From assembly GCA_026770705.1 (NCBI GenBank), contig JANJGN010000002.1, positions 38,936,001-39,000,000 on the forward strand: 64,000 nucleotides of DNA. Direction: 5' to 3'. Below the pieces are notes generated by a model. That model worked only from the letters and a program-made list of their open reading frames with translations, was not told the origin of the DNA and ran no database searches. The position numbers and the translations under genes were made by a program. Positions 1-64,000 of the stretch are shown here, piece by piece (positions within the stretch are counted from its first letter, which is position 1; each line of letters starts with the position of its first letter). The stretch is from Isurus oxyrinchus (lineage: Eukaryota).

Positions 1-829
1 AATTACTTATTAGGAATGGAATAGCCTACTATAGTAACCCATTTTTTTTTGAAGGAAAGTCATTAAGCATAAGTTGCTTGTGTTCACATGGCTGAAAAAT
101 GTTTGAATTGTCAGTGCTTCATTGAAAATTGGATAAATCCATTCTTTGTATGAAAGATAAGAACTGTTTCTTACATAGACATGGCCCATAAATGTTATAT
201 AAAACACTTCTATTGGGAGAGTTGAAAATTCAGTCATTAGCAAAATTATTCCCAGAAAATGCCATGACCCACAGCTCCTGGGAAGTGACAGAGAGAAAAA
301 GCCTGAAATAATTTAAGAAACAGCTGGGTGCCTTGATAGGAGACTAGTTTCTTTGTTGTATGGAAGCTAGAATGGGGCAAATTACTTTCCTTATCCATAT
401 GTATTTTGTGATCTGAAGGTCAAACTATGCTGGGATTTTTATGCACCAGCACTTATATTGTTTATTTTAACCAAAACATCAAAAAGATGGAAGTTGTACC
501 AAAGGAGCTGTGAGGAGTGATGACAAAAATCTTGGTCATGGAGGGCCTTAAAGGAAGAGAGGAAGGTTGAAAGACAGAAAGGCTTCGAGATGAAATTGGA
601 AAACTTGAGGTCAATGAAGGGAAGGGCATTGTGCTTAGTGAAATTCCAATAAATTTTTGAGCTTGGAGACTGATTGCTTTTTTTTTACCCGCATTCATTA
701 GCCCTCATGGCATATCATGGGTGATATTTTTGCTTATTGCCTTGGATGGAGGGTCCATCGGAAGAAGAGGAGCAGCAGCAGTCTCAATGAGGACAAGCAG
801 CAATCGGGCCTGTTAGAAGTTAGCAGGTG

Positions 830-2615
830 AGGGGGTTTGCTCACAGATGAACGTAACCAGCTCACAGGGCTTTTGGTCAAGTATCACTTTCCCTGATATG
901 ACTGAGGAGAGCTGCATGAAGAGGCTGCACTACACCATGCAGACTGTCACTGAGCTATGCAGCCTCCTGCCACAGGACCTGCCGTTTTCAGGCCCAGGTG
1001 ACTGACTATGCTGCACGTGGATGTCAAAGTCACCACATCGCTTAATCTTTTTGCCTCATGCTCCTTACTGTTTATTATAGGTGTCTTCACCCATGTCACT
1101 CTGTCTGCAATGTACATCTCCATAAAACAAGGCACTAATGCTCTATTTGTAGAGGAAACCAATACATCCTCTTTTATGTGGACACCAACAAATAAATTGA
1201 GAAAGCTATAAGATGGCTGACTCCTCGTATCTAGAGTATTGTAGACTTGTCATGACAGAGGATCACAGCCCGACTTACTTACGAGCTTATTGAATTTTTT
1301 AAGGAAGGCGTGTTTTTTAAAGAGGACATACAAGCAAAAGCTAGCTGAGAATGGAAAGTAACCACTTTCTGGAAAACTCCAACGTGGATTATACTTGACC
1401 AACTAGTCGAGTGAAAATGGAATGTCACACCTATAAAGGTATCAAAGGCTACTTCAGACAGAGACACTTGAAAGGAAAAATGCAACGCAAAAGACTGAAC
1501 TTTAATCTTCTGTGGTTGCCGAGACAATGGAGTCTGATTACTGTATCTCAGCAGAAACCATCTCCTTGTTGAGTTACATCTCAGAATATGGAAATGGTTT
1601 GAGTTGAAAGAAAGCAGATTGTGGGTGAAAGACATGTTTGTTTTTCCCTTCTAGGAATACACAAGAAAAAGGGTTAAAAAGCCAGCTGCAAACCTGATCG
1701 GTGTGTTCTAGTTCTGGTGTGCTAGTGTGTGCTGGGAATGTCACAGCAGAACAACATCAATGAGGCATCCCTGCAACTTGTAGATAAAAGTCTTTTCTCT
1801 CCCTCTGTAGCTGGAGGCACGTCAGCAAAGCCACATCGAAGAAGGAAATATCTCAACTCCTGCTGCTACCCTGCAGTACCAAGTGTCTCCAAACCAACTG
1901 CTCAACTGCCAAAATCAGCTCTACTGGAATCACCCAGCTTAAAAGCTGCAATGTTACACCATCTACTCCTAAAAGACAAGCCAAAGACTGATTCGTATAT
2001 CTTTTAAAACTTTTCTTTGGACTCAACTTTTCATTGCTGATCTGTGTGTATGCATGTTGTGTTTTTGTTATTTCTCCTTGGGTTTTTAGTAACTAATAAA
2101 CTCACTCTTTCTTTGGCACAAGACAGCCTGGTTAAATTGGTTCCTTCTAAAACATAAATACATTTGGACTGGGAAAAGGTATCCACAAGGGAAGCGATCC
2201 TTTTTAAATTAACCTTGTTGCGACCAACCGAGGGGGTTGAATTAAGTAGGGGAGCCAGCTGATTCCTCCTTATCCGGGAGCATAACAAAATTGGGGTCCC
2301 ACTCGGGAAGTTAATAATTTGGGTATCTTGTCTAGGATCATAACAAATTGGGGGACCTCAACAGCCAGAAGGGCTATTACTTAGTGTTTTACCACTGGGA
2401 AAAATAATGCATGTTTGTGCCAGTTTTGTGGGCAGCTCTCACAATACCTTCATTGTGTTGTTGAACATAAGAAAATTTCAGAGCCTCAATAGATCTTTGT
2501 AGTTCCCTACAATATGCCCCGCACAATGTATATTACACAACGTAGTGATATGGAGAGGGTTGCAGTTGAAGGGGGCAGAACAAGAGGAAGAGTCATCAAC
2601 TACTGAGGAAGCCTT
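830..2615 (+). pseudogene. Decayed PIF/Harbinger (HARBI1-like) transposase, interrupted by an LTR (1248-2360) and, at its acidic C-terminus, by the Penelope insertion
   Basis: Residual peptides LHVDVKVTTSLNLFASCS (~1011), IKQGTNALF, VCASFVGSSHNTFIV (~2412), LQYAP and LHNV resemble Harbinger DDE nuclease motifs; the acidic tail continues after 4445. Confidence 0.6.
1248..2287 (+). mobile_element. LTR (~1.04 kb) of an LTR retroelement, followed by tRNA-Pro-like PBS repeats
   Basis: Starts TGTCATG, ends CATAACA, AATAAA at ~2095; followed by TGGGG.. PBS-like sequence; 3' part similar to solo LTR 20934-22021. Confidence 0.65.
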
Positions 2616-2682
2616 AACAAAAACAAGAACAGAATTACCTGGAAAAACTCAGCAGGTCTGGCAGCATCGGCAGAGAAGAAAA

Positions 2683-2723
2683 GAGTTGACGTTTCGAGTC
2701 CTCATGACCCTTCGACAGAACTC
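2683..2723 (-). ncRNA. Minimal type I hammerhead ribozyme motif in PLE terminal repeat
   Basis: Reverse complement GAGUU CUGUCGA A GGGUC-AUGAG-GACUC GAAAC GUC AACUC: 5-bp stem I, 5-bp stem II, palindromic ACGU stem III, GUC triplet. Confidence 0.75.
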
Positions 2724-4286
2724 GAGTTCGAGTCCAAGAAAGAGTTGAAATATAAGCTGGTTTAAGGTGTGTGTGTGTGGGGGGGGGGGGGGGGGGGTGG
2801 GGGCGGAGAGAGAGAGAGAGAGGTTGGGGGGGGGTTGGGGGGTGGGGGGTTGGGGGTGTGGTTGTATGGACAAACAAGCAGTGATAGAAGCAGATCATCA
2901 AAATATGTCAGCGACAATGGTACGATAGAACACATAGGTGTTAAAGTTAAAGTTGGTGATATTATCTAAACAAATGTGCTAATTAAGAATGGATGGTAGG
3001 GCACTCAAGGTATAGCTCTAGTGGGGATGGGGACAGTATAAAAGATTAAAAAATTTTTTTTTAAAAAATAATGGAAATAGGTGGGAAAAGGAAAATTTAT
3101 TGGAAAAAAAAGGAAGGGGGAAACAGAAAGGGGGTGGGGATGGGGGAGGGAGCTCACGACCTAAAGTTGTTGAATTCAATATTCAGTCTGGAAGGCTGTA
3201 AAGTGCCTAGTCGGAAGATGAGATGTTGTTCCTCCAGTTTGCGTTGGGTTCACTGGAACAATGCAGCAAGCCAAGGACAGACATGTGGGCAAGGGAGCAG
3301 GGTGGAGTGTTAAAATGGCAAGCGACAGGGAGGTTTGGGTCATTCTTGCGGACAGACCGCAGGTGTTCTGCAAAGCAGTCACCCAGTTTACGTTTGGTCT
3401 CTCCAATGTAGAGGAGACCACATTGGGAGCAACGAATGCAGTAGACTAAGTTGGGGGAAATGCAAGTGAAATGCTGCTTCACTTGAAAGGAGTGTTTGGG
3501 TCCTTGGACGGTGAGGAGAGAGGAAGTGAAGGGGCAGGTGTTGCATCTTTTGCGTGGGCATGGGGTGGTGCCATAGGAGGGGGTTGAGGAGTAGGGGGTG
3601 ATGGAGGAGTGGACCAGGGTGTCCTCTACATTGGAGAGACCAAACGTAAACTGGGCGACCGCTTTGCAGAACACCTGCGGTCTGTCCGCAAGAATGACCC
3701 AAACCTCCCTGTCGCTTGCCATTTTAACACTCCACCCTGCTCCCTTGCCCACATGTCTGTCCTTGGCTTGCTGCATTGTTCCAGTGAAGCCCAACGCAAA
3801 CTGGAGGAACAACATCTCATCTTCCGACTAGGCACTTTACAGCCTTCCGGACTGAATATTGAATTCAACAACTTTAGGTCGTGAGCTCCCTCCCCCATCC
3901 CCACCCCCTTTCTGTTTCCCCCTTCCTTTTTTTTCCAATAAGTTATAAAGATTTTCCTTTTCCCACCTATTTCCATTATTTTAAAAAAAAATTTAATCTT
4001 TTATGCTCTCCCCACCCCCCACTAGAGCTATACCTTGAGTGCCCTACCATCCATTCTTAATTAGCACATTTGTTTAGATAATATCACCAACTTTAACTTT
4101 AACACCTATGTGTTCTTTTGTACTATTGTTGTTGACGTCTTTTGATGATCTGCTTCTATCACTGCTTGTTTGTCCCTACAACCACACCCCCACTACACTT
4201 CTCTCTCTCTCTCTCTCTCTCTCCATCCCCCACACACACACACCTTAAACCAGCTTATATTTCCACTCTTTCTTGGACTCGAACTC

Positions 4287-4327
4287 AAGTTCTGTCGAAG
4301 GGTCATGAGGACTCGAAACGTCAACTC
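4287..4327 (+). ncRNA. Minimal type I hammerhead ribozyme motif in PLE terminal repeat
   Basis: AAGTT CTGTCGA A GGGTC ATGAG GACTC GAAAC GTC AACTC; predicted cleavage after 4322. Confidence 0.75.
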
Positions 4328-4999
4328 TTTTCTTCTCCGCCGATGCTGCCAGACCTGCTGAGTTTTTCCAGGTAATTCTGTTTTTGTTTTTGTTTTGGAT
4401 TTCCAGCATCCGCAGTTTTTTTGTTTTTATCACTGAGGAAGCCTTGGCTGACAGTGAGGGAGAAGTAAAAGAATCAAAATGCATTGCAGCCAAGCAGATC
4501 AGGGATCAGTGGATGGAGCTTCCAGTCACCTGTTCATTCTTGTCTCCTGAAAAGACACGCAAGATCCCTCTGTATTAACAGTCGTCGTTTCCTCATTAAT
4601 CTTGAATTAAGGAGCATTGAAGCCATGCAGTCAATTTTTTATAAACGGTGAACAACGCAGACTCAGAAGCTGCACTGGAAAGCCTCTGCAAATCAAAGTG
4701 CCAGACGTGGGTGAGCCGATTTCAGAAGATGAGCGGTGCCTTGAAAGTTCCAATCTATTGAAGATTCCAGTCTCCCCAAGCCAGAGCCTAAAGTCTAGAA
4801 GTCAGCCATCTATTGCTATTGTAAGATTCTGGCTACAGCATTGCCTGAGCTGGCCTCTTGCTCCATGCTAGAGCAAGGAGTGGTATTGCCATATGGGATG
4901 ATATCACACAAGCTGGAGATGGACTCCTCAGCAATTTGAGCCATGCTGCTGAAAATCCTCGACGTCAAATGCATTGCATAACTATTTGTGTGGTACCTG

Positions 5000-5620
5000 C
5001 TCCAGTTCACGATACTTCATCTTGTGCAAATCCCTGTAATTTACTGAGGGTGCCAATTTCTGTGCTGTTTCTGAAATGGGTTGATGATGTCTCATCAGGA
5101 GGTGCTCTCTCCTCCAAGTAAGACCAAGCTGTCTTCCACTGCAGGGTTTGCTACTGGAGAAGGACCTAGAGGAGAAAGAAAAAAGGAAAGTTAGCCTGCA
5201 CATTTGCTAGCAGATGACAGGCTTCACACTGGCAGCTTTGTCAAGCTGAGGTAGAGGAAGGGACATGAGTAATGAGTAAAAGCGCTGTTCAGATAAGCCC
5301 ATAGCCTCCAAATTTTCAGCACAGAAAGCCCTCAAGGGGTTACTTGCCTGAAGAGCCTGCTGCTCCAGCTTGGACAGGTGCATAATGTTGGCTGATGATC
5401 CCCTCCCTAGTGATGTATGCCAATTTCTAGTTTAGGAAGAGAAGAAGATAGCCAAGGCGATCTGGGGAAATGGAATAACAGTTTGTGAGTTTTTGCACAG
5501 TTCAGCCATGAAAGGCAGAACAGGTCCGAGAAGCTGAATGCCCCTTTCTCGTCATACGAAGCTATGTTCTTTGTCCATAAAATCTTCCTGCCAGAGTATG
5601 AAACCATCTTGGCAACAGTG
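5000..5620 (-). pseudogene. Possible decayed Myb/SANT-type second ORF of the Harbinger element
   Basis: EKGAFSFSD.. resembles the 'RAPRFSD' N-terminus of Harbinger Myb proteins; convergent to the transposase remnant; weak. Confidence 0.3.
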
Positions 5621-7217
5621 AGTGCAATTTCCCTTTAGGAGATACGTTCCCACTTTAAACCTGGAGCCTTGCCGGAAATTGCGCTCTGAAAATGGGCAGG
5701 CTTCCTCTTCCTGATGCGAACGGGTGGTAAACCTGCCAGACAAATTGAAATAAGCTCTGGTAGTTAAAATATCTCAAATCTGAAATTTTGGCCAGGTAGA
5801 GTGTCTTGGTCTTCGTCTGTCTGAAACCTGCTCTGGATTAAAATGACCACATCAGATAAGATTTAGCATTTTTTTTAAGCTTGGATCTAATTTTGAATTT
5901 GACAAAGCTAAAACAGGAGGGGATAAGCCAAGCTTTAAAATTGGAAGCATGATTCCACCTTGTTTAATAATGTAAAATAAAAAAAACAAGCCAATAAAAT
6001 CACAGTCCCCTTCATCATCTTGCTTTCATCCTGTTCTTTTTTCATCAAATGACCGACACGTTTGCAGATTGATTATAATACGAGCTGTAAAAGTTTAGCT
6101 TTTCTGAAAGCATGCTGTGCGAAAGAATCAATTCCCACCACTGGAGATCTGCCTCCCCTTTCCAGGACAAAAGATAAAGTATGAAGTTAAACGGGTGTTA
6201 AAATGCGCATTGATAAGCAGGAGTGCTCTGTGTGAGGAGGCTCTGCAGGGACAGGGGAGTGACAGGGGTGCTGTGGGGGTAGTTGGGTGTTTGGGGGTGT
6301 TGCTTTTGGCAGCACTGATGTGAACCTGCACTTTTACTGGCGGCCAAATTAGCTACAGTTGCACAAGTTCAGACTGCTTCACAGAGGGAAAAACCAAACT
6401 CCATTCACAAACCACTAATTAAAAAACTTTCACTGCTGCTTCATCACTGCAACAAAGGTTATGGTGGTTTCTGAAGAAATTTCCCTATTCATTGGTCTAC
6501 CCTACACACAGTCACACAAACAAAAAAGACATAAAATTCCCATGCTACCTATTTTCAAGTGACTCTACAAGTGTTTTTCACAATGAAAGCAACAATTTCC
6601 ATGGCCGTCTCAGCAACGACTAGCTTCAAAAATGAATTGCAGTGAGATTATTGGTCATGACAGGTGAATAAATCCCACCACCTCCTTCACAACTTAGCTG
6701 CTAAATACTTTGTTTCAGTGTCTTAGAAATGATTTCTTGAAAGAAGTGAATGGATTTTACACTTTTTATGTTTTGTTGTGATGCAAATGATAAGTTGGAC
6801 CAGAGGGACCTGCAGTTTTAGAAAAGTAATCTGTAGTTTACAACATTTCAATCTGTCAGGTCTGGGCATGTGGTGGTGGGGGAGTGGGCGGTGGAGGGGT
6901 TTGCGGTGGGGGTTGTGGGGGAGGGGGTGCAGAGGTTATAGAAAAGTTCTGAATGTAGCCTTTACATTGGTGGACACAACAGGGAAAGGCAGACCCACTA
7001 AATACCAATGAAACTCACTAAACATTAAGGAGCCTTACCAACCAGCAGGAAAACTCATCAGGCAAGATCATGAAACATCAATCAGACTCATCGTACATCT
7101 GGACAACCCACTTAGCATCAGGAGACTAGCCAAACATGAGGACAACTCACCATATACAACTGAGTAGGAAGAATCTTAATATCTAGTTTGGACCAGGATA
7201 AGCAATAGGAGATTACA

Positions 7218-7421
7218 ACAGAGATAAAAACAAAAAAACTGCGGATGCTGGAAATCCAAAACAAAAACAAAAACAGAATTACCTGGAAAAACTCAGCAGG
7301 TCTGGCAGCATCGGTGGAGAAGAAAAGAGTTGACGTTTTGAGTCCTCATGACCCTTCGACAGAACAGAACAGCTGTCGAAGGGTCATGAGGACTCGAAAC
7401 GTCAACTCTTTTCTTCTCCAT
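7218..7421. mobile_element. Miniature PLE hairpin insertion (terminal repeat plus inverted hammerhead copy only)
   Basis: Complete PLE 3' end on minus strand; 48-bp arms 7315-7362 and 7373-7420 with a 10-nt loop; TSD TAGGAGATTACA at 7206-7217 and 7422-7433. Confidence 0.9.
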
Positions 7422-7669
7422 TAGGAGATTACATCCAGCTAGGGATAAGTAAATAGTGCACCACATTTGATATCTCCTTAGCAACTAAGACAATGGAGAT
7501 GTTAATGTAAAGTAAGAAGTAAGACAGAGAAAAGGAGAAACTTTTCCTTATAAATGTCTGTGTGACTGTGGAATGTATACTATTGAAGTTAGCGATTGAA
7601 GCAGAAATCATGCCAATTCTTAATAGGTTGGAGAGGTGGGTAAAGAAAAGGAAAAAAAGAGAACTATCA

Positions 7670-8169
7670 TCTATTTATCACAAGTCAGGAGTGGGATGGA
7701 ATACTCTCCATTTGCCTAGATGAGTGCAGCTCCAACAACACTCAAGAAGCTGGACACCATCCAGGACAAAGCAGCTCGCTTGATTGGCACCACACCCACA
7801 AACATTCACTCCCCTCACCATCTACAAAATGCACTGCAGCAACTCACCAATGCTCCTTAGATAGCACCTTCCAAACCCACGACCACCACCACCTAGAAGG
7901 ATAAGGGCAGCAGACACGTGGGAACACCGCCGCCTGCAAGTTCCCCTCCAAGCCACACAGCATCCTGACTTGGAAATATATCGCCGTTCCTTCACTGCCA
8001 CTGGGTCAAAATCCTGGAGCTCCATCCCTAACAGCACTGTGGGTGTACCTACACCACTGCAGCGGTTCAAGAAGGCAGCTCACCACCACCTTCTCAAGTG
8101 CAATTAGGGATGGGCAATAAATGCGGGCCTAGCCAGCGACGCCCACATCCCATGAATGAACAAAAAAAA
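7670..8169 (+). mobile_element. 5'-truncated copy of the LINE family seen at 56772-59956
   Basis: Matches the 3' ORF2 end (MEYSP..LKKLD..QDKA) and the tail GGCAATAAATGC..CCCACATCCCATGAATGAA+A-run. Confidence 0.85.
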
Positions 8170-8534
8170 CTTAATATACCCATCATCTATGATATACATT
8201 CACTCACTCACTTTTCCAGAACCACTTTATCCAATTCAGGGTTGCGTGTCTATGACATACAATTACTTAATCCATCCAAATCTTCAACAGAAATATCTGA
8301 TTGAACCAGAAGATAGTTTACAGCAGCACTCTTTCATGATGTAATTAGGCATTGAAAAGCCCTTTTTTAAAAGGATGATTTTAACACCATCTCCCAGTAT
8401 AGTCGATTAATCAACTAAAGAACTGTGCCACACAGTGGCGGGTGTTGGTTCTTACTCTTTGGTCCCGAAATGATAAGTTGTCTTCATCAGTTTGTCAAGG
8501 AAAGGTAGCAAGCTGAGTATTACAATATCACAGT

Positions 8535-8985
8535 ATCTTTACAGTGCAGTTGGAGGCCATTCTCCCCATCGAGTCTGCACTGGCTCTCTGAAAGAGCATT
8601 CCACCTAATCCCAGTCCCCTGCCTTATCCCCGTAATCTTGCACATTCTTTCCTTTCAGGTAACAATCCAATTCCCTTTTGAATACCTCAATTGAACCTGC
8701 TTTCACCACCCTTTCAGGAAGTTTGTTCCAGAGCCCAGCCACCCTCTGGGTGAAAATCTTTTTCCTCACGTCACATTTACTCCTTTTGTCAATTATTTTG
8801 AATCTGTGCCCTCTAGTTCTTGATGTTCTTTTGAGTGGGAATAGTTTCTTACTGTTTACTTTGTCCATACCCCTCAGGATCTTGAATACCTCTATAAAGT
8901 ATCCTCTCAGCCTTCTGTTCTCCAAGGAAAAGAGTCCTAACCTCTCCAGTCTATCCTCATAGCTATAGTTCTTTATCCCTGGACC
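8535..8985 (-). mobile_element. CR1 LINE 3' fragment
   Basis: ORF 8605-8925 RRLRGYFIEVFKILRG..TRGH..FTQRVAGLWNKLP, typical CR1 ORF2 C-terminus. Confidence 0.85.
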
Positions 8986-10834
8986 ATAAATCCTGAGACC
9001 ATAAATAGGGAAGGAAAATCAATAGAGTCACCATCTTGCACCCCTTATGAATTACATAGGATGAGAGCATGGAGTGCAAACAATAGGGAAATCCAAATGG
9101 AGTAAGGATGTGGGAAACTTTTTTTAATGGGTATGGATCTGTCTGTAGTGCACAGATTTATTTAACCGCGTGCTTTATAATAGGAAATTGGGCAAATAGA
9201 TGCTGCCTTCCTAATAAAGGCTCATAGGCATTCCTTTGTATACTTAGTGGATATCTTCTATCACGTGAATGTTTCCACCAGATGATAAGCCTAGAACAAG
9301 GCACAGAATTGGGATAGAAGGTTGAGATCAGATGTTTGCTTTGAAAATCTTGATAGCTAATGCCTTCAATTTATGAGAAACAGAAGCAAGTGAAAAAACA
9401 GCCTATTAAAACATGTAGTTTTTAAGTTCAGCAATTTTGGTCCAGCCCACTCAAAAGAGCAGAACATTTGGTCTTAAACTGAAATATAGGAAGCAACTCA
9501 ACAAGTGGATTGAAAGCCTAAAAATCTTCTCAGAAGTGCATTACTCTTTTTTGCCTGTGTTAGTTTGCAAGGTATTATGGAATGATGAGAGTAGTTGTTT
9601 TTCTGAAACCCCACTGAATTGTCTCAAATGACAGGGATTTTTTTCCCTTGGTTATAATGAGGGTCAAAGGGTTTTAACAGTGAAACGAAAGTTTGACCCT
9701 TGGATTGAGGGTCACTTAGCATTCCTTATATAGTCCCTTTCAGAACTTACACATGCAGAGATTTGTTTCACACAAATTTTTCAGTTCAAAAATGAGCAGA
9801 AAGCAAACAAAAAACGTTTTATTTTTAATTCTGCTTTTTGTTCAAACAAGTTCCTATCCTATTTCAGCTTGAGAACTCGTCTGGAGGGAAACACAGTATA
9901 AAAACAAAGCATTATGTTGCTGCTCTAACACAATGTTGTGATGTGACTATATGTTCAAGAGCAACTTTCTGGATGAGGCACAAAGTGCAAGGGGGAGGGG
10001 AAATGGCCAAGCATTGTAAAGCTTCGCCTCCTTTAAGATTTTATTGTCTTCTCAATCTGTTAGTTCATTGAATACCAACAAAAGCAAGCACACAAAGGAA
10101 TACAGGAAGGCATTGAATTGATGCTGAACTTTTTGAAAAAAAAGTGGGAGCTTATTGGAGGAGATTGATTCGCTAAGAGTAAATACCATCAGAATCCTAA
10201 AATTGTGAAAGTTGAGGATTCTGTTTTCAAATGATCTGTAAGTCGTATTTCCTCCCTTTAGATGTAAAATACAAAAATAAAGACATAGATAGTTCCTAAC
10301 TAGGGTAGCTAGTGTTGATGACAAATTTGAAAAATAATATGCCATTATCTTTTGCTTGTGCTGGTTATAAAATAATTGATTTTGACCTAAGATTACAAGC
10401 TCTCTCTGAGTGCCACACGAGTAAGTCTATAATCTCACAACAGGAACATCTTTACCACTTTCTAGCAGTCATTAGAAACTTGTTTTCGCAGGCAGTTTAT
10501 AGAGCAGTATTTTGCTTACTCCGTTTTACAGTTTTCTTTATCTGCTACAATTGAAGGCATCACAGTGATGGATGACTCTTGCCCTGAACTGTAAAAAGCA
10601 AGGGGGGCAATTAGGCCTCGAAAGGGCATTTCCATGAATAAAGGTTTGGCCATTTTCATTGTTTGCAAGGACACGATGTAGTGAATAAATTTATCATTAT
10701 TTATTTAAGTCACATGGAAATGGACCATCTTGTTGGTTGTGAGTGGCACCATTATGACCGCAAAAACTGGCTTGCTAACACATTTTTCACAATGACCTCC
10801 TTCAATAGAAAATATGACACAGGATATTTAAAGA

Positions 10835-10945
10835 AGAAAGACATGTTTATATAGCACCTTTCATGACCTCAGGATGTCCCAAAGTGTGTTGCAACCAAGT
10901 TGTGTTTTTCCACATGCAGCCACTGTGTAATGCAGGAAATTGCAA
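10835..10945 (-). mobile_element. SINE/L2-type 3' tail fragment
   Basis: TTTATATAGCACCTTTCATGACCTCAGGATGTCCCAAAG, similar to 43180-43270. Confidence 0.5.
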
Positions 10946-11004
10946 GTTTTTTATTCCATTTAAAGAGTTGACCAGGACTGTGCCATTTTGATTCTGCCTG
11001 GTTA

Positions 11005-11420
11005 GGGCAATAGCAGCTGATCAATGGGTTCTGAAAAGGTCCCTTGTTCAGTCCCTAGTCTGTACTAAGATAGCTGAACCTCAAATGGGACTGCAATAGG
11101 AACTACAATTGGCACCATTGCCCTGGGCTGCCAGGAAAATCAAACAGAACTCCTACTCCCGAACACCATTCTGTGATCTATGCTAGGAAGTGCACACACA
11201 AGGGTTAAGGGATGGGGTGATGGTGAGGGGATGTGTGTCCACAGGGCAAGGCCAGGACTGTGATGGCCCAAGCAACTGAATAACAGCGAGGACTCATTAT
11301 CAAGATTAAAGCATGAATAATATAGCCAGTTGATGAAGGGATCAACATGTGTGGAAATGTATGCCAAGAAAGTATCAGCTTACCTTTATAAGAAGAGGAG
11401 GATGTGGGAGAGTAACAGTA
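11005..11420 (+). mobile_element. Old tRNA-derived SINE (related copies ~12445-12545, 23685-24700 split, 28568-29350 split, 48180-48250)
   Basis: Recurring TCCC.GGTT..TCCC..GTCTGT..(T)GAGTTAGCTGA..ACAATTG..CCCTGGGCT motif. Confidence 0.5.
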
Positions 11421-12807
11421 AAAAAGAGCTGGGGAAAAATGCTTCCTTAAAAATAAATGAGATATGAATGGGGTTTCATATATTTGCTTACAAAATAACA
11501 GTGATTACACATCAGAAATAGCTCATTGTTTATAAAATCCTTTGAGATATCCTGAGGACTTGAAATATGTTACATCAATGCATGTCTGCCTAGGGTTTAT
11601 GCACAGGCTGTTAGTGGGCTCTGTGCGGGAGAGTGTATGTATGTATGAATGTAGTTACTTATATTGGTATGTTTGGATCTGTTTGGGTGGATTTGTACAA
11701 CATTTATATGAGTGTGCAAATGCAGTGTTCTCTCTGGGGTAGTGCAGTATGACTTTTTAATGTAGTTTGCATGGCTGTGGAATAGTGAATCTAATCCCAG
11801 TCACAGGCTGCTACAGTTCAGTGAAGCAGGGTGGCCCCCTGCAGCACCACAAACCCCACACACCAAGAAAAGCATTTTTACCTCCCGAGTGCATGCGCTA
11901 TCTGTAATCCTGGCAGCACAAGCCCAGTGTAATGAGAGGAAGGGGATTTACAATCTAAAGGAGCTTTACCTGATCTAGCCCCTGAACTGCTAGTAAACAA
12001 CAAAACAGACTTGCACTTAACTGCTTCTATAAAACATTTAAGCTATACTAAACCTCAATTATGCTGGTGCCATGTCTGGTGAATGTTTTGAACAGCTCAG
12101 TAAAGGAAAATATATATATTCAATTATCAGTGGCGAACTAGTTTTCCCCCGCAATTTATAATGGAAAATAACTCTGTAACAATCAAGTCCTACAACAACA
12201 TAGAAGCCTTGATTTTTTTGGTCAATGTTTGTCTGATTGTGCCCCTAAGAAGTAATATGTTACCATGTTAAAGGCGCTATATAGCAGGTTGCTGCTGCTG
12301 CTGCTGTTATTGTTGGTGTTCTGGTACATTCTTAGTCATGCACTGCTATTTTTGTACAGCCCATGTTGTGAAATGTACTGGCAAAACTGTTTATTAAAAA
12401 TGTAATAAACCGTCATTTCTGTCCTGGCTGAAATCAGCTAATTTACTCTGTGCTGAGTTAGCTGTTGCAGATGCAATACAATTGAGGTCAGCAGTCTTGG
12501 GCTAGAGTCAAAAAGTTAGCCAGAGTTCCTCCCCGATAACTTGGAAACCACAGACTTCCAGATGTCAAAATGGGGACACAATTAGAGCTTGGCTCCCACT
12601 CTTGGTGCCCAGACCCAGAATGGCTAATTGGGTTGGATACCAGGGGGGCAGCAGCTGCTCTGGGTCAGTGCCTAACCCTGAGCCGTCAACTTCAGGAGGA
12701 GAGTAAGAAAACTGAGGAAGAATGTATTTGCTTCCCTCCAAATATGTAGTCTCACTAATCATGAGTGCAATTAGGATTTGCAAATTGTGAGACTATAGAA
12801 AGATACA

Positions 12808-13489
12808 AGGCAGAATTTTCCCGTCGGTGATTTGGGGGCGGGGTCCGCTCGCCAACGGGAAAATGACATGGGATGATGTCAGAAGAAACCCCCGACATCA
12901 TCCCGGTCCATTTAAATATTGAGGAAGGCAGCGGACAGTGAAATCAGCTGTCCGCCCGCCGACCTGTCAATGGCCGATTAAGGCCATTGACAGGATAATT
13001 AAGTTTATTAAATGCCCTGCCCGTCCAACCTTAAGGGTGGCAGGCAGGCCAGGAGCCCCAGCGGGCTTCTGATAATACATGAAACTTCACCCACTAGCGG
13101 GATGAGGTTTCATGTCCGTTTTTAAAAGCTTCAATAAAGTTTATGTGCTTCTTATTAACAGGTTCCATCTCGTGTGACATTGTCACATGAGATGGGACAT
13201 GTTAATAATTTTAATATTTTTCTAAATTCAAAGATTTTTATACTGTCAGTAATCTCCCTGAGACAGCACTTAGTCTCAGGGAGATGTGCGCTCTTTCGCA
13301 GATGGGGAATCCCTCCACTCCACGCACAGGAAGTGCATAATTCTTCCTATTGGGTAGGCCGCTGGGCGGGCCTTAATTGGCCCGCCCACTCAAAATGGCG
13401 GTGGACCCCGTTTCAGCGGCGGAGTTCAGCTGCCCGCCTGCCGCCGAGTCAGTGGGGCCCGCCCGCCCATTAAGATAAAAATTATGGTC
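12808..13489 (+). mobile_element. MITE, Harbinger-like non-autonomous DNA transposon
   Basis: Imperfect TIRs GGCAGAATTTT..AAAATTATGGTC; near full-length inverted homolog at 61282-61944; internal hairpins. Confidence 0.75.
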
Positions 13490-13849
13490 ATAATTTCTGA
13501 GCTGCTGGGTCTTTGGTTATGCAGTGCAAAGAACTTGGTTGAAGGAAATAAACTATTAAAGATTCAAACAGCATTTCAATTCCTAAAAGATAGTTTCAAC
13601 ATTCTGTCTGATTTTGAAAAATAGGGACTGGTTAATTCTGGAAGAACTGCATGTGACTTCAAAAAGATATAGGCAGGTTAAAGGATCGGGGTAATGGACT
13701 TTGGCAGGGAGAATAAGTGGAAGCATAGGCTTAAATGGTAAGTGTTTAATAGGAGCAGAAGAGCAGAGAGACTTAGGATTTCAGATCTTTAAAAGCAGGT
13801 GGACAAGTTAACTGAGCAATCTTCTTCTGTTCTCTGCCTGAAGGCAGTT

Positions 13850-14090
13850 CTGAAGCTATATGTATAGTGACGGTAGAGGCTTTAATGTTCTTTCCATTAT
13901 ATGGCTGACCAAGAATGTCTCCCATTCTTACCACCTACCATTGGCATATGTTGGAAGGGTTTACAGGTTTATACTCAACCTGTTTGGCTGCATTATGAAC
14001 ACACTGTCCTTGGCTGTCAAATCCTTGGAGTGGGACTTGAAACCAGAGCTTCTAGCTCAGAGGCAGGGACAATACCCACTTGCCACTAGA
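13850..14090 (-). mobile_element. tRNA-derived SINE
   Basis: Minus strand shows an A box (GTGGCAAGTGGG) and B box (GGTTTCAAGTCCC). Confidence 0.5.
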
Positions 14091-16514
14091 CCTCCATCCT
14101 TGAGTTATAACAAACGCATATGTTATCTTAGGTATATAAAATATGTCATCAGATAGAAAAGCACTGAGACAAGAGAAACTGAGGCTCTTTTCATTGGAAT
14201 AAAGGTCAAGAAAACCTTTCTTTTCGGTGTAAGGGGAGGGGGGCTTTGATAAGGCACATAGGAAAAATGATTTCCACTAGTTGCTGAGTCTGTAATGAGA
14301 GGGCATAAATTTAACGAGAATGAAGGAAGAAGTTAGGAGTTTTTTTTTACACAGTGGCTTGTTAGGATATTATTCTCCTATCAGAAGCAATACTGGAAGA
14401 AGGGTCCATAATAGGTTTTAAAGGGAAGTAGATATAGAGTTGAAAAGTAAATAAATAAGAGTAAGGATGAAGTGTGGAGGAGTAGGACTAAATAGGCAGC
14501 TTTTTCAGAGAATTGGCATAAGTACAATGGACTAAATGGCTTCTTCTTTGCTGTCCAAATTTATGAATATAAATAAAGAGGTCAGTGTGAATTTCTGGAT
14601 TTCAATCTAGAACCTCATACAAGAATTACGAAAGAATTTACATTTATTTACGAAATAAGGACATATGCTTTGCAGCCGTTAGATAATCACTTCTCAAAGA
14701 TGATGGCAGAATAAAATGCAAGTTTGCTCAATTTGCCTTTCAGCTTACCTTTAAGAAGTTGTAGAGGTGTGACTTTTTTTTGCAAGGATTTTATGAAGCT
14801 GAATTAAACTTTTCAAAGATTGGATGTTACAAGTGGCCGCGTTGTCAGCCGCTCTCCTGCATTTTACTGAATGTCCCCAACTTGGTATTCAAGTTGATTT
14901 TCATGCAGAGATGCTATCCCCATAGTAACAACTTGGACTCTTCTAAGATGTTACTATAATCACGCACTTCTCCTACCTGCACTGCAGGACACAGAGCCTT
15001 TACATATTGATTCTGCAACTCAACTCCTTCTCATATACAATTTCTGAAATAACTAGTTGTGTAAAATACTCTGAAATGCATCAAACCAAAAGAATATAAA
15101 CAAAAGTGCTATTGCAATAGTATTATTCCCATGAGCTTTTGCAGCTGATTCCTTTTACAAGTGCATACGCGTTTCTAACAAAATAATCTTGCACTTGTCA
15201 GTGAGTTCCCATGCTATGATTAATATTGGTCCAAATCTTTGTATACAAGAGTAAGCTACTGCCAAAACACTTGCCTTTAATAACCAGTGCAGCACAGTAC
15301 AGTAAGTATCAAAAATCAAATGAAACTCTATTAGACGGTTAACAGTTACAAACCTCTTGCAGCGCAAAAGGGTTTCAGATCAGATCAAATTTTGAAGCCT
15401 GTAAGTAAAGAAAGAAAAATAAAAGCTCCTTCCAAGTGAAACATCTTGCTGTGAAGGGAACATCTTTCTGTTCCTGGGAAGGTTTTGCATTGGGGTCAGT
15501 TTATGGAGCAGTCACTCCAAAGAAAGCTTCATTTCACAGTTGCCATGGGTCACCAAAAATTGCTGTGATGTTTTTCATGGATATCTTTGTGTTTATTTTT
15601 TAAAAACGAAGACTTAAGAACAGGTTGATTTAATTTCTGAGTAGATCAATAATGGAATGATCTCACTGCATTATCTGTCTCTGTATTGAGCATCATTGTT
15701 CACAAACTCAGGAAAGGACGCAAAAGTATTTTACACATGATGATACTCCCTATTTTTCTCCAATTAATTTCTTTTTTCTCTCTTGACAGTGAGGAAGTTT
15801 GGCTTACTAAATGCCAGCAGTCTTCTTGGCACCTTGTCCAATCATTTTTGTCTTGTCAATCTACAGAGTAAGACTATTTAACTAGTTAACTATTTAACTG
15901 GCCTCACTCTGCATCCATATTTGTAAATTTTTCAGCATGAGTCACTAGACAGATGTTATGCCTGGAATCCATGGCCAGTTTTGCAATCCTCACTATCTTA
16001 GACATGCTGGTCCAATGCGAGTCACATTATTGTTGACAGAGCTGATCAATTACCCAGTGCAAATCAGGATTGAAACTGCAACATTTCTGGCCTGACTGGA
16101 TAAGGACCACACTGTTTAGCTACTGAACCATTATATTGTTCGTTAAGTAGTCCCAGGTCCTTTCTCCCTAAGGCAACATGGTGGAAAAGAGAATGAGCAG
16201 ACTGAAGATCCTATTCTGCCCCACTCCATGGCACCACATGTTGGAGACCCAATGTACTGCTGCACCATAATGATAGTACGTATTGGATAAATTACACCAA
16301 TAAATGAATGGAAAAGCAGTGAGATGCTGAAGGGTACAGACAACCTAGGTTAAACATTCCCATTGCACCAGATTCATGTGGGACATAAACACTGCCACAG
16401 ATGAACTAGAATTATAATAAAAACAAAGAAAACTGCGGATGCTGGAAATCCAAAACAAAAACAGAATTACCTGGAAAAACTCAGCAGGTCTGGCAGCATC
16501 GGCGGAGAAGAAAA

Positions 16515-16555
16515 GAGTTGACGTTTCGAGTCCTCGTGACCCTTCGACAGAACTT
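16515..16555 (-). ncRNA. Minimal hammerhead ribozyme motif (PLE #2 left arm)
   Basis: Reverse complement AAGTT CTGTCGA A GGGTC ACGAG GACTC GAAAC GTC AACTC. Confidence 0.75.
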
Positions 16556-16943
16556 GATTTCGAGTCCAAGAAGGAGTTGAAATATAAGCTGGTTTAAGGT
16601 GTGTGTGTGGGGGGGCGGAGAGATAGAGAGAGAGAGAGAGGTGCTTGTGTAGACAAACAAGCAGTGATAGAAGCAGATCATCAAAAGATGTCAGCGACAA
16701 TGGTACAAAAGAACACATAGGTATTAAAGTTAAAGTTGGTGATATTATCTAAACGAATGTGCTAATTAAGAATGGATGGTAGGGCACTCAAGGTACAGCT
16801 CTAGTGGGGGTGGGGGAGCATAAAAGATTTTAAAATATTTAAAAATAATGGAAATAGGTGGGAAAAGAAAAATCTATAAAATTTACAGGGAAAAAAAAGG
16901 AAAAAGGGGGAAACAGAAATGGGGTGGGGATGGGGGAGGGAGC

Positions 16944-18308
16944 TCATGATCTAAAGTTGTTGAATTCAATATTCAGACCGGAAGGCTGTAAGGTGCCTAG
17001 TCGGAAGATGAGGTGCTGTTCCTCCAGTTTGCGTTGGGCTGCACTGGAACAATGCAGCAAGCCAAGGACAGACATGTGGGCAAGAGAGCAGGGTGGAGTG
17101 TTAAAATGGCAAGCGACAGGGAGGTTTGGGTCATTCTTGCGGACAGACCGCAGGTGTTCTGCAAAGCGGTCGCCCAGTTTACGTTTGGTCTCTCCAATGT
17201 AGAGGAGACCACATTGGGAGCAACGAATGCAGTAGACTAAGTTGGGGGAAATGCAAGTGAAATGCTGCTTCACTTGAAAGGAGTGTTTGGGTCCTTGGAC
17301 GGTGAGGAGAGAGGAAGTGAAGGGGCAGGTGTTACATCTTTTGCGTGGGCATGGGGTGGTGCCATAGGAGGGGGTTGAGGAGTAGGGGGTGATGGAGGAG
17401 TGGACCAGGGTGTCCCGGAGGGAGCGATCCCTACGGAATGCCAATAAGGGGGGTGAAGGGAAGATGTGTTTGGTGGTGGCATCATGCTGGAGTTGGCGGA
17501 AATGGCGGAGGATGATCCTTTGAATGCGGAGGCTGGTGGGGTGATAAGTGAGGACAAGGGGGACCCTATCATGTTTCTGGGAGGGAGGAGAAGGCGTGAG
17601 GGTGGATGCGCGGGAGATGGGCCGGACACGGTTGAGGGCCCTGTCAACGACCGTCGGTGGAAAACCTCGGTTAAGGAAGAAGGAGGACATGTCAGAGGAA
17701 CCGTTTTTGAAGGTAGCATCATCGGAACAGATGCGACGAAGGCGAAGGAACTGGGAGAATGGGATGGAGTCCTTACAGGAAGCGGGGTGTGAGGAGCTGT
17801 AGTCGAGGTAGCTGTGGGAGTCGGTGGGTTTGTAATGGATATTGGTGGACAGTCTATCACCAGAGATTGAGACAGAGAGGTCAAGGAAGGGAAGGGAAGT
17901 GTCAGAGATGGACCACGTGAAAATGATGGAGGGGTGGAGATTGGAAGCAAAATTAATAAATTTTTCCAAGTCCCGACGAGAGCATGAAGCGGCACCGAAG
18001 TAATCATCGATGTATCGGAGAAAAAGTTGTGGAAGGGGGCCGGAGTAGGACTGCAACAAGGAATGTTCCACATACCCCATAAAGAGACAGGCATAGCTGG
18101 GGCCCATGCGGGTACCCATAGCCACACCTTTTATTTGGAGAAAGTGAGAGGAGTTGAAGGAGAAATTGTTCAACGTGAGAACAAGTTCAGCCAGACGGAG
18201 GAGAGTAGTGGTGGATGGGGATTGTTCGGGCCTCTGTTCGAGGAAGAAGCTAAGGGCCCTCAGACCATCCTGGTGGGGGATGGAGGTGTAGAGAGATTGG
18301 ACGTCCAT
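16944..18308 (-). CDS. 5'-truncated PLE polyprotein: reverse transcriptase plus GIY-YIG endonuclease (454 aa open)
   Basis: RT motifs DVQSLYTSI, GVAMG, RYIDD, FLD, YKPT; C/H Zn-binding linker; VYC..LYIGET..R..EH..E..GLN. Confidence 0.9.
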   Translation of the reverse strand: MDVQSLYTSIPHQDGLRALSFFLEQRPEQSPSTTTLLRLAELVLTLNNFSFNSSHFLQIKGVAMGTRMGPSYACLFMGYVEHSLLQSYSGPLPQLFLRYIDDYFGAASCSRRDLEKFINFASNLHPSIIFTWSISDTSLPFLDLSVSISGDRLSTNIHYKPTDSHSYLDYSSSHPASCKDSIPFSQFLRLRRICSDDATFKNGSSDMSSFFLNRGFPPTVVDRALNRVRPISRASTLTPSPPSQKHDRVPLVLTYHPTSLRIQRIILRHFRQLQHDATTKHIFPSPPLLAFRRDRSLRDTLVHSSITPYSSTPSYGTTPCPRKRCNTCPFTSSLLTVQGPKHSFQVKQHFTCISPNLVYCIRCSQCGLLYIGETKRKLGDRFAEHLRSVRKNDPNLPVACHFNTPPCSLAHMSVLGLLHCSSAAQRKLEEQHLIFRLGTLQPSGLNIEFNNFRS

Positions 18309-18349
18309 GGTGAAGAGGAAGCGGTTGGAGCCAGGGAACTGGCTATGGT

Positions 18350-19531
18350 GTGGCTATGGGTACCCGCATGGGCCCCAGCTATGCCTGTCTCTTTATGGGG
18401 TATGTGGAACATTCCTTGTTGCAGTCCTACTCCGGCCCCCTTCCACAACTTTTTCTCCGGTACATCGATGATTACTTCGGTGCCGCTTCATGCTCTCGTC
18501 GGGACTTGGAAAAATTTATTAATTTTGCTTCCAATCTCCACCCCTCCATCATTTTCACGTGGTCCATCTCTGACACTTCCCTTCCCTTCCTTGACCTCTC
18601 TGTCTCAATCTCTGGTGATAGACTGTCCACCAATATCCATTACAAACCCACCGACTCCCACAGCTACCTCGACTACAGCTCCTCACACCCCGCTTCCTGT
18701 AAGGACTCCATCCCATTCTCCCAGTTCCTTCGCCTTCGTCGCATCTGTTCCGATGATGCTACCTTCAAAAACGGTTACTCTGACATGTCCTCCTTCTTCC
18801 TTAACCGAGGTTTTCCACCCACGGTCATTGACAGGGCCCTCAACCGTGTCCGGCCCATCTCCCGCGCATCCGCCCTCACGCCTTCTCCTCCCTCCCAGAA
18901 ACATGATAGGGTCCCCATTGTCCTCACTTATCACCCCACCAGCCTCCGCATTCAAAGGATCATCCTCCGCCATTTCCGCCAACTCCAGCATGATGCCACC
19001 ACCAAACACATCTTCCCTTCACCCCCCTTATCGGCATTCCGTAGGGATCGCTCCCTCCGGGACACCCTGGTCCACTCCTCCATCACCCCCTACTCCTCAA
19101 CCCCCTCCTATGGCACCACCCCATGCCCACGCAAAAGATGTAACACCTGCCCCTTCACTTCCTCTCTCCTCACCGTCCAAGGGCCCAAACACTCCTTTCA
19201 AGTGAAGCAGCATTTCACTTGCATTTCCCCCAACTTAGTCTACTGCATTCGTTGCTCCCAATGTGGTCTCCTCTACATTGGAGAGACCAAACGTAAACTG
19301 GGCGACCGCTTTGCAGAACACCTGCGGTCTGTCCGCAAGAATGACCCAAACCTCCCTGTCGCTTGCCATTTTAACACTCCACCCTGCTCTCTTGCCCACA
19401 TGTCTGTCCTTGGCTTACTGCATTGTTCCAGTGAAGCCCAACGCAAACTGGAGGAACAACACCTCATCTTCCGACTAGGCACCTTACAGCCTTCCGGTCT
19501 GAATATTGAATTCAACAACTTTAGGTCGTGA
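18350..19531 (+). CDS. 5'-truncated PLE polyprotein (RT from motif B plus GIY-YIG, 393 aa open)
   Basis: Nearly identical to the minus-strand ORF from AMGTRMGPSYA onward. Confidence 0.9.
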   Translation: MAMGTRMGPSYACLFMGYVEHSLLQSYSGPLPQLFLRYIDDYFGAASCSRRDLEKFINFASNLHPSIIFTWSISDTSLPFLDLSVSISGDRLSTNIHYKPTDSHSYLDYSSSHPASCKDSIPFSQFLRLRRICSDDATFKNGYSDMSSFFLNRGFPPTVIDRALNRVRPISRASALTPSPPSQKHDRVPIVLTYHPTSLRIQRIILRHFRQLQHDATTKHIFPSPPLSAFRRDRSLRDTLVHSSITPYSSTPSYGTTPCPRKRCNTCPFTSSLLTVQGPKHSFQVKQHFTCISPNLVYCIRCSQCGLLYIGETKRKLGDRFAEHLRSVRKNDPNLPVACHFNTPPCSLAHMSVLGLLHCSSEAQRKLEEQHLIFRLGTLQPSGLNIEFNNFRS

Positions 19532-19921
19532 GCTCCCTCCCCCATCCCCACCCCCTTTCTGTTTCCCCCTTTTTCCCTTTTTTTTTCCCTATAAATTTTA
19601 TAGATTTTTCTTTTCCCACCTATTTCCATTATTTTTAAATATTTTAAAATCTTTTATGCTCCCCCCACCCCCACTAGAGCTGTACCTTGAGTGCCCTACC
19701 ATCCATTCTTAATTAGCACATTCGTTTAGATAATATCACCAACTTTAACTTTAATACCTATGTGTTCTTTTGTACCATTGTCGCTGACATCTTTTGATGA
19801 TCTGCTTCTATCACTGCTTGTTTGTCTACACAAGCACCTCTCTCTCTCTCTATCTCTCCGCCCCCCCCACACACACACCTTAAACCAGCTTATATTTCAA
19901 CTCTTTCTTGGACTCGAAATC

Positions 19922-19962
19922 AAGTTCTGTCGAAGGGTCATGAGGACTCGAAACGTCAACTC
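19922..19962 (+). ncRNA. Minimal hammerhead ribozyme motif (PLE #2 right arm)
   Basis: AAGTT CTGTCGA A GGGTC ATGAG GACTC GAAAC GTC AACTC. Confidence 0.75.
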
Positions 19963-20933
19963 TTTTCTTCTCCGCCGATGCTGCCAGACCTGCTGAGTTT
20001 TTCCAGGTAATTCTGTTTTTGTTTAGAATTATAATAACCCAGGCTTACTGCAGCTAACTCCAGGATTGTCTTGGAATTTCCTGGAATTGTCCTGGAAGTA
20101 AAGATAATTAATCTCCTGATTACTACTTCTAGTAATCCTGGGAAAGAATCATTGGGGCACTTTGAACGCTTTTATTTATTAGTCACTAAAATGTTGGTTG
20201 ATGGTTGGGATGGGGTGGGGTGGGGTGGGGCAGACTGATTCACAGTGAAGAACCATCCAGTGGGTTATGAGGAGCCACTTTCCACTGGTCATGGGAAGGA
20301 CTTGCGCTGTGAGGTTGATTGTTGTGGGAAAATGATGGCAGGATCGTGGGTGCCTTGGTTAGAAGTGGAATAGTCATGTGATGATAATTGAAGGAATACA
20401 TCTATCCAGGGCTGACAACCCTGTCTGGTTGCTGCTTCCTCTGCCCACCCTAAAGCTACACATGGATTCAAACTAACTTCCTTGTCTTTGCTCAATGTTC
20501 ACAAAAGTCCACTTTCCAACCAGGATTGTGGATAAGAATTCAAAGCCCTAACTTTAACAGGTGTCAGACAGGCAGGGGCTGACATGAATGAAAAACCATC
20601 CGATTCTTGCCACGTGAGACCTGGGAGATTTTATCATTGGGGCCTGACCTGCATGCGTTCCTATCAAGCCTCCAGCCCGAACTTCGTGAGAAGCACTAAC
20701 TGCCTAGTGGACACTAGTGGAACTCTGAGAGACAGGACACATGCTAGCCATATCCGAAAGGAGCAATTCCTGGCTGTTGCGTAATGGTTAGACAGAGAGT
20801 CAGGAGGGTCGCATGGTCAGTGGAATAGGAAAGGGAGTCCGGGCCTTTCTTGACCTCTTCTGTGTTAGCCTGGTGGGGAAGTCAAATGGTAGTAATCGGT
20901 CCCACTGATGACATTGGAGCCCAATCTGAATAT

Positions 20934-22021
20934 TGTCATGAAGTTATAATTCTTTACTTTTGAAATATGATTTTCAAAGCCTTCAACTGACTGGAAATTC
21001 TGCAAATTGAAATAAGACAGAACAAGTTACTTTAAAATACAAGGCCACCTTCCATGATGAAGGTCAGAAAAGCAAACAAGGGCCCCCATCACCCCAAGGA
21101 AGTGTGAGGAGAGAGGTACTTCCAGTTATTTACAGGCATTGAAACTCATCACTATCTAAAGAAGATATTAAAAATGCAAAAAGCTGGATCTTAATTAGCT
21201 GTGATCTTGTTAAGACAATGGGGAACTACTAGCCAGCCAGGATATACAACTTGCACTTCACCCAAGTGGAATAGACACTCAAACTCTCCCTGTGGATTGT
21301 GTAAGATCCGCACTTCCTGTTGGCTTTTACTATCTTGGAAAGCGTCAAAAGTTTCTTAGATGAAACATCATAAAATGTAATTACCTGTGCCCTAACACAC
21401 TGACTACAGTATACATGGTAGTCAAATTCCTCTGGAATATACAACCAGCAAGACTTTAAGAACTGGTTTGTCAAGCCAGAAGCAGAGATCATAAGGGCAG
21501 TGAATTTTGCAAGAGACTTCAGCAAAAGGGAAAGGCTGAAGAGCTCTCTTTTTTTTTGGAACATGTGTATTAACCGGCTCAGAAGTCAACATTAGCAAAA
21601 ATTTACCAACAAACCAAGATCTCGCAAGAATTACATCATCTTCAACATCTTGACTGCATCCAAGAAACCAACTAACCTAAATTGGCCGCAAGATTTAACA
21701 ATCCATGCCTCAAGACAATCATAGGACACTTAAACATATACTCTTTTAATTTTTTTTATTGGACTCTAACTTCCCTCATTTCTGATACCTGTGTGCATGT
21801 GATGTTGTGTTTTGTTATTTTTCTCTCTTGAATGGCCTATAAATTTGCTCTTTCTTTAACTCAAGAAAACCTTGTTTGAATGGCTCCTTATTGAAGGGTA
21901 AATAAATTTGGATTTGGAAAAGTCATACGCTCATGGAAAAGAAATTTAAACTTTTGTTGTGAGCAGCTGAGGAGGCAGAACAGAGGGGAACCACTTCAGT
22001 CCTCCTCACCTGGTCATAACA
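20934..22021 (+). mobile_element. Solo LTR (~1.09 kb)
   Basis: TGTCATG...CATAACA termini with 4-bp TSD ATAT (20930-20933, 22022-22025); related to 1248-2287. Confidence 0.8.
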
Positions 22022-22336
22022 ATATAAAGTGGCTGGCCTACATGCCTGCTGAAAAGAGCAGAAGAGAAGGTTTAAACTATTATTGGAAGGCAGTGAGATC
22101 AGATGTGGGGTGGGTTGGGGGATAATATGGGTGCAGCCATTTTAAATGGCTGCCCTACACTCCAGATGTAATTCATTGTTAAAATGTGCTTTGGAGATCT
22201 TAAGAAAATTGGTAAGGTCACATTTGAATGAAAGTTCTTTGTTTAATCGACAGAAGTAGAGACAAGTGGCAATGAGATATCATCTGTATAGAAGGCTTGC
22301 AAAACTTTCTGAAGAAGATGCACAGGATTTATGCTG

Positions 22337-22416
22337 CAAGGTTTATTTTGTAGGTTAGGTTTCTATATACTACAAGGTTTATTGTGTAGATTAGGTTTCT
22401 ATACACTATCAAGGTT
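22337..22416. repeat. 36-bp tandem duplication (2.2 copies)
   Basis: CAAGGTTTATT.TGTAG.TTAGGTTTCTATA.ACTA repeated at 22337 and 22373. Confidence 0.85.
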
Positions 22417-23754
22417 ACGTGGGCATCACCACATCCTGTTTACAGTTAGCCAAAATATGAAGGGGGAATACCTAGGGAAATACTTAATGGTCTCAATCGG
22501 TCTAATTTAACAAAATTTGCTGTGCTGTGTTAAATCCAAAAATAGAAGATTATGAGGGAACTGTCGGGTAAGTTGGAATGTACATCTCATAACCCTTTAT
22601 ATTGAAGATATAATGGTAAAATAATCTAGTTTGCCACTTCTCCACACTGACATGTCTTACTCTTTAAAATAGTTTGCATTTATTAAAGTGTGTGCAGTTT
22701 GGTCATGTCTTGGGAGCATCAGTTCCAGCACACATGCCAATCAAAGTGAAAGACATCAGGGTTGAGTTTCAATTTGCCATACCATCATAAAACTGATTGC
22801 AGATTGACGTCTATTGTACAGACCATCCAATTTGCATTTCCATTGATTCTCGTGGAATTGATAATTCAGGTGATTTCCATGAAGGATGGTCAAGAGTATT
22901 ATCAGATTAAGGCACGGGCAACAAGCAAAAAAATCTATCCCATCAAACTGATCAAATGTGAACACTGGTCACATTTAGCAACTACTGTTAGCAGCATATA
23001 TTCCTACTTCAGGAACAGCACAGGATACAAAGTAAACCTATTTTGCCCCTCTCCCTCATCATGACGCACTTTTTGGGAATGGGACTGCTGGTATGCAGGG
23101 TTCAACCAAAAATTCCAGTAGTGTCACTGTTTGCACAGAAGCAGCAAATAAATCTGCAAAAAAGTAAGTGCTCTATCCATATTAGGGGCTGTAAATTGGT
23201 CCAAAATAGCACTTAACCCAAGAAAAAAAGAAACAGTTCTGCCTTGGGAAGTTGCACAGCTGAAGCAAAAAAAAATCAGTTCATCACCTAGGCCAAACTA
23301 ACATAAACCCATCCTAATGAAGTGACAACACGGTTGCTTTGAAGTTCCACTGATTCTGTAAACGGGGTCCCAGTAATGCCATTTCTGGCATGAGGTGCCT
23401 GTTCCTGTTACCTAAATGATCCCACCCTCCCAGGAGAGAAAGGAAATCCCACCCGATTTCACTTCAGAAATTTTAACTCCTACTTAAACCCAACCTTCGA
23501 AGAGCTCACTATTGCATTCATGTAACATTCCCATCGAGTCACAATCCTACTGCTGCCAGTCTTGAATGCTTAATCGGTGCTTCAATATACAGGGGCTGAG
23601 ACAGTTCCAGCCACACTTATCTGTCTGGAGCTTCTTCAGAGATTGGTAACATTTTCAAAGACATGAAAAAGTAGTTTGGCTCAGCTTATTAAGGCAGTGA
23701 GTAACAGAGCTATACAGGAAAGTCTCAGGTTTGCTTCCCTACTTTAAGTTAGCT

Positions 23755-24398
23755 GAAATATAAAGAAAAAATGTTGGAACACTTCAGACAGCTTCTGTGG
23801 AAAGAGAAGCAGAGTTTTGGACTTGGACCTTCTGAACAGCAATAATGATTCTTGGATTGCCACTGTGCTCATAAATTCCCTTGACTCGACGCTGCTGTGC
23901 ATTTCTGCCAGAGACTTCCAATCCCAGCTTTCATGGAAATGCGCAGTGCAGTGTCCGTTGGGAAACTCTGTTGAAGCGGAGAAGAGTGGAGGGAAGAACA
24001 GGGCAAGCCCCCTTTTTATTTTAAAGGTATAACTTGAATGTTTATGAATAATCTAACATTTCCTGGGTAATTACCCAGGTAAGTACCGCAGAACTGTCCA
24101 AAGTCATCAACTCGAGCTCAGAGCCAGAGACGTTCATGGAGGGTCCTGGGGAGAAGGTGAGTTGCCCAGTGGAAGTTGAAATGTTCTGGGCAATTCCCAT
24201 ATAGGTTCGCCTGTCAAGACTTCCACAGGGTCCTGGCGGGCATCTTCAGTTGTACATTCAATCTCCGACGATCCGGAGACTGGAGGATTTGGCCTAATGT
24301 TTCGGGTTGACGACGGTTCTTCCTCATACTGCCTCACCTGCTAAATTTTCCAGCATTTTCCCTTTTAATTTCCAGCTTCTGCAGTAGTTTGCTTTCTG
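23755..24398. mobile_element. Old mini PLE terminal-repeat hairpin interrupted by a ~480-bp MITE-like insert (23817-24294), nested in a SINE
   Basis: Inverted PLE ends at 23755-23816 and 24334-24398; hammerhead remnant on minus strand 24295-24322; 18-bp palindrome CCTGGGTAATTACCCAGG in the insert. Confidence 0.55.
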
Positions 24399-24714
24399 AG
24401 TTGCTGATCTGCACACAGATAGGTTTGCTAGTGTCACCCCTCCTCCCAAAATAAGAAGGGAAAACTTTTCAGCAATTCCCAGGCCTGCATGTTATCCCGT
24501 AAGTCCTGTGGAAGTAGACATAGATTGGTGCCAGGTGAGGACAGGCTTGGACTCTTCTGTGATGCCAATCTGGACACAGTCACTAGAGGATCACTGGAAG
24601 AAATTCCCATTCACTGGATACGGCCCACATCTCCATATGCCAACATGAAGCTGAATCTTTGAGAAAGAAGGAGTGAAAATTAGTGAGAAGAAGGAGAATA
24701 AATGGAATCAGTGA

Positions 24715-25140
24715 ATCTTACAGCACAGTATGAGACCACTTGGCCCATCATACCTATGCCTGCTTTTTGGATGAGCTTTCTAATGTTCATGCCACTTGTC
24801 CATAACCCTGCAAAATTTTCCTTTTTAAGTATATATCCAATTCTCTTTTAAAAGTTACAATTGAATCTGCTTGCTCCAGTCTTTTAGTCAATGCATTCCA
24901 GCTAGATCATAACAAATTACCATGTTAAAGAAAATTCACATGTTCTGCCTTTTGGCTCTTTTTAAATCTGTGTCCTCTGGTTACTGACCCTTCTGCCAGT
25001 GAAAACAGTTTCTCCTTATTTATTCAATCAAAGCCCTTCATGATTCTGAGCACCTCTATTAAATCTCCCCATTAACTTTCTTTATCCTGAGGGGAACAAC
25101 CCCAGTTTCCTCCTTCCCAATAACTGAAGTCTCATACCCT
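24715..25140 (-). mobile_element. CR1 LINE 3' fragment
   Basis: Similar to 8535-8985 (AATCTGTGTCCTCTGGTT.., AATGCATTCCA). Confidence 0.7.
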
Positions 25141-25259
25141 CGAAATAATGTGTAAAGAATCAAACAGCAACACCCGCTGAATAAGACAAAACATTTTCCT
25201 TGCACTCCAGCAATTTGTCCTAGTTTAAGTCAATAGTAGCAAAACTGAGAATGTGAGGG

Positions 25260-27935
25260 AAAAACTCAGGAGGTCTGGCAGCATTGGCGGAGAAGAACAA
25301 AGTTGACGTTTCGAGTCCTCATGACCCTTCAATAGAACTAAGTAAAAATAGGAGAGGGGTGAAATATAAGCTGGTTTAAGGTGGGGGGAGAAGTGGGGGG
25401 GTGGTGGTTGTAGGGACAAGCAAGCAGTGATAGGAGCAGCTAACCAAAAGATGTCACAGACAAAAGAACAAAGAGGTGCTGAAGGTGGTAATATTATACA
25501 AAAGAATGAGCTAATTAAGAATGGCTAGCAGGATATACAAGGTACAGATTGCTCTAGTGGGGGTGGGGTGAAATAAGACTAAAAGGGCATAGAACGTATA
25601 GATTTAAAAATAATGGAAATAGGTGGGAAAAGAAAAATCTATATTGGAAAAAACAAAAGGGAGGGGAAAAAACGAAAAGGGGCTGGGGATGGAGGAGGGA
25701 GTTCAAGAGCCTACCTCTCCCTGGACCATGACCCCACCACTGAACATCAAGCCATTGTTTCCAGGACTGTTACTGACCTCATCTCCTCTGGAGATCTTCC
25801 TCCCACAGCTTCCAACCTGATAGTCTCCTAACCTCGGACGGCCCACTTCTACCTCCTACCCAAAATCCACAAACAGGACTGTCCCGGCAGGCCGATCGTG
25901 TCAGCCTGTTCAAACCCACAGAACTCATTTCTCATTATCTTGACTCCCTTCTCTCTCCCCTTGTCCAGTCCCTTCCCACCTACATCTGTGATTCCTCTGA
26001 CACCTTATGTCACATCAACAATTTCCAGTTCCCTGGCCCCAACCACCTCCTCTTCACCATGGACGTCCAATCCCTCTACACTTTCATCCCCCACCAGGAC
26101 GGTCTGAGGGCTCTCAGCTTCTTCCTCGAACAGAGGCCCGAACAATCCCCATCCACCACTACTCTCCTCTGTCTGGCTGAACTTGTTCTCACACTGAACA
26201 ATTTCTCCTTTAACTCCTCTCACTTCCTCCAAATAAAAGGTGTGGCTATGGGTACCCGCATGGGCCCCGGCTATGCCTGTCTCTTTCTGGGGTATATGGA
26301 ACATTCCTTGTTCCAGTCCTACTCCGGCCCCCTCCCACAACTCTTTCTCCGGTACATCGATGATTACTTCGGTGCTGCTTCATGCTCTCGTTGGGACCTG
26401 GAAAAATTTATTAATTTTGCTTCCAATCTCCACCCCTCCATCATTTTCACGTGGTCCACCTCTGACACTTCCCTTCCCTTCCTTGACCTCTCTGTCTCAA
26501 TTTCTGGTGATAGACTGTCCACCAAAATCCATTACAAGCCTACCGACTCCCACAGCTACCTCGAATACAGCTCCTCACAGCCGCTTCCTGTAAGGACTCC
26601 ATCCCATTCTCTCAGTTCCTTCGCCTCCGTCGCATCTGTTCTGATGATGCCACTTTCAAAAACAGTTCCTCTGACATGTCCTCCTTCTTCCTTAACCGAG
26701 ATTTTCCACCCACGGTCATTGACAGGGCCTTCAGCCATGTCCGGCCCATATCCCGCGCATCCGCCCTCACACCTTCTTCTCCCTCCCAGAAACATGACAG
26801 GGTCCCCCTTGTCCTCACTTATCACCCCATCAGCCTCCGCATTCAAAGGATCATCCTCCGCCATTTCCGCCAACTCCAGCATGATGCCACCACCAAACAT
26901 ATCTTCCCTTCACCACCCTCCCTCCCCCCAGCGGCATTCCGTAGGGATCATTCCCTCCATGACATCCTGGTCCACTCCTCCATCACCCCCTACTCCTCAA
27001 CCTCCACCTATGGCACCTCCCCATGCATACGCAAAATATGCAACACCTCACCCTTCACTTCCTCTCTCCTCACCGTCCAAGGGCCCAAACACTCCTTTCA
27101 AGTGAAGCAGCAATTCACTTGCATTTCCCCCAACTTAGTCTACTGCATTCGTTGCTGCCAATGCGGTCTCCTTTACATTGGAGAGACCAAACGCAAATAG
27201 GCAACCGCTTTGCAGAACATTTTCAGTTTGTCTGCAAGAATGACCCAGACCTCCCTGTCGCTTGCCATTTTAACACTCCACCCTGCTCTCTTACCCACAT
27301 GTCTGTCCTTGGTTGCTGCATTGTTCCAGTGAAGCTCAACGCAAACTGGAGGAATAGCACCTCATCTTCCAACTAGGCGCTTTACAGCCTTCCGGACTGA
27401 ATATTGAGTTCAACAACTTTAGATCTTGAACTCCCTCCTCCATCCCCATCCCCTTTCCGTTTCTTCCCCCTTCCTTTTGTTTTTTCCAATATAGATTTTC
27501 CTTTTCCCACCTATTTCCATTATTTTTAAATCTATATGTTTTATGCCCTTTTAGTCTTATTTCACCCCACCCCCACTAGAGCTATCTGTACCTTGTGTGT
27601 CCTGCCATCATTCTTAATTAACACTTTCTTTTAGATAATATCACCACCTTCAACACCTCTTTGTTCTTTTGTCTGTGACATCTTTTGGTTATCTGCTCCT
27701 ATCACTGCTTGCTTGTCCCTACAACCACACCCTCCCCCCCCCCCGCCCCCCCCACCTTAAACCAGCTTATATTTCACCCCTCTCCTATTTTTACTTAGTT
27801 TTGTTGAAGGGTCATGAAGACTCGAAACATCAACTTTGATCTTCTCCGCCGATGCTGCCAGACCTCCTGAGTTTTTCCAGGTATTTCTGCTTCTGTTTTG
27901 GATTTCCAGCATCCGCAGTTTTTTGTTTTTATCTA
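25260..27935. mobile_element. Penelope-like element, head-to-head inverted dimer #3 (minus arm 25260-25708, plus arm ~25710-27935), older subfamily
   Basis: Inverted terminal repeats with hammerhead remnants (25301-25339, 27797-27835); TSD TG(A/G)GAATGTGAGGG at 25246-25259 and 27936-27949. Confidence 0.93.
25711..27428 (+). pseudogene. Disrupted PLE RT/GIY-YIG ORF
   Basis: YLLPKIHK, GRPIVS, DVQSLY, GVAMG, RYIDD and LYIGET are spread over several frames with stops. Confidence 0.9.
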
Positions 27936-28679
27936 TGGGAATGTGAGGGCTTCAACTATTTGCACTAATGTCTTTTTATTGTCTCCTTTTTTTCAGCTTC
28001 TCTCTCCGTTTAAAGTGGACTTGAGGCAGGAGTCAGATTAAATTCAAAAGCTCACCTTGGACATTTGCTTCTGATAATTCTGAGGTAACAAAATTGCCAC
28101 ATTTACTGTCCAAAGCTGGTTTTGTTCTCTGCAGTTAAACTGTTGGCTGATTGGTTCTGTAAATGGCCTATGGGGTCACTCAAGCAGAGCAGCCCTGTTG
28201 ACAAACAAGCGCCTGTCTCCCTCCCCCATATGATTCCTATACATTACACCCTGTTGATTCAAAGAAAAGACAGAAGGAAACCGTGGAACACTGCATGAAA
28301 TTACCCTCAGATTGTTATACTACCCATCAGTTTTTATTGTCCCTTTCTTCTCCTTTGGAATGAATCCACAGTGGCTGGGGTTAAATAGTAATTCTTTGTC
28401 TGACAACAATGCCATAGAATGACAGGTTTGGTTAAATGATTTACCAGTGAGTGTTAGCCTTTCACTAAAATTCAGGCAAGAGAGAACAGGATGTGAAGAA
28501 GTGTAACAGATAGCCCGGGGAATGCCGCACATGAAGAGAATAACAAGAAAAAGCACCTAAATGTCCTGCTGGCTCAGTGTGTTTACACAGTGAGTGACTA
28601 AACTGTAATGGCTAGAAAGTTCCAAGGTATATGTCCCAGTCTGTATTGAAGCAGGCAATAGCAACCCATACAAGAGATT

Positions 28680-29105
28680 GGTTAGACTGGGGTTATTTTC
28701 CCTGGAGCAGAGGAGATTGAGGGGGGGGGGGGGACATGATTGAGGTATATAAAATTATGAGGGGCGTAGGTAGGGTAGACAGGAAGAAACTTTTCTCCTC
28801 GGTAGAGGGATCAATAAGCAGGGGGCATAGATTTAAGATAAGGGGCAGGAGGTTTAGAGGGGATGTGAGGAAGAATCTTTTCACCTAGAGGGTGGTGGAA
28901 ATCTGGAACTCACTGCCTGAAAGGGTGGTAGAGGCAGAAACCCTCACAACATTTAAGAAATATTTGGATGTGCACTTGAGATGCCATGGCATTCAAGGCT
29001 ATGGGCCTAGTGCTGGAAAATGGGATTAGAATAGTTAGGTACTTGTTTGACCGGCGCAGACTTGATGAGCCGAAGGGCCTTTCTCTGTGCTGTAGACCTC
29101 TATGA
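28680..29105 (+). mobile_element. CR1 LINE 3' fragment inserted into a SINE
   Basis: LFSLEQRRL..MIEVYKIMRG..RGHRF..WNSLP; CR1-type 3' UTR ending CTCTATGA. Confidence 0.85.
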
Positions 29106-29852
29106 TGAGGGCAGTGGCATTTCAGTTTAGCAGGGAGGCAATTGGCCAGGATTCTGCTCCTGATCATTATCCACCAGTCCCTGCTGACAATGTGTGTCTG
29201 TGGGACATTGAGTAAGATCAGGATCATCTCTGATGCCTCTTATGTTCAGTTTAGTCAACTCCTATGCACTATGAAAGCTCATACATGAATAATGGCCACT
29301 TAGGCATTGTATTGGAAATGTAGCTGCTACATGGTAAACCTTTTTGCCAAGGTTGGAGGGGGGTGGGGGTGGCGGAGCAGGAAGCATTAGTATTGGAGAA
29401 GAAAGTTCCTCTATAAAAGCAAATTGACAATGGGGTATTGAGAGAGAACCAGAATTTTTATATAAGTTTGAGTTAAAGAGCAAATAATGGGATCTCCATA
29501 TGACTTTAGGCAGTGAGTAGCTTGGAGAAGATTCCCAGGGGGCAACTGGAAACCATGGAGCTACGTCCCACTGTGGAAGCAACATCAGGCAAAGAGAAAA
29601 TTGGCAAGGAATAAAAGATTCTCTGAAAAAGAACAATGGCTCCTGAATGGATGGGCAGATTTTAATGCCCCATGGCGAGTTTGGTGGCAGGGTTCATTTA
29701 ATCAGGTGGGAAGGTGGAGAGTGGGGACCCTACCGCTTTCGCCTGCCTTGGTCCTATTATGTCCATGGCGGGAAGGCTCATGGATGGCCTTCCCGTCAAG
29801 TTGCAAATTGAAGCTTTTAAATGGGCAGTTAATGCCTTTTGGTAATCTGATG

Positions 29853-32004
29853 TGTCATATACCTTTAAGAAGAATGTTACAATAGACGATCACATGATCT
29901 TATTATCCAATGACAGAGCAGCGCAGGCTACCTTAATAGTCTGTAATTAATAGTGAGTAGTCTAGAGTAAGAGTCTGTAATGTAGAGACAGAGTTTGAGT
30001 TGTAAGTACACAAGTGTAGCTGCTGAGCTCCTTTGTAAATAAATAGAATGTGATCTACATAAGAACCTTCTATTGATCTGCTATGCCTATGGCACCAACT
30101 TGGTCATCCCAAAACAACTGAGCAACCTGGATCCATTGATCCAAGTAAACCAGTGACCAGGATTCAGTAAACTGGCAACAAGGTGAAAAAAAGCAAAAAA
30201 AAAAGCGAGGAAAGAAATCAAGTGAACCGAAATCAGTCTGTACCTCGCACGGTAATTGCAAGTAGAATTTCTGTCCTAATCGTCGAAGCAGTCCCCTTGA
30301 AGCATGCCGCAGTTTGGAAAAGTTGGTCTCATTATGTTGAACGCCTTGCATTCTTTCTCCAAGTTAATGAGTTTGCGGGGGAGGAGAAGAGGCAGGTGAT
30401 CCTCTTATCTGTGTGTGGGAGTAAGACTTATCGATTGATCCAAAGTTTAATGGCAGCCAGTGCTCCGGATTTGAAAAGTTTTGATGATTTAATGAACCTT
30501 GGGAAGACTCATTACCAGCCCAAACCCTCGGTAATGATACAACGGTTCAAATTTAACTTAAGAAATGGAGCCCCGGGGAGACAGTTGCTTGTTATGTGGC
30601 AAGTCTGAAACAGTTAACAGAATATTGCAAGTTTGGTACATCTATAAATGAAATGCTTAGAGATCGTTTGGTATGCAGTATAAATGAAGAAGAGATTACT
30701 GTCTGAAACAAATTTGGATTTTCAGAAGGTGCTAGAAATAGCACTGGCTATGGAAGGTGCAGTGAGGGACTTGAAAGCCATACAGGGAGCGCAAAATAGT
30801 CCTCCACTTTGGGCAGGCAGCCCCAGTCAAAAAGGGCATAAAAATGTACAGCTCCGATGAGAAGCAGGAAGCAGCCACAGCTTGCAGACAAATAAAAAGA
30901 AGTGATTTAGCAGCGAAAACATGGAATAATACTAACAGAGGTGGAAGCAGACAAGCTTATAATGAATCGATGTTTGGACGAAACTGGCTGAAAGAAATTA
31001 AATTGGATTGGACTGAGATCTTCCAACTGAGAGCCACTGAGTTACCTGAGCTACTACAAAAATACGCCTTGATTTTCCAAGATAAACTCGAGAAGATCCA
31101 AGGGCTACAAGCAAAAATTCATGTTGATTCAGAATCTACCCCCTGATTTATGAAGGCAAGACCAGTACCTTATGCAATGCGGGAAAAGGTACACACCAAA
31201 CTGGATAGATTAGAGAAACTGGGAGTGATATGACCTGCTTAGTTCTAGGAAAGGGCAGCACGAATAGTCCCTCTACTTAAGCCTGACCAAAGTGTTCGAA
31301 TTTGTAGAGACTACAAATTGACTGTCAACAAAGCAGCTAAGTTGGACAGACACCCCATACCAAAAATATGCTAAGTTGGCAGGTGGAACCACCTACATGA
31401 AGCTTGATATGAGCCATGCTTACCAACAAATAGAATTAGAGAAGGCCTCCCAGAAATTTATCACAATTAATACACACAAAAGTTAGGACCAATATACCCG
31501 TTTGCCTTTTAGTGTATCCTCTGCATGTGCCATATTCCAAAGGACAATGGAAAATTTACTGCAGGGATAGCCTCATGTTGTAGTTTATTTAGATGACATT
31601 CTAGTAACAGGACTCACTGAAAAGACCATTTAACAAACTTGGAAGAAGTCTTGAAGTGTTTTTCATAGGTGGGAGTGCATTTTAAAAAAAAGTGCAAGTT
31701 CCAAGCAAAAGAGATGGTCCATTTAGGTCACAGGGTAGGTGCACAGGGCCTCCATCCGGTTGAAGAAAAAGTGTGAGCCATTAGACAGGCACCAGCACCA
31801 AGGAACACATCTGAGCTCAAATCATTCTTGGGGATGATCAATTACTATAGATGCGTTTTGCCTAATTTGTCAACAGAACTGGCACCCTTGTATACCAATT
31901 CAAGAAAAACTAACATTGGTCTTCGCAAACACCACAGAAAGAAGCTTTCACAAAAGTGAAACAGCAGTTGCATTCATCCACCCTATCAGTACATTTTGAC
32001 CAAA
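29853..32004 (+). mobile_element. Decayed Gypsy/Ty3 LTR retrotransposon (LTR-like start, gag, RT; truncated)
   Basis: gag WSHYVERLAFFLQ..LLSVCG..RFKF; pol FGRNWL, DYKLTVNK, KLDMSHAYQQI, RLPF..IFQRTME, YLDDILV; many stops. Confidence 0.85.
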
Positions 32005-32897
32005 ACTTGGAAGCATTGTAAACTGTGAGGAGGACAGTGTAGAACTTTAAAGGGACATAGCCAAGTTGGTGAAGTGGGCAGATAGGTGGCAGATGACGTT
32101 CAACATGAGGCGTTCATTTTGGTAGGAAGGACATGGACAGACAGTATGAAATAAGGGGTACAACTCTAATGAGTGTGCAGGAGCAGAGAGGCCTGGGTGT
32201 ATATCTGCATAAGTCATTAAAGGTAGGACAGGTGGAGAGAACAGTTAAAAAAGCATACAGTATCCTAGGCTTTATTAATAGTGGCATAGAGGTACAAGAG
32301 CAAGAAGGTTATGTTGAACTTGTATAAGACACTAGTTAGACCTCAGCTGGAGTACTGTGTACAGTTCTGGGCACCACACTTTAGGAAGGATGAGAATGCA
32401 TTGGAGAGTGCAGAAGAGGTTTACAAAAGTGGTTCCAGGGATGAAAAACTTCAGTTATGAAAATAGATTGGAGAAGTTGGGACTATTCTGCTTGGAGAGG
32501 AGAAGGCGAAGAGGCAATTTGATAGACATGTTCAAAATCATGAGGGGGCTGGACAGAATAGATAGGGAGAAACTGTTCCTGCTCATAAAAGGATCGAGAA
32601 TGAGAGGGCACAGATTTAAAGTGATTTGCAAAAGAAACAAATGCAATGTGAGAAAAAACCTTTTCACACAGCAAGCAGTTTGTGTCTGGAATGCATTGCC
32701 TGGAAGTGTGGTGGAGACAGGTTCAATCGAGGCACTCAAGGGGGCATTAGGTGATTATTTAATTAGAGGCAATGTGCAGGGTTACGGGGAAAAGGTAGGA
32801 GAATGGCACTGAGTCATAATGCTCATTCGGAGAGTCGGAGCAGACACAATGGGCTGAATAACCTCCTTTTGCATCGTAATAATTCTGTGATTCTGTT
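32005..32897 (+). mobile_element. CR1 LINE 3' part
   Basis: LVRPQLEY, VQKRFT, LEKLGLFCLERRR.RGNLI, WNALP; tail ATTCTGTGATTCTG. Confidence 0.88.
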
Positions 32898-33729
32898 ATA
32901 AGAGGGAAGTATCTGGCAGCAATAAGAAAGAGAAAAATAGATGGGAAGGCAGGAAATGGAGTCCATTAGCAAGTGGTCAAGCAGGACTTACCATGTTTGA
33001 GCACTGCTTAAGTGAAAGTGCTGCCACATGAGCTGAGTGGAAGGTGGGCTGCCCTCGTGTTTTAAAGGTGCTTTCACCAGTTTAGAGCAGGGCACCTGGG
33101 AATGAGGGTGGGTCATGTGCACAGCACCCAGAGGATCTGGCAATAGACGCAGGAGAAGAGAGCAGACCTTAAGAAAGCTGCCATGATAGAATTATCCATC
33201 CATATCATATCCAAGCTGGATGGGATTGTGTATACATGGCACAAAATATTGCCTGTCACCCGACAAAAGATTTCTAGCTGGTCCATACAAAGCTCTCAGA
33301 CAGCCTTACTACTCTTTCACTGTTTACTGCTCATGCGTGGTCTCCAGCAAGGTACACGTTCAAGCTACAATTTAGAACTGAAACCCTTGGAATGCGGTGA
33401 TCTGAAAGAGCTTCATAGAGCAAATCATTCTAAATCAACCAGCTACATGATGCATAGTCACTTACAGAGTGATTAAACTGCAGATGTATGTATTCCTGCC
33501 TCTTGCAAGACCTCAAGGCTACATCGCAGCTTGCAGAACAAGATGATATGCAAATCCAGTTTTAGTGGGGCAGAGCCTTGCTGGGTGGAGGCACAAGTGA
33601 GCATATTCGGTGTACATAGTCGATTTTCTCCTTGTTGATTTAGGGCCAAATAATGAGCCTATGACACTAGCATGCACAGGCCTGATTTAAACATTTAAAA
33701 TTGCTCTCCGTTCCTTTTATTTCTACTTT

Positions 33730-34295
33730 GGGTGTTAGTCTACCCACTTCTTCTTAGGAAGTCCCTCAGGATTGCTTCCACTCTGCTTCGATGAGTCCTG
33801 AGATGGCTGATAAATCCAATGTGCGAATGGCAGGGGAGGTGGTGCTTGGAGGGTTGTAGATGGGTTGTTTGGAAGTTTGTGCGCTCTCTCTTATGCCTCG
33901 ACTTTATCTCTGCACGTTTCTGATGAAGTCTTTCAATGTGCTTGATGCCTTCCCGAATAAATCTTCATTTTGGTTGGTCACAAGGGGTTCCCATAGTTTG
34001 GCAGGGACATTTGATCTCTTCAGGGATGGTTTGAAGACATCCCTAAAATAATTCCACTGCCCTCCTGGGAATCTCCTGCCATGATTGAATTCGAAGTGCA
34101 GCAGTAATTTTGGGAGTCTGGTGTCAGGCATAGAAAAGACATGTCCTGCCCAGTGGAGCTGGGTTTAAGTGGTTAGCACCTTGATGCTAGTAAGTTGGCT
34201 TGGGGAGGATGCTGGTGTGGACTGCCTTTCTTACCACCAGATTTTGAGGATCATGCAAAGGTTGCACTGATTATACTTCTCCAGTGCTTTGAGGT
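33730..34295 (-). mobile_element. RTE-clade LINE 3' fragment
   Basis: QLHWAGHV..MPDTRLPK..GRRFPGGQ..FRDVFKPSLK, typical RTE ORF C-terminus. Confidence 0.75.
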
Positions 34296-34936
34296 GCCGG
34301 CCACTCTAGGGCATTCACCCTAAAATACTTCAGGCCAGTGGCACGGGCTGGGAGCAAAAGTCATGGGGTGGGATGGGGGACTATAACGTTGGGTCAGATT
34401 CTGGATATGATGGATCCACACCCCATTTTGGACAAAGGAAGTGAAGGACATTTAATCTGCCCATTCCTAATCATCCAGGCCACATTTTAGGGAACATTCC
34501 TGGGCTACCCTGATAATTACAGCCAGCACATTACTGTTATATTCAGCGATGTCTCCCATTGTAGACCTACACTGAAGCCTACAATTCAGAAGCTAATCAG
34601 CAATTGATCCCAGAGGATCAAATGTCATTGGCATCCTTAACAGAAAAATGTCCCAACTTGTGTTCTGATCATTTGGAAAGACTGCTACTTGCATGCTAAA
34701 CAGCGTAAGCAGCATGCGATGGACAAAGCTAAGCGATCCCATAATCAATGGATTAGACCTAAACTCTGCAGTCCTGCCACATCCAGTCACAAATGGTGGT
34801 GGTCAATTATGCAACTAACAGGAGGCTGAGGATCCACAAATATCCTCATCACATCAATACAAAAGACAAGGTGGAAGCATTTGCAACCGTTTTCAGCCAG
34901 AAGTGATGAGTGGATGATCCAGCTCAGCCTTCAGGT

Positions 34937-35431
34937 CATAGAACAGTAGAACACTACAGCACAGAAAACAGGCCATTCGACCCTTCCAGTCTGTGCCGAA
35001 ATATTATTCCGCTAATCCCATTGACCTGCACCCTGTTCATAACCCTCCAGACCTCTCCCATCCATGTATCTACCCAACTTATTCTTAAAACTTAAGTGAA
35101 CCCGCATTTACCACATCAGATGGCAGCTCGTTCCACACTCTCACCACTCTGAGTGAAGAAGTTCCCCTAATGTTCCCCCTAAACCTTTCCTCTTTCACCC
35201 TAAAGCCATGTCCTTTCGTGTTTATCTCTCATAATCTAAGTGGAAAGAGCCTACTCGCATTTACTCTGTCTCTACCCCTCATAATTTTGTAAACTTCTAT
35301 TAAATCTCCCCTCATCCTTCTACGCTCCAAGGAATAAAGTCCTAACCTGTTTAATCTTTCCCTGTAACTCAACTCCTTAAGACCTGGCAACATCCTAGTA
35401 AATCTTCTCTGCACTCTTTCAATCTTACTGA
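34937..35431 (-). mobile_element. CR1 LINE 3' fragment nested in a LINE
   Basis: [44 protein letters not shown]. Confidence 0.9.
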
Positions 35432-36090
35432 AAGGTCCCCAGCATTACAGATACCGATCTTCAGCCAATTCAATTCACTCTGCGTGATATCAAGAAACGG
35501 CTGAAGGCACTGGATACTGCAAAGGCTAGGGGCCCTGACAATATTCTGGCAATAGCACTGAAGACTTGTGCTCTAGAGCTAGCTGCGCCCCTAGACAAGC
35601 TGTTCCAGTACAGCTACAACACTGGCAAAACTGGAGTCAATGGGAATCATTAGGAAAACTCTCCACTCGCAGAAAGGAAGATGGTTGTGGTTGTTGGTGG
35701 TTAATCATCTGTCCCAGGCCATCACTGCAGGAGTTCCTCATGGTAGTGTTCTCGGGCCAACCACCTTCAGCTGCTTCATCAATGATCTTCCCATCAGCTT
35801 AAGGTCAGAAGTGGGGATGGTCGTTGATGATTGCACAATGTTCAGCACCATTTGTGACTTCTCAGATACGGAAGCAGTCATTGCCCATATGCAACAAAAC
35901 CTGGATTCAGGTTTGAACTGATAAGTGGGAAGTTACATTTGTGCCACACAAGTGCCAGACAATGACCATTTGCAACAAGAGAGAATCCACCCATCTGCGC
36001 TTGACATTCAATGGCACAGCCATCACTGAATCCCCCACGATCAACATCCTGGGGGTTACCATTGACTAGGAACTGAACTGGACTAGCCAA

Positions 36091-36300
36091 TGGAGATGGT
36101 GGCATAGCGATATTGTCACTAGACTGTGTTCCAGAGACCCAGGTAATGCTCTGGGGACCTGGGTTTGAATCCCACCATGGCAGATGGTAAAATTTGAATT
36201 CAATAAAAAGCTGACTAATGTCCTTACCTGATCTGGTTACATGTGGCTGGCAATAAACGCTGGCCAGAGATTCATCTCATAAATAAATTTAAAATAAACA
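36091..36300 (+). mobile_element. Short tRNA-headed SINE sharing both head and tail with the 56772 LINE
   Basis: Head TGGCATAGCGAT..CCAGAGACCCAGGTAATGCTCTGGGG..GGTTTGAATCCC..AATTTGAATTCAATAAA; tail GGCAATAAACGCTGGCC. Confidence 0.75.
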
Positions 36301-36769
36301 AATTTTAAAATATATAAATACTGTGGCTGGGAATTCTGTGGAGCCTGTCCACCATCCACATCTACAAGGCACAATGATGGAATACTCTTCATTTGCAGGT
36401 CATCCACCACTGATACACAGTGGCATCAATATGTACCATCTACAAGATTTGCTACAGCCTTTACAGCACCTTCCAAACCCACAACCTCTACCACCTAAGA
36501 TGCATGGGAACACCACCACAAGGTCCCAACCAAGCACACAATATCCTGACTTGGAACCAAATCGCCATTCCTTCATTGCTGCTGGATCAAAATACTGGAA
36601 CTTTCTTTCTAACTATGGGTGTACCTACATGGGCTGCAGTGGTACAAGGGGTTCACCATATTCTCAAAGGCAATTAGGGATAGGTAAAATATGCTGACCT
36701 AGCCAGCGATGCCCACATCCTTTAAAAGAATAAAGAGTAGTTGAGATGCATGTTTTCAGGTGAAGAGGA

Positions 36770-37000
36770 TGAGGATCTGCACTCGTACTTGCTGCCCTTG
36801 TGAGGTCATTACACTTTTTCTACATTGAACCCAGGTTTTGGCACTGACTCTGTCAGCACCTTTGTCTAGGCCTCCTGGACAGTTGTCTCAGGGATGCTCC
36901 TGCAGGTGCTGGGGAGCAGTGTCTCCTTTTTTGCCTTGAACTCCTCCAGCAGGTCCTCCAGGAAAACACCTGGAAACCCATTGGAGCTATGCAGCCTGCG
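36770..37000 (-). pseudogene. Decayed Myb/SANT (Harbinger ORF) fragment
   Basis: FPGVFLEDLLEEFKAKKETLLP and WVQCR/KKCNDLTR (frameshifted), resembling Myb/MADF motifs of Harbinger elements. Confidence 0.55.
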
Positions 37001-37999
37001 ACTCATCACCACAATGAGAAGTCTATCCAAGCCAGCAGGAAATGTAACTTCACTTGCAGCCTTAAGTAGGCCATGGGAGACACAATGGATGTTGAGTAGA
37101 GAAAATAGGCAGGCTACCCATTTCCCGGCATGATTGGGTGTGCATCTGAATCATATTAAAATGATTCATGGGCGATAAAAATTCTCTGAGATTCATGCTG
37201 GAGACATCATGGGAGCCTGCATTCACCCTGTCAAATTCCTGCCCTGAGTTAAAATCAGGAATTGTGTCTCTGGGTCCAGCTGATCTCCTTGGCATGCCTT
37301 CACTCATCTTGTATCACCTACATCCATGATTTAAGGTACTGTTACACTCAATCCTAATTTTATACAGTTGCCAACTGGCATGAGATTCTGCAACCTTATT
37401 GGACCAGAGATTCAGTGGAAACTTGCATTGGAAGAGCGCTTTTCCATATTCCTTCTACTCAAATGATCTTTCTATGTGCATGTGCAAATGGTTTACGAAG
37501 GGCCAGTATTCTAGTGATCAGTCGGCTGCTTTTGTTTGAACATAGATATTTACAACATCGTTTGAAGCTGAAAAATAGAACAAGGCCTAAAATGAAACAA
37601 AGAAGAAAGCACAAAGCATATTTTGAAAAAAACCCCAAATCTCAAACAGCTTTGCACGTGGAGCTTTCTGTTAAATCATATACGTGGGCGAATGTGCAGC
37701 ACAGTCCTGGAAATCGTGCACAGACTGATCTCAGTACAGTTTCCATTGCACTGACTATGGTAACTTCTGTACTAGAAGACCTTAGGTCTTTAAACAAAAG
37801 ACTGCAGTCAAAATATACCATGTGTTGATGCCTGCCCAATTTCGTGAGGCTTGTGCCCACATACAATCCAGATTATGGGGCTGATCCTGCCAGCCAGAAA
37901 ATCTGTCCTAGTGCTTTTGAAAGTTTGTTTCTTGTCATAGAGTAGACAGTACGTATAAAAAACATTCAAGGCCATACTTTTTCTGTTATATCATGGCTG

Positions 38000-38130
38000 A
38001 TAGTTTAACTTACTTTAAATGCAGATAAAAAACAAATGTTGCATTTCTAACCTTTCCCCCAGTATAGTTTGACTTACTTTAAATGTGAATTAAACTACAA
38101 ATGTAACATTTCTAACCTTTCCTCCAGTAT
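38000..38130. repeat. ~64-bp tandem duplication
   Basis: TAGTTT.ACTTACTTTAAATG...CATTTCTAACCTTTCC.CCAGTA at 38001 and 38065. Confidence 0.85.
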
Positions 38131-39154
38131 CTGTAAACACATTATGCAACTATTTCTGACACGGCTTATGGATTCCAGCTGCACACATTAACCAAATTTA
38201 AGTAAACCTTACTTATGCCAAGCCGACAAAGAATTCACACCGTCTAAACTTCCAACAACACCTTTCAGACCAAATAAAACATTCCTTTACTGAGTTGAAA
38301 TAAACAGCAAGCAGACTTCCAATATATTTCTATCATCACTTTTCTCAGAGTGCAATGTGCTGGCAGTTACAGCACATCATCCACGGCACCAGCTAAGTCC
38401 ACTGCCTTACCAAATGAAGTACACCATAATCATGCTCAACACAAGCATTGGAAACAAATATTAAATATAAAATAACATGAAGTCCAAAATGAAGCAATCT
38501 TGCGTGGTTTGGAGTTTGAACGTGCCAATGCTTTTTTTTCTCTTTCAGTTCCTTTAAGGGCCTTCTGCTTTTTGGCTCCAAAGCATGGGCCTCTGACTGA
38601 GGTAATGTAACATTTATGTGAAGCAGCTGTTCAGAAGAGGAAGCACATTGCGAGTTGAAATAAAGACAGCGGTGCAGAATTGCATTTCAGCAGGGGGCAA
38701 ATGATTGCAGTTCTACATCCTGTTTATGACCAGACATGGATAGTCAAAGAGTGGTAACAAAGAGGAAAAAGGATGCACTTCTGTGAAATGCATAATCCAT
38801 TATCATTGATTTGTCGCTATTGGTTGACGCTACTTATTTTTATCCACATTACACTAGTAACTGTCAGTGATTCACATACCATTAAGCATGTTATTGTCTC
38901 TCAGACCTTGTTGTGGCATTTAAATTTTTCTTCACCTGTAGAAGAGTTTGCTTCAAATCCATAGGAAGCCTATGGCATAACGATGCTTCTTTTTATTGTG
39001 CATGACCTGTGCTAATGCTGTGGTCCCTGGTGTGTGTAGCCCACATAGGGTTGTCGACTCTGATTGGAGGGTTCATCACGTAACCTTCCAACTCTAACTG
39101 CCTCACCAAGTCAAACAACCTTTCTTGTCAGCTCCAATATTTTATAATTAATAA

Positions 39155-40930
39155 CCACAACAAAAATGTATATTTATATAGGGCCTTTAAAGTAATAAAA
39201 TAGCCCAAGGTGCTTCACTGAAGAGTGTAAAACAAAGTGTGACACCATCACACATAAGGAGATATTAGGGCAGATGACCAAACCTGTTATCAACGAGTAG
39301 ATTTAAGGAGAGTCTTAAAGAAGGAAAGTGAGGTAGAGAGGCAGAGAAATATAGTAAGGGTTTTCCAGTGCTTGGGGCCTAGGCAACTGAAGGTATACAG
39401 CCATCAATGGGGAATAAATTGAAATTGGGGATGCTCAAGAGACCAGAATTGGATGGGTGCAGATATCAGAGGGTTGTGAGGCAGGAGGGGGTGATCCATA
39501 GAGAGATGAGAATTTTAAAACCAAGACTTTGCTGGCCTGGAGCCAATGTAGGTCAGCGAGCACAAGGGTGAACGGAATTTGATGCGAGTTAAGACATGGG
39601 CAGCAGAGTTATGAATTATCTCAAGTTTACAGAGGGTACAATGTGGTAGACCATGCAGGAGTACATTGGAATTGCAGAGTCTAGAAGTATCAAAGGCATG
39701 AATGAAGGTTTCAGCAGTTGATGAGCTAAGCAGAGATGAAGTTGAGTGATGTCACAGAGTTTGGAGTGGAAACCAAAAACAATGGCTTCATTCTTTCCAA
39801 TATTTAATTGGAGGAAATTTCAGTTCACCCAGTACTGGATGTCAGATAAGTGGTGGAAATATTACCTTTGTTATTGTCATATAGGATGTCATTCATTACT
39901 TTGCTGTGAGCCATTTTGGTAAAGTGGCAGGGACAGATTCCTGATTATAGGAATTTGAACATGGGCAGAATTTTTCATATGGCAGGTGGGTTTGGCGGGA
40001 GTGGGCTGGGATGGGTGCGGAGCCGATCGCCACCTGTGATCGGCTGCGTGCCATCATTTTACGAGGGCAGGCCACTTGAGGCCCGCCCAGCGTAATATAC
40101 GAGCTGAAGCGCTCAGCGCTACCAACACGGAGCTGCCTCAGGGCGACTGAATCAATATTAAAATAATTAAATAAAAGATTTAAAAATTTATTTAAACATG
40201 TCCCCTCATGTGACTGTGTCACATGAGATGGAACATGGTTTTATATGAATGAAAATTTATTTATTTATTCGATAAAAGCTTTAGGAAACCTCATCCCACT
40301 CACGGATGAGATTTCCTAAAAAACGCAAAGGCCGCTTGGGCTTTTCGCCTGCCCACTAACCTTAAGGTTGGATGGGCATCATTAACAATGGCAATAATTA
40401 CTTTGTTAACGGCCCTATTAGGCCGATTCCATTTTGGTGGGTGCGCAACCGACACCAGCCGGCGCCTGCCGAATGAAATATCACGGGACTGCGCAATGAC
40501 GTCAGGACGCACACCCAATGTCATTTTACTCATCAGTATGTCAGGCCCATTGAAAGATTCTCCCCATGGAGTTCTAGGAAAGATGGGCATAGATTTGGGA
40601 AGCAACAACAGCATGTTCAAGGACATTGCATAGGAAAGGCAGTTTGGAAATGGGATGGTGGTTTGCAAGGATGGTGGGATCAAGTATAGGTTTTTTGAGA
40701 AAAAGGGTGATGATGCCAGGTTTAAAGGAGAGAGGGGCAATGCCCAAGGAAAGAGAACCAGTAACAATATTGGTTAACTTGGGGATCAGAAAGGGAAGTT
40801 CGGTGGCCAGCAATTCAGTGGGAATAGGGTCAAGGGAGCAGGAGATGAGTATCATGGACAAAGTCTCTCTAGGCAAGATGAGTTCAGAGTGGGCATGTGA
40901 GGAGGTAGGAGAGAAACTGGAGAAACTGAA
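39155..40930 (-). mobile_element. L2 LINE fragments interrupted by a MITE
   Basis: SCSLDPIPTELL..LKKPILDP..NHHPISKLPFL (40574-40876); L2-type tail TATTTATATAG.GCCTTTA at ~39170. Confidence 0.75.
39963..40565. mobile_element. MITE (same superfamily as 12808-13489)
   Basis: TIRs GGGCAGAATTTTTC / GAAAGATTCTCCCC; shared internal hairpins. Confidence 0.75.
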
Positions 40931-42116
40931 TTAAAGCTTCAAAAGAAAATGAATAAAACATACAATCCTTTTAATGCAGCTATGATTATTTTTCCTGGAT
41001 TACTTGCAGTAGTACCCTGGAGACTAATCTTTAATTCCTTGGGGCTCCAGGAAAATCCTGGAAAATTGGCAACCCTAAACCAGTGTCACCTCTGAAGCGA
41101 ACTTGTGTGCAAAGGCTGGCTGTCAGGTAGATCCATACTGGGGGGTCTCAATAAAACACGGCTCCATGTGCCTGATCGCATCCTTAGTAGTGGGAAGGCC
41201 TGTGACCAATTTGGTCTCAGATGGTTTATTGCTAAATTCAACAGGGCCTTTTATCAGGTGGTCATGGAGGCCCCTCCCCCAATCCGAGACCACTGCCCTC
41301 ATTTCCACAGTGTGGTGAGGATACTGCACTTAATTCCGGACTCATTCCTGAAATTGGGAAAAGTAAAACTTCATTAGGCCCCCCCACAATTATAATGTTG
41401 TGGCCCAAGGATAAATTTAGTGTGGCATTTCGGGCCTCAATCTCCAATCTGGTCTGCCTGCTGTACAACCGCACTTGGATTTGGGCACTAACCTATTTAG
41501 ACGGCAATGTTTTATTTACTGGGTCTTCACGGCAAACTCAACAGGATTACTTTGTGGTTGCAGCTGGCTATGTAAGACCCACGTGTCGACAGTACGAGCA
41601 TGGCCTTCAATCCATTCTAAAAGCAATTACAGTATACATTTGAAATTTCTTTCTGTCTATTTACCGTACATGAGGATAGATTCCACACATCCTTCTGGTT
41701 TGGATAGACCAGTGTAAAAAGATACATTGGTATATGCTGAGCTGGTAAACTTTTTATTCAGTCCCAGCTGATATAGAGGCTACATTTTATTAGTATTGCA
41801 ACACTAAATTCTGTCGACTAATCAGCGTTATATGCTGCCAAATCAAATTGATCAGTTTTTTTCTGTTATGGATTGTTCAATTTTAAATGTTGATGTAAAT
41901 AGCCCAATTAAACTTGAACACCAAACCTAGCAGTGATTCCAAAAATGACTATCGTTCTCTTTACACCTTGCTCATAACAGTAAAAGGCAGGCAAATCAAT
42001 TTATGATTCATTTCTGATTCACGCTAAATTACTTTATTTCAGAATGGCTTTAAGTGAAACTCACTTTACTGGTGTGTTTCCGGAAGCCTGCAGTCAAAGA
42101 AGAAAGAATAATTTAC

Positions 42117-42342
42117 TCGAATTGTTCTCTCTAGTGAAAGTGCAAACTCATGGATAAAGTTCCACCAGTATGGCAGCCCTGCAGCAACCAAAGCCGTCAT
42201 TTCTCAAGTGAGAGTCTTGGAGAGCTATTTGACTTTGGAAGATGTGGCAACTAAGTCCGATCTCTTCCTCACTTTGGCTACAAAGGTGCCTTTTTGTTGA
42301 ACAGCATATCTGGCTTGCTTTTAATCTTATAACCTCAGGATG
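42117..42342 (-). other. Candidate host exon (possibly UTR plus 28-codon start)
   Basis: Polypyrimidine TTTCTTTTCAG acceptor, GAAATG at 42200, 84-nt open frame MTALVAAGLPYWWNFIHEFALSLERTIR to a phase-0 CGA|GTAAAT donor; non-repetitive context; gene not recognised. Confidence 0.25.
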
Positions 42343-43179
42343 CTGAAAAGAAATTGTACAGTGAAGTCCCGCCTTTAGCGAATTCCTTGTTCGTGTATTC
42401 ATTTACCCGCGCTAAAGCCTTTGTGAAGCAGATCGCCCATTGCATGTCCAATTATTCACTTATTCGCAGTTTTAAACGTAAAAATAGAAGCCAACTTTAG
42501 AAAATGTGGAAAACCTGAGAAAAACCTGATTCACACTGGAAATAAAAATTGCCCTTGTAATCTCATAGCTTGCTCTAAATTCTTTACCCATGGGGCTCAA
42601 TTTTAATCAACATGTCACATATTAAATGGGTATGACTTGCTCTGTTTTTAATTCAACTGAGATTAAAGGTACACTCTAAATGCTGAGCAAGCTAGTCTGA
42701 CAAAAGACGGTCAATGTTCCTAAAGTTAGATATTTAAGATTTGCTGTTCTTACTGAAGGCACCATAAAAGTAACAAATCTTTTCAGACTCAAAAGGATTT
42801 GTACCTTCTTACACACAGGTGAGAATGAGGTGCCGCAGTTGCAAAGGTGATTATAACTATTCTGTGCTGAGTCCGTAAGTAGATTATTGTTATGCATAGG
42901 CAAATGGGTACTTCACAAAAACATCATGTACAAATGACTAGTATGGCAAAAATTAGAATTGGAGGAAAGTTTGTTGTGGTCAACAAAAACTGCTCAAACC
43001 AATGCTACCCTCACACTACTGAAATCTAGTTGATTCCCATTGTAAAGCAAGCTCATTGTTCGTGAATTCACCATTTGCAAGGTTTTGTGGGAATGTAACC
43101 CCTGCAAACAGTGGAATTTTACTGTAAATGTCTTGACAGATCACTGAACTTAGTACCTGACCTATAAGTGAAAGAAAAT

Positions 43180-43450
43180 AAAAACTTGCATATTTGTATA
43201 GCACTTTTAATAATCACCAAACATCTCAAAGCACTTTACAGCCGATGAAGTACTTTCTGAAGTGTGGTCACTTTCAATGTAGGAAACACAGTGGCCAATA
43301 TGTTCGCAGGAAACTCCCAGAAACAGCAATGTGATAATGACCAATTAGCCCATTTTTGTGATGCTCTTTGAGAGATAAATGTTGGCCAGGACATGGGTAT
43401 AATGCCCCTACATTTCTTTGGAATAGTGTCATGGGACCTTTTATCTACCC
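43180..43450 (-). mobile_element. SINE with L2-type tail (Deu/SacSINE-like)
   Basis: AACTTGCAT..TATAGCAC..CTCAAAGCACTTTACAG..GTCACT..TGTAGGAAAC..AAACAGCAATGTGATAATGACC. Confidence 0.6.
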
Positions 43451-44234
43451 TTCTGGCACCAGCTGGAGGAGCTTTAGTCAGGTCCCACTTTGAGTGCTAA
43501 GTGGAATTACGAGGAAATAAAATATTCAGAGAGAGAAAACAAAATGGATGTCATTTACTCAATCAACTCAGATTACCCCCTGCTGTACAACATGGCTGAA
43601 AAAGGAGTGTGTTAAAAGTCCACAGTCTAAAGGACCCAGTGGAGATGGAGAGGAAATATAATTGAACATTGCAGTTACAAGAACTGGTATACAGCATATT
43701 CTAAAAATCTGAGTCTGACTGGGAGGGCATAAAGAGCCAATTGAATAAATATGAGCAATAAAGACAGAAAATACCCATCCACATCAGTGAAGAGAAATGA
43801 CCAGTTTGGCGTGTGGACCCTCTATCCGACCTGGAAACTCAAAGATAAGTGTGTTCTTGTATGGCTTCCAGGTTTTAAATTATTCAGGAGCATTTTATTA
43901 TAAAACATTCTGGTTGCTAATTGAACTGCTATCTTTGAAATGCTTAAATTGGCTGTTGTTTGTATGCAAGAATTTCTGTTTAATTTTTGAAGTGGGGATA
44001 AACATTTGAAACAAAAGAAATGAAGATTCATCTTTAGACTGGAATTGGCAGCACTTGGAGTGCAAATGTGTGCAACTGCTGACTATACATCTATTTTGAA
44101 TGTAGTATTAGTGCAGAATAGGTGCAAAGTCCAAGGGTTTTAATTGAACTTCTCAAGACAAGTGATATTGAAAGGAGTGAAGACGTCACTTTTTTTTATG
44201 CAGAACTGTTGCATCAGAGATGCAAGCAATGATC

Positions 44235-44424
44235 AAAAGCAAAATACTGAAGATGCTGAAAATGTGAAATAAAAACAGAAAATGCTGGAAAATACTCAGA
44301 TCTGGAGAAAGAAAACAGGAAAATCTCTCTTCAGAACTGAAGTGTCATCAACCTTAAACATTACCTCTGTTTTTCTCTCCACAGATACTGCCAGATCTTC
44401 TGAGTATTTCCAGCTGTTTTCTGC
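44235..44424. mobile_element. Old mini PLE terminal-repeat hairpin
   Basis: AGATGCTGAAAAT..ACAGAAAATGCTGGAAAATACTCAG inverted with CTGAGTATTTCCAGC..TTTTCTG; central decayed CTGAAG..AAAC.TTA. Confidence 0.65.
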
Positions 44425-45909
44425 AGCCTGTGATGGTGCTGTAAGACATGGCTTAATATGCTAGCTGATGGAAATGTGAACTGTATTTTTTTTGTGGATA
44501 GCAGTGTAACTGAGGCTCATTGACAAATTGCTTGCATCACATGCAATGTGGGATTTTGACAGCTGTTACCTACAGCCTCAATTCGAGTAATCTAGAGCAT
44601 TGTTGGTGGCCTAGGTTTCTGCAAGAGACAAAACCCTATCTTTATCATAGTAGTATTTGTTTCAGTTCAGGGTTTTCCACCCATAAACGTAGTACATACC
44701 AGTTAAAAGGCACATGGAAAACCTATCATTGCTCATAGATGAGGAAAGCATTTTGTATGACATACGGATGCAGGTCACCTTTAAGAAAATTACTTATAAA
44801 TTATGTTCCTTTCTAAATATTGTTAAGGACAACACATTAATTTTAAACACTCGTAATATGGAACAGAATGAAGCTCCTCTAAATTACCACAACACATCCA
44901 GTGATATAAATACCAGAGTGGTGTGACATTTTCATCACCAGTCACCAATGCATCCAAGATGGTGCTCTTATATTGAGGACAGCAGAAGTAGGGTGGCTAT
45001 TCATCTGCTTTTATACTGAGCAATTCAGTTTTCAGATGGACTGTCCCCTGTCCAGAACCCAATTTGAACCAGACATCTTACTGTCTAATATTTTCAAAGT
45101 GCTTATCACCCCAGCTGCTATAAACATTTAAAGTCAAAATTATTGTCTGTGGGCCACCGTACCAGCCTCACAACGAACCTCAGGCCTATTCAGGCAGAAG
45201 GTGGTAGAGGTGCTTTGGCTGCATTCAGGGTAGAGTGTAGCTGACTCTCCATGTGTGTGTCCTTTATGACACCCTCAGGCTACATTACTTCATCGTACAG
45301 GCACACTGATGCATGCAGAACACTAGTCTTGATCGAGTAGCTGCCGTGAAGTCTGAGGAGAGAGTGTGAGAGACACAATGGCAGACTGCAGGTAAAGCAT
45401 TATTCATTTTTTTTAACCTGCTTTAGTTTCTCCAAGGTTCATCATAAGCTGGAAATGTTCAAGCTCCCATGTTTAGCTCACTGTAAGACACTGGGTTCAT
45501 TGTGTGTGGTATTTATTTTGCATAAAAATTGTGTGTATATGTTGGCAATCTGGTATTCCTCAGGTCCATCAGTGACCCTAGCCTGAAGGCTGTAGTGCTG
45601 CTCAGATCAATGGCACCTCCAACTTCCTTCCTCATCAAACACCAATTTCTGAACACCAAAGCACGCAGGTGACTTCTTCTTCAACCGCTGCCAACAGAGT
45701 TTCTTGTGGATGCAAATAAGTGATTCAGGTTCTGGTCTTTTCATCCCCTACCCATACTTGATGTGACCTCAAAGTTACAGTAGTGTCGCCCATGACAGCC
45801 CCCCTCCGCCCCAGCTGTAACTCGAATGAAGCAGGAAACTAACTCAAGCGATGGTTTTCTTACCTATGCAGAGTCAGCTCAACTCAACCAGAGTGATGGG
45901 GGAAAACTG

Positions 45910-46793
45910 AACTGCAAAACAGAAAATGCTGAAAATATTCAGCAGGTCAGGCAGCTCCTATGGAGCGGGAAGCAGTGTCAATCTTTTGGGTCGATGAAGG
46001 CCACCGACCAGAAATATTTGGGTTGGACTTCACATCCGCAAATCATGTGGGTGGCCTGCCGACCGGCCCCGCCCCCTCCCTTGCGCGCGCGCGCGCGGTG
46101 CAAACGTAAGATACGGCGTGATGACGTCAAGTCAGCCAAACAATGTCATCACGTCAGCCCCAGGTACCCGCCATTTTGATATGACCAAGCTATTGAGGTT
46201 GTTCAAGAAACAAAGTCTTTTTTTTGTAATTTTTCGTTACCGGATTAATTTTCCGGACGTTGGACAGAAACAAGTTTGGGAGTCCTTACGGCAGGTACGA
46301 CGGGACGGCATAAGGGTGAAAGGAAAGGTATGCCACCGGGACCGTGGCCGCACGTAGCAGCAGATCCTGCTGGTGGCCGCGTCTGTATAGTTTTAATTTC
46401 ATTTATTAAATTTTTCGAGTCTGCCATAATAATTAAAAAAAGACGTCGAGAGAGGGCAGGGGGCCTTTAAATTTGTAGCCGTGACTGACTCTCTGTGCAC
46501 GACATAACCCCTCTGCAGAATGACACTCCGGCCGACACTCCCAATTGGGCGCAGCTCGAGCAGGAGCACCCCCCCAATTTTGCATCTCTAATTGGCCGCC
46601 TTCCCAGCGGGCGGTCGATAATTGGCTGCCCACGCTGGGTTCACCGTGCATAGCAGGGGCAGCAGCGAGTGCGCCGCTCACTTTCTGTACCACCTCTCTC
46701 TCAGCCCGCCGAAAACTGGAAAGTCCAGCTCATTAACTCATACTCCCACCACAAGTGCTGCCCGATCTGCTGAGCATTTCCAGCTTTTTTCTG
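45910..46793. mobile_element. Old mini PLE hairpin interrupted by a CpG-rich MITE (46020-46731)
   Basis: PLE ends at 45910-46018 and 46732-46793; insert TIRs GGGTTGGACTT / AAAGTCCAGCTC, ATT on both sides. Confidence 0.65.
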
Positions 46794-48251
46794 ACGATAG
46801 GGGTATTCCAATTTGCCTCAGAATCTCTGAATTAAAGAGCGGAAACAAATCACGGCTCCCACTCCCAATTGCGAGGGTCATGCATCGTAGTCTGCCAGCT
46901 ACACTCAGTGTCAAGGCACGCACGCGGCGAATAATCACTTGACTGGAGGACTAGAGATAACCAACACAGGCTGGCCTACTAGGAAGGAATCGACATCTTC
47001 AATGGAGGAGACAGACTGGCGAAAAAATATATAATAAAGGTGTTTTTAGAGGATTCTGTACTATCACCAGCAACATTCAATGCTTTTTGTTTTTTGTGAC
47101 ATCACCCAGCTCATTCATAAAAGCCAGAGGCACCAGTCTAAATTCATGACTTTCAAGCTATTGCATATGTACAGTTGTTGGTCTGTTGCTGCCAGTGTAA
47201 TGTAAATGGAAAGGATTCAACAGCACCAACCACTTTGTAATATGAAAGGGGCTAGCAGATGGTTCAGCTGCTGGAAGGAATTGACTGGGCGGGGAACTGG
47301 AGGAAAATACCTGTACCCTACTGCTCCTTGACAAGGAGCTAATGTACCACACCGTGGGGCTGCACTAATCCCTACACAAAAAAGTATGTTTGCCTGAGGT
47401 GAACAATTGGATAAAGAGAATGTTTTGTTCGCTGTGGTGATGGGGGTGGCGATGATATTTCTGTTAAGACCATTGTATTGTACTCTTTAAGTAGTTACAT
47501 AACACTCAGGTTGTATTGAAATACATCACACCACCATAAAGTGACAGAAAGCCCACAGACATTTTCCTATCCATTTCCCAACTGTTATTGATCTGGTCAA
47601 TGGAAAATGTTCCCTGAGGAATGATAAAGTGTTCATTTGGGTCCAGATTGCACCAATTCCTACCTCATTTATGTGCTGTGATTAATTGGCACTTGATCTA
47701 TTTGCATCAGAGCAACCCAAATTATAACCGTGCTAAAACCGCTGGTCCAGTAGTGGGAAAAATGGTTGCTCTTAAACAAACATTGCTGAACAATGTTTTG
47801 TGAGCAATTTATTCATGAAACAGGAACCGACAGTGCAAACATTCCAAAATGGTTTACTATTGTGACGGTTTCAACAGCATTTCTGTGGCAAATCAAAAAA
47901 TGTAACATTTTGTTTATTCAGAAAAAACCCGTAGGGAAAGTTAAATACTTCATTTTCATCAACATTTGGGAATGGACAGGGAAAAGAGTGCTATGGTAAA
48001 ATGCTGTCCCTCCAGTATCTTACTTACTCCAGCGATTAAAATGTTATTTCAGTCAGCAATTGAAACCCACTTTCATTGGCAAAACAGCTGCCAATTTCTT
48101 GTTCACTAATATGCTTGATGCACCCTCACAAAAAAAATGCCTTGCTTCTTTTACAGTTTCATCATTGAATGTACTGTCTGTGACCTAGTGTGCTTGCTCA
48201 ACCATGTAGACCACGAAGATCCCAGGTTAGACCCCAGTACTGAGTTTACAT

Positions 48252-48894
48252 AGGGGAGGATTTTCCCCTCGTTGGGCAAGCCTGGGAGCAGCTGTGCCAC
48301 AGTCCACCGCCTGCAATCGGGCTTTGACCGCGATTTAACGCTGGCTGGTCAATTAATGGCCAACCAAAGTAAATTGTGTGCTGAAGCACTCAGCTGCCTG
48401 GGTAGGGGGCAGGGGGGGAGAAGGGCAAGCGCGGAAGTCAGTGCATGCGCACGGGTGCACTCAGTGAAAGCTCCTTGAAGGCACAGAGCTGCATCGGGAG
48501 CTGGGGATTTTTAACATTAAAAATAAAGAATGGAAAAATAAGGGAAACATGGGACATGTTAAAAATGAGTTTTAAAAGCTTTTTAAAAAATCAGTGATTG
48601 AAACCTCATTCCGCCTGTGGATGAGGTTTTGCAGAAAATGCGAAGATGGCTTGGCCTATTCACCCGCCTGCCAACCGAAATGCTGGATGGGCATCAAAAA
48701 ATTCAATTTAATTAACTGATTAAGGGTCTTGATAGGATTCTTAATTGTCAGCGGGCGCGCTGCCGCCTCTCGCATGCGCCTGCTGAGTGAAATATCACGA
48801 GAATGCGCACTAACGTCGGGACACTCACCCGACATCATCACGCACTACTTTGCTCCCTTTCAGTTCGGGCACATGTGTGGGAAAAATTCTGCCC
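48252..48894. mobile_element. MITE (same superfamily as 39963-40565)
   Basis: TIRs GGGGAGGATTTTCCC / GGGAAAAATTCTGCCC; GAAACCTCAT..GGATGAGGTTT hairpin. Confidence 0.75.
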
Positions 48895-49876
48895 GTAGTA
48901 TGGCACAGAAACAGGCCATTCAGCCCAATGAGTCCATACTGGTGTTTATGCTTCGCTTGAGTCTCCTCCCATCTTTCCTTATCTAAATTTATCATTGTAA
49001 CCGTCGATTCCGATCTCCCTCACATGCTTGTGAAGATTCACCTTAAATGCATCTTCACTTCAACCATTCTCTGTGGTAGTGAGTTCCACATTCTTAGCAT
49101 TTTTTGGGTAAAGAGGTTTCTTCTGAATTCCCAATTGGATTTCTTCTATATTTACGGCCTTTATTATGCTCTTACCCGCAAGTTAACCGATGCCAGTGAG
49201 GGAACTGGTATTGGTGCGCTATGGTGAACGCCTGTTAAATCATATCCTGTCATTTGTCTGCAGCCTCATGAGAGAAGAGTGGAAAAGGAAAGAGAGTAGA
49301 AATTTCTTTAGTCCCATTCTCAGGGCACAATGGGCAGAACACATATCCCAACCAAGATACACAAAGCCAGCCTGTAATTGGGCCTTGGGCCTCAAAAATG
49401 TTGTTTGGCCACCTTTTTAAAGAGAATATCAAGCTTCCTTGCTTGCTGGAATTTGGCCAGAATTTAAGTCCTGGATCGGGGCCAACCAGGAGTACTGTGG
49501 AGATGGTCTGCTCCTCCTTGCTCCACAAGAATGATTTTTGAAGTTTAGAAATAAAAACCTACTCTCTGTTGGCAGTGGTTACTTCGGTCTCAGTGGCTGC
49601 TGAGGGTTCCTGAGGGAAGCAGGCCAGGCTGTGGCTCTGGCTCCTCTCATCACTATCCAATGTCCCAAAGGGGTCAAAGACAAGTACCTAATGTTCATTC
49701 ATCTAATGCCTCTTTTAGACTGCCACCAGAAATGCCTGAAAAATGGCCTAAATCAATATTGGAACAGACATCATTCAAGCGTCTTTTGGCCATGGGATGT
49801 TGTTCTTGAAATTAATTCTCATTGTGTCCATTTTATAACAATAAAGATAGACACAACAATGGCCAATTTCTTTGTC

Positions 49877-51235
49877 AACATAAGAACATAAGGACATATG
49901 AAATAGGAGCAGGAGTAGGCCATTTTACACCTCAAGTCTGCACTCCACCATTCCATAAGATTATGGTTGATCTGATGGTGGCTTTAACTCCACTTTCCTG
50001 CCTGCCCCCTTAACTCTTGATTCCCTTATAGAGCAACAATTTGTCTAACTCAGCCTTGAATATATTCAATGACCCAGCTTCCATTTTCCTCTGGAGTGAT
50101 GAATTCCAAAGGTTAACGACCCTCTGAGAGAATAAATTCCTGCTTATCTCGATCTTAAATGGGAGACCCCCTTATTTTTAAACTGTGGCCCCAGTTCAAT
50201 GAGGAGAGATGCTTGCCTTATGAGAAGAGATTGAGCAGTTTAGGCCTATACTTGCTAGAGTTTAGAAGGATGAGAGGAGATCTAATTGAGGTATATAAGA
50301 TGCTAAAGGGGATAGACAAAGTAGACGTAGAGCGGATGTTTCCCTTGTGGGGCATTTTAGAATGAGAGGCCATAGTTTTAGGCTAAGGGGTGGTAGATTT
50401 AAATCAGAGATTAGGAGGAATTACTTTTCTCAAGGGGTCGCGAATCTGTGGAAATCACTACCTCAGAGTGCAGTGGTTGCCGAGATGCTGAATAAATTTA
50501 AGGAGGAGATAGACAGATTTTTAATTAGTAACGGGTTGAAAGGCTATGGGGAGAGGGCGGCAAATTGGATTTGAGGCTGAAATGTGATCAGCCATGATCG
50601 TATTGAATGGCGGGGCAGGCTCCAGGGGCTGAATTGCTTACTCCTGCTCCTAGTTCTTATGTTCTAGATTTCCCCACAAGGGGAAACATCCTCTCAGCAT
50701 GTATCCTTTCAAGTCCTCTCAGAATCTTAAATGTTTCAATAGGATCACCTCTCATTCTTTTAAACTCCAATGTGAATAGGCCAACCTGGTCAATCTTTCC
50801 TCATAAAACAATCCCTGGAATCAACTGACTGAACCTTCTTGTCTCCAGTGCAAGTATATTCCTCCTTAAGTAAGCAGACCAAATCTGTACATGGTACTCG
50901 AGGTGTGGTCTCACCAATGCCCTACAGTTGTAGCAAGGCTTCACTACTTTATCCCCGCCCCTTTTTAAAGTTTGACATTCCATTTGAGTTCCTAATTACT
51001 TGCTGTACCTGCAAGCTAACTTTTTGTGATTCGTGTGCAAGACAGCCAGATCCTTTTGTACATCAGCATTTTGCTGTTTCTCTCCATTTAAATAATATTC
51101 TGCTTTTCTATTCTTGCTGCCAAACAGACAAGCACACATCCTCCCAGTCCATCTGTCAAATTTTTTCCCAATTGCTTAACCTAACTCTATCCCTTTGCAG
51201 ACTCTTGTGCCCTCCTAACTTGCTTTCCTGGTTGT
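49877..51235 (-). mobile_element. CR1 LINE fragment containing a nested opposite-strand CR1 (50195-50661)
   Basis: ACATAAGA-type tail repeats; LVRPHLEY on minus; [27 protein letters not shown] on plus. Confidence 0.85.
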
Positions 51236-52259
51236 AGGCTCCTCGTTCAAGTATGTCCAAGCTGTAGTGATTTCAAAGGTTACATGTTTTACAGCTGAAC
51301 CTATGCTGAAGGATTTGATTACAATGGAGGAAGGGTGTGTGTTCTTGCCCTCACCCTCTCCGCTGCCTTTGCACGATCCCAGAGGCAAGGAGGATCCAAG
51401 ACATCTGCGTTAGTTTGGTAGCTGTGATAAATGGCCAGTACAGGGTGATTCTCTACTTTCACCCTTTGCTGCAGTACACAGGGTTGTTAACGGAGCAAGG
51501 CAAGGAAGTAGGCCCCAAGACCTATCTCAGCCAGTCCTGGGATTGAATCCATGTTGTTCGTTGTATTCTGTACCATATTCTTAGCCAAATGAGCTAACTG
51601 GCCCTTGATTTGCTACCCTATGTTGGAGGGAGCAAGAACCTATATATTTCCATTGGATTATAGTTTGAATTGCCAGATTGCTTCAGAAACTTCAGAGAAT
51701 ACATTAGAGCATGTTTTCAATTATGTAGAACTTTGTCAGTTCAATGTGCCATAGTGAATGAAGTAAATGGTTACTTGCAGTTGAAACTAAAAGGATGCTG
51801 TAGCATTTTGATAGGTGTAGGGGCTCCTTTTTCTAGAAAAGAAAAAAACTGAAGTGATCAGAAACAGGTCCTTAAACTTATAAAGTGCTTTGATGGGAAG
51901 GATGTAGGAAATGTGGCCCTGATAATAACAAAGAGGCAGGAAGGCAGCAGTGGGGAGATATAATGATTGGAAATTGGAACTAACCCGGCTGTCAGGCTAG
52001 TAGGCCTGTGGTGCTAGTCATTCGATGGCTAGTCAGATCACGAGGTGAGGAGGGAGGGTTTTGGACAGATCACTGGCTGTGGGATGGCGGAGGGGTGGGG
52101 GGGTGGGGGGGGGGGGAGGGGTCACCATGTTGGTCACCAAAACGTTAAGGGAGGGGGGCATTCTGGTGACCATTGCTCCCCCTGGCGGTCAACGGCTAGG
52201 ATACACATGCAAAAGAAGCAAAGATAAAAGGGAAAAATGACTCCCAAGTTCAGTCCTCC

Positions 52260-52368
52260 TCAGGCTATCCTGGAAATAAGGAACAAAAGGCATCTCATAA
52301 GGGATGCGGGGCAAACAGTCAAAATAAGGGACAATACCTTAAGATATGGGACAATTGGTCACCCTAGG
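52260..52368. mobile_element. hAT-type MITE end
   Basis: Subterminal GGGACA repeats and terminal GGTCACCCTA; similar TAGGGTTG../GGCAACCCTA ends at ~39046 and ~41078. Confidence 0.4.
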
Positions 52369-52600
52369 CAGATGAGCTTTCAAGGTACTCCTGTAGCACA
52401 GAAAACTCAGCAACAATGCTGGCCGATGCAGAGAAGTTAACCAATGAATAGACCAAGTACTTTTGATTCACTGAGGATAATTTTCACTGAAGTGTACAGT
52501 ACTATTATCCGGGATGTGAATTAAAAAATTCTATGCAATCCTGTGGGTTTCCCACTCCGTTAGGTTAAAAATATTCCACACAAATTTTGGATCATAAGGG

Positions 52601-52847
52601 TGTTTGGCATAGCAAGAGTTAATGTGGGACTGGAGAACAGTACTGCCCAGAGTATGATGTAGAGTCACATGACAGGAGACAGAGTTGTATGGAGAGACCC
52701 GAGTAGAAGTCAGCATGAAGTTAGCTCCTAATCTGGGCTATCCTTTGTACAAATGTACACAGTTATGTGTTACCAATAAACACTAATGTTCAATCATACA
52801 AGTCCCTGAACCACTTTGTGAGACCTACTGAATAAATACTTACAACA
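52601..52847 (+). mobile_element. Short Gypsy-type LTR followed by a PBS
   Basis: TG...CA termini, AATAAA, immediately followed by TGGTGGCAG. Confidence 0.7.
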
Positions 52848-53094
52848 TGGTGGCAGTCAATGAAGGAACCCAGAACCAAATGAGCTGGTGAAGGATCCAG
52901 AATCTGAAAAACTAAAGGAACAGCATCCTCACTTGAATGGAGTGCACCTGAACCAAATACACAGATAGAAATCACCTAAAAAGAAGCTCCATTGCAGACA
53001 TGAAGCTGAAGGGCAGAGGAAAAATCCACTGTGCAGCTAAAGAACTCCACCAGAGCATGTGGAGGTCCATGAATTGCAGAATCTATTTAAGAAT

Positions 53095-54527
53095 CTCTGT
53101 TTAAGAAGGGAGTGAGGCAAAAGACGGGAAATTACAGGCCGATTAGCCTGACCTCGGTCGTTGGTAAGATTTTAGAGTCCATTAATGAGGATGAGATTTC
53201 CGAATACTTGGAAGTGCATAGTAAAGTAGGGCAAAGTAAGCATGGTTTCATCAAGGGGAGGTCATGCCTGAAAAATCTGTTAGAATTCTTTGAGGAGGTA
53301 ACGAGTAGTTTAGACAAAGGAGAGCCAATGGATTTTATCTACTTGGACTTCCAGAAGGCCTTTGACAAGGTACCGCACAGGAGGCTGCTCAGTAAGATAA
53401 GAGCCCATGGTGTTAGAGGCAAGGTACTAGCATGGATAGAAGATTGGCTGTCTGGCAGGAGGCAGAGAGTGGGGATAAGGGGGTCCTTTTCAGGATGGCG
53501 GCCGGTGACTAGTGGAGTTCTGCAGGGGTCAGTGTTGGGACCACAACTTTTTTCTTTATACATTAATGATCTAGATGAAGGAACTGGGGGCTTCCTGGCT
53601 AAGTTTGCAGATGATACAAAGATAGTGGAGGGATAGATAGTATTGAGGAGGCAGGGAGGCTGCAGAAGGATTTGGACAGGTTCGGAGAATGGGCAAAGAA
53701 GTGACAGATGGAATACAACGTGGGGAAATGTGAGGTCATGCACTTTGGCAGGAAGAATAGAGGCATAGACTATTTTCTAAATGGGGAGAGAATTCAGAAA
53801 TCTGGAGTGCAAAGGGACTTGGGGAGTCCTAGTCCAGGATTCTCTTAAGGTTAACTTGCAGGTTGAGTCGGTAGCTAGGAAGGCAAATGCAATGTTGGCA
53901 TTTATTTCGAGAGGACTAGAATATAAAAGCAGGGATGTGCTGCTGAGGCTTTATAAGGCTCTGGTCAGATCACATTTAGAATATTGTAAGCAATTTTGGG
54001 CCCCGTACCTCAGGAAGGATGTTCTGGCCCTGGAGAGGGTCCAGAGGAGGTTCATGAGAACGATCCCAGGAATGAAAGGCTTAACATATGAGGAAGGTTT
54101 GAGGACTCTGGGTCTATACTCGATGGAGTTTAGAAGAATGAGGGGGGATCTGATTGAAACTTACAGAATACTGAAAGTCCTGGATAGAGTGGAAGTGGGG
54201 AAGATGTTTCCATTAGTAGGAGAGACTAGGACCGGAGGGCACAGCCTCAGAGTAAAGGGAAGACCTTTTAGAACAGAGATGAGGAGAAACTTCTTTAGCC
54301 AGAGAGTGGTGAATCTATGGAATTCATTGCCACAGAAGGCTGTGGAGGCCAGGTCATTGAGTGTATTTAAGACCGAGATGGATAGGTTCTTGACTGGTAA
54401 GGTGATCAAAGGTTACGGGGCGAAGGTGGGAGAATGGGGTTGAGAAATTTATCAGCCATGATTGAATGGTGGAGCAGACTCAATGGGCCGAATGGCCTAA
54501 TTTCTGCTCCTATGTCTTATGGTCTTA
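53095..54527 (+). mobile_element. CR1 LINE, RT through 3' end (relatively young)
   Basis: [41 protein letters not shown]; tail TATGTCTTATGGTCTTAT. Confidence 0.92.
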
Positions 54528-54625
54528 TAATCAAATGACCTAGCAAGGGTGAGCAAAAATTCAGTTCTACAGGCTATTAATCAGTCAGAGTAGTCTGTTT
54601 CATTAATCACCACAGCCAGCCCGGG

Positions 54626-54756
54626 TTCATGCTGACTTCTATTCAGGTCTCTACATACAACTCTGTCTCCTGTCTACTGTCATGTGACTCTGTACATCAT
54701 ACTCTGGGCAGTACTGTTCTCCAGTCCTACGTTAACTCTTGCTATGCCGAACACCC
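54626..54756 (-). repeat. Inverted copy of the 5' half of LTR 52601-52847
   Basis: Reverse complement of ~52598-52719; flanked by direct repeat CCCGGGTTCA (54620-54629, 54754-54763). Confidence 0.85.
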
Positions 54757-55089
54757 GGGTTCAGAGCTGGCATCATACCACGTGGCAGCCGAGCTCTGTT
54801 TGGAAAAAAAATGAAATTTTAAAAACTCAGCTAAAGCGGGGAAATCACCTTTCAATTACCCTACTCTGAAAACTTTCTGTAGTGCCCAAATTAGAAAATT
54901 TGCTGCAAGAAGTCAATCCCTTTGAAGTTGGGTCCATGATTGCTGCAGCAGCCCACCAAAACACGACAAGCGTGGGAAGAAGCATTGAAAAAACTGCAGT
55001 GCCATCTTTAAAAGTGAAACAGCATTTAATGCTGTACCTGCATGAGCTGAATAGCAAAACATGGTTAATAAATCAACCCTATCAGACCA

Positions 55090-58000
55090 ATTTGGGCTGA
55101 TACAAGGACCAGATCAGTTGCAGAATTGGAGGCTTTGGCAAAAAAGATTTTCAAGATATATGGTAGCTTCAGGTTTATATAAGATAGGCTGAATAAATAA
55201 ATACACTAATGTAGTCAATAAGCCCAATTGCTGATGACATAATTACAAGGCAAGGAATAAATGAATCTTCAGATAAGTTTGATGAGATTCCGGAATCCAT
55301 TGATACCTACTTTAAGAAGTAAGAAAATGTTATATTGTGCAAAGTTCAACAAGTGAATCCAAGAGCCTGGAGAATGTGTTGACTCTTTCATAAATGGATT
55401 ATAAAGATTAGCTGAAGGTTGCGACTACATCAACCTTAAGTCAGAGCTCATGGGAGACCAAATAGTAGTCGAAGTGATGATGCCCTCTCAGACATATGAC
55501 AGGCAAAAGTAGATGTGACTCTAGAAAAGGCAATCCAATTAGTCAGGCAGTCTGGAATTCATGAACAACTGGTCCATTATATGAGATGAGATTAAGCCAT
55601 AGCATAGAGCAACCCCAAATGTCAGCTCCTAAAGCAAGAAAAAGGGCAGGGAGACTTCAAGCCATGGAAGACAATACTCAAACAGATGACACGATGTTGG
55701 GAGACCATGTCAGCGCTGTGGAGCCAAAAGATCTCACAAGTGAAAGCAATGTCCAGCAATCTCTGCGCAGTGTATCAACTGCAACTGGCTGGGACACTTT
55801 GGAAAGCTATGCAAGTTTAAGACATGGGGAGAACCCCAAAACAGTCCACGAGATTAAGGCACCACACCAGGAAGCAGCCCAACTATGTTTCTTGGGTGAC
55901 GTCAAGCATTCTGGATTCTTCTTTTGGAATGTTGACATCTTTGTAAACAATTACCTCACCAGTTTCAAATTTGACACAGGAGCCAGTGTTACGGTCATCC
56001 CAGATAAGGAAGTATGACTGGTGAAGAATGCCTGATGCCACCTAAAACACAGCTGTACGCGCAGGCGGCATTAAGCTCCTAGTTAAAGATACGTTACAAG
56101 CCACAATTCAATGCTAAAACAAATACAGGAGACGTTATTTGTACTCCACAATCAATAATTTTCCCTCTTGAGCAAGCAAGTCTGTGTCAACCTCAATCTC
56201 CTTCAGAAAATTGACGAGGTTAACCAGCAAGGGTCTGGTTCCAATTTTACAAAAGAGTTTTCAAAACTTTTCATTGGATTGGGGCGACTGAAGACCACAT
56301 ACAGTATTATATTGAGAGAGGATGCCAAACCCATGTGCATGTACACACCACAGAAAATACTGCACCCGCTTATGAAGCAGGTGCAGCACAACTGGACGAG
56401 TTGATTAAAATGGGGGTCATCTCCCCCATCACTTAGTTGATGGAATGGTGTTCTGGGATAGTCCCAGCTCCAAACCCAAACAGATCCATTCGCATTTGTG
56501 TCAACCTGACACAATTCAACAAAGCAGTGGTGAGAGAAGTCCACCCGATGTCCTCGGTGGACAACAGCCAGACCAAGCTCTCCAGAAGCACAGTGTTTTC
56601 AAAGCTCAATGCCAACAGTGATTTATGGCAACTGCCACTAGGTGAGGATTGCTGACTACGTTTATCACCCCAGTTGGCAGATTCTGTTTCAACCACTTGC
56701 CCTTCAGCATTACCTTAGCACCCAAAATTTTTCAGTGCACAACATCAGCCATCTTACAAGGCCTGGAGGATGGGGAGCTGATGGTGTAGTGGTATTGTTG
56801 CTGGAATAGTAATCCAGACACCCAGGGTAATGCTCTGGGGCCCAGGTTCAAATCCTGCCACAGCAGATGGTGGAATTTGAATTCAATAAACTTTTGGAAT
56901 TAAAAGTCAAACGATGATCATGAAACCATTGTCGATTGTTGTAAAAACCCATCTGGTTCACTAATGTCCTTTTAAGGAAGGAAATCTGTTGTCCTTCCCT
57001 GGCCTGGCCTACATGTGACTCCAGACCCACAGCAATGTGATTGACTCTTAACTACCCTCTGAAATGGCCTAGCAAGCCATTCAGCTGTAACAAACCACTA
57101 CAAAGTCACAAAAAAAGAATAAAACTGGACCGACCACCCGGCATTGACCTGGGCACCAGAAACAACAACGGCAATCTCACCCCTGGTAACCCAGCAAAGT
57201 CCTCCTTACTAACATCTGGGGTCTAGTGTCAAAATTCAGATAGCTGCCTCACAGGCTAGTCAAGCAACAGCCTGACATAGTCATCCTCACGGAATCATAC
57301 CTTACAGATAATGTCCTAGACACCACCATCACCATCCCTGTGGCAGCACAACGGTAAACAGTTGGGAGGGAGTTGCCGTGGGAGTCATCAACATCAGCTC
57401 TGGACCCCGTGAAGTCTCATGGCATCAGGTCAAACATGGACAAGGATACCTCCTGCTGATTACCATGTACTGCCCTCCCTCAGCTGATAAATCAGCGCTC
57501 CTCCATTTTGAACACCACTTGGAGGAAACACTCAGGGTGGCAAGGGTGTCGAATGTACTCTGGGCGGGGGACTTCAGTGTCCATCACCAAGAGTGGTTCA
57601 GTAGCACCGCTACTGACCCAGCTGGCTGAGTTCTAAATGCTATACTGGGTCAACAGCAGGTGGTGAGGGAACCAAAAAGAGGGAAAAACATACTTGACCT
57701 CATCCTCACCAACCTGCCTGCCGCAGATGCATATGTCCTTGAAAGTATCGGTAGGAGTGACCACAGCATAGCCATTGTGGAGACGAAGTCCCGTCTTCAC
57801 ATTGGGGATACTCTCCATCGTGTTGTGTGGCACTACCGCCATGCTAAATGGGATAGATTTTCGTACAGAATCTAGCAACTCAAGACTGGGCATCCATGAG
57901 GCGCTGTGGGCCATCAGCAGCAGCAGAATTGTACTTGAACACAATCAGTAACCACATGGCCTGGCATATCCCCCAGTCTACCATTACCATCAAGCGAGGG

Positions 58001-61000
58001 GATCAACCCTGGTTCAATGAAGAGTGCAGGAGGTCCTGCCAGGAGCGGCACCAGGCATACCTTAAAATGAGGTATCAACCTGGTGAAGCTATAATACAGG
58101 ACTACTTGTGTGCCTATCAGCATAAGCATCAAGTGATAGACAGGGCTAAGCGATCCCACAACCAACGGATAGATCCAAGCTCTGCAGTCCTGCCACATCC
58201 AGTTGTGAATCGTGGTGGACAATTAAACAACTCACTGGAGGAGGAGGCTCGACAAATATCCCCATCCTCAATGACAGGAGGAGCCCAGCACATCAGTACA
58301 AAAGATAAGGCTGAAGAATTTGCTACAATCTTCAGCCAGAAGTGCCGAGTGGATGATCCACCTCAGCCTCCTCCAGTGGTCCCCAGCATCACAGATGCCA
58401 GTCTGAAGGCACTTGATAGTGCAAAGGCCATGGGCCCTGACAACATTCCAGCAATAGTCCTGAAGACTTGTACTCCAGAACTTGTCCAGCCAAGCTGTTC
58501 CATTACAGCTACAACACTGGCATCTACCTGGCTATGTGGAAAATTGCCCAGGTATGGCCTGTACACAAAAAGCAGGACAAATCCAACCCAGCCAATTATC
58601 GCCCCATCAGTCTACTCTCCATCATCAGTAAAGTAATGAAAGGGATCATCAGCCGTGCTATCAACCGGTAGTTGCTTAGCAAAAACCTGCTCACTGATGC
58701 TCAGTTTGGGTTCCACCAAGGCCATTCAGCTCCTGACCTTATAACAGCCTTGGTTCAAACATGGACAAAAGAGCTGAGCTCCCAAGGTGAGGTGAGAGTG
58801 ACAGCCCCTGACGTCAAGGCAGCATTTGACTGAGTGTGGCATCAAGGAGCCCTAGCAAAACTGGAGCCAATGGGAATCAGGGGGAAAACTCTCCACTGGT
58901 TGGAGTCATACCTAGCACAAAGGAAGATGGTTGTGGTTGTTGGAGGTCAGGCATCTCAGCTGCAGGACATCACTGCTGGAGATCCTCAGGTTAGTGTCCT
59001 CGGCCCAATCATCTTCAGCTTCCTCATCAATGACTTTCCTTCCATCATAAGGTCAGAAGTGTGGATGTTCGCTGATGATTGCACAATGTTTAGCACCATT
59101 TGCGAATCCTCAGATACTGACGGCAGTCCATGTCCAAATGCAGCAAGACCTGGAGAATATCCAGGCTTGTGCTGACAAGTGGCAAGTAAAATTCGCGCCA
59201 CACAAGTGTCAGGCAATGACCATCTCCAACAAGAGAGAATCCAACCATCGCCTCTTGATGTTCAATGGCATTGCCATCACTGAATCCCCCACTATCAACC
59301 TCTTGGGGGTTACCATTGACCAGAAACTGAACTGGACTAGCCATATAAATAATGTGGCTACAAGAGCAGGTCAGAAGCTAGGAATCATGCGATGTGTAAC
59401 CCACCTCCTGACTTCCCAAAACCTGTCCACCATCTACAAAGCACAAATCAGGAGTGTGATGGAATACTCCCCACTTGCCTGGATGAATGCGGCTCCCATA
59501 ACACTCAAGAAGCTTGACCTTGTCCAGGACAAAGCAGTCCGCTTGATTGGCACCACATCCACAAACATTCACTCCCTCCACCACTGACGCATAGTAGCAG
59601 CAATGTGTACCATCTACAAGATGCACGGCAGGAATTCACCAAGGCTCCTTTGACAGCACCTTCCCAACCCACGACCAGTACCATCTAGCAGGACAAGGGC
59701 AGCAGATAGATGGGAACACCACCACTTGGAAGTTCCCCTCTAAATCACTCACCATCCTGACTTGGAAATATATCACCGTTCTTTCACTGTCGCTGGGTCA
59801 AAATCCTGGAACTCCCTTCCTAACAGTGCTACACCAAATGGACTGCAGCGGTTCAAGAAGGCAGCTTACCCCACTTTCTCAAGGGCAAGTAGGGATGGGC
59901 AATAAATGCTTGCCCTGCCAGCAAAGCCCACAGCCCACGAATGAATAAAAAAAAAAGCTACCATTTGGATGAAGTTTTTGTCCATGGTATGGCTGCTAAG
60001 GAGAACAAGTGGAGGCTCATGGCTGTCTTAGTATGCTTGCAGGAAGCAGGGCAGACACTGAACAAGAAATGTGAGTACCCTTAAGACCTCTATTCAGTTC
60101 TTAGGTTATAATGTGAGCAACAAAGGCGTCATGGTAGACCCACGCAAAACAAAGGTAATCAGCAAGTTCCCAACCCCATCATCTATTCCAGACCTCCAAA
60201 GGTTCCTGGGCATGGTGAACCAGCTGGCAAAATTTCTGCCCGACCTGGTGCAGGTCACAGAGACCCTGCGGTACCTTCTCAAAAAGGGCCAGGCATGGAG
60301 CAAGCCTTTAGTCACATCGTTGGTATGCTGCTCTCACCTGATATCCTAGCTCACTACAACCCATTCCTGCCCACTAAATAGCAGTGGATGCCTCCTACAC
60401 AGACCTCGTGGCATATTTATTCCAGAATCAAATGGATGTATGTCACTGACCAGTGTATTGCGCATCTAGAGAACTATTAGTCACAAAGATACGCTATGCA
60501 GTTATTGAAAAGGAAGCTCTCACAATCATGTGTCCTTTAAGAATTTCTCTGACTAAATTTTTGGCCTGTAAGTCACCATTGAAACGGATCATAAACCACT
60601 AGTTTCACTGTCAGATGAGAAGGAATTTGCAAAGCTGACCCCCAGAATTCAGAGATTCTGCTAGTGTCTCATGCGCTTTGTATATATGGTGTATGTTCAA
60701 GGGAAACATCACATGACTGCAGACACTACCCGGGGCCACAGTCGACCTTCCTGCAACACGTGATGTCAACCTGGTCCATGAGCTCAAGTTGTATTCCCAA
60801 TTGGTGAGAAAATAACTGCAAAGCAAAGCAACTGAGTCTACTACTCCTCCAAGTGTGACCAGAACAACATCTGGAAGAATTGTCAAGCCTCCAGACTGTC
60901 TGAATTTATAAAGTCAGAGACTTGAGGGGGGTGAAGGTGTAGCACATAAAGAAAGATTGTACTATAAATATGTTGGTAAAGACTTGAATTGAGGTGTAGT

Positions 61001-61005
61001 ATAAG
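55090..61005 (+). mobile_element. Decayed Gypsy internal region (gag with CCHC knuckle, protease, RT, RNase H; integrase deleted; PPT), split by a LINE
   Basis: CINCNWLGHFGKLC, FKFDTGASVTVI, RICVNLTQFNK, LPF..APKIFQ, QFLGY, LQRFLGMVN, DAS, ETDHKPL, SGRIVKPPD, PPT TTGAGGGGGG then TGT. Confidence 0.85.
56772..59956 (+). mobile_element. Near full-length APE-RT LINE (CR1/L2-group-like RT) with tRNA-derived 5' head and no ORF1
   Basis: A/B boxes at 56782 and 56845; APE NIWGL..DIVILTES, GDF, LDLILTN, SDH; RT NYRPISLL, QFGF, AFD, FADD; 3' ATGAATA(n); stops and frameshifts present. Confidence 0.85.
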
Positions 61006-61009
61006 GGTC

Positions 61010-61117
61010 ACAAATAAAAACAGAAAATGCTGGAAAAACTCAGGATGGCCTAGCAGCATCTGTGGAGAGAGAAACATAATTAACGTTTTGAGTCCGTATG
61101 ACCCTTCTTCAGAGCTG
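61010..61117 (-). mobile_element. Solo PLE terminal repeat with canonical-core hammerhead remnant
   Basis: Reverse complement CT CTGAAGA A GGGTC ATACG GACTC AAAAC GTTA followed by the PLE 3' end. Confidence 0.7.
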
Positions 61118-61281
61118 AAAAAAAGCTCAGTGCTGCTGGAGTGGGAGCGGGAGGAGGATGGGCGATGACGTTAACTCAGGTGTGGGCGAGTGGTGAGAGA
61201 AAGCTCCCTGAAGACATAGAGCTGCCTCAGGGAGCTGCAGACCCAAAAATGTTTCAAAGTTTTAAAAAGCAGAAAAAGAAT

Positions 61282-61944
61282 GGGCAGAATTTAGCCCTAG
61301 GCTGGCGGACGGACAGCCGAACCCCGCTGCCGAAACGAGGCCTACCGCCATTTTGAGTGGGCGGGCCAATTAAGGCCCACCCAGCGGCCTGCCCAACAGG
61401 AAGTGCTATGTGCTCCCTGTTCCGGGGGGAGAATCCCCAACTGTCAAAGTGCACTCTTTCACACTTGTGCGCGAAAGAGCACACTGCTCCCTGAAGCAAA
61501 ATCCTGTCTCAGGAAGTTTAGTGAAAGGTAAGTAAAGTCAAAAAATAGAGACATTTTAAAATTATTAACATGTGCCCCTCATGTGACAATGTCACACGAG
61601 ATGGGATGTGTTGATAACAAACTCATAAAATTTATTAAATTTTTGCAAAACAGTAATGAAACTTCATCCCGCCAGTGGAAGAAGTTTCATTAATAATCTA
61701 CAGGCTGCTGGGGCTCCTTAAGGTTGGCCGGGCAGGGCATTTAACTATCTTAATGAGCCTGTCAATGGCCTTAATTGGCCATTGACAGGTCGGCTGGCGA
61801 ACAGCTGATTTTGCTATCCGCCCGCCTTCCTTAAGATTTAAATGGCCCAGGATGACGTCGGGGATTCCTCCCGACATCATCCCGGGTCATTTTCCCCTCG
61901 GCGAGCGGGCCCCGCCCCAAATCGCCAAGGGGAAAATCCTGGCC
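61282..61944 (-). mobile_element. MITE nested in a related MITE (~61125-62303)
   Basis: TIRs GGGCAGAATTT / AAAATCCTGGCC, 3-bp TSD AAT; inverted homolog of 12808-13489. Confidence 0.8.
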
Positions 61945-63049
61945 AATGTCTGAGCATCACAATCAGGCTTTTGATAAAAATGCTGCCCATAGCATTTTAT
62001 TTCATTACGGAAAGCTCTTTCCACACTTGGATGAGGTTTCATAAAAAATGTAAGGGCTGCCTGGCTGATTCGCCCGTCTGCCAACTGTAAGGTTGGATGG
62101 GTGATGAAAAATAGCAGACAATTGCGCCGTTAATGGGCTTAACTGCCCTCTTAATTGTTAACGGGTGCGCTTCCAACTTCCGTGTGCGCCTGCTGAGCAA
62201 AATATTGCCCAAGTGCACAATGACGTTGGAATGCTCGCCCGATGTCATCTCATGCCCGATCGGATCGGGGGCGCGCCTGCCCGAGCAACATAAAATTCAG
62301 CCCATGTTTGTGGTACATTTTTATTTTCTTGCCCTGATGGCGCAGAAGTGTTGAAGGTGATGACAAAATGGAGGCAACACACCTTGGTGAAAATATGTCA
62401 TGAAGCTATCTGGTATCACATGGTGAATGATAATGTAATAAAATGTATATTTTTAGTAGTTTGCTAGTTTTTGAGCCATCCAGTATGTTAGAAAGCATTT
62501 AGCCGTCATACAACTTTACGATGCCAGCAACCACAAAAATTAACATTTGTGCCCCAATGGTGCATACCAAATACTCCATGTGGTGAAGGCAATGTTTTTA
62601 TTTTTCTTCTCTTTGCTAAAATTGCCTTTCAGGAATTCTGATGTGCCAAGATAATTATTCTGAAATTCAGCTGCAGCACAAATAAACTTAGGAGATTTAA
62701 ATTACTTGGACCCCATTTATGCCCTTCTAAGGCTCTTCCAATTCTGGTCTCTTGTATATCCCTGATTTTAATTGCTCCACGATTGACAGCCATTCAGCTG
62801 CCTGGGCCCGAGGTTCTGGCATTCCTTACCTAAACCTCTCTATACCCCTCTACATCTGTTTCCACCCTCTTGGGATGTCATAATCAAGGCAACCCATCTC
62901 ACATGCAAGAGGCAATCGCTTTGTTGTTGGAGAATAGCAAATCACATGAGACTGAAACCTCAAAAGTGCAATGCTATGGAATTGTATTTTATGCACAACC
63001 CCCCGATTCCCCTCTCATCAGACGATGCTGAGTTTGCACAACAAGCGTG

Positions 63050-63570
63050 CATTAAACTATCAGAAATCGACATGCAAAGTGATCTCAAATAGGGTTACCT
63101 ACTGTCTGAAATGCTTAAGAGAGCAAATGGAAGCAGTCACATGCTACATTTTCTCAAGGAGCAGAAGCTGCTGACCTATTCACTATGTTTAACAGATAGG
63201 TAAGACCCATTGTTGAATAGGCAATGCCTGTTTGTAATGCTGGACTTAGCAAAGAGCATGTGAACAAGCTCAAAAGTGTTCAGAAACAAGCATGCAAACT
63301 GATCCTAGGTAACATGTACCAAAGCTACTTTGACATAATCAAACAACTGAATATGCATTCCCTTGCTGAAAGGTGGGAAAAGGTTTGTTTGGATAGAAAA
63401 CTCTGGAATGCCACCTCCCATTGCCACTATTTCTTGCCACAGCCAGACAAAAATAAATGTGCGATGGAGTTAAGGAGAAAATACACCATTCTGCAAATAA
63501 GATGTAGAACAAATAGACAATCAGACAGCCCAATTCGCTACTTTATAAAACTTATAAGTAGTATGTAAAT
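63050..63570 (+). mobile_element. L2/Crack-like LINE ORF2 C-terminal remnant
   Basis: RPIVE*A.PV..AGLS..KLKSVQKQACKLIL..RTNR..SPIRY. Confidence 0.6.
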
Positions 63571-63589
63571 GTTGAGAATTTAATGAACT

Positions 63590-64000
63590 CAACCTGACAG
63601 CATGTGGGAACTCCTGGATGCCAATGTGATCCAGGGCAAACATGCCTGTAGTAAGTGTTTGCGGCTCGAGGAACTTTGGTTCAGAGTCATTGAGCTGGAG
63701 GCCGAGCTGCGGACACTGCAACACATCAGGGAGGGGGAAAGTAACCTGGATGCTTTGTACCAGGAGGCAGTCAGAACCCTGAGGATGGGGTCTTCTGATT
63801 TTGTCAGTGGTGAGGGACAGGATGATGTAACTGTGAGTGAAGTAGGTAAAGGGACCCAGAGGGCAGGACTGCCAGAACCTCAGCCTTTGCAGTTGTCCAA
63901 AAGGTTTGAGGTTCTCTCAACTTGTTTGGATGAGGGTGGGGGCTGCAGGGTGGATGAGCTGATTGACCAAGGCACCATGGCACAGGAAGCCTTTCAAGCA
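63590..64000 (+). mobile_element. CR1 ORF1 N-terminal region (runs off the window)
   Basis: MWELLD..HACSKC..LEAELRTLQHIREGE..LSKRFEVL: Zn-finger and leucine zipper typical of CR1 ORF1. Confidence 0.75.

Follow-up and report, generated by a model that had tools for sequence, protein, structure and literature searches.

Paired head-to-head copies of a Penelope-like element in the genome of Isurus oxyrinchus and their probable origin by double target-primed reverse transcription

Copies of the element in the analysed region

The window, i.e., the whole 64-kb stretch of DNA that was analysed, contains eight loci of one Penelope-like element (PLE) family, which covers about 13% of its length. Seven of these loci are head-to-head pairs, four young (I1–I4) and three older (I5–I7), and one is a solo end (Table 1). 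Strong pLTR ends were located in (-,+) pairs in 14 of 15 cases (this count excludes four weak nhmmer matches with E 1.4–3.1), and the orientation was identical in 7/7 pairs. The preliminary description dealt with the four young insertions, to which the three older pairs and the solo end are to be added; its view of the head-to-head pair as the usual product holds within the window. Neither a direct-pLTR partial tandem nor a full-length copy was present in the window. No host gene was identified by a Pfam scan of 103 of the 110 other ORFs of at least 80 aa, which returned only LINE fragments and two weak matches below cut-off; most of the remaining ORFs fell within another Pfam scan.

Table 1. 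Coordinates of the PLE insertions and their parts in the window
Feature	Position	Strand	Remarks
I1 insertion	2616-4431		TSD 14/14 exact
I1 left TSD	2602-2615	.	14 bp, identical to 4432-4445
I1 left arm	2616-3624	-	tail-less; ~205 nt further 5' than right arm
I1 right arm	3622-4431	+	tailed; 3-nt microhomology with left arm at 3622-3624
I1 right TSD	4432-4445	.
I2 (mini) insertion	7218-7421		TSD 7206-7217 / 7422-7433, 12 exact, 14-15 with one mismatch
I2 left TSD	7203-7217	.	including mismatch
I2 left arm	7218-7365	-	tailed
I2 junction	7366-7372	.	7-nt insert, repeat of left-arm end
I2 right arm	7373-7420	+	3' end ~92 nt short; 47-bp hairpin with left arm
I2 right TSD	7419-7433	.	1-2 nt microhomology overlap with arm end
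I3 insertion	16421-20023		TSD 14/14 exact
I3 left TSD	16407-16420	.	14 bp, identical to 20024-20037
I3 left arm	16421-18342	-	5'-truncated PLE copy; tailed 3' end
Mirror copy of hammerhead-like motif	about 16517-16553	-
I3 left-arm open frame	about 16947-18341	-	RT-thumb-Zn-linker-GIY-YIG
I3 central junction	18343-18346	.	4-nt insert duplicating adjacent right-arm sequence, templated-insertion-like
I3 right arm	18347-20023	+	5'-truncated, without ~37-nt tail; frame open to 19531
Minimal hammerhead-like motif in pLTR	19924-19960	+	core box CUGUCGA; pattern search
I3 right TSD	20024-20037	.
I7, older pair	23753-24395		tail on plus end (24305-24395), none on minus end (23753-23837)
I4 insertion	25260-27935		TSD 13/14
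I4 left TSD	25246-25259	.	14 bp, one mismatch
I4 left arm	25260-25708	-	3' end ~55 nt short
I4 right arm	25710-27935	+	tailed; frameshifted ORF remnant; longest and oldest of young copies
I4 right TSD	27936-27949	.
I5, older mini pair	44235-44423		minus end tailed, plus end tail-less
I6, older pair	45903-46790		arms separated by unrelated GC-rich sequence (about 710 bp)
Older solo end	61009-61121	-	tail-less; canonical hammerhead core

Identity of the element

Judging by its predicted protein, the element is a PLE encoding RT and GIY-YIG endonuclease (EN), and the open frame and its homologues bear out the earlier assignment. The 469-aa frame fell slightly short of the Pfam curated cut-offs in its matches to RVT_1 (E 9.4e-07) and to GIY-YIG (E 4.6e-04), and it aligned over about 99% with the C-terminal half of 820–955-aa homologues (51–54%). 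The best named relatives of the element were from elasmobranchs (61–68%). A CCHH motif is present, its two Cys lying between GIY and YIG (VYCIRCSQCGLLYIG...H...H), and its residues C375, C378, H397, and H413 are conserved in the homologue alignment. The RT–EN linker contains a Zn-finger-like motif, CPRKRCNTC, with C332, C337, and C340 nearly invariant. The linker-type pattern was found in the last 250 aa of 60/60 homologues; the CCHH cysteines can also satisfy it. A C-x2-5-C-xx-C linker in this position is known only from Neptune and Nematis (PMC8557442). The vertebrate distribution (bioRxiv 10.64898/2026.07.22.740005) suggests Neptune rather than Nematis. The DKG motif, which lies upstream of the RT core, is present in full-length homologues, and all copies in the window are truncated downstream of its position.

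The AF2 model of the ORF had a pLDDT of 87.7. Foldseek matched it at similar E-values to telomerases (highest listed TMq 0.41), to RTs of retrons and group II introns, and to RdRps; a PDB sequence search with the ORF and with the homologue alignment gave no match. A dimer prediction for a full-length homologue (two copies of its N-terminal 260 aa), run without alignment, scored 0.00 and was counted neither way.

The hammerhead pattern gave eight matches, all within PLE ends, with a 5-bp stem II, an extra base after position 9, GAAA, and palindromic ACGU. The core box was deviant in the young copies (U at position 6 in I1–I3); the old solo end alone had the canonical form. An Rfam search of 19700–20100 yielded no match. 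RNA folding of the 3' end revealed a GAUGCUG/CAGCAUC stem in four of five folded pieces, but in no piece did stability exceed that of shuffled sequences (z -1.2 to +1.2). The possibility that the tail encodes the ORF N-terminus was rejected, as no similarity to 89 homologue N-termini was detected (216 of 300 shuffles were equally good).

Structure of the young insertions

Self-BLAST and junction analysis of the 64-kb window agreed that I1–I4 are head-to-head pairs of 5'-truncated PLE copies, as had been described. In all four, the minus-strand arm precedes the plus-strand arm, and the 3' ends face outward. The reported combination of one complete and one shortened 3' end was likewise recovered: the ~37-nt tail occurs at exactly one end of each insertion, and the other end is short by about 37 (I1), 92 (I2), 37 (I3), and 55 nt (I4). 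I1 and I3 share one stop point for the tail-less end; in I2 and I4 this end stops elsewhere, with 1–2 nt of microhomology to the TSD. The tail-less arm is contained in the tailed arm in I2, I3, and I4 (3/4). In I1, neither arm contains the other, the tail-less one being longer toward 5'.

TSDs of the length given previously were confirmed, with 14 bp in I1 and I3, 14 bp with one mismatch in I4, and 12–15 bp in I2. Compared with 4000 random 21-mers, the flank pairs gave p 0.0002–0.0012 each. When junction microhomology is allowed for, 14 is the sole stagger compatible with all four sites, and I1 fixes the value. The fixed ~14-nt stagger proposed earlier thus fits every site, at n=4 well-preserved events from one window, and L1 TSDs likewise peak at 14–16 bp (PMC2912911). 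No target-site motif was seen by eye in the four reconstructed empty sites.

The arms overlap by 47–1670 bp and are separated by unpaired spacers of about 208 (I1), 7–10 (I2), 218 (I3), and 1715 bp (I4). Hence, of the palindromes described earlier, the inverted head-to-head layout stands, and a perfect palindrome does not. A cruciform, also suggested, is plausible for the mini insertion only (47-bp stem, about 10-nt loop), since the remaining insertions are widely spaced inverted repeats (200–1700 bp).

Divergence between arms was 1.0% in I3 (17 substitutions), 3.4% in I1, 6.9% in I4, and 1 of 48 positions in I2. The arms of one insertion share a source lineage: 18 sites unite the two I1 arms against the two I3 arms vs. 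one site for another pairing (731 columns), and the I4 arms share a state against I1/I3 in 60/409 columns. The insertion centres carry end-joining marks, namely a 3-nt microhomology in I1 and inserts copied from adjacent sequence in I3 (4 nt) and I2 (7 nt). A short palindrome occurs at the I2 junction; by inspection, the I1, I3, and I4 junctions had none, only microhomology or small inserts.

These data make it very improbable that the pairs arose by two independent insertions at one site, by post-insertion rearrangement, or by assembly fold-back. PLEs have been reported to insert into or beside existing copies (PMC6765202), and the Anolis carolinensis Poseidon element (PAc) cuts its own pLTR region (PMC11167929); however, a single TSD encloses each pair, the arms cluster by insertion, all seven pairs have the same orientation, and the arms are non-identical. 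Fold-back had already been considered unlikely on account of arm differences and TSDs, and both are present in all four insertions.

Older copies

Target repeats at the older loci are weak (combined p 0.01–0.02, with boundaries picked by eye). I7 is flanked by a degenerate ~14-bp direct repeat (23743–23756 / 24394–24407, p about 0.02); the candidate decayed repeats of I5 (13 bp, p about 0.2) and I6 (p 0.07–0.12) were not significant. The interior of I7 contains no long palindrome (score 35 vs. a shuffle maximum of 41) and has no match to the young element. The solo end has no partner, and a TSD partner was not found within 2.4 kb. The tail-less ends of I7 and of the solo copy stop near the I1/I3 stop site.

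Mechanism of integration

We consider the head-to-head pair to be probably the usual product of a Neptune-type PLE in which reverse transcription starts from both nicked strands and end joining links the two cDNAs. The GIY-YIG nuclease would nick both strands early, about 14 nt apart, producing two 3' overhangs, and each 3'-OH would prime reverse transcription near the 3' pLTR of the RNA, one at a distal start site (tail included) and the other at or upstream of a proximal site (tail absent). Early abortion of both cDNAs would leave 5'-truncated arms, microhomology-mediated or templated end joining would connect the 3' ends of the cDNAs, and the TSD would result from fill-in. Nicks that yield direct TSDs leave two 3'-OH ends, and from what is known of target-primed reverse transcription (TPRT), their extension on sense RNA should give the minus-strand arm followed by the plus-strand arm. 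The same geometry belongs to the dual priming postulated for L1 (PMC2837659). In vitro, PAc cleaves and extends both strands, and its RT starts at two tail-bracketing sites (PMC11167929); this support comes from a Poseidon-clade enzyme, not from the shark element. The coincident tail-less stops (I1 and I3, with I7 and the solo end nearby) fit a start site better than termination at random.

A single TPRT event could also be followed by snap-back, in which the cDNA 3' end folds back by microhomology, extends on itself, and stops before the tail, the other target end then capturing it. We hold this to be unlikely. Under snap-back, the arms should be identical, one end should be tailed, the second arm should be shorter and nested, and microhomology should occur at the centre; this is true for I2, I3, and I4, and the nesting of these three counts against double priming. 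The variable short ends of I2 and I4 with their TSD microhomology fit end capture equally well. I1 is not nested, so neither of its arms is a copy of the other, and snap-back would need a later deletion of at least 205 nt; such a central deletion could be what I1 reflects. Snap-back also leaves the narrow TSD length without a reason, and the two young tail-less ends coincide exactly, at the type of site where RT starts in vitro (PMC11167929).

Another route, which we judge quite improbable, is self-priming on an antisense template; the endonuclease would then resolve the resulting hairpin intermediate, leaving a one-sided tail, and integrate it. It was proposed for rotifer PLEs and published for head-to-head copies (PMC3846280), with the tail ascribed to EN resolution (PMC8557442). 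It accounts for the one-sided tails and agrees with the short palindrome at the mini junction, but not with the other three junctions; moreover, in vitro work has since shown that sense RNA is primed on both DNA strands, at two sites that bracket the tail (PMC11167929).

Several observations bear against double priming itself. Only four well-preserved events from one window are available, the exact TSD of the mini insertion is 12 bp, older-locus TSDs are weak, and one solo end is partnerless. Instead of one RNA, the variants shared between arms could reflect a single active source locus or subsequent gene conversion.

Within double priming, the asymmetry of one tailed and one tail-less end favours coupled priming, in which one RNA may be read twice with strand displacement or two RNAs may form an asymmetric complex; the data fit both alike. 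In its full form, coupled double priming would be the normal route in the shark Neptune family: a two-nuclease complex would make a fixed 14-nt staggered break, one RNA would be reverse-transcribed twice from two start sites, and all insertions would be born as identical-arm inverted repeats. This stronger version is tentative, and we find it rather doubtful.

Comparison with known elements

The inverted layout of 5'-truncated copies, the one-sided tail, TSDs, and siRNA production by inverted Penelope copies are already published, and the layout would be no surprise to a PLE specialist; its novelty was overstated in the preliminary description. The role as a dsRNA source that was suggested there has likewise been published for Drosophila Penelope (PMC3681739). 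The typical Penelope structure is given as an insert of inverted pLTRs that has TSDs of 8–10 bp and a 31-bp tail on one side, and head-to-head as the most frequent arrangement (PMC3846280), with PMC8557442 and PMC2377424 in agreement. The origin of tandem and inverted PLE structures has been described as unresolved (bioRxiv 10.1101/2021.04.23.441226). Among the matches listed, literature searches for Penelope with twin priming and inverted copies gave only unrelated papers, and those for shark PLEs gave nothing on this family; a search for cryo-EM work had no match. What the window adds is 14 nt as the sole stagger compatible with four sites, the arm-shared diagnostic bases, the non-nested I1, and the junction marks.

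Like Neptune-clade EN+ PLEs, the shark element has a single RT and C-terminal GIY-YIG ORF, CCHH, a C-x4-C-x2-C linker, strong 5' truncation, an inverted 5'-truncated copy at the 5' end, a one-sided 30–40-nt tail, and a candidate hammerhead-like pLTR motif (PMC8557442, PMC3846280, PMC4209133). It differs from this clade in the U at hammerhead position 6 (I1–I3) and in the lack of direct-pLTR tandems and full-length copies in the window. The TSD near 14 bp in the four young copies differs from that of other EN+ PLEs, given as 8–10 bp for Adineta and as "variable" by the Craig preprint.

The minimal hammerhead architecture resembles that of PAc (Frangieh et al. 2024, PMC11167929), whose cutting and extension of both strands and two RT start sites bracketing the tail would have counterparts in the shark element. 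PAc belongs to the Penelope/Poseidon clade and is without the linker Zn finger that the shark element has. PAc prefers ATT/AT-rich sites and starts RT in an AC-rich stem-loop, whereas in the shark element the putative start sites fall within U-rich tracts and no clear motif is common to the four targets. The text of PMC11167929 does not tie the PAc result to inverted genomic copies or TSD length.

With L1 twin or dual priming (PMC2837659, PMC2912911), the element shares an inverted structure inside TSDs of about 14–16 bp and would share cDNA priming from both nicked strands and joining of cDNAs by microhomology or NHEJ. In L1, inversion is a minority route with an APE-type nuclease, and dual priming was only postulated, whereas head-to-head pairs are the majority product in this window. 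Inverted L1 parts normally do not overlap, while the shark arms overlap by up to 1.67 kb; with overlaps of 47–1670 bp, the insertions are therefore not classical twin priming (non-overlapping inverted fragments of one RNA) and work like dual priming. The commonest form of Drosophila virilis Penelope also has large variable inverted terminal repeats, with a 34–37-bp terminal repeat (PMC2377424, PMC3681739), and its inverted regions give siRNA (PMC3681739). There, unlike in the shark copies, the inverted repeat borders a partial tandem whose ORF is intact (PMC2377424, PMC3681739).

In a young, abundant vertebrate PLE family whose TSDs are clean, the rival models can be tested by counts of TSD length, nesting, tail asymmetry, and junction type. 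If coupled double priming is true, this would be a retrotransposon with dual priming as the rule, and the puzzle of inverted pLTRs with a one-sided tail in PLEs would be accounted for. Provided that an insertion is born with identical arms, arm divergence (1.0%, 3.4%, 6.9%) can serve as an LTR-like clock to date it. Such inverted repeats cause trouble for assemblies, and, to judge from the heavily edited Penelope of lizards (PMC5625713), they may serve as major dsRNA and editing substrates.

Structure of the young insertions

Self-BLAST and junction scans of the window confirmed the four young insertions of a Penelope-like element (PLE) given in the preliminary description, I1–I4. In each, a minus-strand arm (one 5'-truncated copy) is followed by a plus-strand arm, with the 3' ends outward. 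The direct repeats of about 14 bp claimed there were recovered as target-site duplications (TSDs), with p ≤0.0012 against random flanks at every site. When 0–4 nt of outer-junction microhomology is allowed, 14 nt is the sole stagger fitting all four sites. As described, each insertion had one complete 3' end, carrying the ~37-nt terminal stretch (tail), and one shortened end. The arms differ within each insertion, which argues against assembly fold-back, already considered unlikely. Spacers of 208–1715 bp separate the stems of I1, I3 and I4, so the suggested role as a cruciform source is plausible for the mini insertion I2 alone, a near-perfect palindrome (DNA hairpin of −64.9 kcal/mol, z −15).

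Features of the window with their positions
Feature	Position	Details
Young insertion I1	2616–4431	TSD 14 bp, exact; shortfall ~37 nt; arm divergence 3.4%; spacer ~208 bp
Young insertion I2 (mini)	7218–7421	TSD 12 bp exact or 15 bp with one mismatch; shortfall ~92 nt; arm divergence 1 of 48; spacer ~7–10 bp
Young insertion I3	16421–20023	TSD 14 bp, exact; shortfall ~37 nt; arm divergence 1.0%; spacer ~218 bp
Young insertion I4	25260–27935	TSD 14 bp, one mismatch; shortfall ~55 nt; arm divergence 6.9%; spacer ~1715 bp
Older pair I5	44235–44423	
Older pair I6	45903–46790	
GC-rich interior of I6	46020–46731	~710 bp
Older pair I7	23753–24395	
Short palindrome in I7	24059–24082	
Old solo end	61009–61121 (−)	
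Hammerhead-like core, I1–I3 arms	19927, 16550, 4292, 2718, 7362, 7373	U at position 6
Hammerhead-like core, old solo end	61112	canonical CUGAAGA, A at position 6
ATG frame of I4	~27852–27935 (+)	27 codons
LINE-type fragments	53091–54443, 32336–32900, 8518–8983, 57312–59954, 34685–36734	RVT_1, endonuclease matches
Other dispersed repeat	12811–13442, 40132–40524, 48600–48839, 61304–62249	
ORF remnant	55565–56017 (+)	

Palindrome formation as a new integration mode was too strong a framing; the insertions are a real, well-preserved case of already known PLE architecture. PMC3846280 gives an inverted terminal repeat (pLTR), a one-sided 31-bp tail and a TSD as the typical Penelope structure, with TSDs of 8, 9 and 10 bp and some copies without one. 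PMC8557442 and its preprint describe an inverted 5'-truncated copy with a one-sided tail; according to the preprint, PLE TSDs vary in length and the mechanism is still undefined. PMC2377424 and PMC8969392 agree. Further papers report siRNAs matching inverted Penelope regions (PMC3681739) and heavy editing of lizard Penelope (PMC5625713); PMC12910113, PMC5718144 and PMC6765202 add little.

Origin of the head-to-head pairs

What the insertions still offer is mechanistic: the narrow stagger, a tail asymmetry that looks coupled between the two ends and a single pair without nesting point to double priming, with both nicked strands priming reverse transcription. We consider this origin probable, though by no means secure. 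Two 3' overhangs must have existed for a direct TSD to form; if both primed cDNA close to the 3' pLTR of a sense RNA, exactly the observed minus–plus layout would result. PMC11167929 describes an Anolis enzyme that cuts and extends both strands and has two start sites bracketing the tail; in two young insertions the tail-less ends coincide, which matches these sites. Dual priming is postulated for L1 in PMC2837659, and the L1 TSD peak is at 14–16 bp in PMC2912911. Neither double priming as the explanation of PLE inverted copies nor a fixed PLE TSD was found in the literature searched, whose scope did not extend to several key subscription papers.

Snap-back of a single cDNA predicts that the short-ended arm is nested in the other, as it is in I2, I3 and I4; in I1, however, neither arm is contained in the other, and simple snap-back would need a later deletion. 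We consider snap-back rather unlikely. Antisense self-priming, proposed in PMC3846280, appears improbable, and other origins very much so.

Exactly one tail was present at 4/4 young loci, with a probability of ≤1/16 if the ends were independent and ≤1/64 with two clear old pairs added; the two ends therefore look coupled. Arms group by insertion (18 vs. 1 informative sites among 731 columns for I1/I3; 60 of 409 columns for I4). The central junction has 3-nt microhomology in I1 and an insert copying neighbouring sequence in I3 (4 nt) and I2 (7 nt), marks that microhomology-mediated end joining typically leaves; the I4 central junction needs an upstream reference to be read. That coupled double priming, with a fixed 14-nt staggered break and one RNA reverse-transcribed twice, is the normal integration route of the family is doubtful.

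Older copies

With a profile made from four young ends, six older ones were detected (E 3.7e-18 to 1.9e-3), and a seventh was spotted by eye. A second profile, seeded with 11 regions and thus with partly circular E-values, gave 19 matches, 15 at E ≤1.5e-8; four weak ones were left out. The reversed window yielded two matches (E 2.9 and 4.1). The 15 ends form seven minus–plus pairs in alternation and one solo end. One tailed and one tail-less end were clear in two of three old pairs, and the third probably has the same arrangement with a deletion in the tail. Old-pair TSDs were decayed (p ~0.02, 0.2 and 0.1; combined 0.01–0.02, with boundaries placed by eye). The I6 interior, single-copy in the window with short inverted ends, is possibly a nested non-autonomous DNA transposon. 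The I7 palindrome lies nearly at its midpoint, and the remaining interior had no match to the young element.

Identity of the element

The left arm of I3 contains a 469-aa open frame, the C-terminal half of homologues of about 900 aa, with reverse transcriptase (RT) and GIY-YIG matches slightly below Pfam cut-offs, a CCHH motif and a C-x4-C-x2-C linker. Its predicted structure was confident and RT-like; telomerases had the top TM-scores, but these were not discriminating. By the criteria in PMC8557442, the linker between RT and endonuclease excludes Penelope/Poseidon. The best named relatives were elasmobranch (Rhincodon 68%, Hypanus 66%, Mobula 65%, Stegostoma 63%, Chiloscyllium 61%), and unnamed and invertebrate matches were mostly 46–55%; a cartilaginous fish is therefore the probable host. 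Taxonomic distribution suggests Neptune, not Nematis, and the element is probably an undescribed elasmobranch Neptune-type family. Every copy in the window is 5'-truncated and therefore none is autonomous. Two database entries from rays (P0121, P0129), labelled as kinase-domain and chitinase-domain isoforms of the host, largely consist of this PLE protein (65–66% identity) and are probably annotation artefacts or exonised copies.

A minimal hammerhead-like motif, of the kind described in PMC4209133, is present in the pLTR. Its core box is CUGUCGA in all six I1–I3 arms and is altered further in I4; the family remained active while carrying a variant core. An ATG lies 54 nt into the pLTR motif; its frame runs through the tail in I4 and is closed by TAA at codon 11 in 5/5 I1–I3 arms reaching that point, a spot resembling a 5' splice donor. 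A nearby 6-nt repeat length change preserves the frame, which had no similarity to homologue N-termini.

Surrounding sequence

The window consists of eukaryotic DNA rich in repeats (GC 0.44), in which no identifiable host gene was found. LINE RT and endonuclease fragments belong to at least two families. The ORF remnant had no Pfam match and ends in an aspartic-protease-like motif, which we take to resemble Gypsy-type LTR retrotransposons. Another dispersed repeat family has several short internal hairpins.
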